From Minisyncoccota bacterium (GTDB lineage: Bacteria; Patescibacteriota; Minisyncoccia; Minisyncoccales; JAGOPM01), in contig JBAZJI010000001.1 of NCBI GenBank assembly GCA_041651395.1, positions 571,920 to 635,919 on the forward strand: a stretch of DNA of 64,000 nucleotides. Direction: 5' to 3'. Positions 1 to 64,000 of this stretch are shown piece by piece; the first letter of the stretch is position 1; the number at the start of each line of letters is the position of its first letter. The position numbers were made by a program, and so were the translations under genes. The notes beneath the pieces were generated by a model. The model was not told where the DNA came from and did no database searches. It saw only the letters and a program-made list of their open reading frames with translations.

Positions 1-576
1 AAAATGCTCGAACATGCGCGGGCCGAAGAAAAAGCCAGGCAGTCTGCCCAGCAAGGTCTTTTTGGCGGAGGGTCATATAAAGCCAAACAGGTTTCTCTAG
101 ATGATTGCCCGGCTTCCAATAAACAGCAAAACTTAACTTGGGAAAAAGAACTTTTGGGTCTTTATGTTTCGGGCCATATTTTAGAAAAATATCGCAAGGT
201 TTTAGAAAAGCGTGCCGTGCCGATTTCCAAAGTCTGCAAGGAGCTGACTAATGACGAACCGGTAAACTTTTTCACCGCCGGGTTCGAAAAGCGCATTATG
301 GATGGCAGCACGGTCAAGGTGGCCGGCGTGATACACAAAATGAAAAAAATAATCACCAAAAACGGCAAGGCCATGCTCTTCGTAGAAGTAGAAGATTTAA
401 CCAGTAAAATCGAAGTGATTGCCTTCCCTAAAATTTTGGAAGCCAAGCCTGAAGTTTTCAAAGACAATAATATTATCTTGGTTTCGGGCAAGGCGGATAA
501 TAAAGATGGCGTGCCCAAAATTATTGCCAATGATGTTATTTCATTAGTAAAGCCCGAAGATGTGCAGCAAGCATAA
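1..576 (+). CDS. dnaE: DNA polymerase III alpha subunit, C-terminal fragment (5' end outside window)
   Basis: The frame is open from base 1. The tail looks like an OB-fold DnaE C-terminus (LTWEKELLGLYVSGHIL; VKVAGVIHKMKKIITKNGKAMLFVEVEDLTSKIEVIAFPK). A terminator follows. Confidence 0.8.
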   Translation, partial: KMLEHARAEEKARQSAQQGLFGGGSYKAKQVSLDDCPASNKQQNLTWEKELLGLYVSGHILEKYRKVLEKRAVPISKVCKELTNDEPVNFFTAGFEKRIMDGSTVKVAGVIHKMKKIITKNGKAMLFVEVEDLTSKIEVIAFPKILEAKPEVFKDNNIILVSGKADNKDGVPKIIANDVISLVKPEDVQQA

Positions 577-598
577 AAATTCGAGACCGCAAACAAGA

Positions 599-622
599 CC
601 CGCCTTCTGGCGGGCTTTTTTG
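599..622 (+). terminator. Rho-independent terminator after dnaE
   Basis: Hairpin cccgcc-ttct-ggcggg followed by cttttttg. Confidence 0.8.
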
Positions 623-649
623 TAAAATAATAAGTTTGATAGAGTGCTA

Positions 650-678
650 TTGATTTATTATGGGCTTTATGCTATAAT
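650..678 (+). promoter_or_regulatory. Sigma70-type promoter
   Basis: TTGATT (650-655), 17-nt spacer, TATAAT (673-678), upstream of the 754 CDS. Confidence 0.6.
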
Positions 679-753
679 AATATAGTAACCAAAACAGCGG
701 TTATGCTCGATTTTCAAAAAATCGAAATTCAAAACTGTATAAGGAGGAAAATA

Positions 754-978
754 ATGAAGAAAAATTTTGTCTCGTCATTTTTTCTGCTCGGCACAATGTC
801 AGCGGCCAGTTTAGGGCTAATCATTTTAAGATACGCGCAATTTGCTCAATCGATTGGAAGAAGCAATTTATTCTGGCTTGGAATCTTTTTGGCCGTGATC
901 TTCTTCGCCGCTTCAATTGTCAGCCTTACTTTGTTTATTGCTCATCCCAGACATTCTCCGGGATCAGAAGAAAAATAA
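754..978 (+). CDS. Small membrane protein, unknown function
   Basis: SD aaggagg lies 6 nt before ATG 754 (the ORF track starts at 703). Two hydrophobic segments are present. A terminator follows. Confidence 0.6.
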   Translation: MKKNFVSSFFLLGTMSAASLGLIILRYAQFAQSIGRSNLFWLGIFLAVIFFAASIVSLTLFIAHPRHSPGSEEK

Positions 979-998
979 TAAGCTTCTCCTCTAGCAAC

Positions 999-1024
999 CC
1001 CCTGCTTTGCAGGGGTTTTATTTT
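999..1024 (+). terminator. Rho-independent terminator
   Basis: Hairpin cccctgc-ttt-gcagggg followed by ttttatttt. Confidence 0.75.
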
Positions 1025-1032
1025 ACTCACTA

Positions 1033-1061
1033 TTGCTTTTCCTATATATATTTGGTATAAT
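1033..1061 (+). promoter_or_regulatory. Sigma70-type promoter of typA
   Basis: TTGCTT (1033-1038), 17-nt spacer, TATAAT (1056-1061). Confidence 0.55.
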
Positions 1062-1108
1062 ATGAATGATAATTGAGCTGCCAAGCGGCTCTTTTTATTG
1101 CCCTAACT

Positions 1109-2914
1109 ATGGAAATCAGAAATATCGCTATTATCGCGCACGTAGACCACGGCAAAACCGCTTTGACCGATGCCCTCTTGCGCCAAACAGGAATGCTCAA
1201 AGATATCTCCGCGAGTATGGATTCAAACCCGCTTGAAAAAGAAAGGGGCATTACTATTTACGCCAAAAACACTTCTCTTTTTTATAAAGACGTCAAAATC
1301 AATATCGTCGATACTCCCGGCCATGCCGACTTTGGCTCGGAAGTGGAGCGTGTTTTGCGCGCTATTGATAGCGTTATTTTGGTCGTGGACGCCCAAGAAG
1401 GGCCCATGCCCCAGACTAAATTCGTTTTGAAAAAATCCCTGGAATTAGGGCTTAAGTCTATTGTTGTTATTAATAAAATAGATAAACCAGCCGCCCGCCC
1501 CGCCGAGGCCGTGGAGCTTGTCTATGAGCTTTTCTTGGATCTGGGCGCCAATGATGAGCAGCTTAACTTCCCTATCATTTATGCTATTGGCCGCGAAGGT
1601 ATTGCCAAGAAAAATCTAGCTGACCAGAGCAAAGATTTGACGCCCTTATTGGATCTGATTTTAGAAAAAGTAAAACCCGCCGGCGGCAATGAAGAAGCGC
1701 CATTTGCTTTCCAGCCTTTTAACTTGGCTTATGATAATTTCCTGGGCAGGATGGCTGTGGGGCGCGTGCACCAAGGAAAAATTGCACCCAATGCGCCAGT
1801 ATTTGTAAAAACTCCCGAGGGCCATATCCGCCCTGGCACCCTGACCAAAATTTTCACTTTTGAGGGCTCTGACCGCAAAGAAATAAATGAGGCGGTTTCC
1901 GGCGATATTATTATGGTGGCCGGCATTGCCGACATTTATATCGGCGAAACAATTTGTGCAAATGAAGACCAAGCTGCCCTGCCCGCTATCCGCGTAGATG
2001 AGCCGACCGTTTCAGTAAACCTTTTAGTTAATAATTCTCCTTTTGCCGGCAAAGAAGGCAAATTTGTCACCAACCGCCAAATTCGCGATCGCTTAGAAAA
2101 AGAATTGGAAGTTAATGTCGGCCTTAAGGTTGATTTTGGCGCCAATGATTACTATAAAGTTTTTGGCCGTGGCGAAATGCACATTGCCATCCTTTTAGAG
2201 AATATGCGCCGCGAGGGCTTTGAAATGCAAGTCAGCCAGCCACAAGTGGTTATCAAAGAAGTTAATGGCGAAAAATGCGAACCATTTGAAGAGGTAACCA
2301 TCACTACGCCCAATGAATATACCGGAACCATCATCGAAAAAATGGCCAAGCGCAAAGGCCTCATGAAAGAAATGAAACCCGAGCATGGGCATATGAAATT
2401 GGTTTTTGAAATTCCTACCCGCGGCTATTTGGGCTATCATAGCGCTTTTATGACTGATACGCATGGCGAGGGCATTATGTGTTCGCAGTTTTTAGGCTTC
2501 CGCCCCCATGCGGGAAAAATCGAAAAACGTGACTTTGGTTCTATGGTCTCTATGGAAAACGGCACGACCACTGGCTATTCCCTTTTTAATTTACAAGAAC
2601 GCGGCTCCCTTTATGTAGGCCCGGGCGTTGAAGTTTATGAAGGTATGGTTATCGGCAATACTTCCCGCGGCAATGAAATGGCCGTTAACCCGGTCAGAGG
2701 CAAACATTTAACCAACTTTCGCGATGCCGACGCTGATAAAGCCATTATCCTGGAATCCCCGCTTATTCTCTCCTTGGAGCGCGGCTTAGAATGGATGGGT
2801 GATGACGAATATTTAGAAATCACTCCGCAGAACATTAGGCTGCGCAAACAGATTTTACGCGAAGCCCTGCGCTCGTCAAAAGCCCGGCAAGAAAAAAATG
2901 CTCAAGCTTCCTAA
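1109..2914 (+). CDS. typA: Translational GTPase TypA/BipA
   Basis: Shows IRNIAIIAHVDHGKTALTD (G1), DTPGHADF (G3) and NKIDK (G4), and is collinear with BipA over the full length. ATG 1109 is preferred over TTG 1073. Confidence 0.93.
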   Translation: MEIRNIAIIAHVDHGKTALTDALLRQTGMLKDISASMDSNPLEKERGITIYAKNTSLFYKDVKINIVDTPGHADFGSEVERVLRAIDSVILVVDAQEGPMPQTKFVLKKSLELGLKSIVVINKIDKPAARPAEAVELVYELFLDLGANDEQLNFPIIYAIGREGIAKKNLADQSKDLTPLLDLILEKVKPAGGNEEAPFAFQPFNLAYDNFLGRMAVGRVHQGKIAPNAPVFVKTPEGHIRPGTLTKIFTFEGSDRKEINEAVSGDIIMVAGIADIYIGETICANEDQAALPAIRVDEPTVSVNLLVNNSPFAGKEGKFVTNRQIRDRLEKELEVNVGLKVDFGANDYYKVFGRGEMHIAILLENMRREGFEMQVSQPQVVIKEVNGEKCEPFEEVTITTPNEYTGTIIEKMAKRKGLMKEMKPEHGHMKLVFEIPTRGYLGYHSAFMTDTHGEGIMCSQFLGFRPHAGKIEKRDFGSMVSMENGTTTGYSLFNLQERGSLYVGPGVEVYEGMVIGNTSRGNEMAVNPVRGKHLTNFRDADADKAIILESPLILSLERGLEWMGDDEYLEITPQNIRLRKQILREALRSSKARQEKNAQAS

Positions 2915-2920
2915 ATAAAA

Positions 2921-2936
2921 AGGCCCGCAAGGGCCT
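2921..2936. terminator. Bidirectional terminator hairpin between convergent genes
   Basis: aggccc-gcaa-gggcct flanked by an A-run and a T-run. Confidence 0.7.
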
Positions 2937-2941
2937 TTTAG

Positions 2942-3244
2942 CTAATTATTGCAACCAATGGGAATGACTTGCCGCTCCTTCAGATCGTAAACACCAAGCT
3001 CGTCGCAGGGTATATCAACATCAAATCCAGATCCCGGATCCTTTTTGACATAAACCCTATACCAATGTTTCTCCGGGATATTGGTATCATTGGTATCTTT
3101 CAAATCTGCTTGTTCAAAAGTTTTTGCCTCGGAAACGCAAATGGCAACATCTTGCGGGCAAACCTCATAAACTCTTTGGTCGGCAAGGCGAAAAACCTTG
3201 ACCTTCAAAATCCTGACCATTTTCCCCATTAATGGAATTGGCAT
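2942..3244 (-). CDS. Hypothetical small protein (100 aa)
   Basis: Minus-strand SD agggggtgg lies 3-4 nt before ATG 3244. I recognise no family. The antisense ORF 2969-3232 looks like junk. Confidence 0.55.
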   Translation of the reverse strand: MPIPLMGKMVRILKVKVFRLADQRVYEVCPQDVAICVSEAKTFEQADLKDTNDTNIPEKHWYRVYVKKDPGSGFDVDIPCDELGVYDLKERQVIPIGCNN

Positions 3245-3314
3245 ATTCCACCCCCTTTCGATTGAAATTACTATTTATATTATGATTATTTATTTTTGAA
3301 TTGTCAATATTTGC

Positions 3315-3342
3315 TTGAAAAAATGATATTTTTTTGTATAAT
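3315..3342 (+). promoter_or_regulatory. Sigma70-type promoter of thrS
   Basis: TTGAAA (3315-3320), 16-nt spacer, TATAAT (3337-3342). Confidence 0.5.
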
Positions 3343-3359
3343 TTAGCCAGCGATATAAT

Positions 3360-5108
3360 ATGTCTGATATTCAAACAAAAAGGCACTCTCTGGCCCATAT
3401 AATGGCTGAAGCCGTAAGCGAGCTTTATCCTAAGACCAAAATAGCTATCGGCCCGGATATTGAGCACGGCTTTTACTATGATTTTGATTTTACTGAATCC
3501 GGGAGCCAGCCAACCCTGGAAGATTTACCAAAAATCGAAGGAAAAATGCGCGAGCTGATTGCCAAGGGTAATAATTTTTCCCGCAAAGTCGTTTCTAAAA
3601 AAGAAGCTTTGGAGCTTTTCAAAGAAGAGCCATACAAAACCGAACTGATTAATGAGCTGCCCGAAGGCGAAGAAATCAGCATTTATACCAGTGGAAATTT
3701 CACCGATCTCTGCCGCGGCCCGCATATTGAAAATACTAAGGAAATTGATCCTCAATCTTTTAAGTTGGCGAAAATTGCCGGCGCCTATTGGCGTGGAGAT
3801 GAGCACAACAAAATGCTCACCCGCATTTATGCCTATGCATTTGAAAATAAAACTGAGCTAGATGACTTTTTGAAAAAGTTGGAAGAGGCGGAAAAGCGCG
3901 ACCATAGAACCCTGGGGCAAAAATTAGACTTGTTCCACTTTGATGAGGAAATCGGCCCTGGCCTTATTTTATGGCATCCCAATGGTGCCATGCTTAAGCG
4001 CACTATTGAGAATTATGCCATTGATAAATATTTAGCTAGCGGCTACCAGCTCTTGAGCACTCCCCATATTGCCAAACTCGATCTCTGGAAAACTTCCGGA
4101 CATGCCGGTTTTTATAATGCCAGCATGTTCCCGTCTTTTAACCTTTCATCCAAAGACGAAGGCGAAAAAGTAGACTACCAGCTTAAGCCAATGAATTGCC
4201 CTTTTCACATCGCAGTTTATAAACACGCTTTGCACTCTTACAAAGAGCTGCCTATCCGCTACACTGAACTGGGCACGGTTTACCGCTATGAAAAGTCTGG
4301 CACTTTACATGGCTTAACTCGCGTGCGCGGCTTCACCCAAGATGATGCCCATATTTTCTGCACCAAAGAACAAATTGACAGTGAAATCCATCAATTAATG
4401 GATCTTACTTTCTCCATCCTTAGAGATTTTGGCTTTAAGGATTTTAATGTTTATCTCTCCACCAAGCCCGAAGACTCAATCGGCGAAGCGGCTATCTGGG
4501 AAATGGCCCAAACCGCTCTACGGACGGCTTTGGATAAAATTGTCGACAAATATGAAGTTGATGAAGGTGGCGGCGCTTTCTACGGCCCCAAAATCGATAT
4601 AAAAATTAAAGACGCTTTGGATAGAGAATGGCAATGCACGACTATTCAAGTCGATTTCCAATTACCCGAACGCTTTGATTTGCACTATATTAATGACAAG
4701 GGTGAAAAAGTCCGACCCATCATGATCCACCGCGCGCTTTTGGGCTCTATTGAACGTTTTATCGGCGTGCTCTTGGAATACCATGCCGGCAATTTGCCGC
4801 TGTGGCTGGCGCCAGAGCAAGTGCGTATTTTACCCATCAATGACAAAATACTTGGTTATGCTAATGAAATAGCTGCCACCTTACGCCAAAACGGCTTAAA
4901 AGTTTCTATTGATGAAAGTATAGAATCTATTGGTAAAAAAATCCGTAATGGCGAAACGCACCGAATTCCCTATTTGCTAGTGGTAGGCGCCAAAGAAGCT
5001 GAGGCCAAAACCGTGGCCGTGCGCAAGCGCAACGAAGGCGATAAAGGCGCGATGCCCCTCCAAGATTTCATGGAAATAGCTAAAAAAGAAATTGCGGAAA
5101 AAATTTGA
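3360..5108 (+). CDS. thrS: Threonyl-tRNA synthetase (no N-terminal TGS domain)
   Basis: Starts at the editing-domain RHSLAHIMAEAV motif. Class II core motifs are present (YRYEKSGTLHGLTRVRGFTQDDAHIF; GGGAFYGPKID), followed by an anticodon-binding tail. Confidence 0.93.
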   Translation: MSDIQTKRHSLAHIMAEAVSELYPKTKIAIGPDIEHGFYYDFDFTESGSQPTLEDLPKIEGKMRELIAKGNNFSRKVVSKKEALELFKEEPYKTELINELPEGEEISIYTSGNFTDLCRGPHIENTKEIDPQSFKLAKIAGAYWRGDEHNKMLTRIYAYAFENKTELDDFLKKLEEAEKRDHRTLGQKLDLFHFDEEIGPGLILWHPNGAMLKRTIENYAIDKYLASGYQLLSTPHIAKLDLWKTSGHAGFYNASMFPSFNLSSKDEGEKVDYQLKPMNCPFHIAVYKHALHSYKELPIRYTELGTVYRYEKSGTLHGLTRVRGFTQDDAHIFCTKEQIDSEIHQLMDLTFSILRDFGFKDFNVYLSTKPEDSIGEAAIWEMAQTALRTALDKIVDKYEVDEGGGAFYGPKIDIKIKDALDREWQCTTIQVDFQLPERFDLHYINDKGEKVRPIMIHRALLGSIERFIGVLLEYHAGNLPLWLAPEQVRILPINDKILGYANEIAATLRQNGLKVSIDESIESIGKKIRNGETHRIPYLLVVGAKEAEAKTVAVRKRNEGDKGAMPLQDFMEIAKKEIAEKI

Positions 5109-5118
5109 TAATAAAAAT

Positions 5119-5141
5119 GCCCAGCAAACTGGGCGTTTTTA
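5119..5141 (+). terminator. Rho-independent terminator after thrS
   Basis: gcccag-caaa-ctgggc followed by gttttta. Confidence 0.8.
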
Positions 5142-5184
5142 TTATCCTTCACTTTTTGCCATTTAATGGTATAGTCTGTTAGCC

Positions 5185-6507
5185 ATGGAAACCTACCATA
5201 TCCAAACTTATGGCTGCGCCATGAATGCTTCGGATAGCGAGCGGATTGCCGCCGTTTTGGAGGGCGCCGGCTTTACAAAAGCCTCAAACGAAAATGAGGC
5301 TGTTTTGGTAGTAGTTAACATGTGCTCTATCAGGCAATCAGCTGTGGATAGGGTTTTTGCCTTAGCGAATAAGATACGCAAAGCCAATCCAAGCGCTAAA
5401 TTGCTTTTAACCGGCTGTATTGTCAAAAAAGATTTGGCAAAGTTCGCCCTTAAATACAATTTTGTTTTGCCTATTAAATCTTTAGCTAGATGGCCCAAGA
5501 TTTTAGGGAAGGAAAAGCATTTCGGTTTCTCCGAGGAAAGGCGCATGCAAGAAAATGAGCTGCTTAATATCGGCTATCTAAAAACTCAGCCCAAATACTC
5601 CAAGCAGTTTTCCGTATGTATTCCTATTTCCTATGGTTGCGATAATTTCTGCACCTATTGCGTCGTGCCTTATACCCGCGGCCCCTTGGTCTGCCGTAGT
5701 TTTAATGACATTGTCAAAGAAGCAAAACAAGTGGTTAAAAATGGCACTAAGGAAATTTGGCTTTTAGGACAGAATGTTAATGATTATAAATCAGGCAAAA
5801 AAGACTTTGCGGACTTAATACAAGAGATTAATAAAATACCCGGGGACTTTTGGGTCCGCTTCACTAGCCCCCATCCCGCCCAAGTCAATGCAAAATTCAT
5901 TGAAACTTTGGCCAAGGCCGAAAAATTTACACCCTACCTTAATTTGCCAGTGCAATCTGGAGACGACCAAATCTTAAAAGCCATGAATAGGCCATATACC
6001 GTGGCCAAGTATTTAGACTTAATAAAGAGGCTGCGTGGCGCATTTATAAAATATCGCCAAGGCCCGGAAAAAACCATAGCCATTTCCACTGATACGATTG
6101 TGGGATTCCCTAAAGAAAGCGAAAAACAGTTTAATAATACCTGCAAGCTTTACCGCAAGGTAAAATTTGATATGGCCTATTTGGCTGAATATTCCCCCAG
6201 ACAAGGCACGCCAGCAGCTAAAAACGACAACATAAAAAACTCGGTCAAAAAAGCCCGTTACGACAAACTCAATAAAATTCTCGGACAGACTGTTTTAGCT
6301 AATAACAAACGCTTTGTTGGCAAAACTTTAACCGCCTTAGTCTTTGACAAAAAAGAAGGCAAAAACATTTATTTTGCAAAAACCCGCCATTACACCACGG
6401 TTGTCTTTGAATCTGACAAAAATTTAGTCGGGCAATTTGTTGATCTAAAAATTCAAAAAGCCGAATCTTTCGTACTTAAAGGTGAAATTACCAAACAAAA
6501 TGATTAA
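5185..6507 (+). CDS. miaB: tRNA methylthiotransferase, MiaB family (radical SAM)
   Basis: N-terminal UPF0004 block (HIQTYGCAMNASDSE), radical-SAM CDNFCTYCVVP and a C-terminal TRAM-like tail. It sits directly upstream of miaA. Confidence 0.88.
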   Translation: METYHIQTYGCAMNASDSERIAAVLEGAGFTKASNENEAVLVVVNMCSIRQSAVDRVFALANKIRKANPSAKLLLTGCIVKKDLAKFALKYNFVLPIKSLARWPKILGKEKHFGFSEERRMQENELLNIGYLKTQPKYSKQFSVCIPISYGCDNFCTYCVVPYTRGPLVCRSFNDIVKEAKQVVKNGTKEIWLLGQNVNDYKSGKKDFADLIQEINKIPGDFWVRFTSPHPAQVNAKFIETLAKAEKFTPYLNLPVQSGDDQILKAMNRPYTVAKYLDLIKRLRGAFIKYRQGPEKTIAISTDTIVGFPKESEKQFNNTCKLYRKVKFDMAYLAEYSPRQGTPAAKNDNIKNSVKKARYDKLNKILGQTVLANNKRFVGKTLTALVFDKKEGKNIYFAKTRHYTTVVFESDKNLVGQFVDLKIQKAESFVLKGEITKQND

Positions 6508-7390
6508 ACAATTGCCAAAAATCATCGTAATCCTCGGGCCCACGGCCAGCGGCAAAACCGACCTATCTGTTAAGCTTGCCCAAAAATTTAAGGGCGAAAT
6601 CGTTTCCGCTGATTCGCGCCAAATTTACAAATACCTTGATTTAGGGACAGGCAAAATCACAAAAAATGAGATGGAGGGTATACCCCACCATCTCTTGGAT
6701 ATAATTCTACCCAGCAAGAAGTATTCCTCCGGCCAGTATCAAAAAAAAGCCTATCAGGCGATTGATAAGATAATTAAAGCCAAAAAAATTCCCTTTTTAG
6801 TCGGGGGCTCAGCCTTTTATTTATATTCCGTGGCGGACGGCTGGGAATTCCCTAAAACCAAAACTGATTGGAAACTCCGCAAGGAATTGGAGAAAAAAAC
6901 TACCGATGAACTTTTGGAAATGCTCATCGGCATGGATCCAAAGCGAGCACAAGCCATTGAACAAAAAAATCCGCGCCGTCTTATTAGAGCCATTGAGATA
7001 GCCACTCAACTGGGCAGCGTGCCGGAACGGAAAAATAATCCAAAGTATGATAGTCTCTTTATCGGAATAAAAAGAAGCGATGATGAGCTTAAAACTTTGA
7101 TAAAAAATCGCATTTATGTGCGTGTCCAAAAAGGGATGATAAAGGAGGTGGAAAATCTCATTAAAAAGAAAATCCTCACTCATAAGCGCGCCCAAGAATT
7201 AGGTTTGGAATACAAATGGATATCCAGTTTGCTTAAAGAAGAAATTGGCCAAGACCAAATGGTTGAAGGGCTAACATCTGATATTTGGAAATTTTCCCGG
7301 CACCAAATGAATTGGTTTAATAAAGACAAGCGCATCCTCTGGGTTAAAAACCAAAAAGAAGCCGAAAATTTGATAAAAAAATTTATATAA
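6500..7390 (+). CDS. miaA: tRNA dimethylallyltransferase
   Basis: IIVILGPTASGKTDLSVKLA P-loop and SADSRQIYKYLDLGTGKIT. ATG 6500 overlaps the miaB stop (the ORF track has GTG 6482). Confidence 0.92.
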   Translation: MIKQLPKIIVILGPTASGKTDLSVKLAQKFKGEIVSADSRQIYKYLDLGTGKITKNEMEGIPHHLLDIILPSKKYSSGQYQKKAYQAIDKIIKAKKIPFLVGGSAFYLYSVADGWEFPKTKTDWKLRKELEKKTTDELLEMLIGMDPKRAQAIEQKNPRRLIRAIEIATQLGSVPERKNNPKYDSLFIGIKRSDDELKTLIKNRIYVRVQKGMIKEVENLIKKKILTHKRAQELGLEYKWISSLLKEEIGQDQMVEGLTSDIWKFSRHQMNWFNKDKRILWVKNQKEAENLIKKFI

Positions 7391-7396
7391 AAAGAA

Positions 7397-7417
7397 GGGG
7401 CGCATCGCGCCCCTTTT
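7397..7417. terminator. Bidirectional terminator hairpin
   Basis: ggggcgc-atc-gcgcccc followed by tttt, between convergent genes. Confidence 0.8.
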
Positions 7418-7435
7418 GGGTATCAAGAAAGAGTC

Positions 7436-8281
7436 TTACTCGCAAGCTCCCGGTACATTAGCTATGGTGCTTGCCATTTTTACCGTCCAGATCGTCTTTC
7501 GAAAATTTGTCGCTTGAATGGAAATAGTATATTCCCTATCCGGCTCCAAACCATAAAAATCGATTTGAACTTCTCCGTTTACTGCGCACGCCTCTACGCT
7601 TTTAGCGCTTCCTTCTTTTCCGCTAATTGTTGCATTTAAGGCTACAATCTCTCCGCTTGTAACTCCCTCAAACCTGACAAATAAATAAAGGGATTTGGAG
7701 TGGCAAGAAATTCCAAATGTCTGGAAATTCAGCGGATCACTGAGGTCATTATAAATCCTCCAATCACAGTTCTGGCACCATACCAAGGGCTCATGATTTG
7801 TCCAGCTCAAACAATCCTTGCCAAGCCAGAAAACCTTTTTATCCTCCTTGCTATAGGCGTAAACGTTACCCGGAAACGAGGCGTGGAGCTTGAAGGTATA
7901 TTTATACCTTGAAGGATTCACACCATAAATTTCCCGGGCAATCCGGTCATTATCGATAGCCTTGCCCGCATTGAGCAAATACATATCAATAACTTCCCAT
8001 TTCTTGCTGGTCGCGTCAAAACGTTCGACCCTTACCTCTAGGTAAAAATCAACCGGAAGCGGCGCACCGTACGTGTTAACTGGGCAGACATATTCTTCGT
8101 GAGTCAGCAGATTTGCTGAAACAACAATCGCGTCGTCGTAACCCTCAAGCATTTGCACTTCAATCTTAGAGATCGAAATTGCCTGCCTCGGGTCAGACGG
8201 CCCGCTTGCCTTCACAAAGGAAAGGCCAAAAGCGCACACCAATACTGCGACAGCAACACATACTAAAGCTTTTTTCATCAA
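7436..8281 (-). CDS. Secreted hypothetical protein
   Basis: Signal peptide MMKKALVCVAVAVLVCAFGLSFVKA. No family recognised. Confidence 0.65.
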   Translation of the reverse strand: MMKKALVCVAVAVLVCAFGLSFVKASGPSDPRQAISISKIEVQMLEGYDDAIVVSANLLTHEEYVCPVNTYGAPLPVDFYLEVRVERFDATSKKWEVIDMYLLNAGKAIDNDRIAREIYGVNPSRYKYTFKLHASFPGNVYAYSKEDKKVFWLGKDCLSWTNHEPLVWCQNCDWRIYNDLSDPLNFQTFGISCHSKSLYLFVRFEGVTSGEIVALNATISGKEGSAKSVEACAVNGEVQIDFYGLEPDREYTISIQATNFRKTIWTVKMASTIANVPGACE

Positions 8282-8399
8282 AAACTCCTCCTTATGAAAT
8301 TGTTGTACTATCAGGCTTTACCCAATAGCAACAGCCAACTTAAATGTTGACTGTATATATATTATAGCACATATATTCTAAAAAGTCAATAGGTAAACC

Positions 8400-9230
8400 T
8401 TATTTCCCTATTAGCCTTCCCAAAGCGGGATTTAGATTCCCGGAGAGTAATTGCAGGGGCATATCTACTACGCTTATACCTTGGGCAAAAGGCGCAACTT
8501 GATAAGGATTAAAAAATATCAAAGCTGAGCTGCCGGAGAACCCAATGACAGAAAAATTCTCCACGGTGGGCTGCGTGCCCTCAATTATCCAATTTTTGAC
8601 ATCAACTGGCGCGCCTTCATTTTGGGCCAAAAGCGATTTAGCGCAAAACTTTGATATTTCTTCCTTCCAAGGCCCGGAAAAAATTTCCTCCAGCGCCAGC
8701 TCCTTGCCGTTCTGCAAATCTAAATTGACGACAAATACATAACCATTGGGATGGGCGCCCCCCGCCTGATATTGCGAAACATTAAATTTAATACTGGCAA
8801 AGGAATCACTAATCTTTAGGATTTCGTAATCGATAGTCAGCTCGCTTTTTTCCCCGGAGGCAATGGAAAATTTTTCACTATCCTTCTCATTTTCAACAAA
8901 ATCCGTTTTAGCCGCCAAAACCCGATTTTTAAGCGCCTCATTTGCCGCCTTAATAGCCGCGCTTGGGGAAATTATTTCCGGATAGCTAATTTTAATCGCA
9001 TAGAGCGCTCCGCTTTCCTCTAGCTTAAGTTCCCGGGTTTGAGCGATAGGCACTTTATCAGCCGAAGCGCTAAGCTTGGCTGGAGGTAAATTATTGACGG
9101 TCTTCTGGCGACTTTTGATTTCCAAAACAATATAAAATACAGCAATCAGTAAAATGGCAATGATTAAAACCGGAAGGGCCTGTTTTATTTTGAAATCTTT
9201 GGGATGCCTGCCCATACCCAAGTTTAGCAA
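8400..9230 (-). CDS. Membrane-anchored DUF3298/RsiV-like domain protein
   Basis: An N-terminal TM segment, then YQAGGAHPNGYVFVVNLDLQNGKELALEEIF, which resembles the DUF3298 core. The start could also be the internal Met at codon 6. Confidence 0.55.
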   Translation of the reverse strand: MLNLGMGRHPKDFKIKQALPVLIIAILLIAVFYIVLEIKSRQKTVNNLPPAKLSASADKVPIAQTRELKLEESGALYAIKISYPEIISPSAAIKAANEALKNRVLAAKTDFVENEKDSEKFSIASGEKSELTIDYEILKISDSFASIKFNVSQYQAGGAHPNGYVFVVNLDLQNGKELALEEIFSGPWKEEISKFCAKSLLAQNEGAPVDVKNWIIEGTQPTVENFSVIGFSGSSALIFFNPYQVAPFAQGISVVDMPLQLLSGNLNPALGRLIGK

Positions 9231-9307
9231 AAACCAAGGCGCGCCACATAGTGGAAAAGTTTTTTGGGCCAGGGCCGAGGTTTGCGTTATAATAGCAATG
9301 CCAACTT

Positions 9308-10225
9308 ATGCTTAACAATAAGAACAACCCGGTGTTGATTCCAGCTGATGTCCCCTCTGACAAGGAGTGGGAATATTCGCACAATTATAAGGAGATTACC
9401 AAAGGGTCGGGACGGCTCATGCTTTTTGCCGGCGATCAAAAAATCGAACACATGAACGGCGATTTTTTTGGCCCCGGAATTGCCAGTGAGGATAGCGACC
9501 CGGAGCATCTGTTTAGGATAGCCTCTAAAGCCAATATCGGGGCCTTTGCTACCCAGTTGGGGCTGATTGCTAAATACGGGAAAAACTATAAAAATATCCC
9601 CTACATTGTCAAACTGAATTCCAAGACCAATCTTATCCCCTCTAGTGAGCTGGAGCCTTTTTCGGAATTACTTTGGACGATTGAGCAAGTATCCGAATTC
9701 AAGCGCCAATCCGGGTTAAAAATTTGCGGCGTAGGTTATACGCTTTATCCGGGCAGCCAATTTGAATCTGAAATGTTAAAAACTGCCGCCCAAGTTATTT
9801 TCCAGGCCCATCAAAAAGGCTTGGTTGTCGTGCTCTGGATATATCCACGCGGGCAAGCCATAAAGGAGGAGCTCGATCCCCATCTTGTAGCTGGCTGTGC
9901 CGGAATCGGGGCCTGCCTTGGGGCGGATTTCTTGAAGGTTAATGCTCCGCAAGCTCCCGGGAAGCAACTAAAAGAAATTTTTGCCGAGGCCGTCAAGGCC
10001 GCGGGCCGGAGTAAAATAATTTGTGCTGGCGGCCAATGCTGCGACGAAAAGGAATTTTTAACAACGCTAAAAGAGCAGCTAGAGGCTGGAGCTATGGGCA
10101 ATGCCACAGGGCGCAACATCCACCAAAAACCGCTAGAAGAGGCTATAAAATTTTGCAATGCCATTTATACTTTAGTCATTGAAGGCAAAAGCGTGGCCGA
10201 TGCCTTAAAATTGCTAAGTAAATAA
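9308..10225 (+). CDS. Class I fructose-bisphosphate aldolase, DhnA/FbaB (DeoC/LacD) family
   Basis: GADFLKVN Schiff-base lysine block, length around 300 aa, TIM-barrel pattern. TATAAT at 9288-9293. Confidence 0.7.
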   Translation: MLNNKNNPVLIPADVPSDKEWEYSHNYKEITKGSGRLMLFAGDQKIEHMNGDFFGPGIASEDSDPEHLFRIASKANIGAFATQLGLIAKYGKNYKNIPYIVKLNSKTNLIPSSELEPFSELLWTIEQVSEFKRQSGLKICGVGYTLYPGSQFESEMLKTAAQVIFQAHQKGLVVVLWIYPRGQAIKEELDPHLVAGCAGIGACLGADFLKVNAPQAPGKQLKEIFAEAVKAAGRSKIICAGGQCCDEKEFLTTLKEQLEAGAMGNATGRNIHQKPLEEAIKFCNAIYTLVIEGKSVADALKLLSK

Positions 10226-10247
10226 TATTTATCATTACTATCAAAAA

Positions 10248-10274
10248 ACCCGCGCGCTCTGTGCGGGTTTTTTG
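10248..10274 (+). terminator. Rho-independent terminator
   Basis: acccgc-(9 nt)-gcgggt followed by tttttg. Confidence 0.7.
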
Positions 10275-10320
10275 CTTAAACCCATTAGACAATGGTTGAA
10301 GGAAATTATATAATGCCATT

Positions 10321-10992
10321 ATGCCAGAACAAGGAAATAAAATATTCAAAGATCCGGTTAGCGGCTTCACCCACTTAGGTGGCGCTTTTTTAGCGATTGC
10401 CGGCATGACAATTTTAATAATTTTTTCCGCCATGCAGGGAAAAGTTTGGCACGTGGTCTCTTTCTCTATTTTTGGCGCGGGCATGGTCTTGCTTTACGGT
10501 GCCAGTGCCCTTTACCACCTCCCCAACTACAGCGAACGAGCCAATTCTATCATGCGCAATTTGGACCACGCCATGATCTACATTTTAATTGCCGGATCGT
10601 ATACTCCCATGTGCTTAGTGGCTTTGCGCGGCTGGATAGGCTGGACGCTTTTTGGCATTGTTTGGGCCATGGCTGCCACCGGGATTCCCGTGCAGTTTAT
10701 TCCGCAATTTTTGAAAAAAATTCCTCGATGGATATACACCAGTATATATGTATTGATGGGCTTGCTCTCGGTTTTGGTTATCGGCCCGCTGGTGCAAAAA
10801 ACCGGCTGGCCTTTTATTTTCTGGATTATTGGCGGCGGGCTTTCTTATATTCTTGGCGCGATAATTTACGCCCTCAAAAAACCCAATTTTGGCAAGTGGT
10901 TCGGCTTTCACGAGCTTTTCCATATATTTATCCTTTTGGGCACGATCTTGCACTACTTTGGCATGCTCTTTTATATTCTGCCCCTGCCCTAA
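10321..10992 (+). CDS. Hemolysin III / PAQR family membrane protein
   Basis: Seven hydrophobic segments. Shows SALYHL, DHAMIYILIAGSYTP and FHELFHIFILLG motifs. It is apparently leaderless (TAGACA-17-TATAAT-6 nt-ATG). Confidence 0.85.
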   Translation: MPEQGNKIFKDPVSGFTHLGGAFLAIAGMTILIIFSAMQGKVWHVVSFSIFGAGMVLLYGASALYHLPNYSERANSIMRNLDHAMIYILIAGSYTPMCLVALRGWIGWTLFGIVWAMAATGIPVQFIPQFLKKIPRWIYTSIYVLMGLLSVLVIGPLVQKTGWPFIFWIIGGGLSYILGAIIYALKKPNFGKWFGFHELFHIFILLGTILHYFGMLFYILPLP

Positions 10993-11055
10993 GCGCGATA
11001 CTTTTAATCCCATTAAATATTAGATTGGCCAAAATGAAAATTGATTTATAAAAAG

Positions 11056-11078
11056 AGAAGGTTTACCCTTCTTTTTTT
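11056..11078 (+). terminator. Rho-independent terminator
   Basis: agaagg-tttac-ccttct followed by tttttt. Confidence 0.7.
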
Positions 11079-11117
11079 ATCCTAAAAGAATAATGCCACA
11101 AATAATATTTTCTTTTA

Positions 11118-11146
11118 TTGACTTTAATTTAATAACATGTTATAAT
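11118..11146 (+). promoter_or_regulatory. Sigma70-type promoter
   Basis: TTGACT (11118-11123), 17-nt spacer, TATAAT (11141-11146). Confidence 0.65.
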
Positions 11147-11201
11147 TGAATAGTGAACATGAATAATTAAATAAAAGCCGAACAGATTAGGAGGAAAAAC
11201 A

Positions 11202-11759
11202 GTGGACGATAATGAAAACTGCCAGGTGAAGCGTTACGATTGCTTCGACGATATAGAAAGAAAATTGCGAAACGATCTAATCAACCTTTGCTTGCAAACT
11301 TGGAACGACGAAATCTTTAACCATGGCTTCACCGCTAAGAGCCTTGTGGCCGAATTACAGATCAAACAAAAACACTATTTTTATATTGCACCAGACGATC
11401 AAGGAGATATCGCGGGATATTCGGTTATCATTCCCTTTGCCAGAGAAATAGAGGAAAAAAGATACGGAATAATCCCCCTCCCCTTGCCTGCCAATGTTGG
11501 CGCCCATGAAATCGCTTATTTAGCAGCCATCGCGGTCTGGCCCAAGTGCAAAGGGAAAAAGTATGGATACGCAATTTGTGAAAAAATTTTCCAAGACTGC
11601 CGGGCCGAAGGATTCAAAAAAGTTACGCTCTACACACTTGGCGACAACTACCAAGGCTTAAAATTCTTTGAAAAAATCGGGTTTAAGGAATTTTTTAGAA
11701 CCAAGCGCAACATCGCTGGAAGCGAAAAAGAACTAGTTTATTTCTACTACGATCTGTAA
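11202..11759 (+). CDS. GNAT family N-acetyltransferase
   Basis: SD aggagg lies 7 nt before GTG. The acetyl-CoA block is AIAVWPKCKGKKYGYAI...FFEKIGFKE. Confidence 0.75.
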   Translation: MDDNENCQVKRYDCFDDIERKLRNDLINLCLQTWNDEIFNHGFTAKSLVAELQIKQKHYFYIAPDDQGDIAGYSVIIPFAREIEEKRYGIIPLPLPANVGAHEIAYLAAIAVWPKCKGKKYGYAICEKIFQDCRAEGFKKVTLYTLGDNYQGLKFFEKIGFKEFFRTKRNIAGSEKELVYFYYDL

Positions 11760-11775
11760 ATAATTCAAAAAAAAT

Positions 11776-11807
11776 AGGATGGCCAAAGCCATCCTCTTTT
11801 TGTTTTT
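11776..11807. terminator. Bidirectional terminator hairpin
   Basis: aggatggc-caaa-gccatcct followed by ctttttgttttt. Confidence 0.8.
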
Positions 11808-11810
11808 AGA

Positions 11811-12599
11811 TTATTCAAAGTATAATTTTTTTGCTAAGCCCCCCATAACTGAGTCACTTACTTCCCGCGGGAAAACCTCTTGAGCAGTTTTAACATACAA
11901 ATCATATTGCGAAAGGAGTGTTCCCTCACCGCAATAATCAGTGCCAAACATTGTTTTGTGGTAAACATTGGGATAATACGCAAAAGTCCGCCGCAAATCT
12001 TCAATATATTGTTTAGTAAGCGACTCCATTTCTTTTCGACTCCCCAAATTGGCAATAGTTCCGGAAATGTCGGTATAAACATTCTCGTTCTTTCCGACAA
12101 TGGCGGCAGTTTTAACAAAATCCGGAAAACCGAAATGCGATATGACAATTTTACAGTGTCGGTGCTCGACGGCTAATTTATCGACAAAAATTGATTGGGA
12201 ATATTCCAAAACCGCGTCACCGCGCAGATCATAAAAATCCCCGCTATGAAAAACCAAAGGTCGGTTAAATTTTTCGCAAAGCGTGGCGAATTGGCCTACC
12301 CGGCTGTCGCTGGGATAAATATGCTGATAGCCCGGATAAATTTTTACAGCAAAAATCTTGCCGGCGGCAAAAAGTTCTTCGCAGCGGGCCAACTGCGACT
12401 CCAGAGGCTTTTCAAAATTAGTAATAAATATCGGGGCCAGATCTTTATGGGTCTGGGCCAGGGCCAAGAGGCTAGGCATTTCCTCTTCTTGGAAAGGCAA
12501 AGGCATGGCTAAAATGCGCTCGGCTTTATTTTTTGCCTTGCTCTGATATTCTTGATAAATCTTTTCGTTAACGATATGGGTATGATTATCGATAATCAT
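11811..12599 (-). CDS. Amidohydrolase-family metal-dependent hydrolase (TIM barrel)
   Basis: MIIDNHTHIV (HxH) at the N-terminus and later His/Asp ligands (VFHSGD, ISHFGFPD, GTDY). SD aaggag lies before ATG 12599 (the ORF track extends to 12662). Confidence 0.7.
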   Translation of the reverse strand: MIIDNHTHIVNEKIYQEYQSKAKNKAERILAMPLPFQEEEMPSLLALAQTHKDLAPIFITNFEKPLESQLARCEELFAAGKIFAVKIYPGYQHIYPSDSRVGQFATLCEKFNRPLVFHSGDFYDLRGDAVLEYSQSIFVDKLAVEHRHCKIVISHFGFPDFVKTAAIVGKNENVYTDISGTIANLGSRKEMESLTKQYIEDLRRTFAYYPNVYHKTMFGTDYCGEGTLLSQYDLYVKTAQEVFPREVSDSVMGGLAKKLYFE

Positions 12600-12622
12600 A
12601 AAAATATTTTTCTCCTTTTTTA

Positions 12623-13348
12623 ATGATAAGAAATTATGCCGCCTTACGCAATGCATTGACAACTTTAATCAAAAACCTCTTGACTTTTTATCAATTTTAT
12701 GATAAAGTATATCAAGTACTTAAATATCTCAATACTTGTTTACAGATTGAATTGGAGGATATCATAAAACCTTATGAATTGCGCCGTATCCGTTGGGAAT
12801 ACGGAGAGACGCCTGTCGAAAAGCAGCTTATTGAGCTCTGCAGTAGGACTTTTCCTGAAGAACCGTGGAATCTCTATGAATATTCTGATTCAAAAATAGT
12901 AAACACTATCCTAAGCAATGATCTTTCCAAAGAGGGGTCGGCTTGCTTTGGCTTTTTTAACGCCAGAAGCAGACTGATTGCCGCTTGCTGGACTTTTCCG
13001 GCAACGCCGCACATCCTCAAGGAAGAATTGCGCAAGGAACAAGGAATCAGAAAACTCCCCATGGGAATTGCCGCCAAAATGTACGGACGAGAAATTTGCT
13101 ATCTAGCCGGCATTTTAACCGACAGGGATCACCGCGGAAATGGTTTAGGGGCGAAACTTCTGCATACCTGCTTGATTCATTGTCAAGCAGTGGGAAGCGA
13201 TATGTTTCTCCTCTACACCTACGCAACCTCGGTTATGCCAAGACAATTCATGGAAAAAAACGGTTTTGAGCTTCTGGAATCAGCGATTCCCGAACGCCGC
13301 GAATTGGAGTTCTACTGCGTTAACTTTAAGAATAAGGGTCGCCGCTAA
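12623..13348 (+). CDS. GNAT family N-acetyltransferase (start uncertain)
   Basis: RDHRGNGLGAKLL...FMEKNGFELL is the acetyl-CoA block. The coordinates give the maximal ORF. A predicted promoter at 12680-12708 implies a later, non-ATG start (see findings). Confidence 0.6.
   Translation: MIRNYAALRNALTTLIKNLLTFYQFYDKVYQVLKYLNTCLQIELEDIIKPYELRRIRWEYGETPVEKQLIELCSRTFPEEPWNLYEYSDSKIVNTILSNDLSKEGSACFGFFNARSRLIAACWTFPATPHILKEELRKEQGIRKLPMGIAAKMYGREICYLAGILTDRDHRGNGLGAKLLHTCLIHCQAVGSDMFLLYTYATSVMPRQFMEKNGFELLESAIPERRELEFYCVNFKNKGRR
12680..12708 (+). promoter_or_regulatory. Extended -10 promoter
   Basis: TTGACT (12680-12685), 17-nt spacer, TGaTAAAGT. Confidence 0.4.
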
Positions 13349-13409
13349 AGCGCCCTTTTTAATTTATAAAAGCCCAAAAATACCTTGATTTTATTAAGAA
13401 CTTCGTCTA

Positions 13410-13438
13410 TTTACTTTTATAAAAAACTATGTTATAAT
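13410..13438 (+). promoter_or_regulatory. Sigma70-type promoter of the 13570 gene
   Basis: TTTACT (13410-13415), 17-nt spacer, TGtTATAAT (13433-13438). Confidence 0.55.
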
Positions 13439-13482
13439 ATTAACATTAGTTGAAAGTAAGAGTCCTTTGAAAACCTCAGTTG

Positions 13483-13527
13483 TTTGCGCCACTAAGGCTA
13501 GGAGCTTCCCTGCTTTAATGGCGCAAA
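13483..13527 (+). promoter_or_regulatory. Structured 5' leader element (9-bp stem)
   Basis: tttgcgcca (13483-13491) pairs perfectly with tggcgcaaa (13519-13527) around a 27-nt insert, inside a leader of about 125 nt. Confidence 0.45.
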
Positions 13528-13569
13528 TAACAAAATATTTGCGACTAAAATCCCATTCAGGAGGACAAA

Positions 13570-14457
13570 ATGAGAACATTTGGAGAATCAGCAGGTTTGG
13601 ACCTGCTTGCAGATTGCGAGTGTGTTGATTTGACGGATCTTAATTCCCTGCAAATAAAATTTTTCAGGGGAGATCTCAATGCCATCGCACCCAGCAAGGA
13701 TCAGAACGGCAGAAAGAAGTTTGAAGACACGGTTAACACCACCAAGACAGCACTTTGTGCCAAGCTGGAGGCTCATGGCTTCAAAAACATGAGTGTTGAG
13801 AAAATCATCACTGAGCAGGAAAGATACAACAAGCTTTCCAACCAGTACGGCAATCGCGGTATCAGGCCAGGAAAAATCGACACGGGCGAAGAGTACACTC
13901 GCAAGGGCGGAGAACCCTTTACCGTGGTCAGTCCAAAGTTTGCCAAGGCACTGGCCAATGGAGATAGAAATGTCTTGCGCATCACCTCGATGTATTTTTA
14001 TATCAAGCTTGATGACGCCGGCAAGTCCAAGCTCAGAAACGAAATGAACAGCTTCTCCAAGGAGATGAAAGAGTATTGCACGACCAATAACATCGAAATT
14101 ACCGAAAACCACAACTGGACCAAGACTTACGTTGAAGCCAAGAAAATGTCACCGGGAGACTTCATTGAAAACTACGGCGGCACAGTGGTCATTTGCTTCG
14201 ACTACACTCACAAGCACAATCGCCCCCTTGATGGAAACGGTAATGAACTAATTCCGGTTAAGCTCGACGATTGGGCTACGGAAATCAAAAACAGGCTCTT
14301 CTCTACCCCGGCAATCCTGTTTGGATATAATAACCCAAACAAGACCGCCACTGCCAACTTCAACAACTATAACTTCAAGCTCGGCCCCCAGGATATTGCC
14401 AAAAACGAATTGGTTACAGATAATGGCAAGCTCAGAATCCAAGGAGCCATCAACTAG
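13570..14457 (+). CDS. Hypothetical protein (295 aa), no family recognised, atypical codon usage
   Basis: SD aggagg lies 6 nt before ATG. It is a soluble protein with no signal peptide. AAG/AAC/GAC/CTC-type codons are enriched relative to neighbouring genes. Confidence 0.7.
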   Translation: MRTFGESAGLDLLADCECVDLTDLNSLQIKFFRGDLNAIAPSKDQNGRKKFEDTVNTTKTALCAKLEAHGFKNMSVEKIITEQERYNKLSNQYGNRGIRPGKIDTGEEYTRKGGEPFTVVSPKFAKALANGDRNVLRITSMYFYIKLDDAGKSKLRNEMNSFSKEMKEYCTTNNIEITENHNWTKTYVEAKKMSPGDFIENYGGTVVICFDYTHKHNRPLDGNGNELIPVKLDDWATEIKNRLFSTPAILFGYNNPNKTATANFNNYNFKLGPQDIAKNELVTDNGKLRIQGAIN

Positions 14458-14487
14458 CCAAGAGAGTAAAAGTCGCAAATCAAACAA

Positions 14488-14513
14488 AGCCCCTTCGCAT
14501 CAGCGTAGGGGCT
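14488..14513. terminator. Terminator hairpin between convergent genes
   Basis: agcccct-(12 nt)-aggggct. The T-tracts are weak on both sides. Confidence 0.5.
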
Positions 14514-14538
14514 TCACTATTTTAATAAACAATTTTAT

Positions 14539-15972
14539 TTATTCTTTAGCCATTTCTTCTATTATATTCTGGCTCTTGGGCTTGATGATTTCGGAAAAAT
14601 ACTGCGCGGTCTTTAGGGTTGTGCCCTCGCCCAAAATGGCTTTGCTATCTACTGGCACATCCACAATTTTTTCCGGCGGCAAGCCCGAAATCATATTAAA
14701 CAGATGTGATAAAAAGGTTGTGGCATATTCGCCCTTACCCAAAGTAAAGCTGATAATAATACCGTTATCCATTATCTCGCAGCGCTTGATATCGGCGCTT
14801 TCGATGGTTTTTACATCCCGATGCCTCATTTGGATTTTTGGAAAAGGTTTAAGATTGGCAAAAGGCGGCGGGAAAAGGCCATTAGCCTGCAAAAGTTTTT
14901 CATAAATGCCCCAATCCTTGCGATCAAAACTCAAGAAAAGTGGCAACAAGGCCGGCGGCCTTTTTTTCTGCTGGATTAAAGCCGCTAATTTATAATTAAA
15001 CAGCCAAGAGGAGAAAGCATAAACCCACATTTCGACCTGCTCGATAATCGCGCCAAGCGCCCCCGCATAATCATTAGGATTCTTGATCAAGTATTCAACA
15101 ATCTTTATTTCATTGCCAAAAATTATTGGCAGTTTTTTATATTCTTCCAAAATCCTGGTAAAATCGGGAAACATCTTTCCTAAGCGCCGGCGCATTTCCC
15201 CGATATAGGGCATTTCCCCGTCAGTGGACTGGAACAAAAACATTTTGACCACCGCCTCATATTGCCCGCGCATTATAGTGTAGCCTAATTGGTGGCTTTG
15301 CAGCCGCGGCGTGCCAAATCTCTGCAAATAAAAATAATTATAAAACCCGTGATCGAAAATATGCTGCACATTCTCCAAAAAGGACTTATCTTCCTGCGCT
15401 TCCAAAAGACTCTGCTCGGTGCGCATAAAAACCGTAAACTTATTGCCCAAAAGCCCGCCCTTTTCCACCGCCCCCTTACCCTGTTCGATATCTTTAAGAA
15501 AATAATATTTAGAATTTATTTGCTCAATATCGGCCAAGGGCACATGGCGGAAAGAAATACGCTGAGCAGTTAGGGCATCTTTATCTTTGATGCCCGCGTA
15601 AGCCACTTGCTTAACATCACATTTAAGCTGCTTGGCAATATCCTCGATAGCTTCCAAAGTCCCCATGCCGCACTTCACTAAAGTGGCATAAAAAGTATCG
15701 CCCTCGCCCGTAACTTTAGGCTCTTGTTTTTCTTCCGGCAAATCAATGGTATACACCTGGCCGGTTTGGCTTACTTCTTCTACGATAAAATCCTGAGGGA
15801 AAAATTTCAAAAACCCATTAGGCAGCTTTTCCTTATTGGGAATATGAATGCCAAATTTTTTGAGATATTGAGGATTTTCATAAAAAGTCTTACGGGTAAA
15901 AAGCTGGGGATTAATTTTATATTCCCCGACAAAAAATTCCAACTCCTTCTGTTTTAATCTGAACCTATCCAT
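14539..15972 (-). CDS. truD: tRNA pseudouridine synthase, TruD/Pus7 family
   Basis: FFPQDFIVEEV N-terminal block and the catalytic GIKDKDALTAQRISF (GxKD...TxQ) motif. Confidence 0.8.
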   Translation of the reverse strand: MDRFRLKQKELEFFVGEYKINPQLFTRKTFYENPQYLKKFGIHIPNKEKLPNGFLKFFPQDFIVEEVSQTGQVYTIDLPEEKQEPKVTGEGDTFYATLVKCGMGTLEAIEDIAKQLKCDVKQVAYAGIKDKDALTAQRISFRHVPLADIEQINSKYYFLKDIEQGKGAVEKGGLLGNKFTVFMRTEQSLLEAQEDKSFLENVQHIFDHGFYNYFYLQRFGTPRLQSHQLGYTIMRGQYEAVVKMFLFQSTDGEMPYIGEMRRRLGKMFPDFTRILEEYKKLPIIFGNEIKIVEYLIKNPNDYAGALGAIIEQVEMWVYAFSSWLFNYKLAALIQQKKRPPALLPLFLSFDRKDWGIYEKLLQANGLFPPPFANLKPFPKIQMRHRDVKTIESADIKRCEIMDNGIIISFTLGKGEYATTFLSHLFNMISGLPPEKIVDVPVDSKAILGEGTTLKTAQYFSEIIKPKSQNIIEEMAKE

Positions 15973-16122
15973 ACCAATATTATAACAGAAAACTGCTAAA
16001 AATATCTATTATCTAAATCCAAATGTCTAATCAAATAGAAACAATAACTAAAAAGTTTTATTTTAGCCAGCTTAGATATTAAGATTTAATTAGTTATTCG
16101 AGCTTAGCTATCAGCTATTAAA

Positions 16123-16140
16123 AGCCCGCTCAAGCGGGCT
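16123..16140 (-). terminator. Terminator hairpin after nagZ
   Basis: agcccgc-tcaa-gcgggct. The T-run is short. Confidence 0.55.
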
Positions 16141-16149
16141 TTTAATAGA

Positions 16150-17388
16150 TTATTTTATTAGGTTTATTGCCTTTTTGAGCCTAATTATGCGCACATACGA
16201 TTCTTCAATTCTTTCGCGCGGAATTTCGCCCTCTACCACTGCGTCGTAAATGGCATTATAAGCCCGACTGGCTATAACCGGATCATATTTTTTCAAATTA
16301 TTACCGATAAGAATAATGTCGCAACCCGCATTTATTGATTCTATGATGGCGCGCTTTAGCCCAAATTCGTCAAGAATCCCCATTTGCATATCATCGGTTA
16401 TAACTACACCCTCAAAGCCCAACATTTTGCGCAAAATTTCATTGACGAATTTGCCCGACATCGAGGCGGGATATTTGCTATCAATCCGCCGGTTATAAAT
16501 ATGGCTCACCATCACGGCGCGTACAGTCCCGTCTTTAATAAGAGATTCGAATGGCTCAATTTCCCGGCTTTGGTATTGCCCGGTTATATCCGCTTTAGCT
16601 ACATGGTTATCTACCGTAGCATTGCCCTGCCCGGGGAAATGCTTCAAAGCCGTTACCACGCCCTTTTTATTATGCTCAACTATAAAAACTCGGGCAAAAT
16701 CAGAAACAACTTTGGGGTCGGAAGAAAATGACCGGCCCAACTTGCCGATTATAGGATTAGCCGGACTATCCAAATCCAGAACAGGCGCCAAATTAAAATT
16801 AATCCCCGCCTCATCAAGCTCTTCAGCCAAACCAGAATAAACTTGTCCGGCATAAGCCAAATCATTCTTACTGGCCACTTCTTTGGCTGAAGGAATTTCC
16901 TTAAAACCGTATTTACTGGAGAGGCGATTAACCGGCCCGCCTTCGCCATCAACGGATATTAAAAGTGGAGTTGCAGCATAACTTTGTAATTGATTGGTTA
17001 AAGCCAACAACTGTTTAGGGCTTTCGATGTTGCGAGGCGCCGCGCTATTGGTTAAATCTTTGTCGAACAAAATAACTCCTCCGATCCCCAATTCCCGTAC
17101 TGCCACGGCGATATCGGATTCTGCCGGGGCCTGCGTTCCGCGAAAGCCCACCATTAACATCTGGCCGATCATATTTTCAATCTTAACATTACGCAGAATT
17201 TCCTCTCCCTCCTGCTTGGCCTCGGGGGAATTGGAAACCGAAGCCGACAGCGAATTTTTGTCTCCTTTTGAAAAAAAGCGCGAGAAATTGCCCGTGCCAC
17301 TGGCCGAAAAATAAATTGCCACTACTGCCAAAATTAAAGCAGTAAAGAGCAAAACTTTTTTTGTAGAAATTTGCGCTCCCATCACCAC
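16150..17388 (-). CDS. nagZ: Beta-N-acetylhexosaminidase, GH3 (NagZ-like), membrane-anchored
   Basis: An N-terminal TM segment, then GH3 motifs KHFPGQGNATVDNH and GVVITDDMQM. Confidence 0.85.
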   Translation of the reverse strand: MVMGAQISTKKVLLFTALILAVVAIYFSASGTGNFSRFFSKGDKNSLSASVSNSPEAKQEGEEILRNVKIENMIGQMLMVGFRGTQAPAESDIAVAVRELGIGGVILFDKDLTNSAAPRNIESPKQLLALTNQLQSYAATPLLISVDGEGGPVNRLSSKYGFKEIPSAKEVASKNDLAYAGQVYSGLAEELDEAGINFNLAPVLDLDSPANPIIGKLGRSFSSDPKVVSDFARVFIVEHNKKGVVTALKHFPGQGNATVDNHVAKADITGQYQSREIEPFESLIKDGTVRAVMVSHIYNRRIDSKYPASMSGKFVNEILRKMLGFEGVVITDDMQMGILDEFGLKRAIIESINAGCDIILIGNNLKKYDPVIASRAYNAIYDAVVEGEIPRERIEESYVRIIRLKKAINLIK

Positions 17389-17456
17389 AATGATAAAAGT
17401 TAAAAATGATTAAAGCAAACTGTGGATAATTAGCCCATAAAAACAAATTTTAGGCA

Positions 17457-17479
17457 AGAAAAAACCCCTTTAATAGGGG
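17457..17479 (-). terminator. Rho-independent terminator ending the 5-gene operon
   Basis: Minus strand reads cccct-attaa-agggg followed by ttttttc, immediately after the stop at 17480. Confidence 0.65.
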
Positions 17480-18877
17480 TTATAAATAATTGCCGATTTG
17501 CACCTTTTCTGAGTTTTTTTCACCCATGGAAAGGATGCCAATCGGAGCACCGAGTTCATTTTCGAGATAGCGGTGCAAGTCCTCACTGTTGGAAAATTTT
17601 TCCCAGGTTTTTGGCTTAACCTTAAAAAGAATTTCCGCGGCTTGGCTGCGGGCTAGCTCACTTAAGGAATTCTCGCTGCGTATCCCGGTAATTTCTATCT
17701 CGCCGCAGGACATTTCGCGCCAATGGAAAGCTTGGAGCTTTTCTTTATCACCTTTTTGCGGGGAAAAAGAATACGATGTGCAGACAAATATCTCTGTTAG
17801 GGGCGCTATCTGATCAATGCAGGTCAGAGCTAAAACATCTGGCAGTCCGCCGGCTTTAATGGAATATTTGAGCAAAACCATGTCCAGCCAGCCAAAACGC
17901 ATTTTGCCTTGCCAAGGGTTGGGCCCATTAAAATCATCATGAAATGATTGGGGAATCTTTTCCATAGCCGTAGGCAATGGACCCTCACCATGACGCACCG
18001 CGTAGCTGCGAATAATGCCAATAGCTTTACTCTGATAAGTCGGCAAATATCCAGAAATTAGCTCGCGGGCCGCACTAATCGCCACCTCGGAATTAGTTAC
18101 ATAGGGCAAGAACCCGATGCGCCTATCCAAGAGTGTGCCTTGAGTGCTTTCCAAAACCGCCACCCGGCCCGAATCTTTCAATTCGCTGAAATATTGCCCG
18201 TCATCTTTGATGATTGTGGTATATTCTTGGCAATAAGGCAGCCAATTATCCAAAACAGTATCAAGGATGTAAGGACTGGTGGCCTTTTGCCAAATTTCTT
18301 CGGCTTGCGCTCCAGCCTCTTTAGCCAGAGACTGGGCCTCTAAGAGTAAACGCTCTTGGCAAAGGCGCAATTTCTTGGCCAAAATATCCTGATCGAGCAA
18401 GTCACGGGCCCGAGGGGCATCGCTATAATCCTTGGCATAGTCCACAGCTGTACCCACTCCCCGGCCACAAGTCCCATGGCCCCGGCCTTCGGTTTGGCAC
18501 CAATAAATTTCTTGGATACGGCGCAAGGCCGTATGCCAAGGCGTCATAATGACACACTCCTCATCAATAGTCAGGCGGCCCATGGCATCATTAATGCCTT
18601 TAGTCGCCAAAACTTCAGCTTCCCGAATAAAATCTCCGGGCTCAATAACCATTCTCCGGGAAATGTGCGTCCGCACCCCGGGATTAAGCATACCCGAACC
18701 AAACTGGGCAAAAGTGTGGTGTAAACCTTGAGCATGACAAATATTGTGCGCAGCCTGTGGCCCGCCGCAATAACGGATAACATCGACTTGGGGCGCATAT
18801 TGGCCGCAAAGCCAATCAATAATACTCCCCTTACCTTCATCTCCTAAGAATAATCCCGCCGCAATATAAGCTTTCAT
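17480..18877 (-). CDS. Divergent adenylosuccinate-synthetase-like (PurA-family) ligase
   Basis: LGDEGKGSIIDW P-loop, GGPQAAHN, STQGTLLD...YVTNSE, RHGEGPLPT and FGWLD all align with PurA blocks. The Asp-binding TTGRxRR block and the (N/T)KxD block are altered. ATG 18877 overlaps the upstream stop (TAATG). Confidence 0.75.
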   Translation of the reverse strand: MKAYIAAGLFLGDEGKGSIIDWLCGQYAPQVDVIRYCGGPQAAHNICHAQGLHHTFAQFGSGMLNPGVRTHISRRMVIEPGDFIREAEVLATKGINDAMGRLTIDEECVIMTPWHTALRRIQEIYWCQTEGRGHGTCGRGVGTAVDYAKDYSDAPRARDLLDQDILAKKLRLCQERLLLEAQSLAKEAGAQAEEIWQKATSPYILDTVLDNWLPYCQEYTTIIKDDGQYFSELKDSGRVAVLESTQGTLLDRRIGFLPYVTNSEVAISAARELISGYLPTYQSKAIGIIRSYAVRHGEGPLPTAMEKIPQSFHDDFNGPNPWQGKMRFGWLDMVLLKYSIKAGGLPDVLALTCIDQIAPLTEIFVCTSYSFSPQKGDKEKLQAFHWREMSCGEIEITGIRSENSLSELARSQAAEILFKVKPKTWEKFSNSEDLHRYLENELGAPIGILSMGEKNSEKVQIGNYL

Positions 18878-19788
18878 TATAGTTCTCCAAAACGGATATT
18901 CTGCCATGCTTTAATGTGCTCTACTGCTTTTGAAAATAATTCTAAGCTGCAGCAAATCCCATCGGAAAGCATGAAATTTTCATATCCCATTTCTTGGAGC
19001 ATTTCCAAATCCGAAAAATCCCTTAAATCCGGCTCGGAATTTTTTTCCAGACTGGTCATAATCCGCGAAGCAACGATAGCATTTGGGTCTTTGGAGATTA
19101 TGGAATCCAAACAACGGATTATCTCGGCTTTCTGAGCCCCCATATTAATATACAAATCGTCGCGGGCCGCCATTAGCGAAAGACCGGTTTTATCAATCTT
19201 TCCCCACTGGCCCAGAACAAACCTCATGCCGCGCTTACTTTCAATTTTAAGCACAGCCTCGGCTTGCGGGTCAAAAGCGCGCAATTCCTCAATATCCTTT
19301 ACGCTCTCCACAAAGGAAAGCATATAGTTATGAAAATCCAACTCCTTGCCGGCTTTAATCCAACGCTTATCGCCTTCAGTCAAAAAACCGTCAATCTCCA
19401 AGGACTCATCAAGGATGTTTATCGCTTGGCCCTTGCCCACAATGTAATCGGGCCGGGTTTCCAAAACGAGCTTGTTGCCGTCAGTAACATGAGTAATCGA
19501 ACCTCGACAATCCTTAAAAAGCACCTCACAGGGCAAATTGACTTTGATTTTATGACTAATTTCCACCAGCTCATAACAAGTATCACCAAAAGAAGTGATA
19601 CGCAGTTGTCGGCATTTCAAATCAACCCAAAGCGATTTTTTCCCGGCCAAAGTCAACATATCTTGAAGAGTTTCTTTCTCGCTTTTAAGAATGGGCATTG
19701 AGGTATTTATTCTCAACCCGTCAATACTTGGACAGCGAGCAATATCGGCATTGTGTTGGCGTAAGGGCGGCAAAGTAGCAATCAGCAT
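18877..19788 (-). CDS. Pyruvate-kinase-like TIM-barrel protein (barrel only, no C-terminal domain)
   Basis: Collinear with PK motifs: IATLPP (TxGP), GLRINTS (RxNxSHG), LWVDLKCRQLRI (xDxKGPExR), VLKIESKRG (KIEN), LMAARDDLYINMG (MxARGDLG), ASRIMTSLEKNSEPDLRDFSDL (ATQMLESM...PTRAE..D), FMLSDG (MLSGE). Confidence 0.65.
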   Translation of the reverse strand: MLIATLPPLRQHNADIARCPSIDGLRINTSMPILKSEKETLQDMLTLAGKKSLWVDLKCRQLRITSFGDTCYELVEISHKIKVNLPCEVLFKDCRGSITHVTDGNKLVLETRPDYIVGKGQAINILDESLEIDGFLTEGDKRWIKAGKELDFHNYMLSFVESVKDIEELRAFDPQAEAVLKIESKRGMRFVLGQWGKIDKTGLSLMAARDDLYINMGAQKAEIIRCLDSIISKDPNAIVASRIMTSLEKNSEPDLRDFSDLEMLQEMGYENFMLSDGICCSLELFSKAVEHIKAWQNIRFGEL

Positions 19789-19853
19789 ATTCTCCTCCTC
19801 TTCTTGACTATAAATAAAGGGCGGATAGCTCCGCCCCTCTGTTTTGCATCGGC

Positions 19854-20816
19854 TTAGAGCCTGTCTGCACCACCTTTGTTCTTTCTAATCGCCTCGCCCA
19901 AATCTTTGAAACAATCCACTTTGGCTAAAGCGAGTTTTTCGGCCAATGGGTTCAAAGCTTTTGTTACCTCTTGGATTCTGGATTTACTTTGCCCGCGATT
20001 AACCATATCGATAGCATAAGAATCAAGATCTCGGGCTTGGCTAATCATGGAAATTATGCCAAGCATATCATCCACGCAGGCTTTTGGGTCCTTTAACTCG
20101 ATAAAGCGCTCTCCAATCAAGGACTTCCACTTTTTACAAACGGCGTCATCGCTGCCACCATCGTAGGGCTTATGCAAAACAAAAAAGTTGAATCTGGCGG
20201 AAATTTTTTGAAAAATTTCCTCAGACGGGATATCGCTTGGCAGGCTTTCACCAATTACTTCCTCGACCTGCTTGCGTTTCAACTTTGGATAGACACCTTC
20301 ATCTTCGAGCAGGAAAAAGAACGACAGCTCGGATCTGGAAATGTCACAATGGGCGCTGAAGTAATGAGCCATTAATTCATAAGACTCACTGCTCTGTCCG
20401 CCGCCACCGCCTTCCAAATAAAGCTTGGCAATTTCCTCATCGATGGCCTGCCCTTGAGCAAAGTCACAAACCTGCAAAGGCGCTTGGTCTGAATACGCAT
20501 CCCCCACTCCGACAATACAGATTGAAGGATCGGGGAGATAAGCATTCTTGTCCATTTCGCCCCAGAACATCGGGAGCTTGTCATAAATAATCTTAGTCCA
20601 ATCACCCATAGAGCCAGTTACATCCACTGCCACTACAATGGGGTTTTTGTGTTCGCAACGAATATCCCTCATAAAAGGATTAAGATCCTTATGGAGGGAT
20701 TGGCCATTAAACACCCTATCCGAATCGTCGCTGTAGTCGAAACCACCGCTGGAACCTTTGCCTTTGAAGACATTGCGATCATAAGAATCGCTATAACTTC
20801 CGCCGCCACCGCCCAT
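19854..20816 (-). CDS. von Willebrand factor A (vWA) domain protein with Gly-rich N-terminus
   Basis: MIDAS-type VAVDVTGSMGDW and a later VGVGDA. Low-complexity stretches MGGGGGSYSDSYD and LEGGGGGQSSE. Confidence 0.75.
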   Translation of the reverse strand: MGGGGGSYSDSYDRNVFKGKGSSGGFDYSDDSDRVFNGQSLHKDLNPFMRDIRCEHKNPIVVAVDVTGSMGDWTKIIYDKLPMFWGEMDKNAYLPDPSICIVGVGDAYSDQAPLQVCDFAQGQAIDEEIAKLYLEGGGGGQSSESYELMAHYFSAHCDISRSELSFFFLLEDEGVYPKLKRKQVEEVIGESLPSDIPSEEIFQKISARFNFFVLHKPYDGGSDDAVCKKWKSLIGERFIELKDPKACVDDMLGIISMISQARDLDSYAIDMVNRGQSKSRIQEVTKALNPLAEKLALAKVDCFKDLGEAIRKNKGGADRL

Positions 20817-20841
20817 TATTTCCTCCTTTCAAGGAAACATA

Positions 20842-21930
20842 TCAAGCTGCCCATGCAGCCTTACGATAATCTTTTCCAAAAAGCCCTTCGCTCATTAAAT
20901 CCCAACGCTCGCATAACCGCCAAGCATCATCAAAACGTTTTTGGACCTTGTCTTCAACCATTCTGCTAATCAGCTCGCGCATTTTTTGCGGCACGGTCAA
21001 AGAGAAAGTTTTTTTTGCGCAATCGCCGCCCAAAAGATTTATGGCTATTTGCCCGATAGAGTAAATATCCATGGCTGGGCCGGGCCTTTCCTTGCGATAA
21101 ACCTCTGGCGCCGAGTAATCCTTACAAGCGCCCAAGATGCGTTCACCGTTTTTAGGATTAGCAACCGCAAAAAAGAAATCGCAGAAGTAAATTTTGCGCG
21201 AGGTTAAATCCAAAATCGTGTTGTTAGGCGCAATAGAGCCATGAATGACGTTTTTGGAATGCAAATTTCCCAAAGAAACCAACGCTTCCAAAATTATCCA
21301 GGCGACATGTTTGGGTTCAAGGCCGCTGAGCCTTTGTTGCCTAAGCGTGGCCAGATCTACCCCGTCAGAATAGCGCATAATCAAGCCAAGTTTTTTCCCG
21401 TAGCTTACCTTGTCAAAAATAAGCGGATATTGGGAATCTTCAAACTGCTTGAAAATCGCCATTTCTCTCTGGAGTAAATCATTATCAGCTTCACTTCTAG
21501 CAATTTTGGCTACTACCCGAAGATTCTGACCCCTCTTGCGATACATTTCGCCCAAATATAGATCCACAATTTTCCCTTCGAAAAGCTTTTCATAAAAACG
21601 ATAATCGCCGTTTTTGGTTGAAAAACTTATCGCGGGATTTTTATTGTAGGGTTGGTGAATTCCATAAATTCCGCGCTCAATTTTAGCCCGGGCTTCCTCA
21701 CGCAAAGCGTTAAGCATCCTGGTCGTTTCTGTGGCCATGGCTAAAATAGCCGGGCTCTCGCAGCGATAGCGATCAGGGTGACAAACGGCGACCAGACTCC
21801 GATAGCGCTGCCCTAAAACTTCGATGGAGGGATTTGAACCTCCCAAATCACCAAACAAATCCTCGGCCAGTGGTGCAGCTCTTAAGGCATCAAAAATTGC
21901 CTGAAGGCTGAGCTTCGCAAAATCAATCAC
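20842..21930 (-). CDS. J-domain protein fused to a protein-kinase-like (probably pseudokinase) domain
   Basis: J domain with YRSLVAVCHPDRY (HPD). The kinase fold shows VVAKIA (beta3 Lys), HGSIAPNN in place of HRDLKPxN, CDFFFA (DFG-like) and YSAPEV (APE). Confidence 0.7.
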   Translation of the reverse strand: MIDFAKLSLQAIFDALRAAPLAEDLFGDLGGSNPSIEVLGQRYRSLVAVCHPDRYRCESPAILAMATETTRMLNALREEARAKIERGIYGIHQPYNKNPAISFSTKNGDYRFYEKLFEGKIVDLYLGEMYRKRGQNLRVVAKIARSEADNDLLQREMAIFKQFEDSQYPLIFDKVSYGKKLGLIMRYSDGVDLATLRQQRLSGLEPKHVAWIILEALVSLGNLHSKNVIHGSIAPNNTILDLTSRKIYFCDFFFAVANPKNGERILGACKDYSAPEVYRKERPGPAMDIYSIGQIAINLLGGDCAKKTFSLTVPQKMRELISRMVEDKVQKRFDDAWRLCERWDLMSEGLFGKDYRKAAWAA

Positions 21931-21945
21931 GATAAACCTCCTTTT

Positions 21946-22593
21946 TTACCACGCTGAACATACTACAAGGTCTAGCCGCTCCCTTTGAATATGGCCAAAC
22001 CTTTCAAAGCAACTTTGGGCATGCAAAAAGCGAGAAATTATCTCTAGCTCATCCATGCCATAAATCCTATCGCGGACCAAACGCCGCTGCAAACGAGTGA
22101 AAAACGGGGCGTATGCCCAGATATTGAATGGTTTAGGCAGCAAATCACGACAAAACAGGATAGAATAAAGACCCTCAATAATGATAAGCTTGCTGCTGCG
22201 TATTATCCGGTCAAAACGGGGTTGGCGCCTATTACTAGCCAAATCATAGCTGGGATAAATTGTCTCCCGGCCGGCAGCCAAGGCTGCCACCGCTTTTCGC
22301 AAATCACTGTAACGATAAGATTGCGGCCAATCAAAAGAGATTGCTCCATTTTCCGTTCGAGGTAATTTACAATCGTCAATGTCGCGAAACCAATCGTCCA
22401 TCCGCAAAACCGCCGCTAATTGGCCAACTTTTTGGGTATAAGCCAGAGCCAATTCCTCTCCGATAGTAGTTTTCCCAGAGCAAGAAGGCCCGCTAATACA
22501 TACCAAAATGGGCGTCGCGCCTGAGCTGGAAATTTGGCCTAGTAAAATGCTTTCCGCTTCCTCCTTACCTATAAAGCATCTTATTCCTTGCAT
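21946..22593 (-). CDS. Uridine kinase / phosphoribulokinase-family P-loop nucleoside kinase
   Basis: ISGPSCSGKTTIG, SFDWPQSYRYSDL, YPSYDLASNRR, LIIIEGLY and RLQRRLVRDRIYG are collinear with Udk blocks. SD taaggagg lies before the ATG. Confidence 0.75.
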   Translation of the reverse strand: MQGIRCFIGKEEAESILLGQISSSGATPILVCISGPSCSGKTTIGEELALAYTQKVGQLAAVLRMDDWFRDIDDCKLPRTENGAISFDWPQSYRYSDLRKAVAALAAGRETIYPSYDLASNRRQPRFDRIIRSSKLIIIEGLYSILFCRDLLPKPFNIWAYAPFFTRLQRRLVRDRIYGMDELEIISRFLHAQSCFERFGHIQRERLDLVVCSAW

Positions 22594-22624
22594 TTTCCTC
22601 CTTATTTAGTTGTTAATGTACCAT

Positions 22625-22653
22625 TTTTTACAATAGTTATTGGGATTAGTCAA
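22625..22653 (-). promoter_or_regulatory. Candidate promoter of the 5-gene operon
   Basis: Minus strand: TTGACT (22653-22648), 17-nt spacer, TAAAAA (a weak -10). Confidence 0.35.
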
Positions 22654-22791
22654 TCAAATCACTCGAAATCTACTTTTTATGAAATTGAGCCGAATTTGTG
22701 CAAAACTCCCATTTAATTCCGTATTTTTTGTCCCAAGTATAAAAAACACTCAGGCTTTTAATTGTCTGAGGTTATAAAGAAAAATTCCACC

Positions 22792-23856
22792 TTAAAATAT
22801 CAAAATAATTACTATTGTCAGCACAATCAAAACAACGATTCCGATACAAATGCTTTTAGGATTGACCAAAAAGTTTTCCCCGCTTGGCTGACCACTAACC
22901 TTTGGCAAAGTAACCGTGGCTGCTGGCTCGGCTTTTTCCTGGCCTTGGGCTTTTCCGGTATTAAAACCTTCTTGAAGCTCTTTGCCTTCACTTGGAGCCG
23001 TGACGGGAATGCCTACTCCCTCTATCGGCTTACTGGAAGAGCTCCCATCGAAAAATTCCTTGTGCAATACTGGCTGGCCCTTGGGGCCTGCCAACAAGCT
23101 GGAGATTTTTTTAGCCAGTTGGCTTAATAGTTCGTCCTTATCCTGGCTAAAACTTGACTCGACAAAAATACTTTTAATCGGCTCCTTCTGGCTTTGGAAA
23201 CGGACATAAACTATTTTTTCCCCCACGCCGGGTGAAAGCCGCCATTCCACTTCTGGTTGGAATTTTTCCCACTTGGCGTCTCTGAAGCTCGGATCATTAC
23301 TTATTTCCAGATGCGTAGCCCCGGGTGCTTCAAATTTCAAAATTACTTTTTGCCCTGAAATCCCCGTTGACCCACCGCTATAGGTTATCTTAAAAGAGGA
23401 AACAGGAAATTTATTTTCCACCACGGTCTTTTGCCCGGGCGAAGACGCAAAGCCACTTTGCGCGGGCGTCGAAGTGGGCTCACTAGGGGGCAAAGCTAAA
23501 GTTGTAACAAATATCGCCTCGCTTAAAGCCGATTCTACACTCGCGCCATCCAGTGAGGAAACCCGATAGCTATAAACGGTCGAAGGCGATAAGGAACTGT
23601 CTTGATAAGTGGTAGTAGAAACCTGAGTAAGTAAAACATCATTACGGTAAACTCGATATGCACTGGCGCCAGCCACCTCACCCCAATTTAAGATTACTGA
23701 TGAAGTGGAAACTGCCGAGGAGGCTAAATCACCGGGCGCGGGCGTTGAGTATACATTTACCTGTGTCACGGTAGTCTCAGCCAACAAAAAACCTTGCGGT
23801 ATTAACGCAATTAGAGCAAATACCCAAAGAAAAATTTTAATTATTTTTCCGGCCAT
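22792..23856 (-). CDS. Secreted FN3-domain protein with C-terminal TM anchor
   Basis: Signal peptide, an FN3-like block (SVILNWGEVAGASAYRVYRNDVLL...TVYSYRVSS) and a hydrophobic C-terminus ICIGIVVLIVLTIVIILIF. Confidence 0.75.
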   Translation of the reverse strand: MAGKIIKIFLWVFALIALIPQGFLLAETTVTQVNVYSTPAPGDLASSAVSTSSVILNWGEVAGASAYRVYRNDVLLTQVSTTTYQDSSLSPSTVYSYRVSSLDGASVESALSEAIFVTTLALPPSEPTSTPAQSGFASSPGQKTVVENKFPVSSFKITYSGGSTGISGQKVILKFEAPGATHLEISNDPSFRDAKWEKFQPEVEWRLSPGVGEKIVYVRFQSQKEPIKSIFVESSFSQDKDELLSQLAKKISSLLAGPKGQPVLHKEFFDGSSSSKPIEGVGIPVTAPSEGKELQEGFNTGKAQGQEKAEPAATVTLPKVSGQPSGENFLVNPKSICIGIVVLIVLTIVIILIF

Positions 23857-24233
23857 ACGCCTTTACTTTTGCGCTTAACCGGTTTTGGGGAAAACAATTT
23901 GGCGATAATTAAAATCAGTTCCAAAGCCACAAGCGCATAAAGTGCCAAAGCCAAATAAGAAGTGAAATTCAAATCGCGAATGAATATTTTCCAGTAATTA
24001 GTCTCCAAAGCATCGCCGCCTTGGGCCGTGGCAGTTTGCAAAGGTTCAATGACAGAGAATATCACCCGCTCTTGGCGGACGACTTGGGAATTATTATAAA
24101 CTTTCAAATCAGCCCAATATGATCCCATTTCCAGAGCATGCTCGATCGGAATGCTTACTAAGCCTCGAGAAAAAGAGCCGATTTTTTGGCTAGACGCACC
24201 CTCCAAACTCATGAGTAAATTAGTGCCGCTCAC
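23841..24233 (-). CDS. C-terminal half of a split surface protein (TM-anchored)
   Basis: GTG-initiated ORF. Its frame stays open 18 codons upstream of the GTG and overlaps the 3' end of 24230-24811. A C-terminal TM segment and basic tail are present. Confidence 0.5.
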   Translation of the reverse strand: MSGTNLLMSLEGASSQKIGSFSRGLVSIPIEHALEMGSYWADLKVYNNSQVVRQERVIFSVIEPLQTATAQGGDALETNYWKIFIRDLNFTSYLALALYALVALELILIIAKLFSPKPVKRKSKGVWPEK

Positions 24234-24811
24234 GTCATAAATATCGGCGACAATTTTTTCCGGAGCAACTGGGGCATTGCCTTTATTTTATTATCGATGC
24301 CCAACCAGACCAAAATGGGAAAATTCTTCCGCACGCGAGGAATCGTTAAAGAATAAATATTGAAATCGCTTATGGCTTGATCTCCTACAGTGAGATTAAT
24401 ATCGATAATGGCTCCCAAGGCCACGGAGGAACCACCCGCTACTGCCGCTTTAGGCTGCGATAGATTGGCGCTGATACTGCCCTTGTATTGTTTAAGTGGC
24501 GCACCGGCCGGGACATCGATGCGCACATTCATATAAATAAATTTTTCACCAGCGGGAAAGGCAAAAGATGTTCCCTTATCAATGGTTATCCAAGAAGCGA
24601 TTTCTGGCGCCTCAATATTAGCATTTATTCGCCCTTCGGATTTTGCATCTTCTTCAGAACGTACCAAAGTTATCTGCTGCTCATAATGAGATCCGGGCAT
24701 TAGCTTGTCGCTGGAAACATAAGGAGGTGAAATGCCAAAACCGGCCAAGCAGTAATTGGCTGCAGAAAAAAACATGAACAAACATACAAGTAATTTTACT
24801 GCTCTTTTCAT
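24230..24811 (-). CDS. N-terminal half of a split surface protein (signal peptide, beta-sandwich-like)
   Basis: Signal peptide MKRAVKLLVCLFMFFSAANYCLA followed by GFGISPPYV. The ORF ends in an A-rich region where a 1-nt frame change continues into 23841-24233. Confidence 0.55.
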   Translation of the reverse strand: MKRAVKLLVCLFMFFSAANYCLAGFGISPPYVSSDKLMPGSHYEQQITLVRSEEDAKSEGRINANIEAPEIASWITIDKGTSFAFPAGEKFIYMNVRIDVPAGAPLKQYKGSISANLSQPKAAVAGGSSVALGAIIDINLTVGDQAISDFNIYSLTIPRVRKNFPILVWLGIDNKIKAMPQLLRKKLSPIFMT

Positions 24812-24829
24812 TATCTAATTATTCACCCA

Positions 24830-26485
24830 TTACCAGTCGGCAGTTTCAGCCATAACTGCGCTAGAAGTCACTGTGCCGCTATAGCTACCAGCCACGGTGC
24901 CATCGGGAACTTTTAAGCCCCACATCACTACGCCGGCGGGCAAATAAGAGGTTGTTGTAGGCTTTTTAATATTCGTCTCTAACTCGACATCATTGGCGGT
25001 CAAAGCGGTTGCGTTTTGGTATTGAACGCCCGAGGTGGCATACTTTTGCGCTCCGACCACGATATTATTACTCCCACCATCATTCATGGCGGTACCTTTC
25101 AAATTAATATCCAAACCTGTGTTACCGGTAGATGTCACATAAGTTGTTTGCGGCAAGGCGGTCGTATCACTTATCTGCCCAACAGTCAAAGAACCGTAAG
25201 CGATAGCTGTGGTCATATCCATAGAAACAAAGCTCTGCAATTCGACTCCGGTACTGAGCTCTCCCGACCCCATTTGCGACCCATCCAAGGCATAAATGGT
25301 ATTTTTCCAAGTTTGCGCCGCTAAAGGAGTATTATTATCCGTTGGCGAGGCATGGAATTTATAATTGTATACGCAAGCATATTTCCTAGTCGTTCCAGAA
25401 GTACAACTATCAGAGGCCGAACATGAAACATTATAGATGCAAGTATTATTATTAGTAGCCGTGCAGCTGGCGGCCCCGACATCGGTAGTATAGGCAGAAG
25501 AAGTTACGGACGCCACGTCAGCACAACCATTATTATCCGTCACGGTTCCGGTCGCATTAATATTCACACTGCCGCCCGGCCCTTCGCCTCCAGTGGCAAC
25601 ATTAATTGTGGCTCCGCTATTTATTTCTACCGCCGAAACGGTCGGCGCCACATCATTGACGGTAAATTGTTCTTCAGTATTTTGCACTGCCCCGCCGGCC
25701 GCCATATTATGGCTATCAAAAACATAAACATAACTACTTGAAGCTCCATGCGCGGCCGGGGTCGGCACAGTAAAGCCACAACTAGGATTAGAAGCAGAAA
25801 GACTGGAAGTGCACCAAGTGTCGCTGTCACCGCCATCGCAAGCCGTACCGCTAACGCCTTGTGTTTTACAAACTACTAATTTAACCGTGTCAGAATGGGT
25901 CACATCGGGATCATTGGCAGTTGCCGTAATTGTTAAAGTGGCGCCGGGATCTTTCGGGCCGTCATTGGTCGCGTCAGTAAAATTTGGCGCATGATTGATG
26001 TGCACTGGAGAGCCATTATCGCCCGTGCCCTGAGTGGAGGCCGAACATTGGCTCGAAGCCACTTTATCGCAGGCAAACATATACCAAGTACTGGTCTCAG
26101 CCATATAAGCAGCTGCTGTAGTAGCACAAGTGGCTTGGGTATTATCGTTGGTAGGCACTGAATAACAGAATTCCCCACCCGTACAAGTCGGGGTGGCATT
26201 ATTATTAGCCGAAATCGCATTGGTTTTACAAACCGCCAAATAGTATTGGTCACCATTAGGGTCGTCGGCCGTACCAGTAAAAGTTATTGTCCCGCCGACA
26301 TTGACCGGATTAGTGGAAGTTATGCCGCCATCACTAACACTGGAGGGCGTAGCAGGAGCGCCGCCCGTCACGGTTACCGAGGTCGTAGCTGTGTCTGCCT
26401 TTACTCCCAGAATATCTTGAAGTAAGAAAATGCACAGTAATATTAGTATGGAAAAAAGCAAAAATTGTCCAATTTTTTGTGACAT
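24830..26485 (-). CDS. Secreted Cys/Thr/Ser-rich surface protein, paralogue A (551 aa)
   Basis: N-terminal signal/TM segment. Internal duplicated YYLAVCKT / VKLVVCKT modules. The C-terminal beta-rich domain ends VMWGLKVPDGTVAGSYSGTVTSSAVMAETADW. Confidence 0.75.
   Translation of the reverse strand: MSQKIGQFLLFSILILLCIFLLQDILGVKADTATTSVTVTGGAPATPSSVSDGGITSTNPVNVGGTITFTGTADDPNGDQYYLAVCKTNAISANNNATPTCTGGEFCYSVPTNDNTQATCATTAAAYMAETSTWYMFACDKVASSQCSASTQGTGDNGSPVHINHAPNFTDATNDGPKDPGATLTITATANDPDVTHSDTVKLVVCKTQGVSGTACDGGDSDTWCTSSLSASNPSCGFTVPTPAAHGASSSYVYVFDSHNMAAGGAVQNTEEQFTVNDVAPTVSAVEINSGATINVATGGEGPGGSVNINATGTVTDNNGCADVASVTSSAYTTDVGAASCTATNNNTCIYNVSCSASDSCTSGTTRKYACVYNYKFHASPTDNNTPLAAQTWKNTIYALDGSQMGSGELSTGVELQSFVSMDMTTAIAYGSLTVGQISDTTALPQTTYVTSTGNTGLDINLKGTAMNDGGSNNIVVGAQKYATSGVQYQNATALTANDVELETNIKKPTTTSYLPAGVVMWGLKVPDGTVAGSYSGTVTSSAVMAETADW
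25715..25894 (-). repeat. Near-identical 180-nt block shared with 27507-27686
   Basis: Encodes SDTVKLVVCKTQGVSGTACDGGDSDTWCTSSLSASNPSCGFTVPTPAAHGASSSYVYVFD. The nucleotide sequence is largely identical to the paralogue copy 1792 nt away. Confidence 0.85.
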
Positions 26486-26630
26486 ATGTGATCGACTTAT
26501 TATACACCAAACGTTTTACTTTTAAAAAATTAAGCTGTGGAAAAGTAGACAAAGCCACACCTATATTCAACTACCGTCTTACAAATCTTTTCAAAATTCT
26601 GACTAAAAATAACAGCTACTGAATCCAAAA

Positions 26631-28313
26631 TTACCAATCCGCTGCTTCGGCTTTGACGGCCTCGAAAGTATTAGTGCCACTATAGGAAGCAGCTGGAGAG
26701 TCAGTGGGAATTTGCAATCCCCAATAAATTGATTTGCTGGATAAAGAATTAGTAGTGGTAGTTTTTTTCAAATTAAGCTCCAACTCCGCGGGTGCGGCGC
26801 TCAAGGAAATGGCATTTTGATATTGGACGCTCGAGGTAGCATATTTCTGCTGCGCCACCCCAATTGTTCCACCCCCAGTCATGTCCGTACCCGAAAGCCG
26901 CACATCAAGGCCAGTATTACCCGTGGCCGAAATAACAGTTGTAGTTGATAAAGCGGTTGTATTGGCAATTTCCCCTATTCCTAAAACACCGTAAGGAATG
27001 GTAGAGCTGGCATCTAAGGCTGAATAACTTTGTAGGGCAACCCCGGAAACGCTTTCGTCCGTATCACTCAAAGCTTCATCGCTCGAAACGACAGTCAGCA
27101 TCCAGCTCTCCCCGGCGCGTGGCGTCGACTCATCGGTAGGATCGGCATGATATTTAAAATTGGCCGTGCAAGTATAAGTCTTATTAATTCCCGAGCTGCA
27201 AGAACCGCCCGTACAAGAAATATTATAGTAGCAATTATTATTATTTTGAGATGTGCAGCTCGCGGCGCCCAAGCCTGAAGGATACATTTTTCCAACTACG
27301 CTCACCACATCATCACAGCCATTGTTATCTGTCACGATTACCGTACTTGAAATATCTTTATTGCCGGTCGGGCCCTCCCCGCCAGTGGAAAGATTGATGG
27401 TAGCTCCACTGTTAACCGAAAGACTGGAATTGACCGGCGCAGCGTTACTGACTTCAAAAAGCACTTGGGTATTTTGCACCCCACCGCTGGCGGCCAAATC
27501 GTGATTATCAAAAACATAAACATAAGAACTGGTATTGCCGTGCGCAGCCGGAGCGGGCACATTAAAGCTACAACTAGGATTGGAAGCGCTTAAAGTAGAA
27601 GTGCACCAAGTGTCGCTATCGCCGCCATCGCAGGCTGCGCCACTCACACCTTGGGTTTTACAAACTACTAATTTGACAGTATCGGAATACGTTGAATCTG
27701 GATCAGAAGCGGTTGAAGAAAAAGTTATGGAAGTGCCCGGGGCTTTGGGGCCATCATTAGAGGCAACAGAAAATGACGGCACATGATTAACCTCAAAGGG
27801 ACTACCGCTATCGCCGCTGCCAGAGCTCACCGAAGAACACAGGCTATTAGCATTATGGTCACAAACAAAAGCATACCAGTTATTTGATTCACTCATGGCC
27901 GCCGCCGTGGTTGTAGCGCAAGTAGCTTGCGCCCCACTGACCGTAGAACCAGAGACACACCATTTGCCGCCACTGCAAGTTGGTGCGGCATTGCTGCTAG
28001 TGGCGATCACGCTGGTTTTGCAAACCGCCAAATAATAATTATCACCATCCGGGTCAGTGCCCGTGGCATAAAAATTCACATCGCTGCCCACATTGGTCGG
28101 AGTGGCAGCTGCCGAGGCCGGGCTTTCAGCTGGGCCGGCGGAGAAAGTCGGCGCATTATTGGGTGACGCCCAAGTAATCGTCACTTTAACATAATCGGTT
28201 TTAAGCGTATTGTGCTTAGTTATAGTATTTTTAGGTGTGCGCAAAAGCAAACCACTAACAATGGATAGAAATAGCAAGAATATATAAATTTTATTTCTAT
28301 CAATAGTAACCAT
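26631..28313 (-). CDS. Secreted Cys/Thr/Ser-rich surface protein, paralogue B (560 aa)
   Basis: Collinear with paralogue A over nearly its full length. Ends IYWGLQIPTDSPAASYSGTNTFEAVKAEAADW. Confidence 0.75.
   Translation of the reverse strand: MVTIDRNKIYIFLLFLSIVSGLLLRTPKNTITKHNTLKTDYVKVTITWASPNNAPTFSAGPAESPASAAATPTNVGSDVNFYATGTDPDGDNYYLAVCKTSVIATSSNAAPTCSGGKWCVSGSTVSGAQATCATTTAAAMSESNNWYAFVCDHNANSLCSSVSSGSGDSGSPFEVNHVPSFSVASNDGPKAPGTSITFSSTASDPDSTYSDTVKLVVCKTQGVSGAACDGGDSDTWCTSTLSASNPSCSFNVPAPAAHGNTSSYVYVFDNHDLAASGGVQNTQVLFEVSNAAPVNSSLSVNSGATINLSTGGEGPTGNKDISSTVIVTDNNGCDDVVSVVGKMYPSGLGAASCTSQNNNNCYYNISCTGGSCSSGINKTYTCTANFKYHADPTDESTPRAGESWMLTVVSSDEALSDTDESVSGVALQSYSALDASSTIPYGVLGIGEIANTTALSTTTVISATGNTGLDVRLSGTDMTGGGTIGVAQQKYATSSVQYQNAISLSAAPAELELNLKKTTTTNSLSSKSIYWGLQIPTDSPAASYSGTNTFEAVKAEAADW
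27507..27686 (-). repeat. Near-identical 180-nt block shared with 25715-25894
   Basis: Encodes SDTVKLVVCKTQGVSGAACDGGDSDTWCTSTLSASNPSCSFNVPAPAAHGNTSSYVYVFD. Confidence 0.85.
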
Positions 28314-28324
28314 TGGTCAATAAA

Positions 28325-29935
28325 TTAGTAGCAACAACATTCTGTTTGAGGCGGAGTCGAACAATTACCAGCACAAATGGTCGAATCGCCAAAATACGGA
28401 GGTCCACTGCATTGACCCGGGAACATACAAGTTCCATTGGCAAAAAAATTGGCTTGGCAACAAGTTTGGCAAATATTTGGCGAGACACAATTACCACTTT
28501 GGCAAACTTCACCAGAACTACACCCACACTGCTGCCCCTCACAAAAACTCGAATCGCAGCCACCACCGCCATTACAGGTGTAACAAGCTCCACCCGGACA
28601 ACCCACCCCTAAACCGACATATCCGCAAGTTCCCGCCGGGCTGCAAATATCGCAACCGTCGCCATCTCCGCAGCCCAAAGCTTGGGAGGCGGCTCCAGCG
28701 TCGGCGGTCATGGCTGTGCAAGCCGAGGTAGGAGAAGAAGCTGAACAGCCATAGCAAACCGGGCAACTGTGCTGCGCCCCGTCAACATAAAAACCGCAAG
28801 TATAAGGCGTTTGACCAAAATCAGCCGTAAAACAATTTCCGGTATAACAAGTGTTGGGTGTGGCCGCACATTGGTTCCAATAATCAGTGCCGACTTGCGG
28901 CGCGCAGCCCAAGGCCACCTCACCTCCGACCAAATCAGTTCCGGTAGACTGATAAGCACAAGTTAAAGTCGTCGGCGAAGAAGAACAGTTGTGTCCCATC
29001 TCATATTTTTGCACGACAAAGCGAATATCCTTATCCGCATCAAAAAAATTGGAAAGGTTGGTGGTGGTCGTATAGGTCATTGTGCAATCGGCACTATTAC
29101 AGCTATTATCCGTTTTGGAATCACCTAAACGAAAGGCATTGCCGGTCTTGTCATAAATATACAAACGCAAATCATTATAAGCGGCTTTTTCTTGGCCTTG
29201 GGTGGCGCGGCCTTCCCAAGAATAATCTATCTGGGTCACTGTGGCCGTGGCCTCATTTATCCGGAATTCAAAATCATGCACGATTTGCGGGAAAGAAATC
29301 ATATTCCAATTCGAGGTGGCGCTGGTTTCGGCATAAGTGTCATTAGAAGAATTGGCGGCCGTATATTGGGCAGTCGTAAACTGCGTGCCGGAAGCTACTG
29401 ACCAGACACTCCTATCCACACGCACGGGCACGGAAGTGGCATAGTCCTGGCCTTGATAGGCAAAACGCGTTACCGAAGAGCTCGCGGATAAATCATAAAC
29501 TGTTTGCGAGGAATTATGCGCCAAAGCCAACTGCTTGCCGAAATTAAATTCCAATTCGTGATTGCCTAATTTTTTAACCTTAAAAATTATCGCGCCTTGT
29601 CCGTCGCAAAACCAATTTTTGACAATAATTCTATCCTTTTTAACTTCAGCCGCGCGCTTATCCCCCTTGCAAGCAACGTAAGAAAATTCCATATCATTTA
29701 TTGTGGGAATATCAGCCAGCCTTATGGACAAGGTTGAAGTATTTTTAGTTTCAAAAAAAACTGTCCAATTACCTCCCTGCGCCGGGTGAAAGCTAGGGTT
29801 GAGAATTTTTATTCGGGAATTGGGCGTATAATCGGCCTTGATTAAAAATAAACCGAAAAAAACCAGCTCACATATAAAAATGCTAGCGGAAACAATTATT
29901 TTCCAATCTATTACTTTCCTATTTTGGCTCAACAT
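28325..29935 (-). CDS. Membrane-anchored surface protein with extremely Cys-rich C-terminal region
   Basis: N-terminal TM segment (IIVSASIFICELVFFGLFLI). The last 211 aa contain 33 Cys and end TECCCY. Confidence 0.7.
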   Translation of the reverse strand: MLSQNRKVIDWKIIVSASIFICELVFFGLFLIKADYTPNSRIKILNPSFHPAQGGNWTVFFETKNTSTLSIRLADIPTINDMEFSYVACKGDKRAAEVKKDRIIVKNWFCDGQGAIIFKVKKLGNHELEFNFGKQLALAHNSSQTVYDLSASSSVTRFAYQGQDYATSVPVRVDRSVWSVASGTQFTTAQYTAANSSNDTYAETSATSNWNMISFPQIVHDFEFRINEATATVTQIDYSWEGRATQGQEKAAYNDLRLYIYDKTGNAFRLGDSKTDNSCNSADCTMTYTTTTNLSNFFDADKDIRFVVQKYEMGHNCSSSPTTLTCAYQSTGTDLVGGEVALGCAPQVGTDYWNQCAATPNTCYTGNCFTADFGQTPYTCGFYVDGAQHSCPVCYGCSASSPTSACTAMTADAGAASQALGCGDGDGCDICSPAGTCGYVGLGVGCPGGACYTCNGGGGCDSSFCEGQQCGCSSGEVCQSGNCVSPNICQTCCQANFFANGTCMFPGQCSGPPYFGDSTICAGNCSTPPQTECCCY

Positions 29936-30003
29936 GAAATCAAAAACTTTCGCTGCGGCTCATCTTAACAATTTTTTAGTCCAATCTCAAATACTTTTTA
30001 CAC

Positions 30004-30025
30004 AAAAAACCCCGCAAAAGCGGGG
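30004..30025 (-). terminator. Rho-independent terminator ending the PP2C-kinase-vWA operon
   Basis: Minus strand reads ccccgc-tttt-gcgggg followed by ttttttg, 9 nt after the stop. Confidence 0.8.
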
Positions 30026-30033
30026 TATGAAAT

Positions 30034-30804
30034 TTATGCGCCGAATATGCCGGCCTGAGCGGTCTGAGAAAAACTCTGAGTATTGTTGCTGGCCTTGGTG
30101 GCACTCTTGGAAAAGAGGTTGAAAGCTCTTCTGATGTCTCGGGCGGCGCTTAGGGAAGTGTAAATCCATTTGTCCGGTATCCCCACCCCACCAAAGCACT
30201 GGCGGAAAAAATTCTCCTCGCCAAAACCCATGGCGGCCACGATATGTTTCTCAGTGGCGATTAGATCATTGACCACACACTTGAGTTTAGCCTCATTAAA
30301 ATGGTGTGAATCGTTTTCGCAGCCATCAGTCATCACTAGAGTGATTGTTTTAACCGAGATGCCCGCGTCCTCGTATTCCTGCGTCTTGGCTGCAACGACT
30401 GCCATGGCTTCACCAATCCCGTCGTAAAGTGGCGTGGAGCCATCCGGATGGTAATTGCTGCTATCCATACAAGGCGCTTGGTCAACCAAGCAATATGGGA
30501 ACATGGAACCGGAGTTGAGAAAGCGGACGTGCACCAGAATACTGGACTTGCGCTTGGTATTTTTGAGCTCCTCGATGAAGTCTTTGTAGCCAAGCATCAG
30601 TTGCTTAGCCGAGTCCCCATCCATGGAGCCGGAATCGTCGAGAACCAGAGTTATCAAAGTAATGTCCTCTGTCCCGCCGATTTCCTCAATGCCTAAGCCC
30701 TTTGCTTCTTCAAAAGCCTGGGCCAAATCGTTGGTATTAAGAATGCCCACACTCTGCTTGCTGAAATTCGCGCCTTCAATAAGCTGAGAAAATTGGTCTG
30801 TCAT
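30034..30804 (-). CDS. vWA domain protein, TerY-like
   Basis: MIDAS LVLDDSGSMDG and a later VMTDGCEND. SD aagggga lies before the ATG, 12 nt after the upstream stop. Confidence 0.8.
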   Translation of the reverse strand: MTDQFSQLIEGANFSKQSVGILNTNDLAQAFEEAKGLGIEEIGGTEDITLITLVLDDSGSMDGDSAKQLMLGYKDFIEELKNTKRKSSILVHVRFLNSGSMFPYCLVDQAPCMDSSNYHPDGSTPLYDGIGEAMAVVAAKTQEYEDAGISVKTITLVMTDGCENDSHHFNEAKLKCVVNDLIATEKHIVAAMGFGEENFFRQCFGGVGIPDKWIYTSLSAARDIRRAFNLFSKSATKASNNTQSFSQTAQAGIFGA

Positions 30805-30816
30805 GTTGTCCCCTTT

Positions 30817-31863
30817 CTAGCGGTTGAAAATTCCGCTGACGCCCGGCCAAGAAGCAATCGGGTCAGTTGATTTGACCACGTGCATTCCGGCCTTGCCAAA
30901 CTCGGCAAAGGCCTGGTCTGCCTGGGTAGTGAAGTTCGCCACTCCCGGGATGATTACCGGCGAAGTGCAGTCTTCCAACAGGTAAACCTTTTCCACCAAA
31001 GTCTTGTCCTGAACCATGATCTCATTTAAGAGATCGCTAATGGTCCAAGCCAAGCAATGGCTCTTGGCCTGCCCAGTGATAATAACCATGTCAGCCTCCA
31101 TGAGCTCCTTGATGAGCTTGGTATTCTTCTGGGCTCCGCCGATAGCTGCTCCTGACTTCAGAGTGGCCACTTCTGGCCTGAGAACTGAGTAGTGCTCAGT
31201 GAGCTGGTTGGAGCCTTTGAGCTCTGGCTTATTGGGTGAGCCGCGCAGGAACGAATGGTACAAAAGCGCTTCTTCGAATGTGCCCACAAGTGTATGGCCG
31301 GGGGTACCAACAAGGCAATGGTGCGGCCAGATCATGAGACTGTACTTTCCGGCGCGCTCCAGCTCTTCGCAGTAGTGGATGACATAGCCGGCATTGTCGG
31401 CGGGATTTCCGCCCAAAAGCGGATTGGGCTGCCATTTGCCAGTCTTGTAGTCAGCCGAAGAAATGGAAGTGCCGGAAGCCGGATAATTGCCGTAGGAATC
31501 AACATGGAATTCTGGGAAGAAAATCTGCCAAGGCATATGGGTGTCCATGGTCGGAATTATCTGGGTAATGGTAGCGATGTTGCGGTAGATGAACTCCGCC
31601 AGACGCTGTGAATCCTGCTCAGCTCCAGCCACGTAAAGCGAACCGAATGGCGGGGCAAAGCAGAAATCTTTTTGGTTGTCGATGACAAGCAGGAAAACCT
31701 TTTTGGCATCCGCATTGTAGCCGGAAACCTTTTGGGACTTTCTGGCCTTTGAGGCTTCTTCAAGAAGCATGGCTGGGTCTGGCCGGTAGGCCGGATCCAG
31801 GGCATTGGCCGAGTTGTAAAAACCCGGAAGGGCGCATACGTTGTTTAAGTCTTGCTTTTTCAT
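30817..31863 (-). CDS. Isochorismatase/nicotinamidase-family cysteine hydrolase (long form, 348 aa)
   Basis: LLVIDNQKDF (catalytic Asp block), MDTHMPWQI (DxH metal site), MIWPHHCLVGTPGH (WPxHC), KGSN (Lys) and GQAKSHCLAWT (nucleophile Cys). SD aaggagg. Confidence 0.75.
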   Translation of the reverse strand: MKKQDLNNVCALPGFYNSANALDPAYRPDPAMLLEEASKARKSQKVSGYNADAKKVFLLVIDNQKDFCFAPPFGSLYVAGAEQDSQRLAEFIYRNIATITQIIPTMDTHMPWQIFFPEFHVDSYGNYPASGTSISSADYKTGKWQPNPLLGGNPADNAGYVIHYCEELERAGKYSLMIWPHHCLVGTPGHTLVGTFEEALLYHSFLRGSPNKPELKGSNQLTEHYSVLRPEVATLKSGAAIGGAQKNTKLIKELMEADMVIITGQAKSHCLAWTISDLLNEIMVQDKTLVEKVYLLEDCTSPVIIPGVANFTTQADQAFAEFGKAGMHVVKSTDPIASWPGVSGIFNR

Positions 31864-31874
31864 TTTTTCCTCCT

Positions 31875-33746
31875 TCAGGAAATTTTGATTTGCCGTATGG
31901 CATTCTTATTGAGGGCTATTAGCCCGTCTTTGCATAGATATAACTGCGTCTGCGAATCGACAAAGTTTTCAGTTCCGGCAAAATCCCTGGCTTTGGCGAT
32001 TTGGCCGTTAGTATAATCAACGCGCACAATTCCCTGGTCAGTGGCGCACAGAAGCGCTTCGTTTCCGTTTTGCGTTGTAAGAGCGCACTTGCCCCTGATA
32101 GCCCCTAACCAATTATTGCTGCCATCAACGGCAACCTCATGGCCCAGTACTTGGCCGAAACGCGAGACGAGCCAGCAATGGTTTTCAATTTTTCCCGCTT
32201 GGGATTTTTTGCAGAAAAACCAGCAGTGGTCGTGGGAGAAAATGGCGGTAGTGTCTAAGATTTGGCCTGAGCCAAAACTGATTTTGATCGCATCATTTAT
32301 CCCGGGCTTCTCGGCGTCAAAAACAAAGACGCTGCTATAGCCTTGGGCGCGGTAAAAGCCTAACCCAAACTGTTCGCCAACCCAGAAAAGCGTTCTGCTC
32401 TCCAGGATCGAGCCAATAGCTATAGGGACTTCTTCATCTATGTCGCCGCTGCGCCATAATTTTCCGCCCTCGCACCAGTAAAGATGTTTAGAGTTGGCGT
32501 CAAAAATGGGCAGGCTTCCCAGGCAATCGACTTTACTGACTTTGTTGCCTTTGGCGCTAGCAATAACCAATTTGTCCTGCTTGCCGAAAATTGTTTTGTC
32601 TCCCCAAATCCTTAATCGCATATAGGGATCCAAAACTCCTACCAAGACAATTTGATCGTTCTCGCGGTAGTAGCTGTGGATTTCATGGAAAAGCCATTTA
32701 AGCTCGCCATTTTGCACCGTTGAGCAGATAATGACTCCATTGGTGGAGAAAATCTGCGTGGCCGTAACATTGCCTTGAATCTGAATACTTTGCTTTGGCA
32801 CAGCCTGCGTGCAATTGGGACAAACGCTTCTGGCATGTTCGAACCCGCATTGGCTACAAGTGGTCCACTGGGCATTTTTTAGCAGATTTTCCGGGAAAAC
32901 TTGACGCTTATCCTTCAAAAAAACCTGTTCAAACCGTGCCAACAGATCATCAGAGAGTGATTTAAGGGGTCTGGCTGTCTTGGGATACAAGACGTTCTTG
33001 TCAAAGACTGTAATCCTTTTGAGCCTCCGTTCCAAAGAATTGGCTTGGCGCCCTTTGGGCGGTTTGTGTACACCCGCATAAGGCCCAGCCAAAAGATAGG
33101 ACTGCATCAACAAGGCGTCAAAGGAATACCAGTCAGAAGCTTCGCTTTCAGGCTTGGCCAAGCAGAATTCTTGGGCATTTGCGTCAAGCAAAAGCGGGTC
33201 AATGAGGCGCTCAGTGAAGAGCCGGCACATATAACCACCATATTGCCAAGAATCGGCATCAATCAGGAAAGCTTGGGAGCCAACCACCATAACATTCAAA
33301 TCATTAAAATCTCCAATGACGATATTTTGGCGGTGGACCAGTTCTACCGAAGAGCGCAGATCCAAGAAAATATCCTTGACCAAAGTATTAGATACCCCGC
33401 GGTCGCGGAAAATCTTGTCGCTGAATTTGAGTAGCAGCTCGCCATTGCTGACAAGGGCCATCGCATATCCAATGATTTCGCCTGCTTCATTGTAGACAAA
33501 GTCGAGGGGCGCGATTACGCGGTTAGACAAGCCCTTGGGAAAAAGCGGAAGCTTTTTCTGGATTTCCAAAAGTTTGATTTTGGCGGCCTGCTGCTGCTCC
33601 GGGAATCCGGAGAAATCTGGGTGTCCTGGGGGCTTAAATATTTTGACCGCCAATTTGCCTTGTTGATAGATATCAGCCTCTCCGCCTTCGCCTAAATGCT
33701 TTAATTTGCGCAGATTCAATTCCACGCCATTAAGCATGGCTTTCAT
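31875..33746 (-). CDS. Ser/Thr protein kinase with Zn-ribbon and repeat-rich C-terminal domain
   Basis: LGEGGEADIY (Gly loop), LAVKIF (Lys), HRQNIVIGDFNDLNVMV (catalytic loop), FLIDADSW and CSQCGFEHARSVCPNC (Zn ribbon). About 300 aa of beta-rich C-terminus. ATGA overlap with the PP2C gene. Confidence 0.8.
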   Translation of the reverse strand: MKAMLNGVELNLRKLKHLGEGGEADIYQQGKLAVKIFKPPGHPDFSGFPEQQQAAKIKLLEIQKKLPLFPKGLSNRVIAPLDFVYNEAGEIIGYAMALVSNGELLLKFSDKIFRDRGVSNTLVKDIFLDLRSSVELVHRQNIVIGDFNDLNVMVVGSQAFLIDADSWQYGGYMCRLFTERLIDPLLLDANAQEFCLAKPESEASDWYSFDALLMQSYLLAGPYAGVHKPPKGRQANSLERRLKRITVFDKNVLYPKTARPLKSLSDDLLARFEQVFLKDKRQVFPENLLKNAQWTTCSQCGFEHARSVCPNCTQAVPKQSIQIQGNVTATQIFSTNGVIICSTVQNGELKWLFHEIHSYYRENDQIVLVGVLDPYMRLRIWGDKTIFGKQDKLVIASAKGNKVSKVDCLGSLPIFDANSKHLYWCEGGKLWRSGDIDEEVPIAIGSILESRTLFWVGEQFGLGFYRAQGYSSVFVFDAEKPGINDAIKISFGSGQILDTTAIFSHDHCWFFCKKSQAGKIENHCWLVSRFGQVLGHEVAVDGSNNWLGAIRGKCALTTQNGNEALLCATDQGIVRVDYTNGQIAKARDFAGTENFVDSQTQLYLCKDGLIALNKNAIRQIKIS

Positions 33747-34561
33747 TTGCCCTCCTTTCTGCGCAGTGCAATGAAGGTCGTGTCGTCGCTAAGCAAACCT
33801 TGCTCGATGATGAGCTTTTGGTTAACCCAGTCTCCGCTTACATGCTCGCGATTGGCAACTTTGAGCCGATTGTTTGGCAGATATCCTTTGTAATATCTGT
33901 CATCAGCGCAAAACTGTTGGAGCGAGCCCATTGTTTCGTCTTTGCCCGGGATTTTACACTCGCAGTTTTCCAGAAATCCCTGGCAGCCGTCGCTACCCAC
34001 TAACAAACTTTGGAGCTTTTTGGTAGGGATAATTGTGTGGATCTTAAATCTAAGGCTGGCGGCAGCAAAAGGCACTTCTTCAAACAGTTCGTATCCAAGA
34101 TAAGGCGGTGCATTATCCTCAAAGGGGCCGATTTGATTAATGCACCCATTAAGAATATAAACACCATCCCCGATGGAAAAAATCATGCAAAGCGCCGGCG
34201 TTATGGCAAAACCCATGATGGAGAAAAGTAAAGCTTCCTCAATCATATTTTGGCCGATAATTCCCGCGCTAAGCATTGCTCTTAAACTAGAAATAATTTC
34301 CTGCCTTGCTTCCTCAAAACATCGATTCAGCCTGGATGATTTTTTTAGCGAATCCAACAACTTTTGGGTTACCAGCTGGGCGCCGATTTGGGCGCCGACT
34401 TCGCTCTGCGGCTGAGAGCCGCAACCATCACAGACAATCCCGACAATCGCATTTTCCTCGCTTTTTAAGCACAAGGCGTCTTGGTTATTTTTCCAAAGCC
34501 GCCTATGCTCTTTGCCGGCAATACTGCCGCAACAATGCTCAAATAAATCTTTTATGGGCAT
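33743..34561 (-). CDS. PP2C-family Ser/Thr phosphatase
   Basis: NNQDALCL, IVCDGCGSQPQSEVGAQ and LVGSDGCQGF match the PP2C metal-binding Asp/Gly blocks. Confidence 0.75.
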   Translation of the reverse strand: MPIKDLFEHCCGSIAGKEHRRLWKNNQDALCLKSEENAIVGIVCDGCGSQPQSEVGAQIGAQLVTQKLLDSLKKSSRLNRCFEEARQEIISSLRAMLSAGIIGQNMIEEALLFSIMGFAITPALCMIFSIGDGVYILNGCINQIGPFEDNAPPYLGYELFEEVPFAAASLRFKIHTIIPTKKLQSLLVGSDGCQGFLENCECKIPGKDETMGSLQQFCADDRYYKGYLPNNRLKVANREHVSGDWVNQKLIIEQGLLSDDTTFIALRRKEGK

Positions 34562-34842
34562 TTTATCTCCTTCCTCTGCCTGTTCAATGTTCTTTACTGC
34601 CTCGTGGTAAACAATTAACTATTTTGCAGTTTCCACTGCCTATTTGTTGTTTCAAGGAATGTTTTGGCGCTTATTCGTTTGAGTAATTCTGTTAATCGGT
34701 AATTTTAGATATTCGTCGCATATTCGGGGAAGTTTCCCTCCCCTTTCATTGTTAGAGAACTTGGTGTGAAATATACACTATATTGAAGGATATTTTTTAC
34801 CGGATATCTCCGGTTACTTTTCTCCTTTAGTGTATTACTTAC

Positions 34843-34871
34843 AATATATCAGAGCAGGGAAGGCCTGTCAA
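34843..34871 (-). promoter_or_regulatory. Consensus sigma70 promoter of the PP2C-kinase-hydrolase-vWA operon
   Basis: Minus strand: TTGACA (34871-34866), 17-nt spacer, TATATT (34848-34843). This implies a leader of about 275 nt before ATG 34561. Confidence 0.65.
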
Positions 34872-34921
34872 GCCCCTCCCCTGAATAATTGCTTTTTGGC
34901 CGGTTTAGCCCTTATTTATAA

Positions 34922-34944
34922 AAGAAAAACCCCGCTAAGCGGGG
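34922..34944 (-). terminator. Rho-independent terminator after the NrtR-like gene
   Basis: Minus strand reads ccccgc-tta-gcgggg followed by tttttctttt. Confidence 0.8.
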
Positions 34945-34963
34945 AGTTTTGCACCCGAATTCG

Positions 34964-35638
34964 TCAAAAAAATTTCTTCAGAGTTTCTTTCTGGGGATGC
35001 TTGAAGGCGTATAATTTGGCCGGGCGAGCCCTATCCCCTTTGAGGATTTTGTGGGTATCTTCCAATAAATTCAGCTGGGCAAATTTTTTCCGGAAATTAC
35101 GTTTATCGATTTTTTTCTCCAAAATCGTCTCATATATTTTTTGCAGCTGCGTCAGCGTAAAAACCACGGGCAGAAGCGAGTAAACTACATTGGTATATTC
35201 CAGCTTCATCTTCAACCGATTAAGCGCGTATTTAATTATTTGCCCATGGTCAAAAGCCATGCGGGGCAATTTTTTTACCGACCAAAATTCCGGAGATTGG
35301 GCATCGGCCAGATCGGCGAAAATTATTTTTTCCTTGGGCATGAGGGCAAAATAGGCAACCGAAAATACTGGCCCGCGCGGATCGCGGTCCAAGCCCCCGA
35401 AGGTGTAAAGCTGTTCAAAGTATATTTTTTTAACCCCGGCCTTATCGTGAATTAGGCGCTCTACGGCCTTTTCCATAGTTTCCCCCTTAAGCAAGAACCC
35501 GCCTGGCAACGCATAAAAACCACAAAAAGGGTTGTGGGGCCTCTTTATCAAAAGCACCTTAAGCTCCCCGTCGACAATCGTAAAAACAACCACGTCAACC
35601 GTTAAAGAAGGGTTCAGGTATTGGTCTTTTTTGTCCAT
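34964..35638 (-). CDS. Nudix-domain + C-terminal winged-helix protein, NrtR-like regulator
   Basis: Nudix fold with a degenerate box GFLLKGETMEKAVERLIHDKAGV (REUXEE replaced by RLIHDK). A C-terminal region of about 80 aa fits the NrtR wHTH architecture. The promoter is leaderless-type. Confidence 0.65.
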   Translation of the reverse strand: MDKKDQYLNPSLTVDVVVFTIVDGELKVLLIKRPHNPFCGFYALPGGFLLKGETMEKAVERLIHDKAGVKKIYFEQLYTFGGLDRDPRGPVFSVAYFALMPKEKIIFADLADAQSPEFWSVKKLPRMAFDHGQIIKYALNRLKMKLEYTNVVYSLLPVVFTLTQLQKIYETILEKKIDKRNFRKKFAQLNLLEDTHKILKGDRARPAKLYAFKHPQKETLKKFF

Positions 35639-35701
35639 ATTACACTATTTATAACACTCTAATCCCCCAAAGGCAAAAGCCGCTTTGGGCGGCACAAAAA
35701 A

Positions 35702-36259
35702 TCATTTCACAATCGCCAAATCGGTTTGCCAACTAGGCGCCAAACAACTGACAGAGGCCCTCTCCCCAGCTATCTTTATATCCAAGCTATCCTCGCAACT
35801 TTGATATTTGGCTAAAGCCTCTTTTGCCAATTCGAGACTATCCTTAATCTTCCCCGCTTCCCAAGCCTTAAGCCCCTGGGGCCTTTCGATAATATCCAAA
35901 TTTTCGCTGCCCAGCCGGTCAACCCAAAGATATATTATTTGTTTGGCGATTTTATCGTAAGAGCCGATTTTATAATTAAGAGCGCGGCCATCAGAGGCAA
36001 CCTGCCAAGCTTCATAAGAATAAAACAGTAAATTCTTGCGGCCCGAACGCTCCTCGGAACGTTTCAAAGCCTCTTTAAGGCTAAGGGCCAAGCCCGGGGG
36101 ATTCTCTGTCGGAGGGCGCGGCGCATCTTTTTTGGCCGTAGCCAGCTCGATTTCACGGGCTCGTTGGACCGCATTTTTCGCGCCTTGATCTTGGATAAAA
36201 TAGGCGGCCATCACCGCCAAAACTACCACAATAAAAAATACTCCTAATACTTTTTTCAT
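35702..36259 (-). CDS. Membrane-anchored hypothetical protein
   Basis: N-terminal TM segment MKKVLGVFFIVVVLAVMAAYF. No family recognised. Confidence 0.6.
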   Translation of the reverse strand: MKKVLGVFFIVVVLAVMAAYFIQDQGAKNAVQRAREIELATAKKDAPRPPTENPPGLALSLKEALKRSEERSGRKNLLFYSYEAWQVASDGRALNYKIGSYDKIAKQIIYLWVDRLGSENLDIIERPQGLKAWEAGKIKDSLELAKEALAKYQSCEDSLDIKIAGERASVSCLAPSWQTDLAIVK

Positions 36260-36277
36260 GCTCGATTAAATTTATTC

Positions 36278-36934
36278 TCAGCGGAACTCAAAGTAGCTCT
36301 CGGGAGCCTGCTTTTGGCCATCAGCCTCCAAAATTTGCAGGACTTTCCCGGAAAATTCTTTTGGGAAAAACTCGCTGGCCGTGCTGGCGATCTGCTCCAA
36401 ATAAGCGCTTTTAGTCAAATCCCTTTCTTCCTTGTCTTGGGGCAGGATACCGGCCTCAAGCATTTCCTCTTTCTTGCGCGGATTATTAAAATATTCTATT
36501 CCCTTATCCATGTCTTGGCGCACATTTTGCCAATTCTGTTGCAAAAATTCATCCAAGGAATTTTGATAAACGACGCAAAACTCTTCAGCGCTAATTGCGG
36601 CGGGCAATCTGGCGCCAAGGTAGCTGATAAACTCGCGGAAAAACGGCGGCGCATTGCGGCCGGCGAAAAATTCCTTATTGGCCACCGCTTCAACAAAATC
36701 TTTGCTGGAAATTTTCTCCACCCCAACTTCTTTCTCCGCCTCAGCGGTTTTGGAGTTGGTATTACCAAAAGCATTTTCCAACTCTGCTTGAGCCTTAGCC
36801 AAATTGGCATTTTCTGCGGCCAAAATATTTTCCCTATCAGGCGGGAGTTCTTTCAAAACATTAATGGGCAGGTCGCTTTTAGTTATTTCTTTTTCTTGCT
36901 CGGGATTTGGTTTGATTTTTTCTGGATTATTCAT
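36278..36934 (-). CDS. Hypothetical soluble protein
   Basis: Natural-looking composition on the minus strand. TATAAT lies 16 nt upstream of ATG 36934 (the ORF track extends to 36994). The antisense 223-aa ORF was rejected. Confidence 0.6.
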   Translation of the reverse strand: MNNPEKIKPNPEQEKEITKSDLPINVLKELPPDRENILAAENANLAKAQAELENAFGNTNSKTAEAEKEVGVEKISSKDFVEAVANKEFFAGRNAPPFFREFISYLGARLPAAISAEEFCVVYQNSLDEFLQQNWQNVRQDMDKGIEYFNNPRKKEEMLEAGILPQDKEERDLTKSAYLEQIASTASEFFPKEFSGKVLQILEADGQKQAPESYFEFR

Positions 36935-37168
36935 AATCACTTGATACCCAATTATACCATTGAAGGGCCTGCCCTTCCAAGTTAAAAATACCAAAGAAAA
37001 ACTCCCCAGAGTACGGGGAGTGAAAAACCGCTACAAATCCTTTTCCAGGGGAAGTGCCCGGTTTTGAGCAATGGAATTACGATATAATTTTACTCGGATA
37101 AATAAATTGGGTCAATGCCTCCTGTGGAAAACAGCCAAAACTTCTTAACTGTATTGCTATTTCGCCTC

Positions 37169-37197
37169 TTGATTTTTAGTAATTTTTATGCTATAAT
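37169..37197 (+). promoter_or_regulatory. Sigma70-type promoter
   Basis: TTGATT (37169-37174), 17-nt spacer, TATAAT (37192-37197). Confidence 0.65.
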
Positions 37198-37236
37198 ATT
37201 AGTATAATCTGAAAGTCTAGTTAAGGAGGACCTTAA

Positions 37237-37677
37237 ATGAAAAATACATTTGTTTTTGTACTCGCCCTTGCCCTTATGGCAGCGCTTTGCTGTTGTGCTT
37301 GCGGACAGAAGGTGGAAGCTCCAAGCATTTCTATCACTAGTTTTTCACCAACTGGCCCGCAGAGTGGAACATTCTTTGGCGAAATAAGTAAGCTCGCCGA
37401 AAAAAATCTCCAAATCACTATCCAGATAAGGCATCCGCAATACCCTTCCGGGACAACCATGGAAATTTGTATCGTGGATCAGGCAATTCAAACAAGCGGC
37501 CTAAATGGAGAGAAATTTCCCGGACAGCACTCGTTTAATCTAGAGGCTGACGGCAAGGCAACATTTGCCATCGAGGTATCTGGCCTGCCAAAAAGCGGTT
37601 GGGTTGCCACGGCAAACGCGACATTCTTCTATCCTGAAGATGCCATGGAAAGCGGAGTATTTATTCCGCAGCAATGA
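37237..37677 (+). CDS. Small lipoprotein/secreted protein
   Basis: SD aaggagg. Signal peptide with the Cys cluster LMAALCCCACGQ (lipobox-like). Confidence 0.7.
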   Translation: MKNTFVFVLALALMAALCCCACGQKVEAPSISITSFSPTGPQSGTFFGEISKLAEKNLQITIQIRHPQYPSGTTMEICIVDQAIQTSGLNGEKFPGQHSFNLEADGKATFAIEVSGLPKSGWVATANATFFYPEDAMESGVFIPQQ

Positions 37678-37694
37678 ACAAAAACAACCAAAAT

Positions 37695-37727
37695 CGGCCT
37701 GTGCTATCACAGGCCGCGTTGTTTTTT
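37695..37727 (+). terminator. Rho-independent terminator
   Basis: cggcctgtg-ctat-cacaggccg followed by cgttgtttttt. Confidence 0.85.
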
Positions 37728-37763
37728 ATATTCTTCAAATGTTATAATTAGGAAAAATTGATT

Positions 37764-40700
37764 ATGAAAAAATTATTGCTTGCCCTGTTTTTCTTTTTTT
37801 GGGCCCAAACAGCGCTGGCCGCCTCCAATGAGACTATTTATATCGACAATGCCAAGCTGACAAGCTTTGGCGGAAACTCCACTATCGAATATCGGATTGC
37901 CGGCCCCCTTAAAGCCCAAACAGAATATATTTTAAGAGTTACACCTCAAGAATCGGTCGCCAGCACTCAGCTGCAAGAAAAAACCATAGCTTTCAGCCTC
38001 GCTACCCTTTCTAATAATATTCTCAAACTGGAACTCCCGGGCCTTAATTTACAAGAAGCCTCGCGCTATTATTTGGGGAAAATGGAAATTACCGCTAAGG
38101 AGCCGCTCCTTAGCCCTCTAAGCGTCTCCACTCCGACTGTGCCGCCCACCCTAAATGAAGTAACTTCCGCCCCCAGCCTCAAAGCCCAAGAGGTCGAGCT
38201 TAATTTGAATTGCTTTGTTCAACAGGGCAAAATTACAGTTACAGCTTTTGCCTTTGCCTCAGAAGCGGCTAAAAAACCCCGCGGTTCTTTTTTTGTGCTT
38301 GGCTATAGGGAAAAATCCCCTACGGACTACCAATCTTATTTATACGGCACCAATTCCGACAAAATCCCGGCCGACACAACCATTGTCGGCACCATGGCCA
38401 CAGAAAAAGGCCAATCCCCTGCTAATGGCGAACGCTATTGCTTTAAGGGTTATTTTTCAGCTAATGGGGAAAATCCGATCGAATTGCTTCCTAAAAAACC
38501 TGTTTGCTGTACTGCGCCAACCGCGGAAATGTCTGGTAAAAAATTAGAGCCCTACAAAAAAGGCGAAGCCAAAAGGCGGGTTGAAACTTCTAAAGATAAA
38601 AAAACCGCCTGTGCCCAAAACGGGCTTTGTACTCAAGTTACCGAAGAATGGGGCACGGGTTTGGAAATTTTTGCCGCCGCCTATGAAGAAAAAGAGCCCG
38701 ACCAAATCTGTGTGGAATGCTCTGAAGATGCCATAGGCTGGCAGGGGCCTAATTATAAAAAGGATGAAAAACTCTACAACAGCTGCCACGTTTACGGAGT
38801 AGATAAGCGCGATAGGCTCAATTCGGCCTACTTCGCCTTAAATGGCTTGCGCAGTGGCATGCAATATCGCTGTCATGCCATTTTCTACTATGGCACGGTC
38901 TTCCCGCGCAAAGATTACGGACCCAATGTTTATGCCAGAACCAAAAAGGTTTCTGCCTTCATTGAAGACTTTTGCAACCAAACGGCCAGCCAAATTTCGG
39001 TTTTAATCAGCACCTTCGGCTATAATGTCAACGACAATAAAAATAAAGTTACGGTCAGCGCGCTTTACCGCGAAATAGGCGCCACTAATTGGTTGGAAAG
39101 CGAGCAAATCACCCTCCCTGACCCCAAAAGCAAAATTCCGCGCAACCTTGCCGAAAGCCAAAAATTAATAAATGAGCGCACCGCCGCACCCCACAACGAA
39201 GGGGGCAACTGGTGTTACCCTATTGGCGAAGGACAATATCAAATCACGATAAAAAATTTAGCAGCAGGCACAACCTACGAATTCCGGCCCAAGGTTACGA
39301 TAGAAAACGGCAACCCGGATACCAACTTGCAATACGAACCAAGAAAAATTTATCCCGACCGTTATCAAGACGATTTTGAAACTAAAAATTTTCGCACAGC
39401 CGGGACGTTTAATACAGTCGTTTTCCCCGACATAAAATATAGCGAGGAATATAACAACCAACCGATAGCATTTAATGCTAAATTTAAGAACGCGAAAAAA
39501 GATTTTTGGGGCTGGTTTGTTATCGGCGCCTTGCAATCGGCAGACAAATGGTGCACCCCTCAGCAACGCATTAGAGGAGGATTTGATTTCAATTACAAAT
39601 TGCCCATCGGCCTGACAAAATTAAAGGCCTGTGATAATTCCAAACCACTCAAGAAAGACAAGCAATTTTATCGCATGGCCAATACCGACTACAATGTCAT
39701 GGCTTTTGCTAATTACCAAGGCCCTGATGGCAAGTGGAGGCTTTATCAGTCCAATGCCCTGCTCTTCAGACAAAATATTGCCGATAAATCGAAAATAATC
39801 GATATTAGCGCACAGTTAACCGGAGAAAAACCGACCTTAATAAAAATTTCTGCCAAAATAAAATCCAAGGACCCTAATGCTTCCTGCTTTTTCCAAATAA
39901 AAGAAAATACTGGCGCTAATTACAATAAAATTTATTCTTCTCCGGAGATTAAACCCGTAAACGGAATTTGCACCTTCACGCTTAGCGAGTACGGCACGCC
40001 TTTATTCTGGACCAGTGATGCATGGTGGGATAGTTGGAAAAAAATTCTCCGAAGCAAAGAACGCAATATTAGTATTCAGCACCACCTCCTGCCGCTAACC
40101 AAATACGTTTTAGGCATGAGGCTGCGCGATTACACCGGCATAGTATCTACTGTTGAAAAAGGCGCACCCTCCAATATTCTCGACAAAGAAGTCAGCACTC
40201 CCCAATTTTCTTCCTATATCGAAAATGTCCCAGTCCATGTCCAATGGGCCGAACCTTGGGGCAGCTATGTTTTGGAATCCGGCCACAACATGGCCAATTA
40301 TGGCTGCGGAGATGCTTCCCTTTCTATGGTCATAGCCCATTGGTACCGCCAAAGCAAAGGCCAAGCCGCGGGTTTTGCCGCCAAGTGGGATAAGTATATC
40401 TATCCGGAAATTTGCGCCAAGCTTTGGGGTGCATGGAAAGGATATTGCAAAGACTTGGGCAGTGAGCCAAACCCTTTAAGCGTTCAGCGTTGGGAAGAGC
40501 TCCAAGGCATGACCCGGGGCGGCGCTTGGCAGGCCAAAATAATCAAAGAAAAATTGCGCCTTGTTGGGTTAGATATCGAGCCGGTTTGCACGCATAATAT
40601 GGCCCAAATCCGAGAAAATTATTTGAATAAGAATATCCCCTTAGTGGTAAAAACTCGGCCCTCAATTGCTTCTTGCAGGAATCAACATTATGTCGTGCTT

Positions 40701-41042
40701 TTGGGGTTCTACGATAACCGCCAATTTTATCTAAACGGCCAAGAGGCTTTGAATTATCTGATTATTAATGACCCGGCCATGGATCATGAAGAAGACAAAC
40801 CGCGTTGGATAAATGTCCAAACCCTCGTTTCCCGTACGGGTGGCATATATTGCGGCCCGCATGCCGTCGGCAACCATGCCACAGACGAGGATATCTACAC
40901 TATCGATGCCATGGAAAATGGAGCCTTTGCGGTTTTTCCACGCAACCTTAGTGAAGAAAAAAATCCCAACTACCTGCAAATGGTCTCGGCGCGCACCGGC
41001 TGCAGCCAAAAATTCCTCAACCGTTTCTTCTCCGGAAAATAA
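37764..41042 (+). CDS. Large secreted protein (about 1092 aa) with C-terminal papain-like/C39-like cysteine peptidase domain
   Basis: Signal peptide MKKLLLALFFFFWAQTALA. C-terminal candidate triad: NYGCGDASLSM (Cys codon 40305-40307), NQHYVVLLGF (His codon 40686-40688), IINDP. Confidence 0.7.
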   Translation: MKKLLLALFFFFWAQTALAASNETIYIDNAKLTSFGGNSTIEYRIAGPLKAQTEYILRVTPQESVASTQLQEKTIAFSLATLSNNILKLELPGLNLQEASRYYLGKMEITAKEPLLSPLSVSTPTVPPTLNEVTSAPSLKAQEVELNLNCFVQQGKITVTAFAFASEAAKKPRGSFFVLGYREKSPTDYQSYLYGTNSDKIPADTTIVGTMATEKGQSPANGERYCFKGYFSANGENPIELLPKKPVCCTAPTAEMSGKKLEPYKKGEAKRRVETSKDKKTACAQNGLCTQVTEEWGTGLEIFAAAYEEKEPDQICVECSEDAIGWQGPNYKKDEKLYNSCHVYGVDKRDRLNSAYFALNGLRSGMQYRCHAIFYYGTVFPRKDYGPNVYARTKKVSAFIEDFCNQTASQISVLISTFGYNVNDNKNKVTVSALYREIGATNWLESEQITLPDPKSKIPRNLAESQKLINERTAAPHNEGGNWCYPIGEGQYQITIKNLAAGTTYEFRPKVTIENGNPDTNLQYEPRKIYPDRYQDDFETKNFRTAGTFNTVVFPDIKYSEEYNNQPIAFNAKFKNAKKDFWGWFVIGALQSADKWCTPQQRIRGGFDFNYKLPIGLTKLKACDNSKPLKKDKQFYRMANTDYNVMAFANYQGPDGKWRLYQSNALLFRQNIADKSKIIDISAQLTGEKPTLIKISAKIKSKDPNASCFFQIKENTGANYNKIYSSPEIKPVNGICTFTLSEYGTPLFWTSDAWWDSWKKILRSKERNISIQHHLLPLTKYVLGMRLRDYTGIVSTVEKGAPSNILDKEVSTPQFSSYIENVPVHVQWAEPWGSYVLESGHNMANYGCGDASLSMVIAHWYRQSKGQAAGFAAKWDKYIYPEICAKLWGAWKGYCKDLGSEPNPLSVQRWEELQGMTRGGAWQAKIIKEKLRLVGLDIEPVCTHNMAQIRENYLNKNIPLVVKTRPSIASCRNQHYVVLLGFYDNRQFYLNGQEALNYLIINDPAMDHEEDKPRWINVQTLVSRTGGIYCGPHAVGNHATDEDIYTIDAMENGAFAVFPRNLSEEKNPNYLQMVSARTGCSQKFLNRFFSGK

Positions 41043-41043
41043 T

Positions 41044-41077
41044 AAAAAATACCCGCTCAACGGCGGGTATTTTTTAT
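41044..41077. terminator. Bidirectional terminator hairpin
   Basis: tacccgc-(6 nt)-gcgggta flanked by A6 and T-runs, between convergent genes. Confidence 0.75.
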
Positions 41078-41652
41078 TTTTGGAAGAGCTTAGTAATTTT
41101 TTCTTGGAAGTTCTGAGGTTGGCTTAATTCATCTTGATTAGTCACGATGAATTTGAATTTTGCCCCGGCCAAGGCATTTTGTAAAAACCGAATATTCTCT
41201 TTAGCCTCAAAGCCGGTATCTACTATAACTGCCATCACCGGAGAAAAATCACTCCGCCGCACAACAACAAAATCCACTGGTCGTTTCAGGAGATCTTTGG
41301 AAAAACCCAACCACTTTTGACTAATTTTCGAGCGATCCGGCTCTAACAATTCCCCTAAAAACATATTAGCCAAAATTTCATAGTCCCCGGAAAAGGTTTG
41401 GCAAAGTAAATCAAAAACCTTGGCCTTGGCTGGGGATAAAACTTGGCCTTTAGTGATAAAATTGACTTTGGCTTTGCGCCGCATGAGAGCATCCCAAAGA
41501 CTGGCCAAAATCCAAAAAATCAGCAAAGCGGCCAGAAAGGCCACGATATACCAAAGGTAAGCCTCCATTTTTTGGATAAACTGCCACCCCCAGTAAGGGA
41601 TATTGGTCCTATTAATTGATAAACTGTCAGTCATATTTGTTTGGTTAATCAT
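41074..41652 (-). CDS. Membrane-anchored DUF2726-like (restriction-endonuclease-fold) protein
   Basis: An N-terminal TM segment, then VLSPAKAKVFDLL...YEILANM...VDFVVVRRSDFSPVMAVIVD, which resembles DUF2726. Confidence 0.5.
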   Translation of the reverse strand: MINQTNMTDSLSINRTNIPYWGWQFIQKMEAYLWYIVAFLAALLIFWILASLWDALMRRKAKVNFITKGQVLSPAKAKVFDLLCQTFSGDYEILANMFLGELLEPDRSKISQKWLGFSKDLLKRPVDFVVVRRSDFSPVMAVIVDTGFEAKENIRFLQNALAGAKFKFIVTNQDELSQPQNFQEKITKLFQK

Positions 41653-41691
41653 AATTTGAAAAAGCTAAAATGCCAAGGCGGCCAATACTAA

Positions 41692-41715
41692 AATAAAAAC
41701 CGCGATATCCGCGGT
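41692..41715 (-). terminator. Rho-independent terminator after purC
   Basis: Minus strand reads accgcg-gatat-cgcggt followed by ttttta. Confidence 0.7.
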
Positions 41716-41719
41716 TATT

Positions 41720-42619
41720 TCAAAAAAATTTTGCAGGGAGTCTAAGTCTCTGAGCAAGCTCAGCCACAAAGGCATAGTTACTGATAACACTATCGTTCAA
41801 ACCATGATCTCTGAAAGCCTGCTTGGAAAGTTCATTCCACCTTTCATCGCAAAGCCGCCAAGAGTCGTTATCGATGACGTCGGCAATCAGCAAAGTATTG
41901 CAAAAAGAGTCCTTGCCGAATTCCACTTTTAAGTCGATGAGTGTGCAACCTTGCTCCGCCCAAGCGCTCTCCAAAATTTTGAAAGCTCGGGAAGCCATTT
42001 TCTCCATCTCGCCAATCTCGGCAAGGTCATCAACTACATCCGGGGCGCGCACTACTCGGGCGGTCTTCAAAAACATGCCTTCTGCACAAATCTCCTTCGA
42101 ATGGCAGAGCAACCACTTTTCTTGATTGGGATTAGCAATGAATGGGTCCTCTTCCCCATTTTGCGCATCCAATTTTAAGTCAACGCTTTTATCTCCTTTC
42201 TTGACCACTCCGCCGTTAGTTTTCAAAAAAAACTCCACCAAAGGGCTTGGGAAACGATAAGGCTTTTGGCTTTTAGTCCGGATATATTCGGGATGCCGCT
42301 TTAGATAACTGCCAACGGCAAATCGCCTAATCACTACCTCTAAGGGAATCATCGTGCACTGCGGGGCCACAAAAGAGGTTGGACTAATTTGCTCTTCAAA
42401 AGCCACTTCTACATTACCCATTGCCAGCATTTCGAATACTTCGCAAGTTGTCGTGGTGCAATATTGAGCTTTTTTCTCAAATTGCTTGGTGTAGTTCGGA
42501 TCATCAAAGGCCGTAATATCGTCGCGGTTTTCCAAAATGACAAATTCGGGCATTCCAACGACCCGAAAAACACTTTTGGTCTTCCCTCTGCTTATCTCTT
42601 CGCCTTTTTTATATTCCAC
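41720..42619 (-). CDS. purC: Phosphoribosylaminoimidazole-succinocarboxamide (SAICAR) synthase
   Basis: GKTKSVF, IPLEVVIRRFAVGSYLKR, LIDLKVEFG and LIADVIDNDSWRL. Confidence 0.88.
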   Translation of the reverse strand: MEYKKGEEISRGKTKSVFRVVGMPEFVILENRDDITAFDDPNYTKQFEKKAQYCTTTTCEVFEMLAMGNVEVAFEEQISPTSFVAPQCTMIPLEVVIRRFAVGSYLKRHPEYIRTKSQKPYRFPSPLVEFFLKTNGGVVKKGDKSVDLKLDAQNGEEDPFIANPNQEKWLLCHSKEICAEGMFLKTARVVRAPDVVDDLAEIGEMEKMASRAFKILESAWAEQGCTLIDLKVEFGKDSFCNTLLIADVIDNDSWRLCDERWNELSKQAFRDHGLNDSVISNYAFVAELAQRLRLPAKFF

Positions 42620-42674
42620 TTATCCTCCTTAATAATATGCAATTTTTAATATGCCTGAACTTACCCGTAATCCA

Positions 42675-42709
42675 ATCAAAAATCAAGCCCGCAGACTTGC
42701 GGGCTTGAT
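42675..42709 (-). terminator. Rho-independent terminator
   Basis: 12-bp stem atcaagcccgca / tgcgggcttgat with a 4-nt loop, then ttttgatt on the minus strand. Confidence 0.85.
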
Positions 42710-42719
42710 GAATTATCAA

Positions 42720-43283
42720 TTATTGCAATTCGATGGTCGAGCTGGAGGAGGTTGATGCGCTTGGGCTTGGGCTGGGCGCGGGCAAAACCTGAGTCATCTG
42801 AGTTCGAGCCACGCTCCACTTTTTTTCAATACCCTCCCCATTCATCTCTCCGGGATTAGCATCCCCTTTATAATAATATAGCGGCTTGCCATCTAAAGAA
42901 ATCTGGAATAAACCATCTTGGCGCGCAAAAGCCATTACCGTGCCCATATATTTTTCCGCCCTTATTTGGGAAGTATCCCCGACGGTAAGGGGCGGCCAAG
43001 TTTCAAGGCAGCTGCTGGCGCAATGACTCTTGTCTTTTTCATCTTTAGAAAAAGTATAAAGCGTCCGGCCGGCATTATCAGTAACAATTTTCCCTAAAGA
43101 ACTATCCGATAGTTTGATAATCGGGTTTTCAATGGGCGGCTCAACTTGTTGTGGCGTTGTCGTGGCCACCTCAGCCACTGGCTTCGGGGGCATAGCTACC
43201 TTGGGCGGCTGCATAAAAAAGTAATAATACGCACCAACCCAAACAATTAAGATTACAAAAATAAAAATAATTGCCTTATTCAT
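42720..43283 (-). CDS. Secreted COG4315-type repeat protein (Yx(FWY)xxD lipoprotein family)
   Basis: N-terminal TM/signal segment. Repeats GRTLYTFSKDEKDKSHCASSCLETWPPL and GKPLYYYKGDANPGEMNGEG. Confidence 0.7.
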   Translation of the reverse strand: MNKAIIFIFVILIVWVGAYYYFFMQPPKVAMPPKPVAEVATTTPQQVEPPIENPIIKLSDSSLGKIVTDNAGRTLYTFSKDEKDKSHCASSCLETWPPLTVGDTSQIRAEKYMGTVMAFARQDGLFQISLDGKPLYYYKGDANPGEMNGEGIEKKWSVARTQMTQVLPAPSPSPSASTSSSSTIELQ

Positions 43284-43335
43284 AATGATTTATGACTATT
43301 ATAACTCATTTCGGGGGAAAAAAAGAGCCCCTATT

Positions 43336-44307
43336 TTAGGGGCAATGTTGTTTTTGTCGTTCGTAGCGCTCGTTATCGTAAGCGGAAACGATGCTAACCA
43401 GCAAAGCCATTCTCACATACAAACCATTTTCAGCTTGTTCAAAATATTTTGCGCGCGGATCATCATCAACTTCAACTGCAATTTCTTCATTACGGGGCAG
43501 TGGATGCAAAATAATGGTATCGGGCTTCATGAGTTGAAGGGTTTGCTTGGTAATCGAAAAAGCTTGCCCTCTTTCAAAATTAGTTCCCCTCTCTTTTTGT
43601 GTGCGGGTTTGGTAAATAACATTGACTTGGCCGGCCACATCGCGTAGGTCGCTAAATTCCTCCCATGCTACACCCCTTTGCGCCAAAAAATCTTTAACGT
43701 CTTGGCGCATGCGCGCATTCTCTGGCGAAACATAATATATTTTCATGCGCTGCCAATTAGCCAAAATTTTACTCAATGAGCGGACCGTTCGACCCTTATC
43801 CAAATCCCCAACCATGGCAATTTGCAAACCATCAATTGGCGACCAACCAAAATGCTTACTGATAGTATAAACGTCTAACAGGGCTTGTGTGGGATGTTCG
43901 CCGGAGCCATCACCTGCATTGATAACCGGCGCCGCTGATTTGGCCGCTGCCTTGGACGCATCACCAACATTCTTGCTGCGCATTACAATGCAATCCGGTT
44001 TATAACCGTTTAGCGTGCGCACCGTATCTTCGATAGTCTCACCCTTTATAGCCGAAGAAAATTCCTCGGCATTTTCCGTGCTCACCACGCTGCCGCCAAG
44101 CTTAATGAAGGCACTCTCAAAAGAAAATCGTGTCCTAGTACTGGGTTCATAGAAAAGCGAAAACATCAATCTAGGCACTATCGCCCAATAACGAGCCAAC
44201 CGCACATCAATGTAGTTCTCCATTTCCTTGGCCCGCGGAAAAAGATCCTTTTCCAGCCAAGCTCGGGAAAATTGCGCCACTTCCAAAATATGTTTGATTT
44301 TCTCCAC
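43336..44307 (-). CDS. pyrB: Aspartate carbamoyltransferase catalytic subunit
   Basis: FYEPSTRTRFSFE, HPTQALLD and ILHPLPRNEEI. Confidence 0.88.
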   Translation of the reverse strand: MEKIKHILEVAQFSRAWLEKDLFPRAKEMENYIDVRLARYWAIVPRLMFSLFYEPSTRTRFSFESAFIKLGGSVVSTENAEEFSSAIKGETIEDTVRTLNGYKPDCIVMRSKNVGDASKAAAKSAAPVINAGDGSGEHPTQALLDVYTISKHFGWSPIDGLQIAMVGDLDKGRTVRSLSKILANWQRMKIYYVSPENARMRQDVKDFLAQRGVAWEEFSDLRDVAGQVNVIYQTRTQKERGTNFERGQAFSITKQTLQLMKPDTIILHPLPRNEEIAVEVDDDPRAKYFEQAENGLYVRMALLVSIVSAYDNERYERQKQHCP

Positions 44308-44411
44308 GACAACCTCCTTTTTTGGTTTCGCTTTTTGTTTGTCAAAAAGCCGCGCCTCTCTGTGCGCTTATCAATATGGAGTTCTTAATAATACTTTTTT
44401 AGTATAACGCA

Positions 44412-44437
44412 CAAAAAGCGGGGTGTTAAACCCCGCT
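44412..44437 (-). terminator. Rho-independent terminator after the giant surface gene
   Basis: agcgggg-(7 nt)-ccccgct with T-runs on both strands. Confidence 0.75.
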
Positions 44438-44462
44438 TTTTCCACAAGCAATTACCAATCTA

Positions 44463-47400
44463 TTACTGGCCTAGCTGTTCCAAAACCGCCCTTGTCTTGG
44501 GACCGAATATTCCCAAAGTTGGCATGATGCCTTTATCGATTTGGAATTTCTTGACCGCCTCTTGAGTCACTAAGCCAAAGTACTTGGTGAAATATGGATG
44601 TTTGAAATACCCTAATTTACTTAATCTCTTCTGGAGGATTGTAACCTCATCCCCCACTGAACCAAGTTTAAGCAAAATGGCGGGCATCGGGAGAATCGGG
44701 GCAACCGAGGAAGGTTTGGCTAAAATAGCACTTAAAGACGGCAATTTTTTACCCGAGGCCAAAAGTTGCAAAATAAGGGCAATCAAATTCTGTTTTTGCT
44801 GCTCAACGGTTATGACAATATTCTTTTCCTCCTTTACGACCGCCGGCTTGACGGTTGTTTCTTTTACCGGCGCTGGCGTATTGGATCCCGGGGCAGTCGC
44901 AACGACAGAGGCAACCACGGCCGATGTTTGGGCATTAGCTGAAGCGGAATTTGGCCCGGCACCACTGTCATTAACTGCCGCCACTTGATAATAGTAAGTC
45001 GTTTGCGCTGTCAATCCGGTATCACTGTAACTGGTAGCAGTAGTAGTCGCCAATAGAGTTGTAAAACCGGAATTAGTTAAGCTTCGATAAATATTGTAAG
45101 AAGTGGCATCGGTCGTAGCTGTCCAAACAAGATCTATCTGGCTCACCGAAGCGGCTGTTGCAGTCAGGCCCGTAGTTTGATCGGGCACTGGAGGCAAAAT
45201 CGGGCCGTAATCAGAGAAGTGGCTCACCTCGGCCGACAAAGTATTGAGCGTCGTATCGATGGTAGCAGGCACAGTTTCCCAATTACCAGTTGTAGAATCA
45301 AAATAACCCAACTGAATATTATTTTCACTAAAGCCCACTGGCAAATCTGCTTCATTATAGGAAATGGTCACCGAAGCTTTAGAATTCAAATTGGAAATCG
45401 TCTGCCCGGAAGAATCGGTAACGGAAATCCTTTGCACAGAGTTGGAAAGTGGTTTGGCATTAGCCGTTCTAACCGCCACTGAAGCAGTCGCTACCGAGAT
45501 ACTGACATTGTCCGAGCCAGTCCCCAAAGCATTGGCCGGGATATTAATAAGAATACCATTATTATTCAGTTGCCCACCGGCGGCTGGCGAAACACCGCTA
45601 ATTTGGGGTGTAGGTGGAGTGCAGCCGCTTATCGCGGTCAAGGAAATATTTTTACCGCTGCTGCCCGCAGCCGCATCTAAACCCGTGGAGCGTTGATAGC
45701 AGGGACCTTCGGCAAAAACCGTCCAACTACCGCTATCAATATTAAGGGTATAATTACCATTATCATCAGTGGGGGCACCAGCCCAAACCTCATAATTGCC
45801 GATTATTTTTTTGGCGCTCACCCAAGAATTAGCCAAGCCCGAGCCACCCGAGCCTAAAACCCGGCCGGTAATAGTGGCCCCGGCCGCACCTAAAGTGAAA
45901 TCCTGGGTTTTATTGCCACTCATCGTCACCGAAACATCTCCTTCGTTGGCAATATAGCCCAGAGATTTTACTCCCACGCGATAAGTCTTAGCGTCAGGCA
46001 AAGAAATTGTGTAATCGCCGGAGCCATTAGTAGTGGTAGAAAAGAATAAAGGACTATTTATAGCCGAAGCCCAAACATTAATACCTGCAATTCCCGAACC
46101 ACCGGCTGTCACCGCACCACTTAAAGTCACTAAGGTCGAACTGGCTTGAGCATCATAAGTTTTAGAAGACACTGTCCCGCCAGTTATGGTAACCGTATCT
46201 CCCGGGGTAGAAATTTCTCCAATCATAGGAGAACCCACACGCACATCATAGGTCCCGGCCGGCAAAACAATATCAGCTACTTTGCTGCTACCGGTAGCTG
46301 TCCAAGTACTAGCGCCATTGCCCCGCCCCGTAGTCGAGTTAAATGCGCCACCAAAAAGCTGACTAATATTTTGAGCATTCTGCACCGTGATCCTAAGCGT
46401 TCCTTGCGCGCCTAAAGCCCAATTAGCGGTCGCATTGGCACTTCTCACATCAACATTTTGGCCCTGTAAGCCGCCAGTGCTAGGCGACCAACCGCCCACC
46501 TCATAAGTAGCCGCGGGAACATATAAAGTATAAGTACCGTCGCTATTTGTTTCCGTGCCATTACCCCCCATAGTGCCATCGGTTCTTCTGGCTCCAATTT
46601 TCACCCCACTGACAGCCGTGCCTCCCATAGTAACGGCACCGGTAATCCTCTTTAGATCTCCGGTATTTACAGTGAAAGTTACCGTCGGATTACTGCCCGC
46701 GGTAATAGTGGCACTCTGCGCCGTTAGCTGGCCAAAATTTGGAGCAAATCCTTCAACCGTATAAATTCCTTCTGCCAAATAAAGTATGGCGGTACCGCTG
46801 GCATTAGTCATAGCATTGGCATTGCCATTGGAACCATGGGCGGAAACGCTCGCTCCCTTAATAACATTAGTACCATCAGTGACATTGGCTGTTATATAAG
46901 AAGTCGGAGAAGAAATATTTATTTCCTTAGTCGTGGTCGCAACAGTCGAGGAAACGCTGACTGGGAATTGTTTAGGTTGGCCCGATCCTGGCAAGCCCAA
47001 TTCGATGGCCAAAGACCCAGCCGGGACTTTGAACTTATAAAAATCTCCGAAATTCGGGCTACAAACCATTTCTCCGCCTGCACCCTGCATAATACCGCCT
47101 GTGCTGCGCATAACCCCAACGCAAGCATTGGTTATCGGATCGCTGGTTCCAGCTTTGTAAATTTTTACAACCAAATCTTTATTGGCCAACACATACGCTT
47201 GCGAGCCGGCATTCGTAGTCGTATTAGCCGTTGGCGTTATCTGCCAAGAAGCTGGCGGCCAATATTCTTGCCCCTGTGCATCGGTGACTTTGGCCGAATT
47301 ACCATATTGCCCGCCCTCCACCTCAAAATTCCAAGTTTGTCCACTGGCTACCCGCATAAAATAATATCCATTTCCACTGCCATCAAAACCTGGCGTAGTA

Positions 47401-49403
47401 TATGTCTGATCGGTATAAACATCGGTAAAAGACATAAACTCTGGGCTATAAGCCATGATAAAGGCGTTCTGTCCCGCTACTCCACCGGTCAATTGGCCGG
47501 TAGTCGTAGCGTCGGGTACGCCAAAATAAATGGTGGTTGTAACAGTTACGCCTCCATTAGCATTCACATTTTTCATTGAAGGCGCCAAAAACGTATTATA
47601 AAAACTTTGACTCCCCTTATCAAAAGGTTCAGTGCCCATCATGTAATTGCAATCAAGCAAATTGCGATAAACCGCCTCGGAGGTGGAAGAAAGCCATCTC
47701 TGCCCAGCAAAAAATTGTTTGTCAGGGCAGCCAGCCACCACTTTCACTTGAGCGCGCTCTCCGGCACTCAGAATAGCACTGGTTGTGGCGGTTAATTTTT
47801 TCTTGACTACAACATTAATGGTATTATTGCCTCCGATATGCACTGCGTCCTGCGGCGGCGGCTGATTAGTAATCATGTCAGCTTGCTCGAAACCAAAATA
47901 TGATCCATCAATCACGCCTCCGTTGCTAGCTGCCGTATAAACAAATAAAGGCCGATAAACACCCGCTAAAGAAGGTGTCCCAATATTACCTACAGTCACG
48001 GTAATCTTATCCCCGGGAGAAGTCGTGGCATTGCTGGTAATGAAGGAAATCCTTTTTTTACCGAACTCGGAGGTCGTAGTATAAGCTCCGGCCGCTATTT
48101 GGGCGTAAGCCGAGGTGCTGGCATTAATATTTTGTGCCGGCACATCGATAGAAGTAATACTAAACTCTGTCGGAATATTTAATACCACTTTACCCCCAAC
48201 CGGAATAGCGGTTGTAGCCGTAAAAGAGATGGTAAAAGTTGCATAACTACTGGTAGCCGTATTACTAATATACAAATCGTTGTTCTGGTCCGAAACAATC
48301 CCGGCACCCGTCCTGACTAATGAAGAAGTAGCGGTTACAGAAAATTTTGTCGTGCTTAATTCGCTAGGATTGCCTTGGCTGGGCGTCCCGCCTTTAAGCG
48401 TCCAAGTCAGATTGCCCATACCGCTGCGTTCACCCGCACCATTATTGATACCGCTAACCGAAAGCGAGAAAGCCGAACCACTGGCATAGGTAGAGGTTAC
48501 ATATCCAAAAATTAAACTGGTTTGGCCATTGCCGCCAATACTAATGCCCGGCGTAGGATTTCCTACCCCGCCTACATTAAAATCAGTAACCGCGGCGGCA
48601 TTTTCTAGCTGTACCGCATCCAAATAAAGCGTCTGGCTGGCATAAACCCCGTCGCCCCCGGTCAGAAAACGCACACTAAGGGAGGCACCATCGGTTCGAA
48701 AAGAACGGGTAAAGCGAGCAAAAGAATTGGTTACTTGGCTATCTAAAATGTAAGCGGAAGTTGAAGCAAAAAAATCCGGTCCCATAGAGACACACGCCCA
48801 AGAAGAGCTGACAAAATTATAAGCTGAAACATTGCCTGGTTCACAAGCTGCGGTTCCGGCGAGCATCAAGCGGATTTTTTCCCCACCGCTAGCGCCGCGA
48901 GCATAAAAACTTAAGGTATTGGTCGTATCGGAGGTAACATTGGCGCTCTGGGAAATCATTGCGTAGCCGGAAGGCGTAGAAGTCCCAACAAGGCTTAAGC
49001 TCAGATTGCCATGATATTTTGTCGTCGAAGTAGCCAACGAGGCACCGCTTGTGCTAGTCGCACTCCAAGAAGCAAGCGACAGTTCAAAAGACGGATTAGA
49101 GATTAAATTGGAAAGCGGCTGCCCCAAAGAAGAATAAAAAATAGCTCCAGTCAAAGAAGTCTGGGTAGCGTTTTGAGGGTCAAAAGGCTGAGCATTATTA
49201 AGTGACGGGAAAACCACTTGGATAACATCATTAGCCGCCAATTCGGCTGTGGTTGTGGCCACAAAATTCCAACGGGTATTTGTTGCCCCGATTAAATTGT
49301 CAAAATTATTCGCATTTGGTGTCACAGAAAAATTTGCCGCAATCGCTACCGACCCCATCAGTAGAGATGCGAGCGCTAGAAGCGCCCCGATACTTTTTTT
49401 CAT
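44463..49403 (-). CDS. Giant surface protein (1646 aa) with Ig/CarboxypepD_reg-like repeats, FN3 and C-terminal peptidoglycan-binding domain
   Basis: Signal peptide MKKSIGALLALASLLMGSVAIA. T/S/G-rich beta repeats. FN3 (LTATAASVSQIDLVWTATTDATSYNIYRS). PG_binding_1-like tail (GDEVTILQKRLSKLGYF...QEAVKKFQIDKGI). Confidence 0.8.
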   Translation of the reverse strand: MKKSIGALLALASLLMGSVAIAANFSVTPNANNFDNLIGATNTRWNFVATTTAELAANDVIQVVFPSLNNAQPFDPQNATQTSLTGAIFYSSLGQPLSNLISNPSFELSLASWSATSTSGASLATSTTKYHGNLSLSLVGTSTPSGYAMISQSANVTSDTTNTLSFYARGASGGEKIRLMLAGTAACEPGNVSAYNFVSSSWACVSMGPDFFASTSAYILDSQVTNSFARFTRSFRTDGASLSVRFLTGGDGVYASQTLYLDAVQLENAAAVTDFNVGGVGNPTPGISIGGNGQTSLIFGYVTSTYASGSAFSLSVSGINNGAGERSGMGNLTWTLKGGTPSQGNPSELSTTKFSVTATSSLVRTGAGIVSDQNNDLYISNTATSSYATFTISFTATTAIPVGGKVVLNIPTEFSITSIDVPAQNINASTSAYAQIAAGAYTTTSEFGKKRISFITSNATTSPGDKITVTVGNIGTPSLAGVYRPLFVYTAASNGGVIDGSYFGFEQADMITNQPPPQDAVHIGGNNTINVVVKKKLTATTSAILSAGERAQVKVVAGCPDKQFFAGQRWLSSTSEAVYRNLLDCNYMMGTEPFDKGSQSFYNTFLAPSMKNVNANGGVTVTTTIYFGVPDATTTGQLTGGVAGQNAFIMAYSPEFMSFTDVYTDQTYTTPGFDGSGNGYYFMRVASGQTWNFEVEGGQYGNSAKVTDAQGQEYWPPASWQITPTANTTTNAGSQAYVLANKDLVVKIYKAGTSDPITNACVGVMRSTGGIMQGAGGEMVCSPNFGDFYKFKVPAGSLAIELGLPGSGQPKQFPVSVSSTVATTTKEINISSPTSYITANVTDGTNVIKGASVSAHGSNGNANAMTNASGTAILYLAEGIYTVEGFAPNFGQLTAQSATITAGSNPTVTFTVNTGDLKRITGAVTMGGTAVSGVKIGARRTDGTMGGNGTETNSDGTYTLYVPAATYEVGGWSPSTGGLQGQNVDVRSANATANWALGAQGTLRITVQNAQNISQLFGGAFNSTTGRGNGASTWTATGSSKVADIVLPAGTYDVRVGSPMIGEISTPGDTVTITGGTVSSKTYDAQASSTLVTLSGAVTAGGSGIAGINVWASAINSPLFFSTTTNGSGDYTISLPDAKTYRVGVKSLGYIANEGDVSVTMSGNKTQDFTLGAAGATITGRVLGSGGSGLANSWVSAKKIIGNYEVWAGAPTDDNGNYTLNIDSGSWTVFAEGPCYQRSTGLDAAAGSSGKNISLTAISGCTPPTPQISGVSPAAGGQLNNNGILINIPANALGTGSDNVSISVATASVAVRTANAKPLSNSVQRISVTDSSGQTISNLNSKASVTISYNEADLPVGFSENNIQLGYFDSTTGNWETVPATIDTTLNTLSAEVSHFSDYGPILPPVPDQTTGLTATAASVSQIDLVWTATTDATSYNIYRSLTNSGFTTLLATTTATSYSDTGLTAQTTYYYQVAAVNDSGAGPNSASANAQTSAVVASVVATAPGSNTPAPVKETTVKPAVVKEEKNIVITVEQQKQNLIALILQLLASGKKLPSLSAILAKPSSVAPILPMPAILLKLGSVGDEVTILQKRLSKLGYFKHPYFTKYFGLVTQEAVKKFQIDKGIMPTLGIFGPKTRAVLEQLGQ

Positions 49404-49587
49404 ATTTTTATAATAAAAAATGCAACTAAACAGTTGCGATTATTTTTTGCTTTGTGCAATATTAAATTTTTACCAACCGACAAACTAAACATTATTTTAA
49501 TTGATAATGCTCTCGCAATTCATTCTCCCTCAACAATTCCCTCAATGCAATGATTATTTTTCCACAGGCCTCAGGCCCAAAATATAA

Positions 49588-50052
49588 TCAGGGGCAGTTT
49601 CCGGAAAGATAGGCACTAGCCAAACATTTTTTCCCGCTCTTTAGCTCACATTCTTTTTCTTTGGCGCTATATTTTCCACCCGAGATCAAACAAAATATTA
49701 TCGCTTCATCTTTTTCTCCTTTTACTTCTACCCCGCCCTCCGGGCAATCCCCACGATAAAGTGCCCATTCCTCGCACTGCTTGCCTTCCGCGAAAGTGCA
49801 AACCCCATACTCGGAACCGCCGGGATTTTTTTTGATTTCTAAATTGCCGCCCTTAAAAATACAATTTTGCGAGGCGGGATTAGCGAGGGCCGGCTTGGGC
49901 TCATTATTCTGAGCGGCTTTTTCAGTGGCCGGCTTGGCCGTTTGCATTTGTGCAACCGGAGTTTTCTGCCCCACCTTTTTGATGCAAAAAAATAAAAACA
50001 CAACCGAAATAGCAAAAATTACAATTATTAATACCTTAATTCTTTGTTCCAT
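49588..50052 (-). CDS. DUF333 (putative hemolysin, COG3042) domain protein
   Basis: An N-terminal TM segment, then two Cys-containing DUF333-like units (NPASQNCIFKGG...YGVCTF...CEEWALYRGDCP). Confidence 0.65.
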   Translation of the reverse strand: MEQRIKVLIIVIFAISVVFLFFCIKKVGQKTPVAQMQTAKPATEKAAQNNEPKPALANPASQNCIFKGGNLEIKKNPGGSEYGVCTFAEGKQCEEWALYRGDCPEGGVEVKGEKDEAIIFCLISGGKYSAKEKECELKSGKKCLASAYLSGNCP

Positions 50053-50146
50053 ATTCTTGTTTCCTAATTATTACAAAAAAATTCCCACTCACAAAGTCGG
50101 AATGTGGAAAACAAATCCCCATGTTTTGGCATGGGGCTAAATTTAG

Positions 50147-50338
50147 TTAAACCTCCCCTTCTTCGTTTAGCGAATAAATTATACCGACCGCTAAACCGAT
50201 AACCAATATTAAGCGCGGATCATTATTACCCATTAGGGCATTTTTAAGAGCGGGATTATTACCGCCCAAGGCCAAAGTGGCAAAAAACAGAAGAACAGCC
50301 AAAGAGAAAATACTTTTTTTGGTTTTCTTAATATCCAT
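50147..50338 (-). CDS. Small membrane protein (63 aa)
   Basis: Two hydrophobic segments. No homology recognised. Confidence 0.4.
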   Translation of the reverse strand: MDIKKTKKSIFSLAVLLFFATLALGGNNPALKNALMGNNDPRLILVIGLAVGIIYSLNEEGEV

Positions 50339-50379
50339 AACGATAATATTTTATCATGCCTAAAAATATTGCCAAGTGC

Positions 50380-51105
50380 TTAATCTTGCCGAAAAATTTC
50401 ATAACACAAAATAGAGCAAGCCATGGCCACATTAAAGGAGAGCGCCGCCCCTGCCATAGGTATGGTAACGCTAAAATCCGCCAAAGAAGCCGATTCTTTG
50501 GAAATTCCCTCTCCCTCTGAGCCCAAAATCAAGCACAAAGGCGTCTTTAATCCTGCTTGGGCTAAATTTTTCCCACCTTGCACGGTCGTGCCCGCTATTT
50601 GATAACCTAATTTTTTCATTTTCCCAATGGCTTCAAAAGGATTTTCCACTAAACAAACCGGAACATAATTTTCTCCGCCTGAGGCTACGTGTAAAACCGT
50701 ATCATTGATCTCGCAAGAGCCTTTGCCCGGCAAACCCAGGGCAAATTTCCCAAAACAAGCCAAGATCCTTATGATGAGCCCGACATTTTGCGGATCATTC
50801 ACCCCGTCAAGCCAAATTATATTTCTCTTTTGGGAGATAATCTCATCTAAATTAGCGTAAGAAAACGGCTCAACAACAGCAATAATCCCCTGCAATCTGT
50901 CGGCTCGCTTTTGGCGCTTTAACCACTTTTCGTCCTTATGAGTAAAAGCGACATTATTAGTAATAATCAACTTCAAGATATCTTTGTCTGGAAAATTCTC
51001 TTGGATATATACCTGGCGGATACTTCTGGGATTAGATATCAGCCTCTCTCTGATGGAATTTTTCCCGTAAAGATATATAGCATCACTTTTGACAGCCTGT
51101 TTCAT
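50380..51105 (-). CDS. rlmB: SpoU/TrmH-family RNA 2'-O-methyltransferase (RlmB-like)
   Basis: LYGKNSIRERL (substrate-binding N-domain), DGVNDPQNVGLIIR, LILGSEGEGIS and IPMAGAALSFNVAMACSI. Confidence 0.8.
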   Translation of the reverse strand: MKQAVKSDAIYLYGKNSIRERLISNPRSIRQVYIQENFPDKDILKLIITNNVAFTHKDEKWLKRQKRADRLQGIIAVVEPFSYANLDEIISQKRNIIWLDGVNDPQNVGLIIRILACFGKFALGLPGKGSCEINDTVLHVASGGENYVPVCLVENPFEAIGKMKKLGYQIAGTTVQGGKNLAQAGLKTPLCLILGSEGEGISKESASLADFSVTIPMAGAALSFNVAMACSILCYEIFRQD

Positions 51106-51161
51106 ATTAGCTAATCATACCCTTGCAAATAAAAAAGCGCTAGGTTGCCCCAGCGCTTTTT

Positions 51162-51971
51162 TCAAATTATTTCGTAGGTCAAACTAACCGCGACAGTAAT
51201 TTCGCTCTGCCCTTCACTGATAGTCGGGGATGGGGCGCCGGCCGATTCCATAGCGGCATTTAGCTTATACATTGGCACAGCATTATAAATCTGCGCCGGC
51301 AGTTGCTCGTTAGCATTATAACCAACCAACTTCCCCAAGCTTATCCCTAATTGTTTAGAAGTGGCTACGGCATTAGCTTTAGCTTTGGCAATGGCCGCCT
51401 CTCGTGCTTTGGCGATCGTAGCTTCTTTATTATCTACATCGAAACGCAAATCGCCAACTTGGTTCAAGCCCAAATCCCCGGCCGTGGCTAAAACATCGGA
51501 AACTTTATTTAAGTCCCTTATTTTCAATTCAATACTCTGCCGATGGGTATAACCACGAAGCGTTTGTTTGCCCTCCCTGCTCCAATCATAGGCAGGATTA
51601 ATACTATAATTAACAGTTTTAATATCTTCTCGCTTAATTCCCAAGCCCAAAGCTTTTTCTACAAATACATTCATCTTATCCGTGCCATCTTTTATGGCTT
51701 CAGCCACAGTTTTCTTTTCAATTTCCACCCCGGTGGTAACAAGGGCAATATCGGGCTTAACCACTTCCTTACCCTCGCCGGAAAATGACATAGAGCGCAC
51801 ACTATCACTGGTTTTGCCAATATAATCAAATTGCTTAAAAGTATTGCGCGCCAAACCCGCCAAAAAAATTGCCAAAATTATTAAAACGATTGCCACTAAC
51901 CCTTTATTGCCGTGGCCAGGCTTGCAGCACTCTTGGTGGCTATTGCAACCACAACTACAATTTTGTTCCAT
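51162..51971 (-). CDS. SIMPL/DUF541 domain protein with Cys/His-rich N-terminus
   Basis: MEQNCSCGCNSHQECCKPGHG, a TM segment, then a SIMPL-like body (...LRGYTHRQSIELKIRDL...AKAREAAIAKAKANA...). ATG 51971 is preferred over 52031. Confidence 0.65.
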   Translation of the reverse strand: MEQNCSCGCNSHQECCKPGHGNKGLVAIVLIILAIFLAGLARNTFKQFDYIGKTSDSVRSMSFSGEGKEVVKPDIALVTTGVEIEKKTVAEAIKDGTDKMNVFVEKALGLGIKREDIKTVNYSINPAYDWSREGKQTLRGYTHRQSIELKIRDLNKVSDVLATAGDLGLNQVGDLRFDVDNKEATIAKAREAAIAKAKANAVATSKQLGISLGKLVGYNANEQLPAQIYNAVPMYKLNAAMESAGAPSPTISEGQSEITVAVSLTYEII

Positions 51972-52040
51972 ATATTTTTTATAATTATAACAAAAATAAT
52001 CCTGTTGCAACAGGATCAGTATAAAACCCATTTCGGGCTA

Positions 52041-52505
52041 TCATTTGAAATCGATTGTTTTGATGGAAAGGAATAGCTCTTGGTTACGAAAAAGACAATC
52101 GAGCGCCTCAAGTAGCTTATTGGACACGGCCGCCAGCCCACTAAAAGCATCTTTTACAAACTCTTGGCCATTACCGCGCTTGATGGCTACTGCATGAAAA
52201 CTATTTTCGCCATCCTTGGAAGGAATTACAATAATCTTTATTTCCCGTTCAACCGCTTGGCCGTTTTGCGCGATAGAAAAAATCGGAACCATTGTTTCCG
52301 GTGGTAACCAATTCGGTAAAGGTTGCGGTGGCTTCCAAACTACCTGCTTAGTAATTTCTAAAAAATCGACCGAGAGTGTCCAAACCGATCCCTCAACGCC
52401 TTCCCGAAAATTATGCTTGACCATATCCTTGCAGAGAGTGACGATGGTGCACCCTTGAGCATCTTTTTTTGCCGCAGCTAATTTAATTGTGCCTTTCTTA
52501 GGCAT
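52041..52505 (-). CDS. Hypothetical protein (154 aa)
   Basis: ORF with an SD-like aggaggcgcg before the ATG. No family recognised. Confidence 0.5.
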   Translation of the reverse strand: MPKKGTIKLAAAKKDAQGCTIVTLCKDMVKHNFREGVEGSVWTLSVDFLEITKQVVWKPPQPLPNWLPPETMVPIFSIAQNGQAVEREIKIIVIPSKDGENSFHAVAIKRGNGQEFVKDAFSGLAAVSNKLLEALDCLFRNQELFLSIKTIDFK

Positions 52506-52572
52506 CGCGCCTCCTTATATTCTGTTGGTAATTTGCCAAAAATATTTTACACAAAATACCCAATAATGCAAA

Positions 52573-52905
52573 TTAACCCAATGGGCATTTGCATGGTTTA
52601 TTTTTGAGTATTAGCTTTTGCTGTTTTATCGTATGTAAAAAACAATCTTGAGTTGCCCTGCCCTTGGCCAATTTTTTATCCAATGGAGAATTGTGGTTAT
52701 ATCCCCGCCTTGCCATCTCGCGATCAAGTAATTCATGTCGGACAAAAAGGGCTTTCAATTTTCCCTTCCAACGCAAAGTTTCCGGATGCTTAGCATAGCC
52801 GGACTTATTTTTAGTTAATATTGTCCAAATAGCATGCAATTCTCTATGTTCGCCCAGTAAATGCTTAGGGCACAAATATTTTGGATTTACGTCCCAAATT
52901 CTCAT
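52573..52905 (-). CDS. Pyrimidine dimer DNA glycosylase-family protein (endonuclease V-like)
   Basis: MRIWDVNPKYLCPKHLLGEHRELHAIW...GYAKHPETLRW matches the conserved N-terminus of this family as I recall it. Confidence 0.6.
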   Translation of the reverse strand: MRIWDVNPKYLCPKHLLGEHRELHAIWTILTKNKSGYAKHPETLRWKGKLKALFVRHELLDREMARRGYNHNSPLDKKLAKGRATQDCFLHTIKQQKLILKNKPCKCPLG

Positions 52906-52906
52906 G

Positions 52907-53368
52907 TCAGTTTAATTTCCAAATCGAAGTAGCCAGATAAGTGGCAAAACTTACCCAAAATAAATACGGGGCAAGTAACCAAGCCGAAACGCGATTCTTC
53001 TTCCATAGCAACAAGACCAAAGCTATGGTTGTAAGATTAAGCAGACACATTTCCACTATTGCCCAGCCCAACAAATGCCAACCGAAAAATACATAGCTCC
53101 AGAATAAATTCAGCAGGCCATTGGCAATAAAAATAAGCTTAACAGTCTTATCATTAATCTCTTTTTCCGCCTTATTCCAAACCAGCAAAGCCGAAATCAT
53201 GGCTAAAAAATATATAATAGTCCAAATAATGCCGATAAACCCGCCCGGCGGAGCGATTGGCGGCAAAGTTAAAGTTTTGTACCAACCCATATTGGCCGCC
53301 GTAACATTACTGCCCAAATACGATATAGCAATGATAAACAGCGGTATTGCAAAATAATTTGATTTCAT
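52907..53368 (-). CDS. tspO: TspO/MBR family tryptophan-rich sensory protein
   Basis: Five TM segments. WYKTLTLPPIAPPGGFIGIIWTIIY and NLFWSYVFFGWH. Confidence 0.85.
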   Translation of the reverse strand: MKSNYFAIPLFIIAISYLGSNVTAANMGWYKTLTLPPIAPPGGFIGIIWTIIYFLAMISALLVWNKAEKEINDKTVKLIFIANGLLNLFWSYVFFGWHLLGWAIVEMCLLNLTTIALVLLLWKKNRVSAWLLAPYLFWVSFATYLATSIWKLN

Positions 53369-53484
53369 ACTTTTCTGTATTATAACATAAATGCCCGATA
53401 TGCGGGCGCATCTTCAACTGCAATAAAACTCATGATTATGCGTGTTTTGTTTCGACAATAAGCGGGTTATAATGAATTATAATT

Positions 53485-54204
53485 ATGGCTCGAATCGTAC
53501 ACGGTTTTACAATAGGCAAAAAAAATTATTACATCCCGACAATTCTTTTTGCCGTCATTATTCCCATAATACTAGTAATAATTGTCGGAAAAATTAACGA
53601 AGTTGCCATTGAGCTTATTTTGCACAGCATCGTAATTTCATTCCTCCGGCTTTTAGGCGCCTATTTTATTTCTCTGTTTATTTCCATTACCATTGTTTCT
53701 CTTATCGGACAAAGTAAAGTCGGGGATTTGCTTATTCCGGTTTTCGATCTTTTGCAAAATCTCCCCTCTTTTGCCTTAATCCCACTTTTTGTCGCCATCT
53801 TGCATTATTCCGACGGCATGGCTATTGCCTTTGCTGCCTCCTCAATTTTATGGCCCATACTTTTTTATACACTTCATTCAGTCAAAACCGCACCCAAAGA
53901 CTTAAATAATGCCGCTCAAATATTTGGTGCACGCGGTATAAAAATGATAATTTATTATTATTTTCCCCTGATGTTTCCGGCCATTGTCACCGGTTCAATC
54001 GTCGGCTTTAGTATTGGCTGGGAAGCGATTATCGGCATTGAAATGCTCGGGCTTAAAAGCGGCATCGGCTTTTTCCTTAATTCGATCCTGGCGAGCAGTC
54101 AGACGGCTTTCGCCTTGGGCATCGCCTCGCTTTTGGTCTTGGTTTTTATTATCAACCGCTTAGTCTGGATGCCTCTCTTAAAAAAATCCGAACTTTATGA
54201 ATAA
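53485..54204 (+). CDS. ABC transporter permease (NitT/TauT-type)
   Basis: Multi-TM protein with a BPD_transp_1-like EAA region (AAQIFGARGIKMIIYYYFPLMFPAIVTG). Confidence 0.8.
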   Translation: MARIVHGFTIGKKNYYIPTILFAVIIPIILVIIVGKINEVAIELILHSIVISFLRLLGAYFISLFISITIVSLIGQSKVGDLLIPVFDLLQNLPSFALIPLFVAILHYSDGMAIAFAASSILWPILFYTLHSVKTAPKDLNNAAQIFGARGIKMIIYYYFPLMFPAIVTGSIVGFSIGWEAIIGIEMLGLKSGIGFFLNSILASSQTAFALGIASLLVLVFIINRLVWMPLLKKSELYE

Positions 54205-54928
54205 CCCGCTTGTGCATATCGAAAATATTTCCCACCGCTTCCGCGCCCCAGATCAGGGCCGCTTTACGGTCTTAAAAGAAATTGACTTCCATGTTTATAA
54301 AGGAGAATATGTTGCCCTGATTGGCCCTTCTGGGTGCGGTAAATCCACTCTGCTGAATATCATTGCCGGCTTGGAAAAACCCAGTAACGGCAAAATCAAT
54401 AATAATGCCAAGGAAACTGGAATGGTTTTTCAAAACTTCGCCATTTTCCCCTGGCTGACTGTTTTCGAAAATATTGAATTCGGCTTAAAAATGCAGGGTA
54501 TGGGGCAAGCCGCTAGGCAAAAAATCGTGGAAGAAAAAATTAAAGAAGTTGATTTGATTGGCTCGGAAAAAAAATATCCCCGGGAACTTTCCGGTGGCAT
54601 GAAACAAAGAGTCGGCTTGGCGCGGGCGCTCGCCATCCGGCCGGAGCTTTTATTAATGGATGAGCCGTTTTCCAATTTGGACGCCCTTACAGCTGAAACC
54701 CTCCGCCAGGATGTCTTAAAAATCTGCGCTAAATATGCCATGACTGTCATCATGGTAACGCATATTATTGAAGAGGCGGTGGAAATGGCTGATAAAATTA
54801 TGGTTTTCTCGCCCAGGCCCGGACAGATTATTGAAAAGATTACCGTGGAGCTTGACCACCCGCGCGACAAACGCTCTCCTATTTTTTATAAACTTTGCGA
54901 CAAAATTAGTTCCCTTATTGAGAAATAA
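54197..54928 (+). CDS. ABC transporter ATP-binding protein (NitT/TauT-type)
   Basis: Walker A GPSGCGKST, signature LSGGMKQR, Walker B LLLMDEPF. It overlaps the permease stop. Confidence 0.9.
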   Translation: MNNPLVHIENISHRFRAPDQGRFTVLKEIDFHVYKGEYVALIGPSGCGKSTLLNIIAGLEKPSNGKINNNAKETGMVFQNFAIFPWLTVFENIEFGLKMQGMGQAARQKIVEEKIKEVDLIGSEKKYPRELSGGMKQRVGLARALAIRPELLLMDEPFSNLDALTAETLRQDVLKICAKYAMTVIMVTHIIEEAVEMADKIMVFSPRPGQIIEKITVELDHPRDKRSPIFYKLCDKISSLIEK

Positions 54929-54931
54929 AAA

Positions 54932-54955
54932 CCCCCACCAACCAGTGGGGGTTTT
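54932..54955. terminator. Bidirectional terminator hairpin
   Basis: cccccac-(loop)-gtggggg followed by tttt, between convergent genes. Confidence 0.8.
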
Positions 54956-54963
54956 CAAAATAA

Positions 54964-56010
54964 TTACTGCCCTAAGACGTAAGAAAATATTAAGGGTGCG
55001 ACAATAGTGGCGTCACTTTCAATTACAAAACTGGGTGTGGATTTTTCCAGCTTACCCCAAGTAATTTTTTCATTAGGCACAGCCCCGCTGTAAGACCCAT
55101 AGGAAGTCGTGCTATCTGAGATTTGACAAAAATATCCCCACTTCCGGACATTTTCCAACTTCAAATCCTGTTCGAGTAGCGGCACGACGCAAATCGGGAA
55201 ATCTCCAGCAATGCCGCCTCCAATCTGGAAAAATCCGATGGAAAGTTTTTTTGATTCCTCCTTATACCACTCAATAAGCCAAGACATTAGCTCCAAACCT
55301 GATTTAACTACGCTAAGATCTTTGATTTCCCCACGCTTGTGACTGGAAACAATAAAGTTTCCTAAGGTCGAATCCTCCCAGCCGGCCACAAAAATCGGGA
55401 TATTCTTTTCGCAAGCAGCCAATAACCAAGAGTCTTTGGGGTCAATCTGATAATATTGCTCAAGCTCCCCTGTTTTAATAGCCTGATACATAAACTCATA
55501 CGGGAAATACTTTTTCCCCTCATCTTGAGCCTTGAACCAGCATTTTTGCACCACGCGCTCCAAACGGCGCATAGCCTCTTCCTCCGGGATGCAGGTATCA
55601 GTTACCCGGTTCATATGCCTTCTAAGCAAAGCCTCTTCATCATCTTTGGTAAAGTAACGATAGCCCGGAACCCGTTCATAAAAATCGTGGGCAACAAGAT
55701 TAAATAAATCTTCCTCCAAATTGGCACCTGTTGTTGAGATGGCGTGGATTTTTCCTTCCCGGATCATCTCCGCCAAAGTAATGCCAAGTTCAGCCGTGCT
55801 CATCGCTCCGGCCATGGCCAAAAACATTTTTCCGCCCTTATTTATATGCTCAACATAAGCCCGAGCGGCGTCTTTGACAACGGCAGCATTAAAGTGTTGA
55901 AAATTTTTTTCGACAAAATTTTTTATACACTTATGCTGCTGCAATTTTTCTTGCTCCATATTTTTATTTTTTTCTTCATCTAAATGAATTATAGTATTAT
56001 TTTTTGGCAA
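54964..56010 (-). CDS. Deoxyhypusine synthase-like protein
   Basis: FLAMAGAMSTAELG, ISTTGANLEEDL and GGGIAGDF blocks are typical of the DHS family. The start is uncertain (TTG 56010 or ATG 55959). Confidence 0.75.
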   Translation of the reverse strand: MPKNNTIIHLDEEKNKNMEQEKLQQHKCIKNFVEKNFQHFNAAVVKDAARAYVEHINKGGKMFLAMAGAMSTAELGITLAEMIREGKIHAISTTGANLEEDLFNLVAHDFYERVPGYRYFTKDDEEALLRRHMNRVTDTCIPEEEAMRRLERVVQKCWFKAQDEGKKYFPYEFMYQAIKTGELEQYYQIDPKDSWLLAACEKNIPIFVAGWEDSTLGNFIVSSHKRGEIKDLSVVKSGLELMSWLIEWYKEESKKLSIGFFQIGGGIAGDFPICVVPLLEQDLKLENVRKWGYFCQISDSTTSYGSYSGAVPNEKITWGKLEKSTPSFVIESDATIVAPLIFSYVLGQ

Positions 56011-56040
56011 TGCAAGAAAAAATAAAATTATTTTTCAAAA

Positions 56041-56064
56041 AAAATCCGGCGTTATCCGGATTTT
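56041..56064. terminator. Symmetric hairpin with flanking A/T runs
   Basis: aaaatccgg-(6 nt)-ccggatttt. It could terminate transcription coming from xth. Confidence 0.55.
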
Positions 56065-56283
56065 TTCTTTTTAACTCTACTGAGCTTTAAGGAGTATATG
56101 TTGCCCAATTACTGGCATTGGGGAATTTTGCACCCGAGGCCCAAGCTGTTTCACTACCTACGGTATTATAAGTCCCCTCATAGCAAATATTGGCTTTATA
56201 AGCCAGCCAGCCGGATTACTATAAGAATCATAAGTGTTAAAAAAGTTCAAGGCTCGGATATCAAAAGTATTTGTCCAGCCCCC

Positions 56284-57057
56284 CTAAAAACCGTCTAATT
56301 CTACCATGACCGGGCAATGGTCAGACCCTAATACTTCTTTTTTAATCGAGGAATTTTTAACTTTAGGAAACAGTTTTTTAGAAGTGAAAATATAATCAAT
56401 TCTCCAGCCGATATCCCTCTCCCTAAGATTAGCCATATATGGCCACCAGCTAAAACATTGCCTCAAAGGATTTTGCTCCCGAAAGGCATCAACATACCCC
56501 AAATCAATAAGCCTATCTATTTGTTCCCTTTCGCCAAGAGTAAACATCGTATTATTTTTGTTATGCTTGGCATTAAATACATCTATCTCCTTATGGGCAA
56601 TATTAAAATCCCCGGCTAAAATAATATTTTTATTCTTTTGAGAAGCAAATATCTCTAATAATTTTGTGTAAGTATCCAATTTATAAGGTATATCGCGCTT
56701 ATCTCTAGAACCATTGGGGATATAAAAGTTATAAAGAGTAAATTCGTCAAAAATCATTTTTATACCCCGCCCTTCTCCGTCGAATCTCCCGGGCAGGATA
56801 CTGGTTTCAAAAACCTTGGGTTGAACTTTAGTATATACAGCCGTGCCCGAATAGCCCTTTTTTTGGGCAGAATTAAAATATGAGTAATACCCATTAATTT
56901 TTACAAGTTCGGGCGGCAAATCCAAAACATTTGCTTTTATTTCTTGCAAACAAATAATATCAGCCGGCTCTTGGGCCAGCCATTTAATAAAGCCTTGGCG
57001 GGCCGCCGAGCGCAAACCATTTACATTCCAAGAAATTATTTTTATTTTTCTGGCCAT
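56284..57057 (-). CDS. xth: Exodeoxyribonuclease III
   Basis: KIISWNVNGLRSA, LQEIK and GSDHCPVMVEL. Confidence 0.92.
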   Translation of the reverse strand: MARKIKIISWNVNGLRSAARQGFIKWLAQEPADIICLQEIKANVLDLPPELVKINGYYSYFNSAQKKGYSGTAVYTKVQPKVFETSILPGRFDGEGRGIKMIFDEFTLYNFYIPNGSRDKRDIPYKLDTYTKLLEIFASQKNKNIILAGDFNIAHKEIDVFNAKHNKNNTMFTLGEREQIDRLIDLGYVDAFREQNPLRQCFSWWPYMANLRERDIGWRIDYIFTSKKLFPKVKNSSIKKEVLGSDHCPVMVELDGF

Positions 57058-57069
57058 TTCTTTTCCAGC

Positions 57070-57621
57070 TTAAACGCCAAATATTTTCCGTGCTTCGTCA
57101 TAAAGCGCTAAAATATCCGCCTCCAAACAAACCGGAATAAATTTTTTCTTATCCTCTGCGCCAAGCGTATGCAGGGCTTCTATTTTCCACGCCTCAAAAC
57201 CAAGTGCTTTGCCCTTTTCTACTACGAGCTCTTCTAAAGGCTTATCATAAAGATAAGCGAACTGGGCGCGCATAGAATTATTTATTAATCCCGTAGCGCC
57301 GTCCACCATATATTTTTTCTGCTTAGCCAAAAAATGGAGTTTTTGGGGATTAATATCTACACCCGTTTCTTCCTTGCCCTCCTTTAAGGCCGTCTCCTCA
57401 TAGGTGGCGCCAATTTCTACATGCCCGCCTACCGTAGCATCAAGCTTGTCCGGATAGGTTTCTTTGTCTTTAGCCCGATGCTGAAAGATAATTTCCCCCT
57501 TGGGAGTAATAAACCAAATATGCACTTCGCGATGCAAAAAACCTTCTTTATGTATTTTTGAGCGTAGTTCCCGACCGACAACCTCATCGTTTTCATTAAC
57601 AATATCTAAATATCCATCCAT
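57070..57621 (-). CDS. NUDIX hydrolase
   Basis: Intact Nudix box GGHVEIGATYEETALKEGKEETGV. Confidence 0.8.
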   Translation of the reverse strand: MDGYLDIVNENDEVVGRELRSKIHKEGFLHREVHIWFITPKGEIIFQHRAKDKETYPDKLDATVGGHVEIGATYEETALKEGKEETGVDINPQKLHFLAKQKKYMVDGATGLINNSMRAQFAYLYDKPLEELVVEKGKALGFEAWKIEALHTLGAEDKKKFIPVCLEADILALYDEARKIFGV

Positions 57622-57633
57622 AATTTTCCACGT

Positions 57634-58212
57634 TTATTTTATATCAAGACCAAAGCCGGCAAGCAAGGCCAAAACTTCGGGTTGTGAAAATCTCGCCTTT
57701 TTTAAGCGGCATTTAGTCGGATCAATATAATAATTTTTTGCGCTTGAAAAATCCGCCTCTTCCAAATTGGCTCCATCAAAAACGCTGCCCTTCAAGTCGC
57801 ACCCGGTAAAAACGGCTTTTTTAAGATTAGTGTCGATAAAATCGGTTTCTTTGAGTATGCAATCAATAAAACGACTCTCCTCCATTTTTAACCCGGTAAA
57901 ATTACATAATTCAATGCGGCAATGCTTAAATTCCCAGCTTAACAGAAATGGATTAACTTCCTTAAACAATACGCCTAAAAATTTGCATTCTTCAAAAATG
58001 GTTTCCCGAAAACCGCAAGCATAAATTTTGATACTGGAAAAATCACAATCCTTAAAGGTGCAGCCGATGAAAACCGTTTCTCCAAAATCGCAATTACTGA
58101 AATCGCATTTTTCAAAAATGCAATCGGTAAATTCTTTGTCTTTAATCTTTTGTCCGGCAAGGGTCAGTTTTGAAAGCTTTTCTTGGTCGTATGAGTTTTC
58201 TTTTAATTCCAT
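57634..58212 (-). CDS. Pentapeptide repeat protein
   Basis: Long run of A(D/N)LXX-type repeats (CDFSNCDFGETVFIGCTFKDCDFSS...). Confidence 0.85.
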   Translation of the reverse strand: MELKENSYDQEKLSKLTLAGQKIKDKEFTDCIFEKCDFSNCDFGETVFIGCTFKDCDFSSIKIYACGFRETIFEECKFLGVLFKEVNPFLLSWEFKHCRIELCNFTGLKMEESRFIDCILKETDFIDTNLKKAVFTGCDLKGSVFDGANLEEADFSSAKNYYIDPTKCRLKKARFSQPEVLALLAGFGLDIK

Positions 58213-58250
58213 AGATTATTATAATAATTATCCCTTTATTGTTGGCTTGA

Positions 58251-59231
58251 TCATCTCCTTAAAAATGCTTCAACTAGCCCTTTGGTTTCCTCCGGGCCCC
58301 TAGCCTTCATCAAACTGTCCCTGAGTTCTTTGGCGCCCACAAACCCTTTACAATAGGCATGCAGGTGCTTTTTAATCCGTTCAAAATTTCTATAGTATAC
58401 TCTAGTGCCGGCTGGCCGTGGATAAAAATTACAAAATAACTCGACATGCTCAAGCATGGCCTTGAGCCTCTCTTGAGGGCATGGTTCATAGCCAGAAAAA
58501 AACCACGGGTTGCCTATAGCTCCCCGCCCTACCATTATTCCATCGAGGCCCGTTTCCTGGGCCAACTTTTCCAGCTCTGCCATCGACTTTACATCCCCAT
58601 TGCCCAAAATTAAAGTTTCAGGGCAATATTTTGCCCGCAATTTCAAAACTTCTCCGGCCAATTCCCAATGAGCCGGTGGGTGGAACAATTCCTGCCTCGT
58701 GCGCAAGTGCACGGTAAGAGCCGCCACACCCTCTTCTAAAATATTTGGCAGCCACTCTTCAATCTCATTTTTGCCATAGCCAATACGCGTCTTAACTGAA
58801 ATCGGAAATTCGGGCACAGTCTCTTTTATTGCCCGGATAATTTCCCTAGCCAAGCCGGGATTTTTCATCAAGGCCGCACCGCCGCCTTTTTTCTCAATAT
58901 CCTTATTAGGGCAGCCCATATTGAGATCTATTCCATCAAATCCTAGCTCCTTTAGGAGCTGGGCGGTTTTGGCGAAATACGAAGGATTATTCCCAAAAAC
59001 TTGAGCCACTATCGGATGCTCGCCCTGAGCAAACCGCAAAGTCTCTTTCAAACAATGGTCTTTGCCCCTGGAAAACAACTCTTGGTCAGAAATAAATTCA
59101 GTCCAAAAGACATCCGGCCGCCCATATTTTAGAAACATCTCCCGAAAAGGTTCATCAGTTACATCCGACATGGGCGCAACGGCCAAAATCGGGCGCTTCA
59201 AATTTTTCCAAAAATCTTCAGACATAATCAA
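58251..59231 (-). CDS. dus: tRNA-dihydrouridine synthase
   Basis: LAVAPMSDVTDEPFR, IDLNMGCP and a GNGD...MVGRGAIGNPW pattern. Confidence 0.88.
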   Translation of the reverse strand: MIMSEDFWKNLKRPILAVAPMSDVTDEPFREMFLKYGRPDVFWTEFISDQELFSRGKDHCLKETLRFAQGEHPIVAQVFGNNPSYFAKTAQLLKELGFDGIDLNMGCPNKDIEKKGGGAALMKNPGLAREIIRAIKETVPEFPISVKTRIGYGKNEIEEWLPNILEEGVAALTVHLRTRQELFHPPAHWELAGEVLKLRAKYCPETLILGNGDVKSMAELEKLAQETGLDGIMVGRGAIGNPWFFSGYEPCPQERLKAMLEHVELFCNFYPRPAGTRVYYRNFERIKKHLHAYCKGFVGAKELRDSLMKARGPEETKGLVEAFLRR

Positions 59232-59240
59232 TTCTCCGGT

Positions 59241-60023
59241 TTATTTATCATCATCCTCGTCGTAACCGAATTGATAATTAAAAATATCCGACTTAATCGG
59301 GCCGATTAATTGAACATAGGCTTCCGATAAAATATATTTTACCGCCGTCTTCATCCTCCCATCCTTTTTAAGCCTCCTAACAGAAACAAAAACAGGATAC
59401 GACTTTAATATCCCAAATTTACCCAGTTGGGTTGCTCGCTGGGCATAGTCGTGATCTTCGGATAATTTTAATTCTTCATTAAACCCATTTATTCTCTGAT
59501 GGATAGATTTGTCTACTATAATACAACAGCCCGGAATATGCGGCACTATTTTACATGAGGCTTTAATAAACAAATTAACCGCCTTATGGAGAACCTCATC
59601 TATCATTTTTTCAGAAATTGGCCTAATAACACATGTCGCAATCTGCAAATCCCTTTTTTTGAATTCCGCTACACAACGCCTCAAAAAATCTTTTGTAGGC
59701 AATATCACGTCCGCATCCAAAAAAATCAAAATTCCTCCTTTAGCTTTTTTTGCCCCATTATTCCTTGCTTGCGCGGGCATCCCTCCTGGGATTACCCTGG
59801 CCCCATATGCTTTGGCGATTTTTGTTGTCTGGTCGCTTGATTTATTGTCTGCTACGATTACCTCATAATTTACTCCCTTCTGCCTTTTTATTGATTCGAG
59901 CAAATCGGGAAGCAATTTCTCCTCATTAAATGTTGGGATTATAATACTCAATAGATTGTTCTGAGAATTTTCTGACATAATCCCTATTTTTTCCATATCA
60001 TTTTTTCTTTTCTTATAATACAT
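59241..60023 (-). CDS. Glycosyltransferase family 2
   Basis: LSIIIPTFNEE, VIVADNKSSD and FLDADV (DxD). Confidence 0.85.
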   Translation of the reverse strand: MYYKKRKNDMEKIGIMSENSQNNLLSIIIPTFNEEKLLPDLLESIKRQKGVNYEVIVADNKSSDQTTKIAKAYGARVIPGGMPAQARNNGAKKAKGGILIFLDADVILPTKDFLRRCVAEFKKRDLQIATCVIRPISEKMIDEVLHKAVNLFIKASCKIVPHIPGCCIIVDKSIHQRINGFNEELKLSEDHDYAQRATQLGKFGILKSYPVFVSVRRLKKDGRMKTAVKYILSEAYVQLIGPIKSDIFNYQFGYDEDDDK

Positions 60024-60084
60024 TTTTTCTGTTTTCGATTCAAATTAAAAGCCGCTTATTATTGGTAAGCGGTTTTGCTCTAAT

Positions 60085-60990
60085 TTATTTTGCTATAGAG
60101 ATGAGACTATCAAGCTCGCGGACATCCAAACCTTTCGTTTTGGCAATATTCTTCAAAAATTCGGCATTTTGCCTCAGGGTTCCGTACATTTTTTGGAAAA
60201 CCTCCTGCCCAAAAGCGCCATCCACAAATTGTTGAAGATCAGAAGCCTCGCCTCGCGCATAATAATCCACCATTTGCCTTTTTGTTTCAGATGCGGTTTT
60301 TCCACGCAAAGTCGCTACATAGCCGACTATTATATCCAACAATCTTCCTTCCAACCAATAACCTGATATATGCGATGCCCAATTTGTTTCTTTTTCTATA
60401 TCGTCGGTTATGTGCTCGGTCAATGTTTCAAGCCAAAAAGAAGGCATTTGCTCAATTAATTGACTGGTTTGATAATGGATAAATTCATGGGCTGCAACAT
60501 ATCCAATCTGATCCGGCTTTACACTGGAATATTCTCGAAAATTGCCAACGGAATAGCTTGATAATGCCAGATAGACCATTCCATCCTTATAACGGCCATT
60601 ATGCAAGCCGTCCGGCCTACTAGCTCTGACCATATCCATAGACATCGGCTTGCACGGATATCCGTGTCTTTGGAAATAGTCCCGGACCAAATCAATCGAT
60701 TCCCTTATCCAATTCTCTTCCTGTGCAGTGAATTTTCGTTCTGCATCCACTGTTTCCGGCTTTGGCTTTACTTGTTCATCGGAAGTAGCCGTTGTTTCAT
60801 TTTCCGATCTTTTGACGATATCGGTATTGGTGTTGAAATCTTTAGGAATAACCGATATCTCCTCCGAGCCCTTGTCTTTTTCTGCAGCATTATCAGACCC
60901 TTCTCTGCTACCAAAGCGACATCCCGTTAATGCGGAAGTGCCACCCGCTAGGAAAACAAAAACCATTGCTAAAACTGCCAATCTTCTCAT
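60085..60990 (-). CDS. Lipoprotein with HEXXH motif (putative Zn metallopeptidase)
   Basis: Lipobox FLAGGTSALTGC. HEFIH at YVAAHEFIHYQT. Confidence 0.55.
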   Translation of the reverse strand: MRRLAVLAMVFVFLAGGTSALTGCRFGSREGSDNAAEKDKGSEEISVIPKDFNTNTDIVKRSENETTATSDEQVKPKPETVDAERKFTAQEENWIRESIDLVRDYFQRHGYPCKPMSMDMVRASRPDGLHNGRYKDGMVYLALSSYSVGNFREYSSVKPDQIGYVAAHEFIHYQTSQLIEQMPSFWLETLTEHITDDIEKETNWASHISGYWLEGRLLDIIVGYVATLRGKTASETKRQMVDYYARGEASDLQQFVDGAFGQEVFQKMYGTLRQNAEFLKNIAKTKGLDVRELDSLISIAK

Positions 60991-61124
60991 CTTTCATCTT
61001 CCCCCTTTGTTTTTTAAGATCTTTTAGCTCAAAAAGCTATGTTTAGTTATAGAATATTAGTATGATATGTCAATAGAACACAGATTACCCCTCTTACCGA
61101 AAAATCTGTGGCCGATTTACGGGC

Positions 61125-61934
61125 TTAATGCCGCCAGTTTTGTATGAGACGGACAAAAAAACGTACAATGGAATTGATAAGGAAAGAAATAAAAAATACA
61201 AAAGGAAATGTATAGCCAAAAAATCCGCCGAAGAAATATTGAGCCCAAAAACCATTTGAATTCATTAGTACTGCCGATGGGTTTTCCATCAATAACGAAA
61301 CCAGAGTCACGCAATAAAATAACGTTGTTAAAAATAAAATTAATATTTTTTCCGCTTTTGGCTTTTTTATAAAAAAATATAGAGCTGCCAAAATAATCGG
61401 AGAGAAACAATAAAGCGGGCTGATTCTCAATAAAAAATAATAAATTAGCGGCAGTATTGCCACCACACAATAAAACAAACCTTTTCTCCAATTTTTACTT
61501 TTGACGGATTCGTATAAAAAAAATAATGCTAGACAACATAAAACGCAATATAAAGGAATTACGATAAAAGGAAAAGCAAGGGCAAGACCCAAGCCTTCGC
61601 TTGAAAAACCATAACCGCGCTCCACGGTGCCTATTGCTGGAAACGTTCCGATAAAATATAAATAAATCAACATTACCTTCATTAATATAGTACTATGCAT
61701 GCCCGCTGCGGAAATGTCAGAGCGGGTAATCCTTCGATATATGAGAATAAAAGCCAGGGTTATAAAAAATACGCTTATGATAAGCCCGGAAATATAAGAA
61801 TATTTAATTTTAATTCCTATAAGCCCGGCCAAATTAAAAATGACGAGATTTAGTATCGGCGAGCATATCGGGGCCAATAATCCAAATAGAAATATTATTG
61901 CGATCCAAAAAACCCATACATCTTTTTGCGTCAT
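61125..61934 (-). CDS. Polytopic membrane protein, unknown function
   Basis: At least 7 hydrophobic segments. No family recognised. Confidence 0.6.
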   Translation of the reverse strand: MTQKDVWVFWIAIIFLFGLLAPICSPILNLVIFNLAGLIGIKIKYSYISGLIISVFFITLAFILIYRRITRSDISAAGMHSTILMKVMLIYLYFIGTFPAIGTVERGYGFSSEGLGLALAFPFIVIPLYCVLCCLALFFLYESVKSKNWRKGLFYCVVAILPLIYYFLLRISPLYCFSPIILAALYFFIKKPKAEKILILFLTTLFYCVTLVSLLMENPSAVLMNSNGFWAQYFFGGFFGYTFPFVFFISFLINSIVRFFVRLIQNWRH

Positions 61935-62006
61935 ATTTTTCTAATTGATATATTGATACAATTATAGCATACAAAAACCGCAGAGGTACCCCCTGCGGTG
62001 ATTTTA

Positions 62007-62810
62007 TTATCTTGTCATCATACTCATATATATTCCTTCCCGATAAGGAATGACTCCTTCTTCCACCGGAGAAATATCATAAACCGTAATAATAGTTGTT
62101 ATTGATCGTCCTTTGATATTGTTGTATTCTGCCGGAAATTCAAAATCTTTTTCAAATATCGCCGGGTCTGGCAGATCGCTGATGTTAAAAACTTGATTTT
62201 CAATTATTTTGATAATCTGGAGTTCCTTTTGGCCATCTTTTCTTGGCAGCGTCATATTCAAAGAAAAATTAAATTTCAAATTTTCTAATTTGGCATCGGG
62301 CGCTATCTCAAAATTAGCGGCATACTTGAATTTTTCCTTAAGCTTGAGCATACCCACATTGCCAAGCCTGATCTTAGGTTCAGAAATTTTAACGCTTACT
62401 TCAACAACTTTTGTTTCGCAAATAACTTTGTTGTCAACGACTAAGGCTGCACTGGCGCGCACATTAGGCGTTTTGTAAAGCTGCGACACTGCCAATGTAG
62501 GTGAAAATGTGTAAACTTCCCTGCCTTCTTTCAATTTTGTTGAAAACTTGGGCAGATATCTTCCAGCATCACCGTCAAGCTTTAGGATCAGCTCTATTTT
62601 TGCTTTTCCAGGATCAGAAAGTTTGAAGTTTTTGGCTGTGACGTCAAAAAGGAATTCAACGCGCACATTGGATATTTCGTTACTTGTCACAGGCTTCCCC
62701 GCAATGATACTAAACTCTCCGCCTTCGCAATCATTTTCCGCATATACTCCAGTCCCCGTCGGCGACAGGAGCAAAAAGGCCGCAATAACAACGCATAACA
62801 TTCTTTTCAT
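62007..62810 (-). CDS. Secreted hypothetical protein
   Basis: Signal peptide MKRMLCVVIAAFLLLSPTGTGVYA. Confidence 0.6.
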   Translation of the reverse strand: MKRMLCVVIAAFLLLSPTGTGVYAENDCEGGEFSIIAGKPVTSNEISNVRVEFLFDVTAKNFKLSDPGKAKIELILKLDGDAGRYLPKFSTKLKEGREVYTFSPTLAVSQLYKTPNVRASAALVVDNKVICETKVVEVSVKISEPKIRLGNVGMLKLKEKFKYAANFEIAPDAKLENLKFNFSLNMTLPRKDGQKELQIIKIIENQVFNISDLPDPAIFEKDFEFPAEYNNIKGRSITTIITVYDISPVEEGVIPYREGIYMSMMTR

Positions 62811-62973
62811 GCAATAGACCTCCCTTTCAAAGGATTTTTAAGCTGCTGATTATTTATAGTATAAGGCTCCAAATAACACAACCTGCCTTCCCCGGCAAAT
62901 TCGCGGCAAAGCCTTACAAAAAACCGCTAAAGTTTTAGCGGTTATTAATTTTATTTATGGAATTCTTTACGAA

Positions 62974-64000
62974 TTAATATTCTTTTACTCGTTCTTGACC
63001 ACTCAAAACCCTCAATACACCATCGCGCAAAGCTTCCATCTCTTTTTCACCCGGGTAAACTGATATCCCGATATTAAGCGCGATCAAATCTCTTTTAATT
63101 GATTCAACCAATAATATCCAATTAGCAACTCCACCAGTTAGGATTATCTGGTCTATTTGCTCCCCTTCAAAATCTGGGATTAAAGAACAAATAGCCCTAG
63201 AATTTCCAGCTATCATTTCATCGATTACATCTTTTTGATCTTTGCTGAATTCTGAATATTTTTTTGATAATTCCTCCAAATCTTTCACTCCCAAATGCGC
63301 GAATATCCCGCCCCCGCCTGATATTAAATGCAAAAGCTCTTTTTCTGTTTTTCTTCCAGAAAAGCAAAGTTTTATCAAGGCTTGGGCAGGTATGGCGCCG
63401 GATCTTTCCGGGGTCATCGGGCCTTCTCCTGCTACAGCATTAATAACATTTATTGCTCGGCCCTTTTTATGGGCTGCAAAAGATGATCCTCCTCCCAGAT
63501 GGGCAATTATCAAATTCAGATCTTCGTATTTCCTCCCAATACTTTTGGCATACTCCCGCCCTACGGCTTTTTGATTCAAGGCATGCCAGCCAGGATATCT
63601 TTTTATCTCAGGGATACCTGTCAATTTATGCTTTTCTTCGATTTCATCAGTGGAGACCGGATCGACTATAAAAACTCGATTACTTATCCCAAAAATTTTT
63701 GAGATTTCAAAGGCCAAAGCCGCTCCGAGATTAGAGGCATGGACGGCTAAGGGTCGATTTTTTAATGTCTCTATAATCTTGGGAGTCACCAGATAAGTTC
63801 CAGAAACTACATCCGGCAGATTGCCACCCCGCCCGACAACAGCGCCAAGCTCTTTGATTTTATTATCAGATAAAATCTGCTTTATGGCATTAAGCCGAAA
63901 ATCAAGTTGGTCAAAAATATCTCCAGGACTTGAAAAACGCGCCTGAAAGTCTAGATCCTGGTTATGATTGATTTTATGCTCAAAAATTGAATCCTTGCCT
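62974..64000 (-). CDS. buk: Butyrate kinase (acetate/butyrate kinase family), 5' end outside window
   Basis: The frame stays open upstream of Met 63789 to the window edge (...GRGGNLPDVVSGTYLVTPKIIETL...). Shows IIAHLGGGSSFAAHKKGR and GEGPMTPERSG. Confidence 0.8.
   Translation of the reverse strand, partial: GKDSIFEHKINHNQDLDFQARFSSPGDIFDQLDFRLNAIKQILSDNKIKELGAVVGRGGNLPDVVSGTYLVTPKIIETLKNRPLAVHASNLGAALAFEISKIFGISNRVFIVDPVSTDEIEEKHKLTGIPEIKRYPGWHALNQKAVGREYAKSIGRKYEDLNLIIAHLGGGSSFAAHKKGRAINVINAVAGEGPMTPERSGAIPAQALIKLCFSGRKTEKELLHLISGGGGIFAHLGVKDLEELSKKYSEFSKDQKDVIDEMIAGNSRAICSLIPDFEGEQIDQIILTGGVANWILLVESIKRDLIALNIGISVYPGEKEMEALRDGVLRVLSGQERVKEY

Follow-up and report, generated by a model that had tools for sequence, protein, structure and literature searches.

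A pyruvate kinase paralogue without a C domain in a vWA gene cassette, with a possible role in PEP-driven NTP supply

Described systems closest to the cassette

Pyruvate kinase (PK) is usually regarded as a single-purpose glycolytic enzyme. With the canonical form (EC 2.7.1.40; PF00224 plus PF02887), the PK-like protein that we found in a 64-kb window (the whole stretch of DNA analysed, part of a 957-kb contig) shares the (beta/alpha)8 barrel of the A domain, the lid after strand 3, the catalytic Lys, the two Mg ligands, both phosphate-binding Arg residues and the Thr/Ser proton-relay position. By contrast, it lacks the C-terminal allosteric and tetramerisation domain, its lid is ~40 aa shorter with a nucleotide-contacting Lys changed to Gly, and it carries DLKxRQLR, ARDDL and MLSD where canonical enzymes have D(T/L)(K/Q)GP(E/K)xR, ARGDL and MLSGE. 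The canonical K+ ligand Ser77 is not conserved, and at the T114 position the protein has a Leu, in agreement with the K+-independent PKs (such as PDB 7oo1, motif DLQGPKLR), to which it is closest. While canonical PK serves glycolysis, the PK-like protein is embedded in a cassette of vWA and kinase genes. PDB 8iw2 (321 aa, deposited as 'pyruvate kinase'), a second short member of the PK family that lacks the C domain and for which our literature search found no paper, aligns to residues 11-281 of the PK-like profile (E 1.7e-11) and shares an 'LSDE' variant of MLSGE; it is nevertheless distant, being no nearer than full-length PKs, and keeps the canonical RxNxSH and DLQGxKxR motifs.

In gene layout, the cassette recalls the TerY-P triad, which PMC11090510 describes, after Anantharaman 2012 and Gao 2020, as a TerY-like vWA protein, a PP2C phosphatase and a Ser/Thr kinase. 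TerY-P modules act as stand-alone defence systems (PMC11090510). Both arrangements place a MIDAS vWA protein beside a protein of Ser/Thr-kinase fold, include variants with a CDC48/SpoVK-like AAA+ ATPase and show a patchy spread, whereas the cassette has no PP2C among the five genes checked and no PADLOC match to TerY-P, in bacteria its kinase is joined to a J domain and is missing the catalytic Asp, and its vWA protein matches neither a Pfam vWA family nor a PADLOC TerY-P model by sequence. Metabolic-type enzymes such as the PK-like and PurA-like proteins are not known from TerY-P.

A further likeness is found in QatBC and the type IV CBASS Cap9-CD-NTase pair, in which a QueC-family enzyme modifies the N-terminal glycine of its partner (PMC13279940). 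In common with these, the cassette has a partner protein whose N-terminus is a conserved MG(G/S) leading into a long disordered tail, next to an enzyme from a nucleobase- or nucleotide-biosynthesis family that activates its substrate and couples it to an amine. Here, however, the candidate conjugating enzyme is PurA-like, with no QueC in the window, and the candidate substrate protein is a vWA protein; the likeness concerns the cassette neighbours only, as the PK-like protein has no counterpart in those systems. The PurA-like protein itself shares with PurA and phage PurZ the fold, the GDEGKG P-loop and the equivalents of His41, Gln224 and Asp333, but differs from them by a replaced aspartate loop and a Val273-to-His change. 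Our literature searches returned nothing on a cassette of PK-like, PurA-like and vWA genes, nor on a truncated PK in Patescibacteria, and we regard the combination of vWA protein, J-domain pseudokinase and PurA-like enzyme as undescribed.

The PK-like gene, its protein and its active site

The features of the locus, all on the minus strand, are as follows.

17463..17481 (-): terminator-like hairpin with T-run where the PurA-like gene ends, probably closing the operon
17480..18877 (-): PurA-like ligase of 465 aa when read from M11; its start overlaps the PK-like stop as TAATG, which couples the two genes in translation
18877..19788 (-): 303-aa PK-like protein, in which the TIM barrel of the PK A domain bears a reduced lid of B type; the C domain is absent
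18879-18877 (-): stop codon of the PK-like gene
19414..19602 (-): remnant of the B lid, a small beta-strand insert at codons ~63-125, placed by DSSP of the AF2 model and PKM alignments
19792..19800 (-): Shine-Dalgarno-like GAGGAGGAG, 3 nt 5' of the PK-like ATG, by direct reading of the sequence
19816..19839 (-): terminator- or attenuator-like hairpin in the vWA/PK-like spacer, with a 10-bp stem, 6 GC pairs and a T-rich tail
19854..20816 (-): vWA/MIDAS protein, 320 aa, the near-invariant neighbour of the PK-like gene
20842..21930 (-): protein with a J domain (HPD motif) and a protein-kinase fold, with HGSIAPNN, no catalytic Asp and DFF replacing DFG
21946..22593 (-): Udk/PRK-family P-loop nucleoside(-tide) kinase-like protein, 215 aa

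The PK-like gene encodes a genuine paralogue of pyruvate kinase that lacks the C domain. With 38.6 bits (cut-off 30), the protein matches the PK barrel profile (Pfam PF00224), aa 98-274 falling on profile positions 137-314, and no other Pfam family matched at E<=1. A profile of its family matched pyruvate kinases in the PDB at E 1e-11, and upon searching the PDB by Foldseek with the AF2 model (pLDDT 95.2), the best 50 matches were all PKs (E 1e-16, TMq 0.76). In the BFVD library of viral folds, nothing matched the protein. The motifs IATLPP, RINTSMP, DLKCRQLR, KIE, ARDDLY, ASRIMTSLE and MLSDG are collinear with those of the PK A domain, as a first-pass annotation of this DNA had read them. The absence of a C-terminal regulatory domain, which that annotation had also noted, is borne out by the lack of a match to PK_C (PF02887) and by the AF2 model, which stops at the last A-domain helix. 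Its term 'barrel-only' holds for the missing C domain but not for the lid, since a small all-beta insert (residues ~63-125) occupies the PK B-domain position, with ~60 aa compared to ~100 (AF2/DSSP). Against the NCBIfam equivalogs, the protein scores 44.7 vs 306 bits (TIGR01064) and 54 vs 432 bits (PRK05826). Public records list members of the clade as 'pyruvate kinase' or 'hypothetical'.

The gene lies 65 nt downstream of the vWA gene. The hairpin in this spacer is a consensus match only, and such sites are no more numerous in the region than in shuffled sequence. At its other end, the last A of the TAA (18879-18877) is the first letter of the PurA-like ATG (18877-18875), so that the stop/start overlap proposed earlier is indeed present as TAATG, with the PurA-like ORF read from MKAYIAAGLFLGDEGKG.

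We counted residue conservation in 229 PK-like relatives (PKM numbering in brackets). Conserved were R26 (R73) in 98%, N28 in 98%, D56 in 99%, R63 (R120) in 97%, K181 (K270) in 99%, E183 (E272) in 99.6%, D211 (D296) in 99% and S241 (T328) in 98%. The window protein has the equivalents of R73, R120, K270, E272, D296 and T328, each of them kept in 97-99.6% of its relatives, and conservation covers the catalytic Lys as well as the Mg ligands and the arginines that bind phosphate. The residues that deviate from canonical PKs are also conserved, with K58 in 95%, R60 in 94%, Q61 in 97%, D211 in 99% and D276 in 98%; the sequence comparison thus identifies the KCRQ, ARDDLY and MLSDG types, which had been flagged as unusual at first reading, as family signatures rather than local decay. 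The canonical B-domain Lys of 'KKGVNLPG' (K207) is replaced by Gly in the PK-like motif G-x-G-E/Q-P-V-N-I (G120, 98% of 229). For these assignments we used hhalign against PKM2, except in the N-terminal third, which hhalign misaligned because the PK-like lid is shortened and for which we used a HMMER alignment to 7oo1.

As the phosphoryl-transfer residues are 94-99% conserved across the 229 relatives, the PK-like protein is probably an active PEP-dependent phosphotransferase. The gene context makes a nucleotide a plausible acceptor. The loss of the B-domain Lys in 98% of relatives, together with the shortened lid, indicates on the other hand that the acceptor may be something other than a free NDP.

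Partners, linkage and distribution

The gene most tightly linked to the PK-like gene is the upstream vWA gene, and not the PurA-like gene, a point that the first-pass annotation had missed. The vWA gene adjoins it in 53 of the 54 loci with full flanks, while the PurA-like ligase gene lies downstream in 30/34 bacterial loci and the Udk-like gene is found in 12/34. The pair comes with either a J-domain (pseudo)kinase or an AAA+ ATPase; this regulator module is exchanged between loci, whereas the vWA and PK-like genes stay constant. In archaea and phages the cassette includes the PK-like gene but no PurA-like gene, and, conversely, PurA-like operons in Actinomadura, Thermomonospora (in T. amylolytica, CP032402.1, an operon of four genes) and others are free of any PK-like gene. 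We accordingly rejected the notion that a PK-like gene is there to serve the PurA-like enzyme in every case, and since the two genes are separable, supplying GTP to the PurA-like enzyme cannot be the whole story.

Several loci carry additional genes. In one relative, the PK-like protein is fused to a QueC domain and a gene for an MGGGSS-vWA protein adjoins. Archaeal loci contain NMNAT-like and NAD-kinase-like genes in ordinary NAD-biosynthesis surroundings, as well as a 290-aa partner family with no Pfam or PDB relative. A strict Nudix-box regular expression found Nudix ORFs in 14 of ~80 loci only, and a link to NAD or ADP-ribose therefore comes mainly from the archaeal and actinobacterial operons. 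NrtR-type regulators head the PK-less versions of the cassette. One further locus (L089) has a weakly TelA-like gene at the cassette head, and the neighbours of the window locus are NagZ, TruD and surface proteins.

The vWA protein was identified from its AF2 model and Foldseek only, as it went unrecognised by sequence in Pfam, NCBIfam and the PDB. It combines a vWA fold and a DxTGS...GDE MIDAS motif with a disordered N-terminal tail that starts MGGGGGSYS..YDRNV; this MGG start has an invariant G2, and the first ~30 aa have a pLDDT<60. The J-domain protein is, from its kinase motifs, a predicted pseudokinase. In PADLOC, the cassette kinase matched the PD-T4-6 and mad6 kinase models, which are generic kinase matches only, and the PK-like, PurA-like and vWA proteins gave no match apart from a marginal one of the vWA protein to HEC-02B (E 0.009).

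The PurA-like partner, judged by its sequence, is not the adenylosuccinate synthetase PurA, because the aspartate-binding residues are missing. It keeps the GDEGKG P-loop and the equivalents of H41, Q224 and D333 (GTP binding and 6-oxopurine/IMP activation), and its family profile matches PDB PurA structures at E 5e-74; its score is, however, 180 bits against an equivalog cut-off of 402. In 120/120 of the closest homologues, H-N-x-x-x-x-W-Q-G-x-F-R-x-G stands in place of the aspartate loop G-x-T-T-G-R-R-R-R-x-G-W. T301, R303, R305 and V273 (E. coli numbering), the aspartate-binding residues in the Honzatko/Fromm structures, are W, G, F and H in the consensus and in these 120 homologues.

The PK-like family was found in 390 of 185,579 species, with members in many bacterial phyla, in DPANN archaea and in huge phages; at E<=1e-30 it comprises 159 clusters (50% identity) that form a distinct clade well apart from canonical PKs. 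It was absent from 72,556 plasmids. Large genomes and huge phages also encode it, always within the same cassette; hosts include Myxococcales (a 3.3-Mb contig), Planctomycetota and Clostridia, and it is present in a 485-kb phage and two IMG/VR contigs. The cassette is horizontally scattered. Although no second PK was found within the window, another CPR genome encodes a canonical 473-aa PK (PK plus PK_C, 367 bits) 6 kb from its short copy. The PK-like protein is very probably not the housekeeping glycolytic PK.

A proposed PEP-driven nucleotide supply and competing readings

We tentatively propose, with a probability of about 0.42, that the C-domain-less PK paralogue is a fixed part of a cassette with the vWA protein as its hub and regenerates NTP, above all GTP, from PEP. 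The MIDAS vWA protein would form the hub, partnered by either a J-domain (pseudo)kinase or an AAA+ ATPase, and the PK-like enzyme would phosphorylate a nucleoside diphosphate with PEP as donor, chiefly the GDP released by the coupled PurA-like enzyme. This action would clear inhibitory GDP and keep GTP and ATP available for the NTP-consuming enzymes of the cassette, whose supply would thereby become independent of the NTP pool of the cell. Without an allosteric C domain, control would fall to protein partners, i.e., the vWA protein with the J-domain protein and DnaK, or with the AAA+ ATPase. PK takes GDP and other NDPs as acceptors, adenylosuccinate synthetase is inhibited by GDP, and PK with PEP is the standard coupling system for the latter enzyme. 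The partners that can be cited as NTP consumers are the PurA-like ligase, the Udk-like kinase, the QueC fusion and the archaeal NMNAT-like and NAD-kinase-like proteins. Counting against NTP supply, QueC-type enzymes yield AMP and PPi, which PK cannot recycle, and a simple role in NTP regeneration leaves the near-absolute linkage to the vWA gene unexplained. More broadly, PEP probably powers a nucleotide-handling or nucleotide-tagging reaction of the cassette.

By analogy with QueC-dependent deazaguanylation, the cassette might, though we consider this rather unlikely, be a nucleotide-protein conjugation system in which the PurA-like enzyme places a purine nucleotide on the N-terminal glycine of the vWA protein. 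With GTP, the PurA-like enzyme would phosphorylate the C6-O of IMP or a related 6-oxopurine nucleotide, and the alpha-amine of the vWA glycine would replace aspartate as acceptor, yielding a purine nucleotide tethered via N6 to the flexible vWA tail. The PK-like enzyme would drive the tagging by recycling GDP with PEP and, together with the Udk-like kinase, might lift the tethered NMP to an NTP, which could then dock either in the ATP pocket of the dead J-domain kinase or in the MIDAS site. In this reading, the NrtR-type regulators of the PK-less versions suggest ADP-ribose as the signal that turns the system on. In a related but quite improbable scheme, the PK-like enzyme would itself use PEP to phosphorylate the vWA N-terminal tail or a nucleotide tethered there. 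Such a protein-linked acceptor would fit the vWA adjacency in 53/54 loci, the loss of the nucleotide-contacting Lys with remodelling of the lid, the conservation of the extreme vWA N-terminus ahead of its disordered tail and the fusion of one relative to a domain of the QueC family, members of which modify partner N-termini (PMC13279940). The PK-like sequence, however, revealed no peptide-binding groove. We also know of no PK-family enzyme with an established physiological protein or tethered-nucleotide substrate. As another doubtful possibility, the PK-like protein might be the regulated effector of a TerY-P-like conflict system (anti-phage or inter-element), where the vWA protein with the J-domain (pseudo)kinase or AAA+ ATPase would sense a trigger and license an otherwise silent, allostery-free enzyme that drains PEP or rewires nucleotide pools, the PurA-like enzyme being an accessory module. 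The pairing of a vWA protein with a Ser/Thr kinase or SpoVK/CDC48-like AAA+ ATPase, the kinase matches to PD-T4-6 and mad6, the patchy, HGT-like spread (390/185,579 species plus huge phages), the swapping of regulators around a fixed vWA and PK-like pair and the weak TelA-like gene in L089 are consistent with this, but the cassette has no PP2C phosphatase, the PK-like and vWA proteins match no PADLOC model beyond the marginal HEC-02B, the family is missing from the plasmids searched, NagZ, TruD and surface-protein genes around the window locus do not make an obvious defence island, archaeal loci sit amid ordinary NAD-biosynthesis genes, and converting PEP to ATP would benefit a phage rather than harm it.

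We consider it very unlikely that the protein is the streamlined glycolytic PK of a reduced CPR genome, within a nucleotide-salvage and energy operon of Udk, PurA and Pyk. The NCBI annotation 'pyruvate kinase', the intact catalytic residues, the small genome of the host (a Paceibacterota MAG) and the single PK in the window would agree with this; against it stand the canonical PK beside the short copy in another CPR genome (L036), the same cassette in Myxococcales, Planctomycetota, Clostridia and phages, a score far under the PK equivalog cut-off (44.7 vs 306 bits) and a partner that lacks the aspartate-binding residues and so is not PurA. The earlier proposal of a PEP-dependent phosphotransferase rather than a glycolytic PK hence stands as regards PK-family membership and a non-glycolytic role, and phosphotransfer is reasonable from the conserved catalytic residues. 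Its alternative, a PEP/pyruvate-superfamily C-C lyase (HpcH/HpaI/CitE-like) or a PEP mutase-like enzyme, was rejected and strikes us as exceedingly improbable. Lyases of the HpcH/HpaI/CitE kind are predicted in Ter-linked biosynthetic modules, and the shared TIM-barrel superfamily and a loose Ter/TelA-type theme (the vWA protein and the weak TelA-like neighbour in L089) point that way, yet neither HpcH_HpaI (PF03328) nor a PEP-mutase Pfam family matched at E<=1, the best 50 structural matches were all PKs, the equivalents of K270, E272, D296, R73 and R120 are at least 97% conserved, and the PK-specific insertion point holds a remnant of the B domain.

What stands out is a short, strongly conserved PK clade that is wired into a vWA/kinase/AAA+ cassette across CPR bacteria, other phyla, DPANN archaea and huge phages. 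If the proposed NTP supply from PEP is correct, a regulated nucleotide-modifying module would draw its energy privately from PEP, and metabolic reconstructions of CPR and DPANN organisms that count the PK-like gene as a glycolytic PK would need correction. The PurA-like clade without an aspartate site, together with the MG-tailed vWA protein, offers a testable candidate for a new protein-nucleotide conjugation chemistry. The PK-less version of the operon is carried by cultured Actinomadura and Thermomonospora strains.

Family, fold and conserved residues of the PK-like protein

Family and fold together make the 303-aa PK-like protein almost certainly a true member of the pyruvate-kinase (PK) family. 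In Pfam, its residues 98-274 aligned with positions 137-314 of the PK barrel profile PF00224 at 38.6 bits (gathering cut-off 30), the only match at E<=1, and NCBIfam returned pyruvate-kinase models only, at scores far under the equivalog cut-offs (54 vs 432 bits and 44.7 vs 306 bits). Using phmmer against the PDB, we matched the protein to residues 192-361 of PKM, and a profile of 37 relatives retrieved PKs at E 1e-11. The AlphaFold2 model built from the alignment of these 37 relatives (mean pLDDT 95.2, pTM 0.92) had pyruvate kinases as all of its best 50 Foldseek matches in the PDB (E 1e-16, query-normalised TM 0.76). The family membership proposed in the first-pass annotation was thus borne out, and its alternative of an HpcH/CitE-type lyase was rejected, as HpcH_HpaI was undetected in Pfam at E<=1 and the top 50 structures were all PKs.

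The protein lacks a PK_C domain and stops at the last barrel helix, as had been read from the sequence. The description 'barrel-only' proved wrong: in the AlphaFold2 model, a small beta-strand domain spanning residues ~63-125 sits where PKs insert their B (lid) domain, at ~60 residues vs ~100. The missing C domain, the smaller lid and the sub-cut-off NCBIfam scores agree with the earlier view that this is not a glycolytic PK proper; we predict a pyruvate-kinase-like working mode within the PK family. The PDB also contains the structure of a 321-aa 'pyruvate kinase' (8iw2) that likewise lacks a C domain and has the LSDE variant of the MLSGE motif.

Among 229 full-length members, the phosphoryl-transfer constellation was nearly invariant (PKM numbering in brackets): R26 (R73), N28 (N75) and S241 (T328) were each found in 98%, D56 (D113), K181 (K270) and D211 (D296) in 99%, E183 (E272) in 99.6% and R63 (R120) in 97%. 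The motif substitutions flagged earlier (DLKCRQLR, ARDDLY and MLSDG) are real, and the deviant residues are family signatures conserved equally well in the same 229 members (K58 95%, R60 94%, Q61 97%, D276 98%). The D-L-K-x-R-Q-L-R motif resembles D-L-Q-G-P-K-L-R of the PK in PDB 7oo1, with the positive charge moved, a motif type that Oria-Hernandez et al. reportedly linked in 2006 to K+-independent PKs. Because of this motif type, and because the K+ ligand Ser77 is not conserved among the relatives (n=229), we infer a K+-independent enzyme. In 98% of the family, Gly occupies the position of the lid lysine K207 (KKGVNLPG), the residue that contacts the nucleotide phosphates in canonical PK, and the acceptor site is therefore remodelled.

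Distribution of the PK-like family

A homologue search with the PK-like protein gave 490 relatives of ~300 aa, and an exhaustive search with a profile against 1.84 billion cluster representatives gave 159 clusters at E<=1e-30, clearly apart from canonical PKs (about 40-50 bits). Scanning one genome per species, we found relatives in 390 species, among them CPR, Myxococcales (one on a 3.3-Mb contig), Planctomycetota, Clostridia, Spirochaetes, Acidobacteriota, Chloroflexota, Gammaproteobacteria and many DPANN archaea. Among viral sequences, a 485-kb uncultured phage (LR745208) and two IMG/VR contigs carry members; none turned up among 72,556 plasmids or in the BFVD viral structure library. The window derives from a Candidatus Paceibacterota MAG (957-kb contig), and a different CPR genome (L036) encodes a canonical 473-aa PK (PK 367 bits, PK_C 111 bits) at a distance of 6 kb from a relative of the short protein. 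The PK-like protein is very probably not a housekeeping PK, and we regard its clade as a distinct, functionally re-deployed PK subfamily. The literature searched contains no description of the cassette around the gene. In a Saccharibacteria-labelled MAG (L009), two PK-like and three vWA-like genes share one 13-kb contig, which shows that duplication of the cassette in one genome is possible.

The surrounding cassette

Features of the window in and around the cassette:
14539-15972, minus strand, TruD-type pseudouridine synthase, 477 aa, directly downstream of the cassette
16150-17388, minus strand, GH3 NagZ-like glycosidase, directly downstream of the cassette
17463-17481, minus strand, terminator-like hairpin directly after the PurA-like stop
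17480-18877, minus strand, PurA-like ligase of a distinct clade, translationally coupled to the PK-like gene
18877..19788, minus strand, PK-like ORF, 303 aa, pyruvate-kinase family
19816-19839, minus strand, terminator-like hairpin between the vWA and PK-like genes
19854-20816, minus strand, vWA/MIDAS protein, ~320 aa, by AlphaFold2 fold match
20842-21930, minus strand, J-domain and kinase-fold protein with HPD motif

The PK-like stop TAA (18879-18877) overlaps the PurA-like ATG by one base (TAATG) if the latter gene is read from MKAYIAAGLFLGDEGKG, in line with the overlap noted earlier, and a ribosome-binding site, GAGGAGGAG, precedes the PK-like ATG. The vWA/PK-like intergenic hairpin could act as an attenuator that sets stoichiometry. 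The two downstream genes, of which the NagZ-like one encodes an N-terminal membrane anchor, are ordinary, with no sign of a defence island there.

For the neighbourhoods, HMMs built on the window's five cassette genes and on variant loci were run against ORFs that we predicted in 88 loci.

Table. Neighbours of the PK-like gene in non-redundant loci with complete flanks (bacterial; archaea-labelled)
~320-aa vWA protein: 33/34; 20/20
Kinase-fold protein: 21/34; 20/20
AAA+ ATPase (PF00004) with 226-aa partner: 9/34; 0/20
PurA-like gene: 30/34; 2/20
Udk/PRK-like kinase: 12/34; 0/20

The vWA protein had no sequence match in Pfam, NCBIfam or the PDB, and its AlphaFold2 model (pLDDT 86) matched integrin I-domains, vWF A1 and other vWA domains. 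Its N-terminal MGG is invariant, its MIDAS (DxTGS...GDE) and YDR(D/N)V motifs are conserved, and its C-terminal ...RL end is basic. Among eukaryotes, protist homologues (MMETSP transcriptomes, Pelomyxa) occur as fusions with U-box, Nudix or SAM domains. The window kinase lacks the catalytic Asp (HGSIAPNN, with DFF for DFG) and conserves the ATP-binding Lys and alphaC Glu; it is a probable pseudokinase that would bind ATP and recruit DnaK. All bacterial versions have lost the catalytic Asp; HGDxKPxN and DFG are both intact in the archaeal and phage kinases, which from these motifs look catalytically active. This regulatory half resembles TerY-P modules (PMC11090510); unlike the TerY-P triad, the window cassette has no PP2C and, by sequence prediction, no active kinase, and it is therefore not such a triad.

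In archaeal loci, a conserved 290-aa protein takes the place of the PurA-like gene, and the cassettes adjoin NMNAT-like, Nudix, NAD-kinase-like, ADP-ribosylglycohydrolase, nucleoside hydrolase and NadA genes. In DPANN (L027-L087, e.g., L042 9114-9992), this protein is encoded between the vWA and PK-like genes; it has invariant GGR..TDW, WWLE..S and GE..HF.SH motifs and a C-terminal KS.KLA, and no match in Pfam or the PDB. A weak GGDEF-like domain marks a 526-aa protein whose gene takes the PurA-like position after the PK-like gene in locus L001 (10928-12508) and comes after the PurA-like gene in L020 (12392-14008); it is a further predicted GTP-using enzyme attached to the cassette. In the huge-phage and viral contigs L090 (LR745208; 5934-8897) and L089 (an IMG/VR UViG; 4739-12233), the J-kinase, vWA and PK-like genes occur together, in some cases joined by PurA-like, and Thg1-like and ADP-ribosylglycohydrolase genes are found in the vicinity; the first genes of L089 are a weak TelA-like gene and an AAA ATPase.

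Possible roles of the PK-like and PurA-like enzymes

PK uses GDP and other NDPs as acceptors, and adenylosuccinate synthetase is inhibited by GDP and is ordinarily coupled to a PK/PEP system. On the most economical reading, the PK-like enzyme would move phosphate from PEP to NDPs, in the window mainly to GDP released by the coupled PurA-like ligase and further to the product of the Udk-like kinase. The PurA-like family matches PDB PurA at E 5e-74 and retains the GDEGKG P-loop and the equivalents of His41, Gln224 and Asp333, which in PurA serve GTP binding and 6-oxopurine activation. Absence of the C domain would rule out sugar-phosphate regulation; candidates for control would be the constant vWA neighbour together with the J domain (through DnaK recruitment) or the AAA+ ATPase, by analogy akin to MoxR-vWA activase pairs. 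We put the full statement, a PK-like enzyme re-deployed in the cassette to pass phosphate from PEP to NDPs for its partner enzymes, at a probability of roughly 0.42, and NTP regeneration taken by itself stays tentative, a little short of even odds. Against the reading stand the remodelled lid, the separability of the PK-like and PurA-like genes, and the tight vWA linkage, which it leaves without explanation.

The separability follows from PK-less operons with an NrtR-like gene (Nudix and WHD_NrtR), a J-pseudokinase, a vWA gene (MGSGxW...) and a PurA-like gene, found in loci L094, L096, L097 and L098 from Actinomadura viridis, Thermomonospora amylolytica (CP032402.1) and two metagenome-assembled genomes; PK-like and PurA-like are therefore separable modules on a vWA/regulator core. 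The gene content, with an ADP-ribosylglycohydrolase gene adjoining in L097, suggests control by ADP-ribose, and the cultured carriers are organisms open to experiment.

The PurA-like clade (motifs GG[AP]QAAHN, GSCGxGxG, TRHGxGP, HNxxxxWQGxFRxG and LTHLD) is annotated as adenylosuccinate synthetase in public records, including those of cultured Actinomadura and Thermomonospora. In 120/120 closest homologues, the E. coli loop G-x-T-T-G-R-R-R-R-x-G-W is replaced by H-N-x-x-x-x-W-Q-G-x-F-R-x-G, and Val273 by His; from the E. coli enzyme structures, we take these residues to form the aspartate-binding site. QueC-family enzymes attach 7-deazaguanine to a partner's N-terminal glycine in type IV CBASS, and the same modification is probable in QatBC, with an MGGS/MGTS motif and a long unstructured tail (PMC13279940). 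The window vWA protein is like these substrates in its MG start, its G2 (invariant in 36 homologues) and its first ~30 residues, predicted disordered. As the carboxylate-binding residues are lost and the vWA N-terminus is QueC-substrate-like, the PurA-like enzyme could accept the glycine alpha-amine for aspartate, so that the vWA tail would carry a tethered purine nucleotide, which we consider unlikely. The vWA proteins start MG(G/S) in 30/33 cases with a PurA-like gene vs 2/26 without, a contrast confounded by phylogeny, and the MG start is also present in the PK-less actinobacterial operons. In locus L091, an MGGGSS-vWA gene precedes the gene for a fusion protein (P0292, 5317-7023) of a PK-like and a QueC-family PP-loop domain; its neighbours, NrdD, a thymidylate-synthase-like gene, an AAA_28 kinase and dCTP deaminase, form a nucleotide-metabolism cluster that looks like a phage-like nucleotide-modification cluster.

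Follow-up and report, generated by a model that had tools for sequence, protein, structure and literature searches.

A degenerate-box NrtR-family regulator and its predicted operators at a nicotinamidase-containing PP2C operon of a Minisyncoccota bacterium

When a Nudix-like gene stands upstream of an operon for a PP2C-type phosphatase, a kinase, a nicotinamidase-like enzyme and a vWA protein, is its product a hydrolase or the regulator of that operon, and, if a regulator, what does it sense? The question is raised by a window of 64,000 nt, the whole stretch of DNA analysed here, from a Minisyncoccota bacterium (assembly GCA_041651395.1, contig JBAZJI010000001.1, positions 571,920-635,919 of the forward strand). 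A preliminary description of this DNA had reported an NrtR-like gene at 34964..35638, and the open reading frame is present exactly there, on the minus strand, starting with ATG and encoding 224 amino acids with a Nudix-like sensor domain and a winged-helix domain (Pfam, PDB matches, and an AlphaFold2 model searched with Foldseek). Its placement upstream of the PP2C-kinase-nicotinamidase-vWA operon was also borne out, since nrtR lies 5' of all four genes and is co-directional with them. A point absent from that description is that the 402-bp spacer between nrtR and the PP2C gene contains an intrinsic terminator just past nrtR (34920..34944, minus strand; CCCCGC-TTA-GCGGGG, with the stem at 34930-34944, then TTTTTCTTTT) and a separate promoter, so that nrtR forms its own transcription unit. 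This terminator is retained in the related loci L002 and L003 despite altered stem and loop bases. The nicotinamidase-like gene is the sole NAD gene found in the 64-kb window, as tblastn searches of the window with relatives' pncB, nadE, nadD, prs, pnuC, nadK and short pncA found none of these.

Family and fold of the regulator

Pfam recognizes a NUDIX domain (PF00293) at residues 14-136 of the 224-residue protein, with an E-value of 5.5e-11 and 43 bits against a cutoff of 21.1. This Nudix-fold effector domain, encoded at 35231..35599 on the minus strand, is also matched by Foldseek to the ADP-ribose-bound Nudix domain of Shewanella oneidensis NrtR (SoNrtR; 3gz8). It is followed at residues 153-212 (35003..35182, minus strand) by an NrtR-type winged helix-turn-helix (NrtR_WHD, PF21906; 83.9 bits against a cutoff of 27), and Pfam AraR_C matches residues 148-218. 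As both models match there, the C-terminal extension of about 80 residues that had been attributed to an NrtR winged helix can be identified as such.

Among proteins of known structure, matches spanning two domains were obtained with AraR of Bacteroides thetaiotaomicron (BtAraR; 5bs6, 1e-41) and with SoNrtR (3gz5, 5e-36). The AlphaFold2 model (pLDDT 85.8) gave full-length fold matches to both, with TM scores of 0.85 to 5bs6 and 0.80 to the SoNrtR-DNA complex 3gz6, which answers the earlier call for a comparison with NrtR structures. On the evidence of Pfam, PDB sequence matches and the AlphaFold model, the regulator is a full-length, ordinary member of the NrtR family, with an N-terminal Nudix-fold effector domain carrying a degenerate box and a C-terminal NrtR-type winged helix. 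It scored 154.9 bits against the NCBIfam model NF050029 ('ADPR responsive transcriptional repressor NtrR'), missing the equivalog cutoff of 400, and at the sequence level it is a relative within the family rather than an equivalog of the seed proteins of that model.

The degenerate Nudix box occupies residues 47-69 (35432..35500, minus strand; GFLLKGETMEKAVERLIHDKAGV) and parses in the translation as G-FLLKG-E-TMEKAVE-R-L-I-H-D-K-A-G-V. The residues of the signature GX5EX7REUXEEXGU that it retains are the first G, E53, R61 and G68, whereas REUXEE reads RLIHDK, its three Glu being replaced by L62, D65 and K66, so that the box is not that of an intact catalytic hydrolase; the same reading had been given in the preliminary description and is reproduced here. 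This degeneracy is not peculiar to the window sequence, because the consensus of the box across 33 relatives is RILKDK, with K66 invariant. At the other end of the protein, the recognition helix D178-K-R-N-F-R-K184 (35087-35107, minus strand) is identical to the BtAraR helix in the alignment, and all five residues with which BtAraR reads GTGT (K179, R180, N181, K184 and R205; PMC4666351) are identical in the regulator.

Predicted operators and their target genes

An operator was derived in silico by comparing the upstream regions of the window locus and of loci L002, L003, L009, L015 and L042. The predicted site is a 21-bp palindrome, wTAGTGT-N7-ACACTAw, whose core agrees with the 21-bp palindrome with GT-N7-AC described for the NrtR family (PMC2330246), and whose GTGT half-site agrees with the base-reading residues shared with BtAraR. 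With up to two mismatches allowed, three matches occur in the 64-kb window, against 0.70 expected by chance, and all three flank nrtR.

Two of these sites lie on the promoter of the PP2C operon, a sigma-70-type promoter (34843..34871, minus strand; TTGACA, a 17-nt spacer and TATATT with TG upstream; 11/12 matches), whose -35 box is invariant and whose -10 box is retained in L002 and L003. Predicted operator O1 (34828..34846; TATTGTAAGTAATACACTA on the minus strand) matches at 11/12 positions, has a core that is invariant in L002 and L003, and overlaps both the predicted transcription start of the operon and the final 4 nt of the -10 box. Predicted operator O2 (34762..34780; TAGTGTATATTTCACACCA on the minus strand), also with 11/12 matches and conserved in both loci, is centred 66 bp downstream of O1. 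The suggestion that the operon stands under the NrtR-like regulator is supported by these two sites. A weaker predicted operator, O3 (35629..35647; TAGTGTAATATGGACAAAA on the minus strand; 10/12), spans the start codon of nrtR immediately after a promoter-like element (TTGCCT-17-TATAAA) and, judged from its sequence, is the probable site of nrtR autoregulation; half of O3 is coding sequence, so that its conservation does not count as independent evidence. An alternative register of O3, GAGTGT-N7-AGTGTA, matches at only 8/12 positions and was dropped. Both regions that had been proposed for electrophoretic mobility shift assays (34562-34925 and 35639-35701) contain predicted operators. The operon has a long 5' leader of about 270 nt (34562..34827, minus strand), of which the first 150 nt are conserved in an alignment of close relatives; a search for a riboswitch by an Rfam scan of 34400-35800 at a permissive threshold returned no family, only a chance lncRNA match.

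The same operator recurs among relatives. In 986 kb around 80 homologues we found 67 sites with at least 11/12 matches, 27 of them perfect, where shuffled sequence yielded about 1 and 0, respectively, and 97% of the sites have A or T at the flanking w positions, which had played no part in their selection. Loci that bear the operator belong to CPR bacteria, to DPANN archaea and to further phyla. The operator precedes nrtR homologues in 20 other loci, it also precedes the PP2C-led operon in relatives, and it is linked to pncB (8 loci), nadE (6), short pncA (5), nadK (3) and nadA (2), so that the regulon of the relatives, like that of the NrtR family, is one of NAD synthesis and salvage genes.

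The four target genes in the window are all encoded on the minus strand. The first (33743..34561) codes for a PP2C-type phosphatase (Pfam PP2C_2, E 3e-16). The second (31875..33746) codes for a Ser/Thr-type kinase with a CxxC-N8-CxxC zinc ribbon (C297-C312, reading C297SQC...C309PNC) and a C-terminal region of about 310 residues to which the matches assign no function; the profile match of the window protein is weak (NCBIfam LanL, E 4e-6), and clearer kinase support comes from its orthologue in L013, which matches Pkinase. The third (30817..31863) codes for a long-form nicotinamidase-like amidohydrolase of 348 amino acids, which the Pfam Isochorismatase model misses (E 0.01 not reached). Its AlphaFold2 model (pLDDT 93) finds true nicotinamidases as top Foldseek matches (2wta, 3v8e, 3r2j and 1ilw; target TM 0.77), and 33 sequences all share a catalytic triad, D62, K216 and C270, and a metal site, D107, H109 and H182. 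In sequence and in model, it has the features that define PncA, an Asp-Lys-Cys triad and an Asp-His-His metal site on an isochorismatase fold. Nicotinamidase forms of 580 amino acids were considered as possible vWA fusions, and this was ruled out, the extra 235 residues being N-terminal, unrelated to vWA and without a Pfam match. The fourth gene (30034..30804) codes for a vWA protein with an intact MIDAS motif DxSxS (D56-D-S-G-S; Pfam VWA, E 0.0023, below the gathering score).

Proposed mechanism and competing explanations

The best explanation of the whole, and in our judgement a probable one, is that the gene encodes a non-catalytic NrtR-family repressor of the PP2C operon that responds to an NAD metabolite. 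A dimer of the regulator would bind the palindromes through its winged helices; from O1, at the -10 box and start site, and from O2 it would silence the strong promoter of the four-gene operon, and from the weaker O3 it would regulate its own gene. The degenerate Nudix pocket would be occupied by an NAD metabolite of the adenine dinucleotide type, most likely the free ADP-ribose that arises from NAD consumption; this would lower the affinity for DNA, so that NAD breakdown would induce the operon and nicotinamide would be recycled. The in-silico results themselves show the family, the fold, the missing catalytic residues, the position and conservation of the operators, and the NAD-salvage genes in the regulon of the relatives; that the protein represses and does not activate, which ligand it binds and what triggers induction in the cell are inferred from them.

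Membership of the NrtR family leaves the ligand unfixed, because AraR, to which the protein is closest among solved structures, responds to a sugar. In the comparison given in the AraR paper (PMC4666351), the phosphates of ADP-ribose are contacted in SoNrtR by R41, K76 and R98, which correspond here to R33, K66 and R88. None of these three residues varies among 33 relatives, which favours ADP-ribose, or an NAD metabolite related to it, as the ligand, and the content of the regulon points the same way. Of the further SoNrtR contacts in that comparison, N43 (alpha-phosphate) falls at a position that is variable in relatives and is H35 here, and Y10 (adenine) has no clear counterpart in the regulator. 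Sequence alone does not separate NAD from ADP-ribose as the ligand.

The same repressor architecture might instead respond to NAD+ or another pyridine nucleotide as a co-repressor, in which case the operon would be on when NAD falls. NdnR of C. glutamicum, a protein of the same family, responds to NAD in this way (PMC4666351), the NAD salvage and synthesis regulon of the relatives would equally fit end-product feedback, and R33, K66 and R88 would contact the diphosphate of NAD too. We nevertheless consider a co-repressor unlikely, as the characterized members that are closest by pocket, SoNrtR, Synechocystis NrtR and MsNrtR, leave DNA upon addition of ADP-ribose (PMC2330246, PMC6800001).

That the regulator acts only on itself or on genes elsewhere, its adjacency to the PP2C operon being chance synteny, appears very improbable. 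It is true that a terminator divides nrtR from the operon, and that, among 18 independent metagenomic copies of the quartet (PP2C, kinase, long nicotinamidase and vWA), no recognizable operator was found at 7 and several lack an nrtR gene within 8 kb; NrtR control of the quartet is consequently common, not obligatory. However, besides the two sites on the operon promoter in the window, 11 of the 18 quartets have a site of at least 11/12 within 300 bp upstream, and only 3 such sites occur in the remaining 284 kb of these loci. Upstream windows of 320 bp exceed the rest of the loci in site density by a factor of about 180. Operator and operon, moreover, stay associated in loci whose GC content ranges from 0.40 to 0.69, even where no nrtR is adjacent, and 5 of the 11 operator-bearing quartets have no nrtR nearby. 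The arrangement varies: nrtR and the quartet are divergent in L009 and L015 and point in the same direction in L042, whereas in L013 two perfect operators precede a nicotinamidase-vWA-PP2C-kinase operon that adjoins nadE-nrtR and pncB, each with its own upstream operator, and in L087, L089 and L091 the quartet lies within pncB / nadD / prs / nadE / pnuC islands. Co-occurrence in other genomes, a check named in the preliminary description, is therefore found in distant lineages, the link recurring in numerous bacterial phyla, with regulator and quartet co-directional, divergent or detached, and with the operator accompanying the operon.

Slightly less probable still is a sugar-responsive, AraR-like regulator whose position beside the operon has no relation to NAD. 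BtAraR is the best PDB match in sequence and in fold, the recognition helices are identical, and the sugar contacts of AraR, R34, R86 and H131, are conserved as R33, R85 and H131. But in AraR the space of the nucleotide cleft is taken up by F36, L67 and G89/Y5 (PMC4666351), and the positions of F36, L67 and G89 are occupied here by H35, K66 and R88, the last two as in the ADP-ribose binder; neither the window nor any of the relatives sampled has pentose-utilization or ara genes close to nrtR; and the genes linked to the operator are pncB, nadE, pncA, nadK and nadA. The least credible reading is that the protein regulates nothing and works as a Nudix hydrolase, an ADP-ribose pyrophosphatase, for although source databases name homologues 'NUDIX hydrolase' or '8-oxo-dGTP diphosphatase' and some NrtR proteins with an intact box hydrolyse ADP-ribose (PMC2330246), all three Glu of REUXEE are replaced here and clade-wide, Slr1690 and MsNrtR, with similarly perturbed boxes, show negligible activity (PMC2330246, PMC6800001), and the protein has a complete winged helix, conserved base-reading residues and matching operators.

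The module in relation to known systems

As an NrtR-family protein, the regulator is itself of a known kind, and the novelty lies in what its regulon contains; our literature searches retrieved nothing tying NrtR to PP2C, vWA or CPR, nor nicotinamidase to the triad of phosphatase, kinase and vWA protein. We advance only tentatively the idea that the triad and the long nicotinamidase form one conserved module, a regular member of the NrtR regulon across many phyla, from CPR to high-GC lineages, in which a phospho-switch of the TerY-P type exclusively serves the deamidation of nicotinamide, its transcription being restricted to times of NAD cleavage. If this is true, it would constitute a previously undescribed link of Ser/Thr signalling with NAD salvage, and the module could rebuild NAD, or clear inhibitory nicotinamide, after NADase-type attack or stress. 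Until now the phosphatase-kinase-vWA triad has been discussed as a switch for stress or defence; through the operator it is connected with NAD turnover and with a divergent nicotinamidase. Its function becomes directly testable, since the locus offers defined DNA sites, an enzyme that is a candidate substrate and a metabolite that is a candidate inducer. Furthermore, thousands of homologues from CPR and uncultured lineages that are labelled 'NUDIX hydrolase' or '8-oxo-dGTP diphosphatase' would be better read as NAD-regulon repressors, and one operator conserved over bacteria and DPANN archaea provides a simple handle on the NAD metabolism of unculturable organisms.

SoNrtR (3gz5, 3gz6 and 3gz8), an ADP-ribose-responsive repressor of NAD salvage, has in common with the regulator the two-domain architecture, with about 40% identity over 209 aligned positions and TM scores of 0.80-0.82, a degenerate Nudix box, a GT-N7-AC palindromic operator, an NAD-salvage regulon and, in the published comparison cited above, the three phosphate contacts. 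It differs in its recognition helix, QGKSFRR against DKRNFRK, and hence in its operator sequence; in its pocket, where, by the same comparison, Y10 is not recognizably conserved and N43 is H35 in the regulator; and in its target, which is prs-nadV there and a nicotinamidase inside a kinase/phosphatase/vWA operon here. The L-arabinose-responsive BtAraR (5bs6, 5dd4 and 5deq) is the best match (1e-41, TM 0.85) and is alike in its DNA-reading residues, its GTGT half-site and its tandem operators, which are typical (PMC4666351). It differs in the cleft, filled in AraR by F36, L67 and Y5/G89 where the regulator keeps K66 and R88, and in its regulon of arabinose genes, whereas the clade of the regulator controls NAD genes.

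The TerY-P triad, in the accounts of PMC11090510 and PMC4978471, which cite Anantharaman et al. 2012, consists of a vWA protein, a PP2C phosphatase and a Ser/Thr kinase with a zinc ribbon, and all these components are present in the target operon: the PP2C, the kinase followed by its CxxC-N8-CxxC zinc ribbon, and the vWA protein with intact MIDAS. Unlike the triad as presented in those accounts, the operon has the long nicotinamidase as a fixed fourth member; and whereas TerY-P is described there as adjoining tellurite-resistance, restriction or DNA-processing genes, the module considered here is found in NAD-salvage neighbourhoods with an NrtR operator. The neighbours in L087, L089 and L091 are NAD-salvage genes, and PADLOC defence models applied to the regulator, the four operon genes and three downstream ORFs gave no significant match.

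Also comparable is the classical nrtR-pncA-pncB regulon, described in Lactobacillus, Clostridium, Pseudomonas and Roseiflexus (PMC2330246, Table 1), where NrtR adjoins and controls the nicotinamidase gene of salvage pathway I, as it is predicted to do here; relatives of the window locus add pncB, nadE, nadD, prs and pnuC in the manner of these regulons. What would distinguish the present locus from them is the nicotinamidase itself, here a divergent protein of 348 amino acids whose gene appears to be co-transcribed with a phospho-signalling triad.

The regulator and its candidate ligand pocket

Gene nrtR (34964-35638, minus strand) encodes an NrtR-like protein of 224 aa, whose residues 47-69 in the directly read translation are GFLLKGETMEKAVERLIHDKAGV. 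G47, E53, R61 and G68 of the Nudix signature are retained and REUXEE reads R-L-I-H-D-K, exactly the degenerate box of the preliminary description; a catalytic Nudix enzyme is rejected on this replacement. An alignment of 33 homologues gives the consensus RILKDK, so that loss of the catalytic Glu is a property of the clade. Slr1690 (PMC2330246) and MsNrtR (PMC6800001), with perturbed Nudix boxes, have negligible hydrolase activity.

The C-terminal extension had been noted to fit the NrtR winged helix. Pfam places NUDIX at residues 14-136 and NrtR_WHD at residues 153-212 (83.9 bits, cutoff 27), and also detects AraR_C; a PDB sequence search returned full-length matches to Bacteroides thetaiotaomicron AraR (BtAraR; 5bs6, 1e-41) and Shewanella oneidensis NrtR (SoNrtR; 3gz5, 5e-36). 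The AlphaFold2 model, built on 33 relatives (mean pLDDT 85.8), superposes on AraR with a TM of 0.85 and on the SoNrtR-DNA complex 3gz6 with a TM of 0.80 (identity 40%). By these matches the C-terminal region is a wHTH, and the first observation stands. At 154.9 bits the protein falls short of the NCBIfam equivalog cutoff of 400. Its more than 7,800 homologues at E 1e-10, the nearest named ones being Patescibacteria (Paceibacterota, Yanofskybacteria, Harrisonbacteria), are mostly unnamed or labelled "NUDIX hydrolase" or "8-oxo-dGTP diphosphatase". It is an ordinary, mis-annotated NrtR-family repressor.

The ADP-ribose contacts of SoNrtR and their replacements in AraR are listed in the AraR paper (PMC4666351). 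SoNrtR R41 (phosphate), K76 (alpha-phosphate) and R98 (ribose and phosphate) correspond to R34, L67 and G89 in BtAraR and to R33, K66 and R88 here, all three invariant in the clade (33 relatives), with K66 at the last Glu position of the Nudix box. N43 (alpha-phosphate; BtAraR F36) corresponds to H35, a variable position, and F15 (adenine stacking; BtAraR N8) to Y7, usually aromatic, a placement that holds if the alignment continues without gaps past its end; Y10 (adenine; BtAraR Y5) has no clear counterpart. Identity as an AraR is rejected on K66 and R88, against L67 and G89 in BtAraR. Because R33, K66 and R88 are kept as in SoNrtR, the pocket looks, by its sequence, like a nucleoside-diphosphate binder and not a sugar binder. 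Pocket residues and regulon content favour ADP-ribose as the ligand, the main alternative being NAD; ADP-ribose frees SoNrtR, Synechocystis NrtR and MsNrtR from DNA (PMC2330246; PMC6800001).

Promoters and predicted operators

A clean intrinsic terminator lies directly 3' of nrtR (stem 34930-34944, then TTTTTCTTTT) and that of the upstream gene lies at 35679-35693, so nrtR is a separate transcription unit. The 402-bp spacer between nrtR and the downstream quartet, a minus-strand operon of PP2C (33743-34561), kinase (31875-33746), nicotinamidase-like (30817-31863) and vWA (30034-30804) genes, contains TTGACA-17-TATATT with TG upstream (34871-34843, minus; 11 of 12 matches), which is the best promoter candidate in the region and lies some 280 nt before the PP2C start codon. 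Gene nrtR itself is apparently leaderless: a TTGCCT-17-TATAAA element with TG upstream ends 12 nt before the ATG, no Shine-Dalgarno sequence is found at its start (35639-35680), and only about 30 nt separate the element from the upstream gene's terminator.

Comparing nrtR-flanking regions of the window, two relatives at 90-92% identity (L002, L003) and three distant loci (L009, L015, L042), we found a common palindrome, TAGTGT-N7-ACACTA. The full 64 kb contain only three copies of it with up to two mismatches, where chance predicts 0.70. Predicted operator O1 (34828-34846) takes in the final four bases of the quartet promoter's -10 box and overlaps its predicted start site, O2 (34762-34780) lies 66 bp downstream of O1, and the weak O3 (35629-35647) spans the nrtR start codon just after TTGCCT-17-TATAAA. 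The O1 and O2 cores are invariant in both close relatives, while much of the remaining leader has diverged. Tandem operators are the rule for AraR, and are likewise present here.

In 986 kb around 80 nrtR homologues from species-representative genomes, 67 sites match at least 11 of the 12 positions and 27 are perfect; first-order Markov shuffles give about one and none, respectively. Two flanking positions not used in selection are A/T in 97% of 100 collected sites, and the operator is therefore a 21-bp palindrome. Its core agrees with the GT-N7-AC centre of the 21-bp palindromes known for the NrtR family (PMC2330246). In the AraR-DNA structure K179, R180, N181, K184 and R205 "define the GTGT DNA sequence motif" (PMC4666351); the helix D178-K-R-N-F-R-K184 and R205 of our protein are identical to those of AraR and all (nearly) invariant in the clade of 33 relatives.

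The quartet 5' leader (34562-34827, minus; about 270 nt) has its first 150 nt conserved in the two close relatives. It contains the hairpins ACCGGA-N4-TCCGGT (34799-34814), with a compensatory change in L003, and GGGGAGGGAA...CCCC (34726-34743), a 15-bp near-palindrome, ATATGCGACGAATAT (34709-34723), and distally two to three A-AGGCAG copies (about 34571-34651). No Rfam family matches the leader, which may bind a second regulator or fold as a structured RNA.

The regulon and its link to the quartet across genomes

Taking the first gene downstream of each site of at least 11 of 12 and clustering the products, we found as targets nrtR itself (20 loci), pncB, nicotinate phosphoribosyltransferase (8), nadE, glutamine-dependent NAD synthetase (6), a PP2C-led operon (6, in four independent lineages), short canonical pncA (5), NAD kinase (3) and nadA, quinolinate synthase (2). 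Operator-bearing loci include CPR bacteria, DPANN archaea, Chloroflexota, Planctomycetota and Gammaproteobacteria. Given these recurrent NAD-gene targets, the clade is a genuine NAD-regulon NrtR whose operator is conserved unusually well. In the 64 kb analysed of this genome, the nicotinamidase-like gene is the only NAD gene. Five DPANN loci (L014, L017, L023, L031, L039; Woesearchaeota, Nanobdellati) carry nrtR homologues about 50% identical, with perfect 12/12 bacterial-type operators before nadA, pncB and a DAO-type oxidase, which suggests that regulator and sites were transferred together between CPR bacteria and DPANN archaea.

The co-occurrence of nrtR and the triad raised by the preliminary description recurs elsewhere, tblastn with the window's proteins finding the quartet next to nrtR in several arrangements. 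The two are divergent in two Saccharibacteria (L009, L015), with an operator in the common spacer, and co-directional in L042, with two operators. In L013 (Candidatus Nomurabacteria) two perfect operators, 27 bp apart, precede nicotinamidase-vWA-PP2C-kinase, and nadE-nrtR and pncB at the same locus each have their own. Starting from the nicotinamidase, we found nrtR-pncB-PP2C-kinase-nicotinamidase-vWA (L087); pnuC-AAA_28 divergent from nrtR-PP2C-kinase-nicotinamidase-vWA (L089), with further genes beyond vWA, among them one of CTP_transf_like type (interpreted as nadD), pncB, a Nudix gene, prs and nadE; and nrtR-PP2C-kinase-nicotinamidase-vWA followed by an unassigned 216-aa gene and pncB-prs-nadE (L091). 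At several other loci the long nicotinamidase directly follows nrtR without the triad.

Searching metagenome contigs with the nicotinamidase alignment added 80 loci (GC 0.32-0.74). Of 18 independent quartets in canonical gene order whose upstream DNA could be used, 11 have a site of at least 11/12 within 300 bp of the PP2C start, and the other seven no recognisable operator; the rest of those quartet loci (284 kb) contains only three such sites. Five of the 11 operator-bearing quartets have no nrtR within 8 kb, and the link between regulator and operon is therefore conserved well beyond synteny.

The order nicotinamidase-vWA-PP2C-kinase, in place of PP2C-kinase-nicotinamidase-vWA, is found in L013, L111, L115 and L159; both orders preserve the nicotinamidase-vWA and PP2C-kinase pairs, which hints at two functional sub-pairs. 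A low-GC quartet with neither nrtR nor operator (L088) neighbours small ORFs, an SLT lytic transglycosylase and a NUMOD3 homing-endonuclease-like gene, suggesting a mobile or phage-like context.

The quartet, its proposed control and known systems

The Pfam Isochorismatase model does not detect the 348-aa nicotinamidase-like protein, which aligns with M. tuberculosis PncA at the diagnostic motifs only. Its AlphaFold model (pLDDT 93.2) has as top structural matches the nicotinamidases 2wta (A. baumannii), 3v8e (yeast Pnc1), 3r2j (Leishmania) and 1ilw (P. horikoshii), at a target TM of about 0.77. An alignment of 33 homologues shows no variation at the predicted catalytic residues D62, K216 and C270 or at the metal-binding D107, H109 and H182. 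Five long homologues (P0135, P0166, P0172, P0179, P0181) have about 580 aa; P0135 and P0172 carry an N-terminal extension of about 235 aa unrelated to the window's vWA protein, and Pfam finds no match in P0135, P0166, P0172 or P0181. The PP2C assignment is clear by Pfam, a zinc ribbon (C297SQC...C309PNC) follows the kinase domain, and the MIDAS motif (DxSxS) of the vWA protein is intact.

Directly downstream of vWA lie three tandem ORFs of 536, 560 and 551 aa (24830-29935, minus), two of them paralogues (56% identical); our Pfam scan found no match in them, the source index gives PF27237 AF_1625_C for the first, and they are not conserved beside the quartet at other loci. About 9 kb downstream of the quartet a conventional Pkinase-domain protein (362 aa; 20842-21930, minus), unrelated to the quartet kinase, adjoins a uridine-kinase-like gene.

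We propose repression because O1 lies over the -10 box and start site: an apo-NrtR dimer on O1 and O2 would block RNA polymerase at the quartet promoter, and binding at O3 would damp nrtR's own transcript. The remaining steps follow by analogy with characterised family members. Glycohydrolytic NAD consumption would let ADP-ribose accumulate, its binding in the Nudix pocket would reorient the winged helices and the quartet would be transcribed, its nicotinamidase converting released nicotinamide to nicotinate for salvage. The whole mechanism and regulon picture is computational.

In the literature we searched, NrtR is nowhere connected with PP2C or vWA, nor the triad with nicotinamidase, and none of the PADLOC models matched the quartet. 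A 2022 survey predicts ADP-ribose-sensing Nudix-HTH regulators in other conflict systems, sometimes with vWA proteins (PMC9503650), and a defence-related reading of the locus is therefore possible. The TerY-P triad of the literature combines a vWA protein, a PP2C and a Ser/Thr kinase that carries a fused zinc ribbon (PMC11090510; PMC4978471), the same composition as the PP2C, zinc-ribbon kinase and vWA of the quartet; however, the tellurite, restriction and DNA-processing genes of described TerY-P contexts do not accompany this quartet. The novelty lies in what the regulon contains: in many phyla an NrtR operator precedes a TerY-P-type triad that has a long-form nicotinamidase as its fixed partner.
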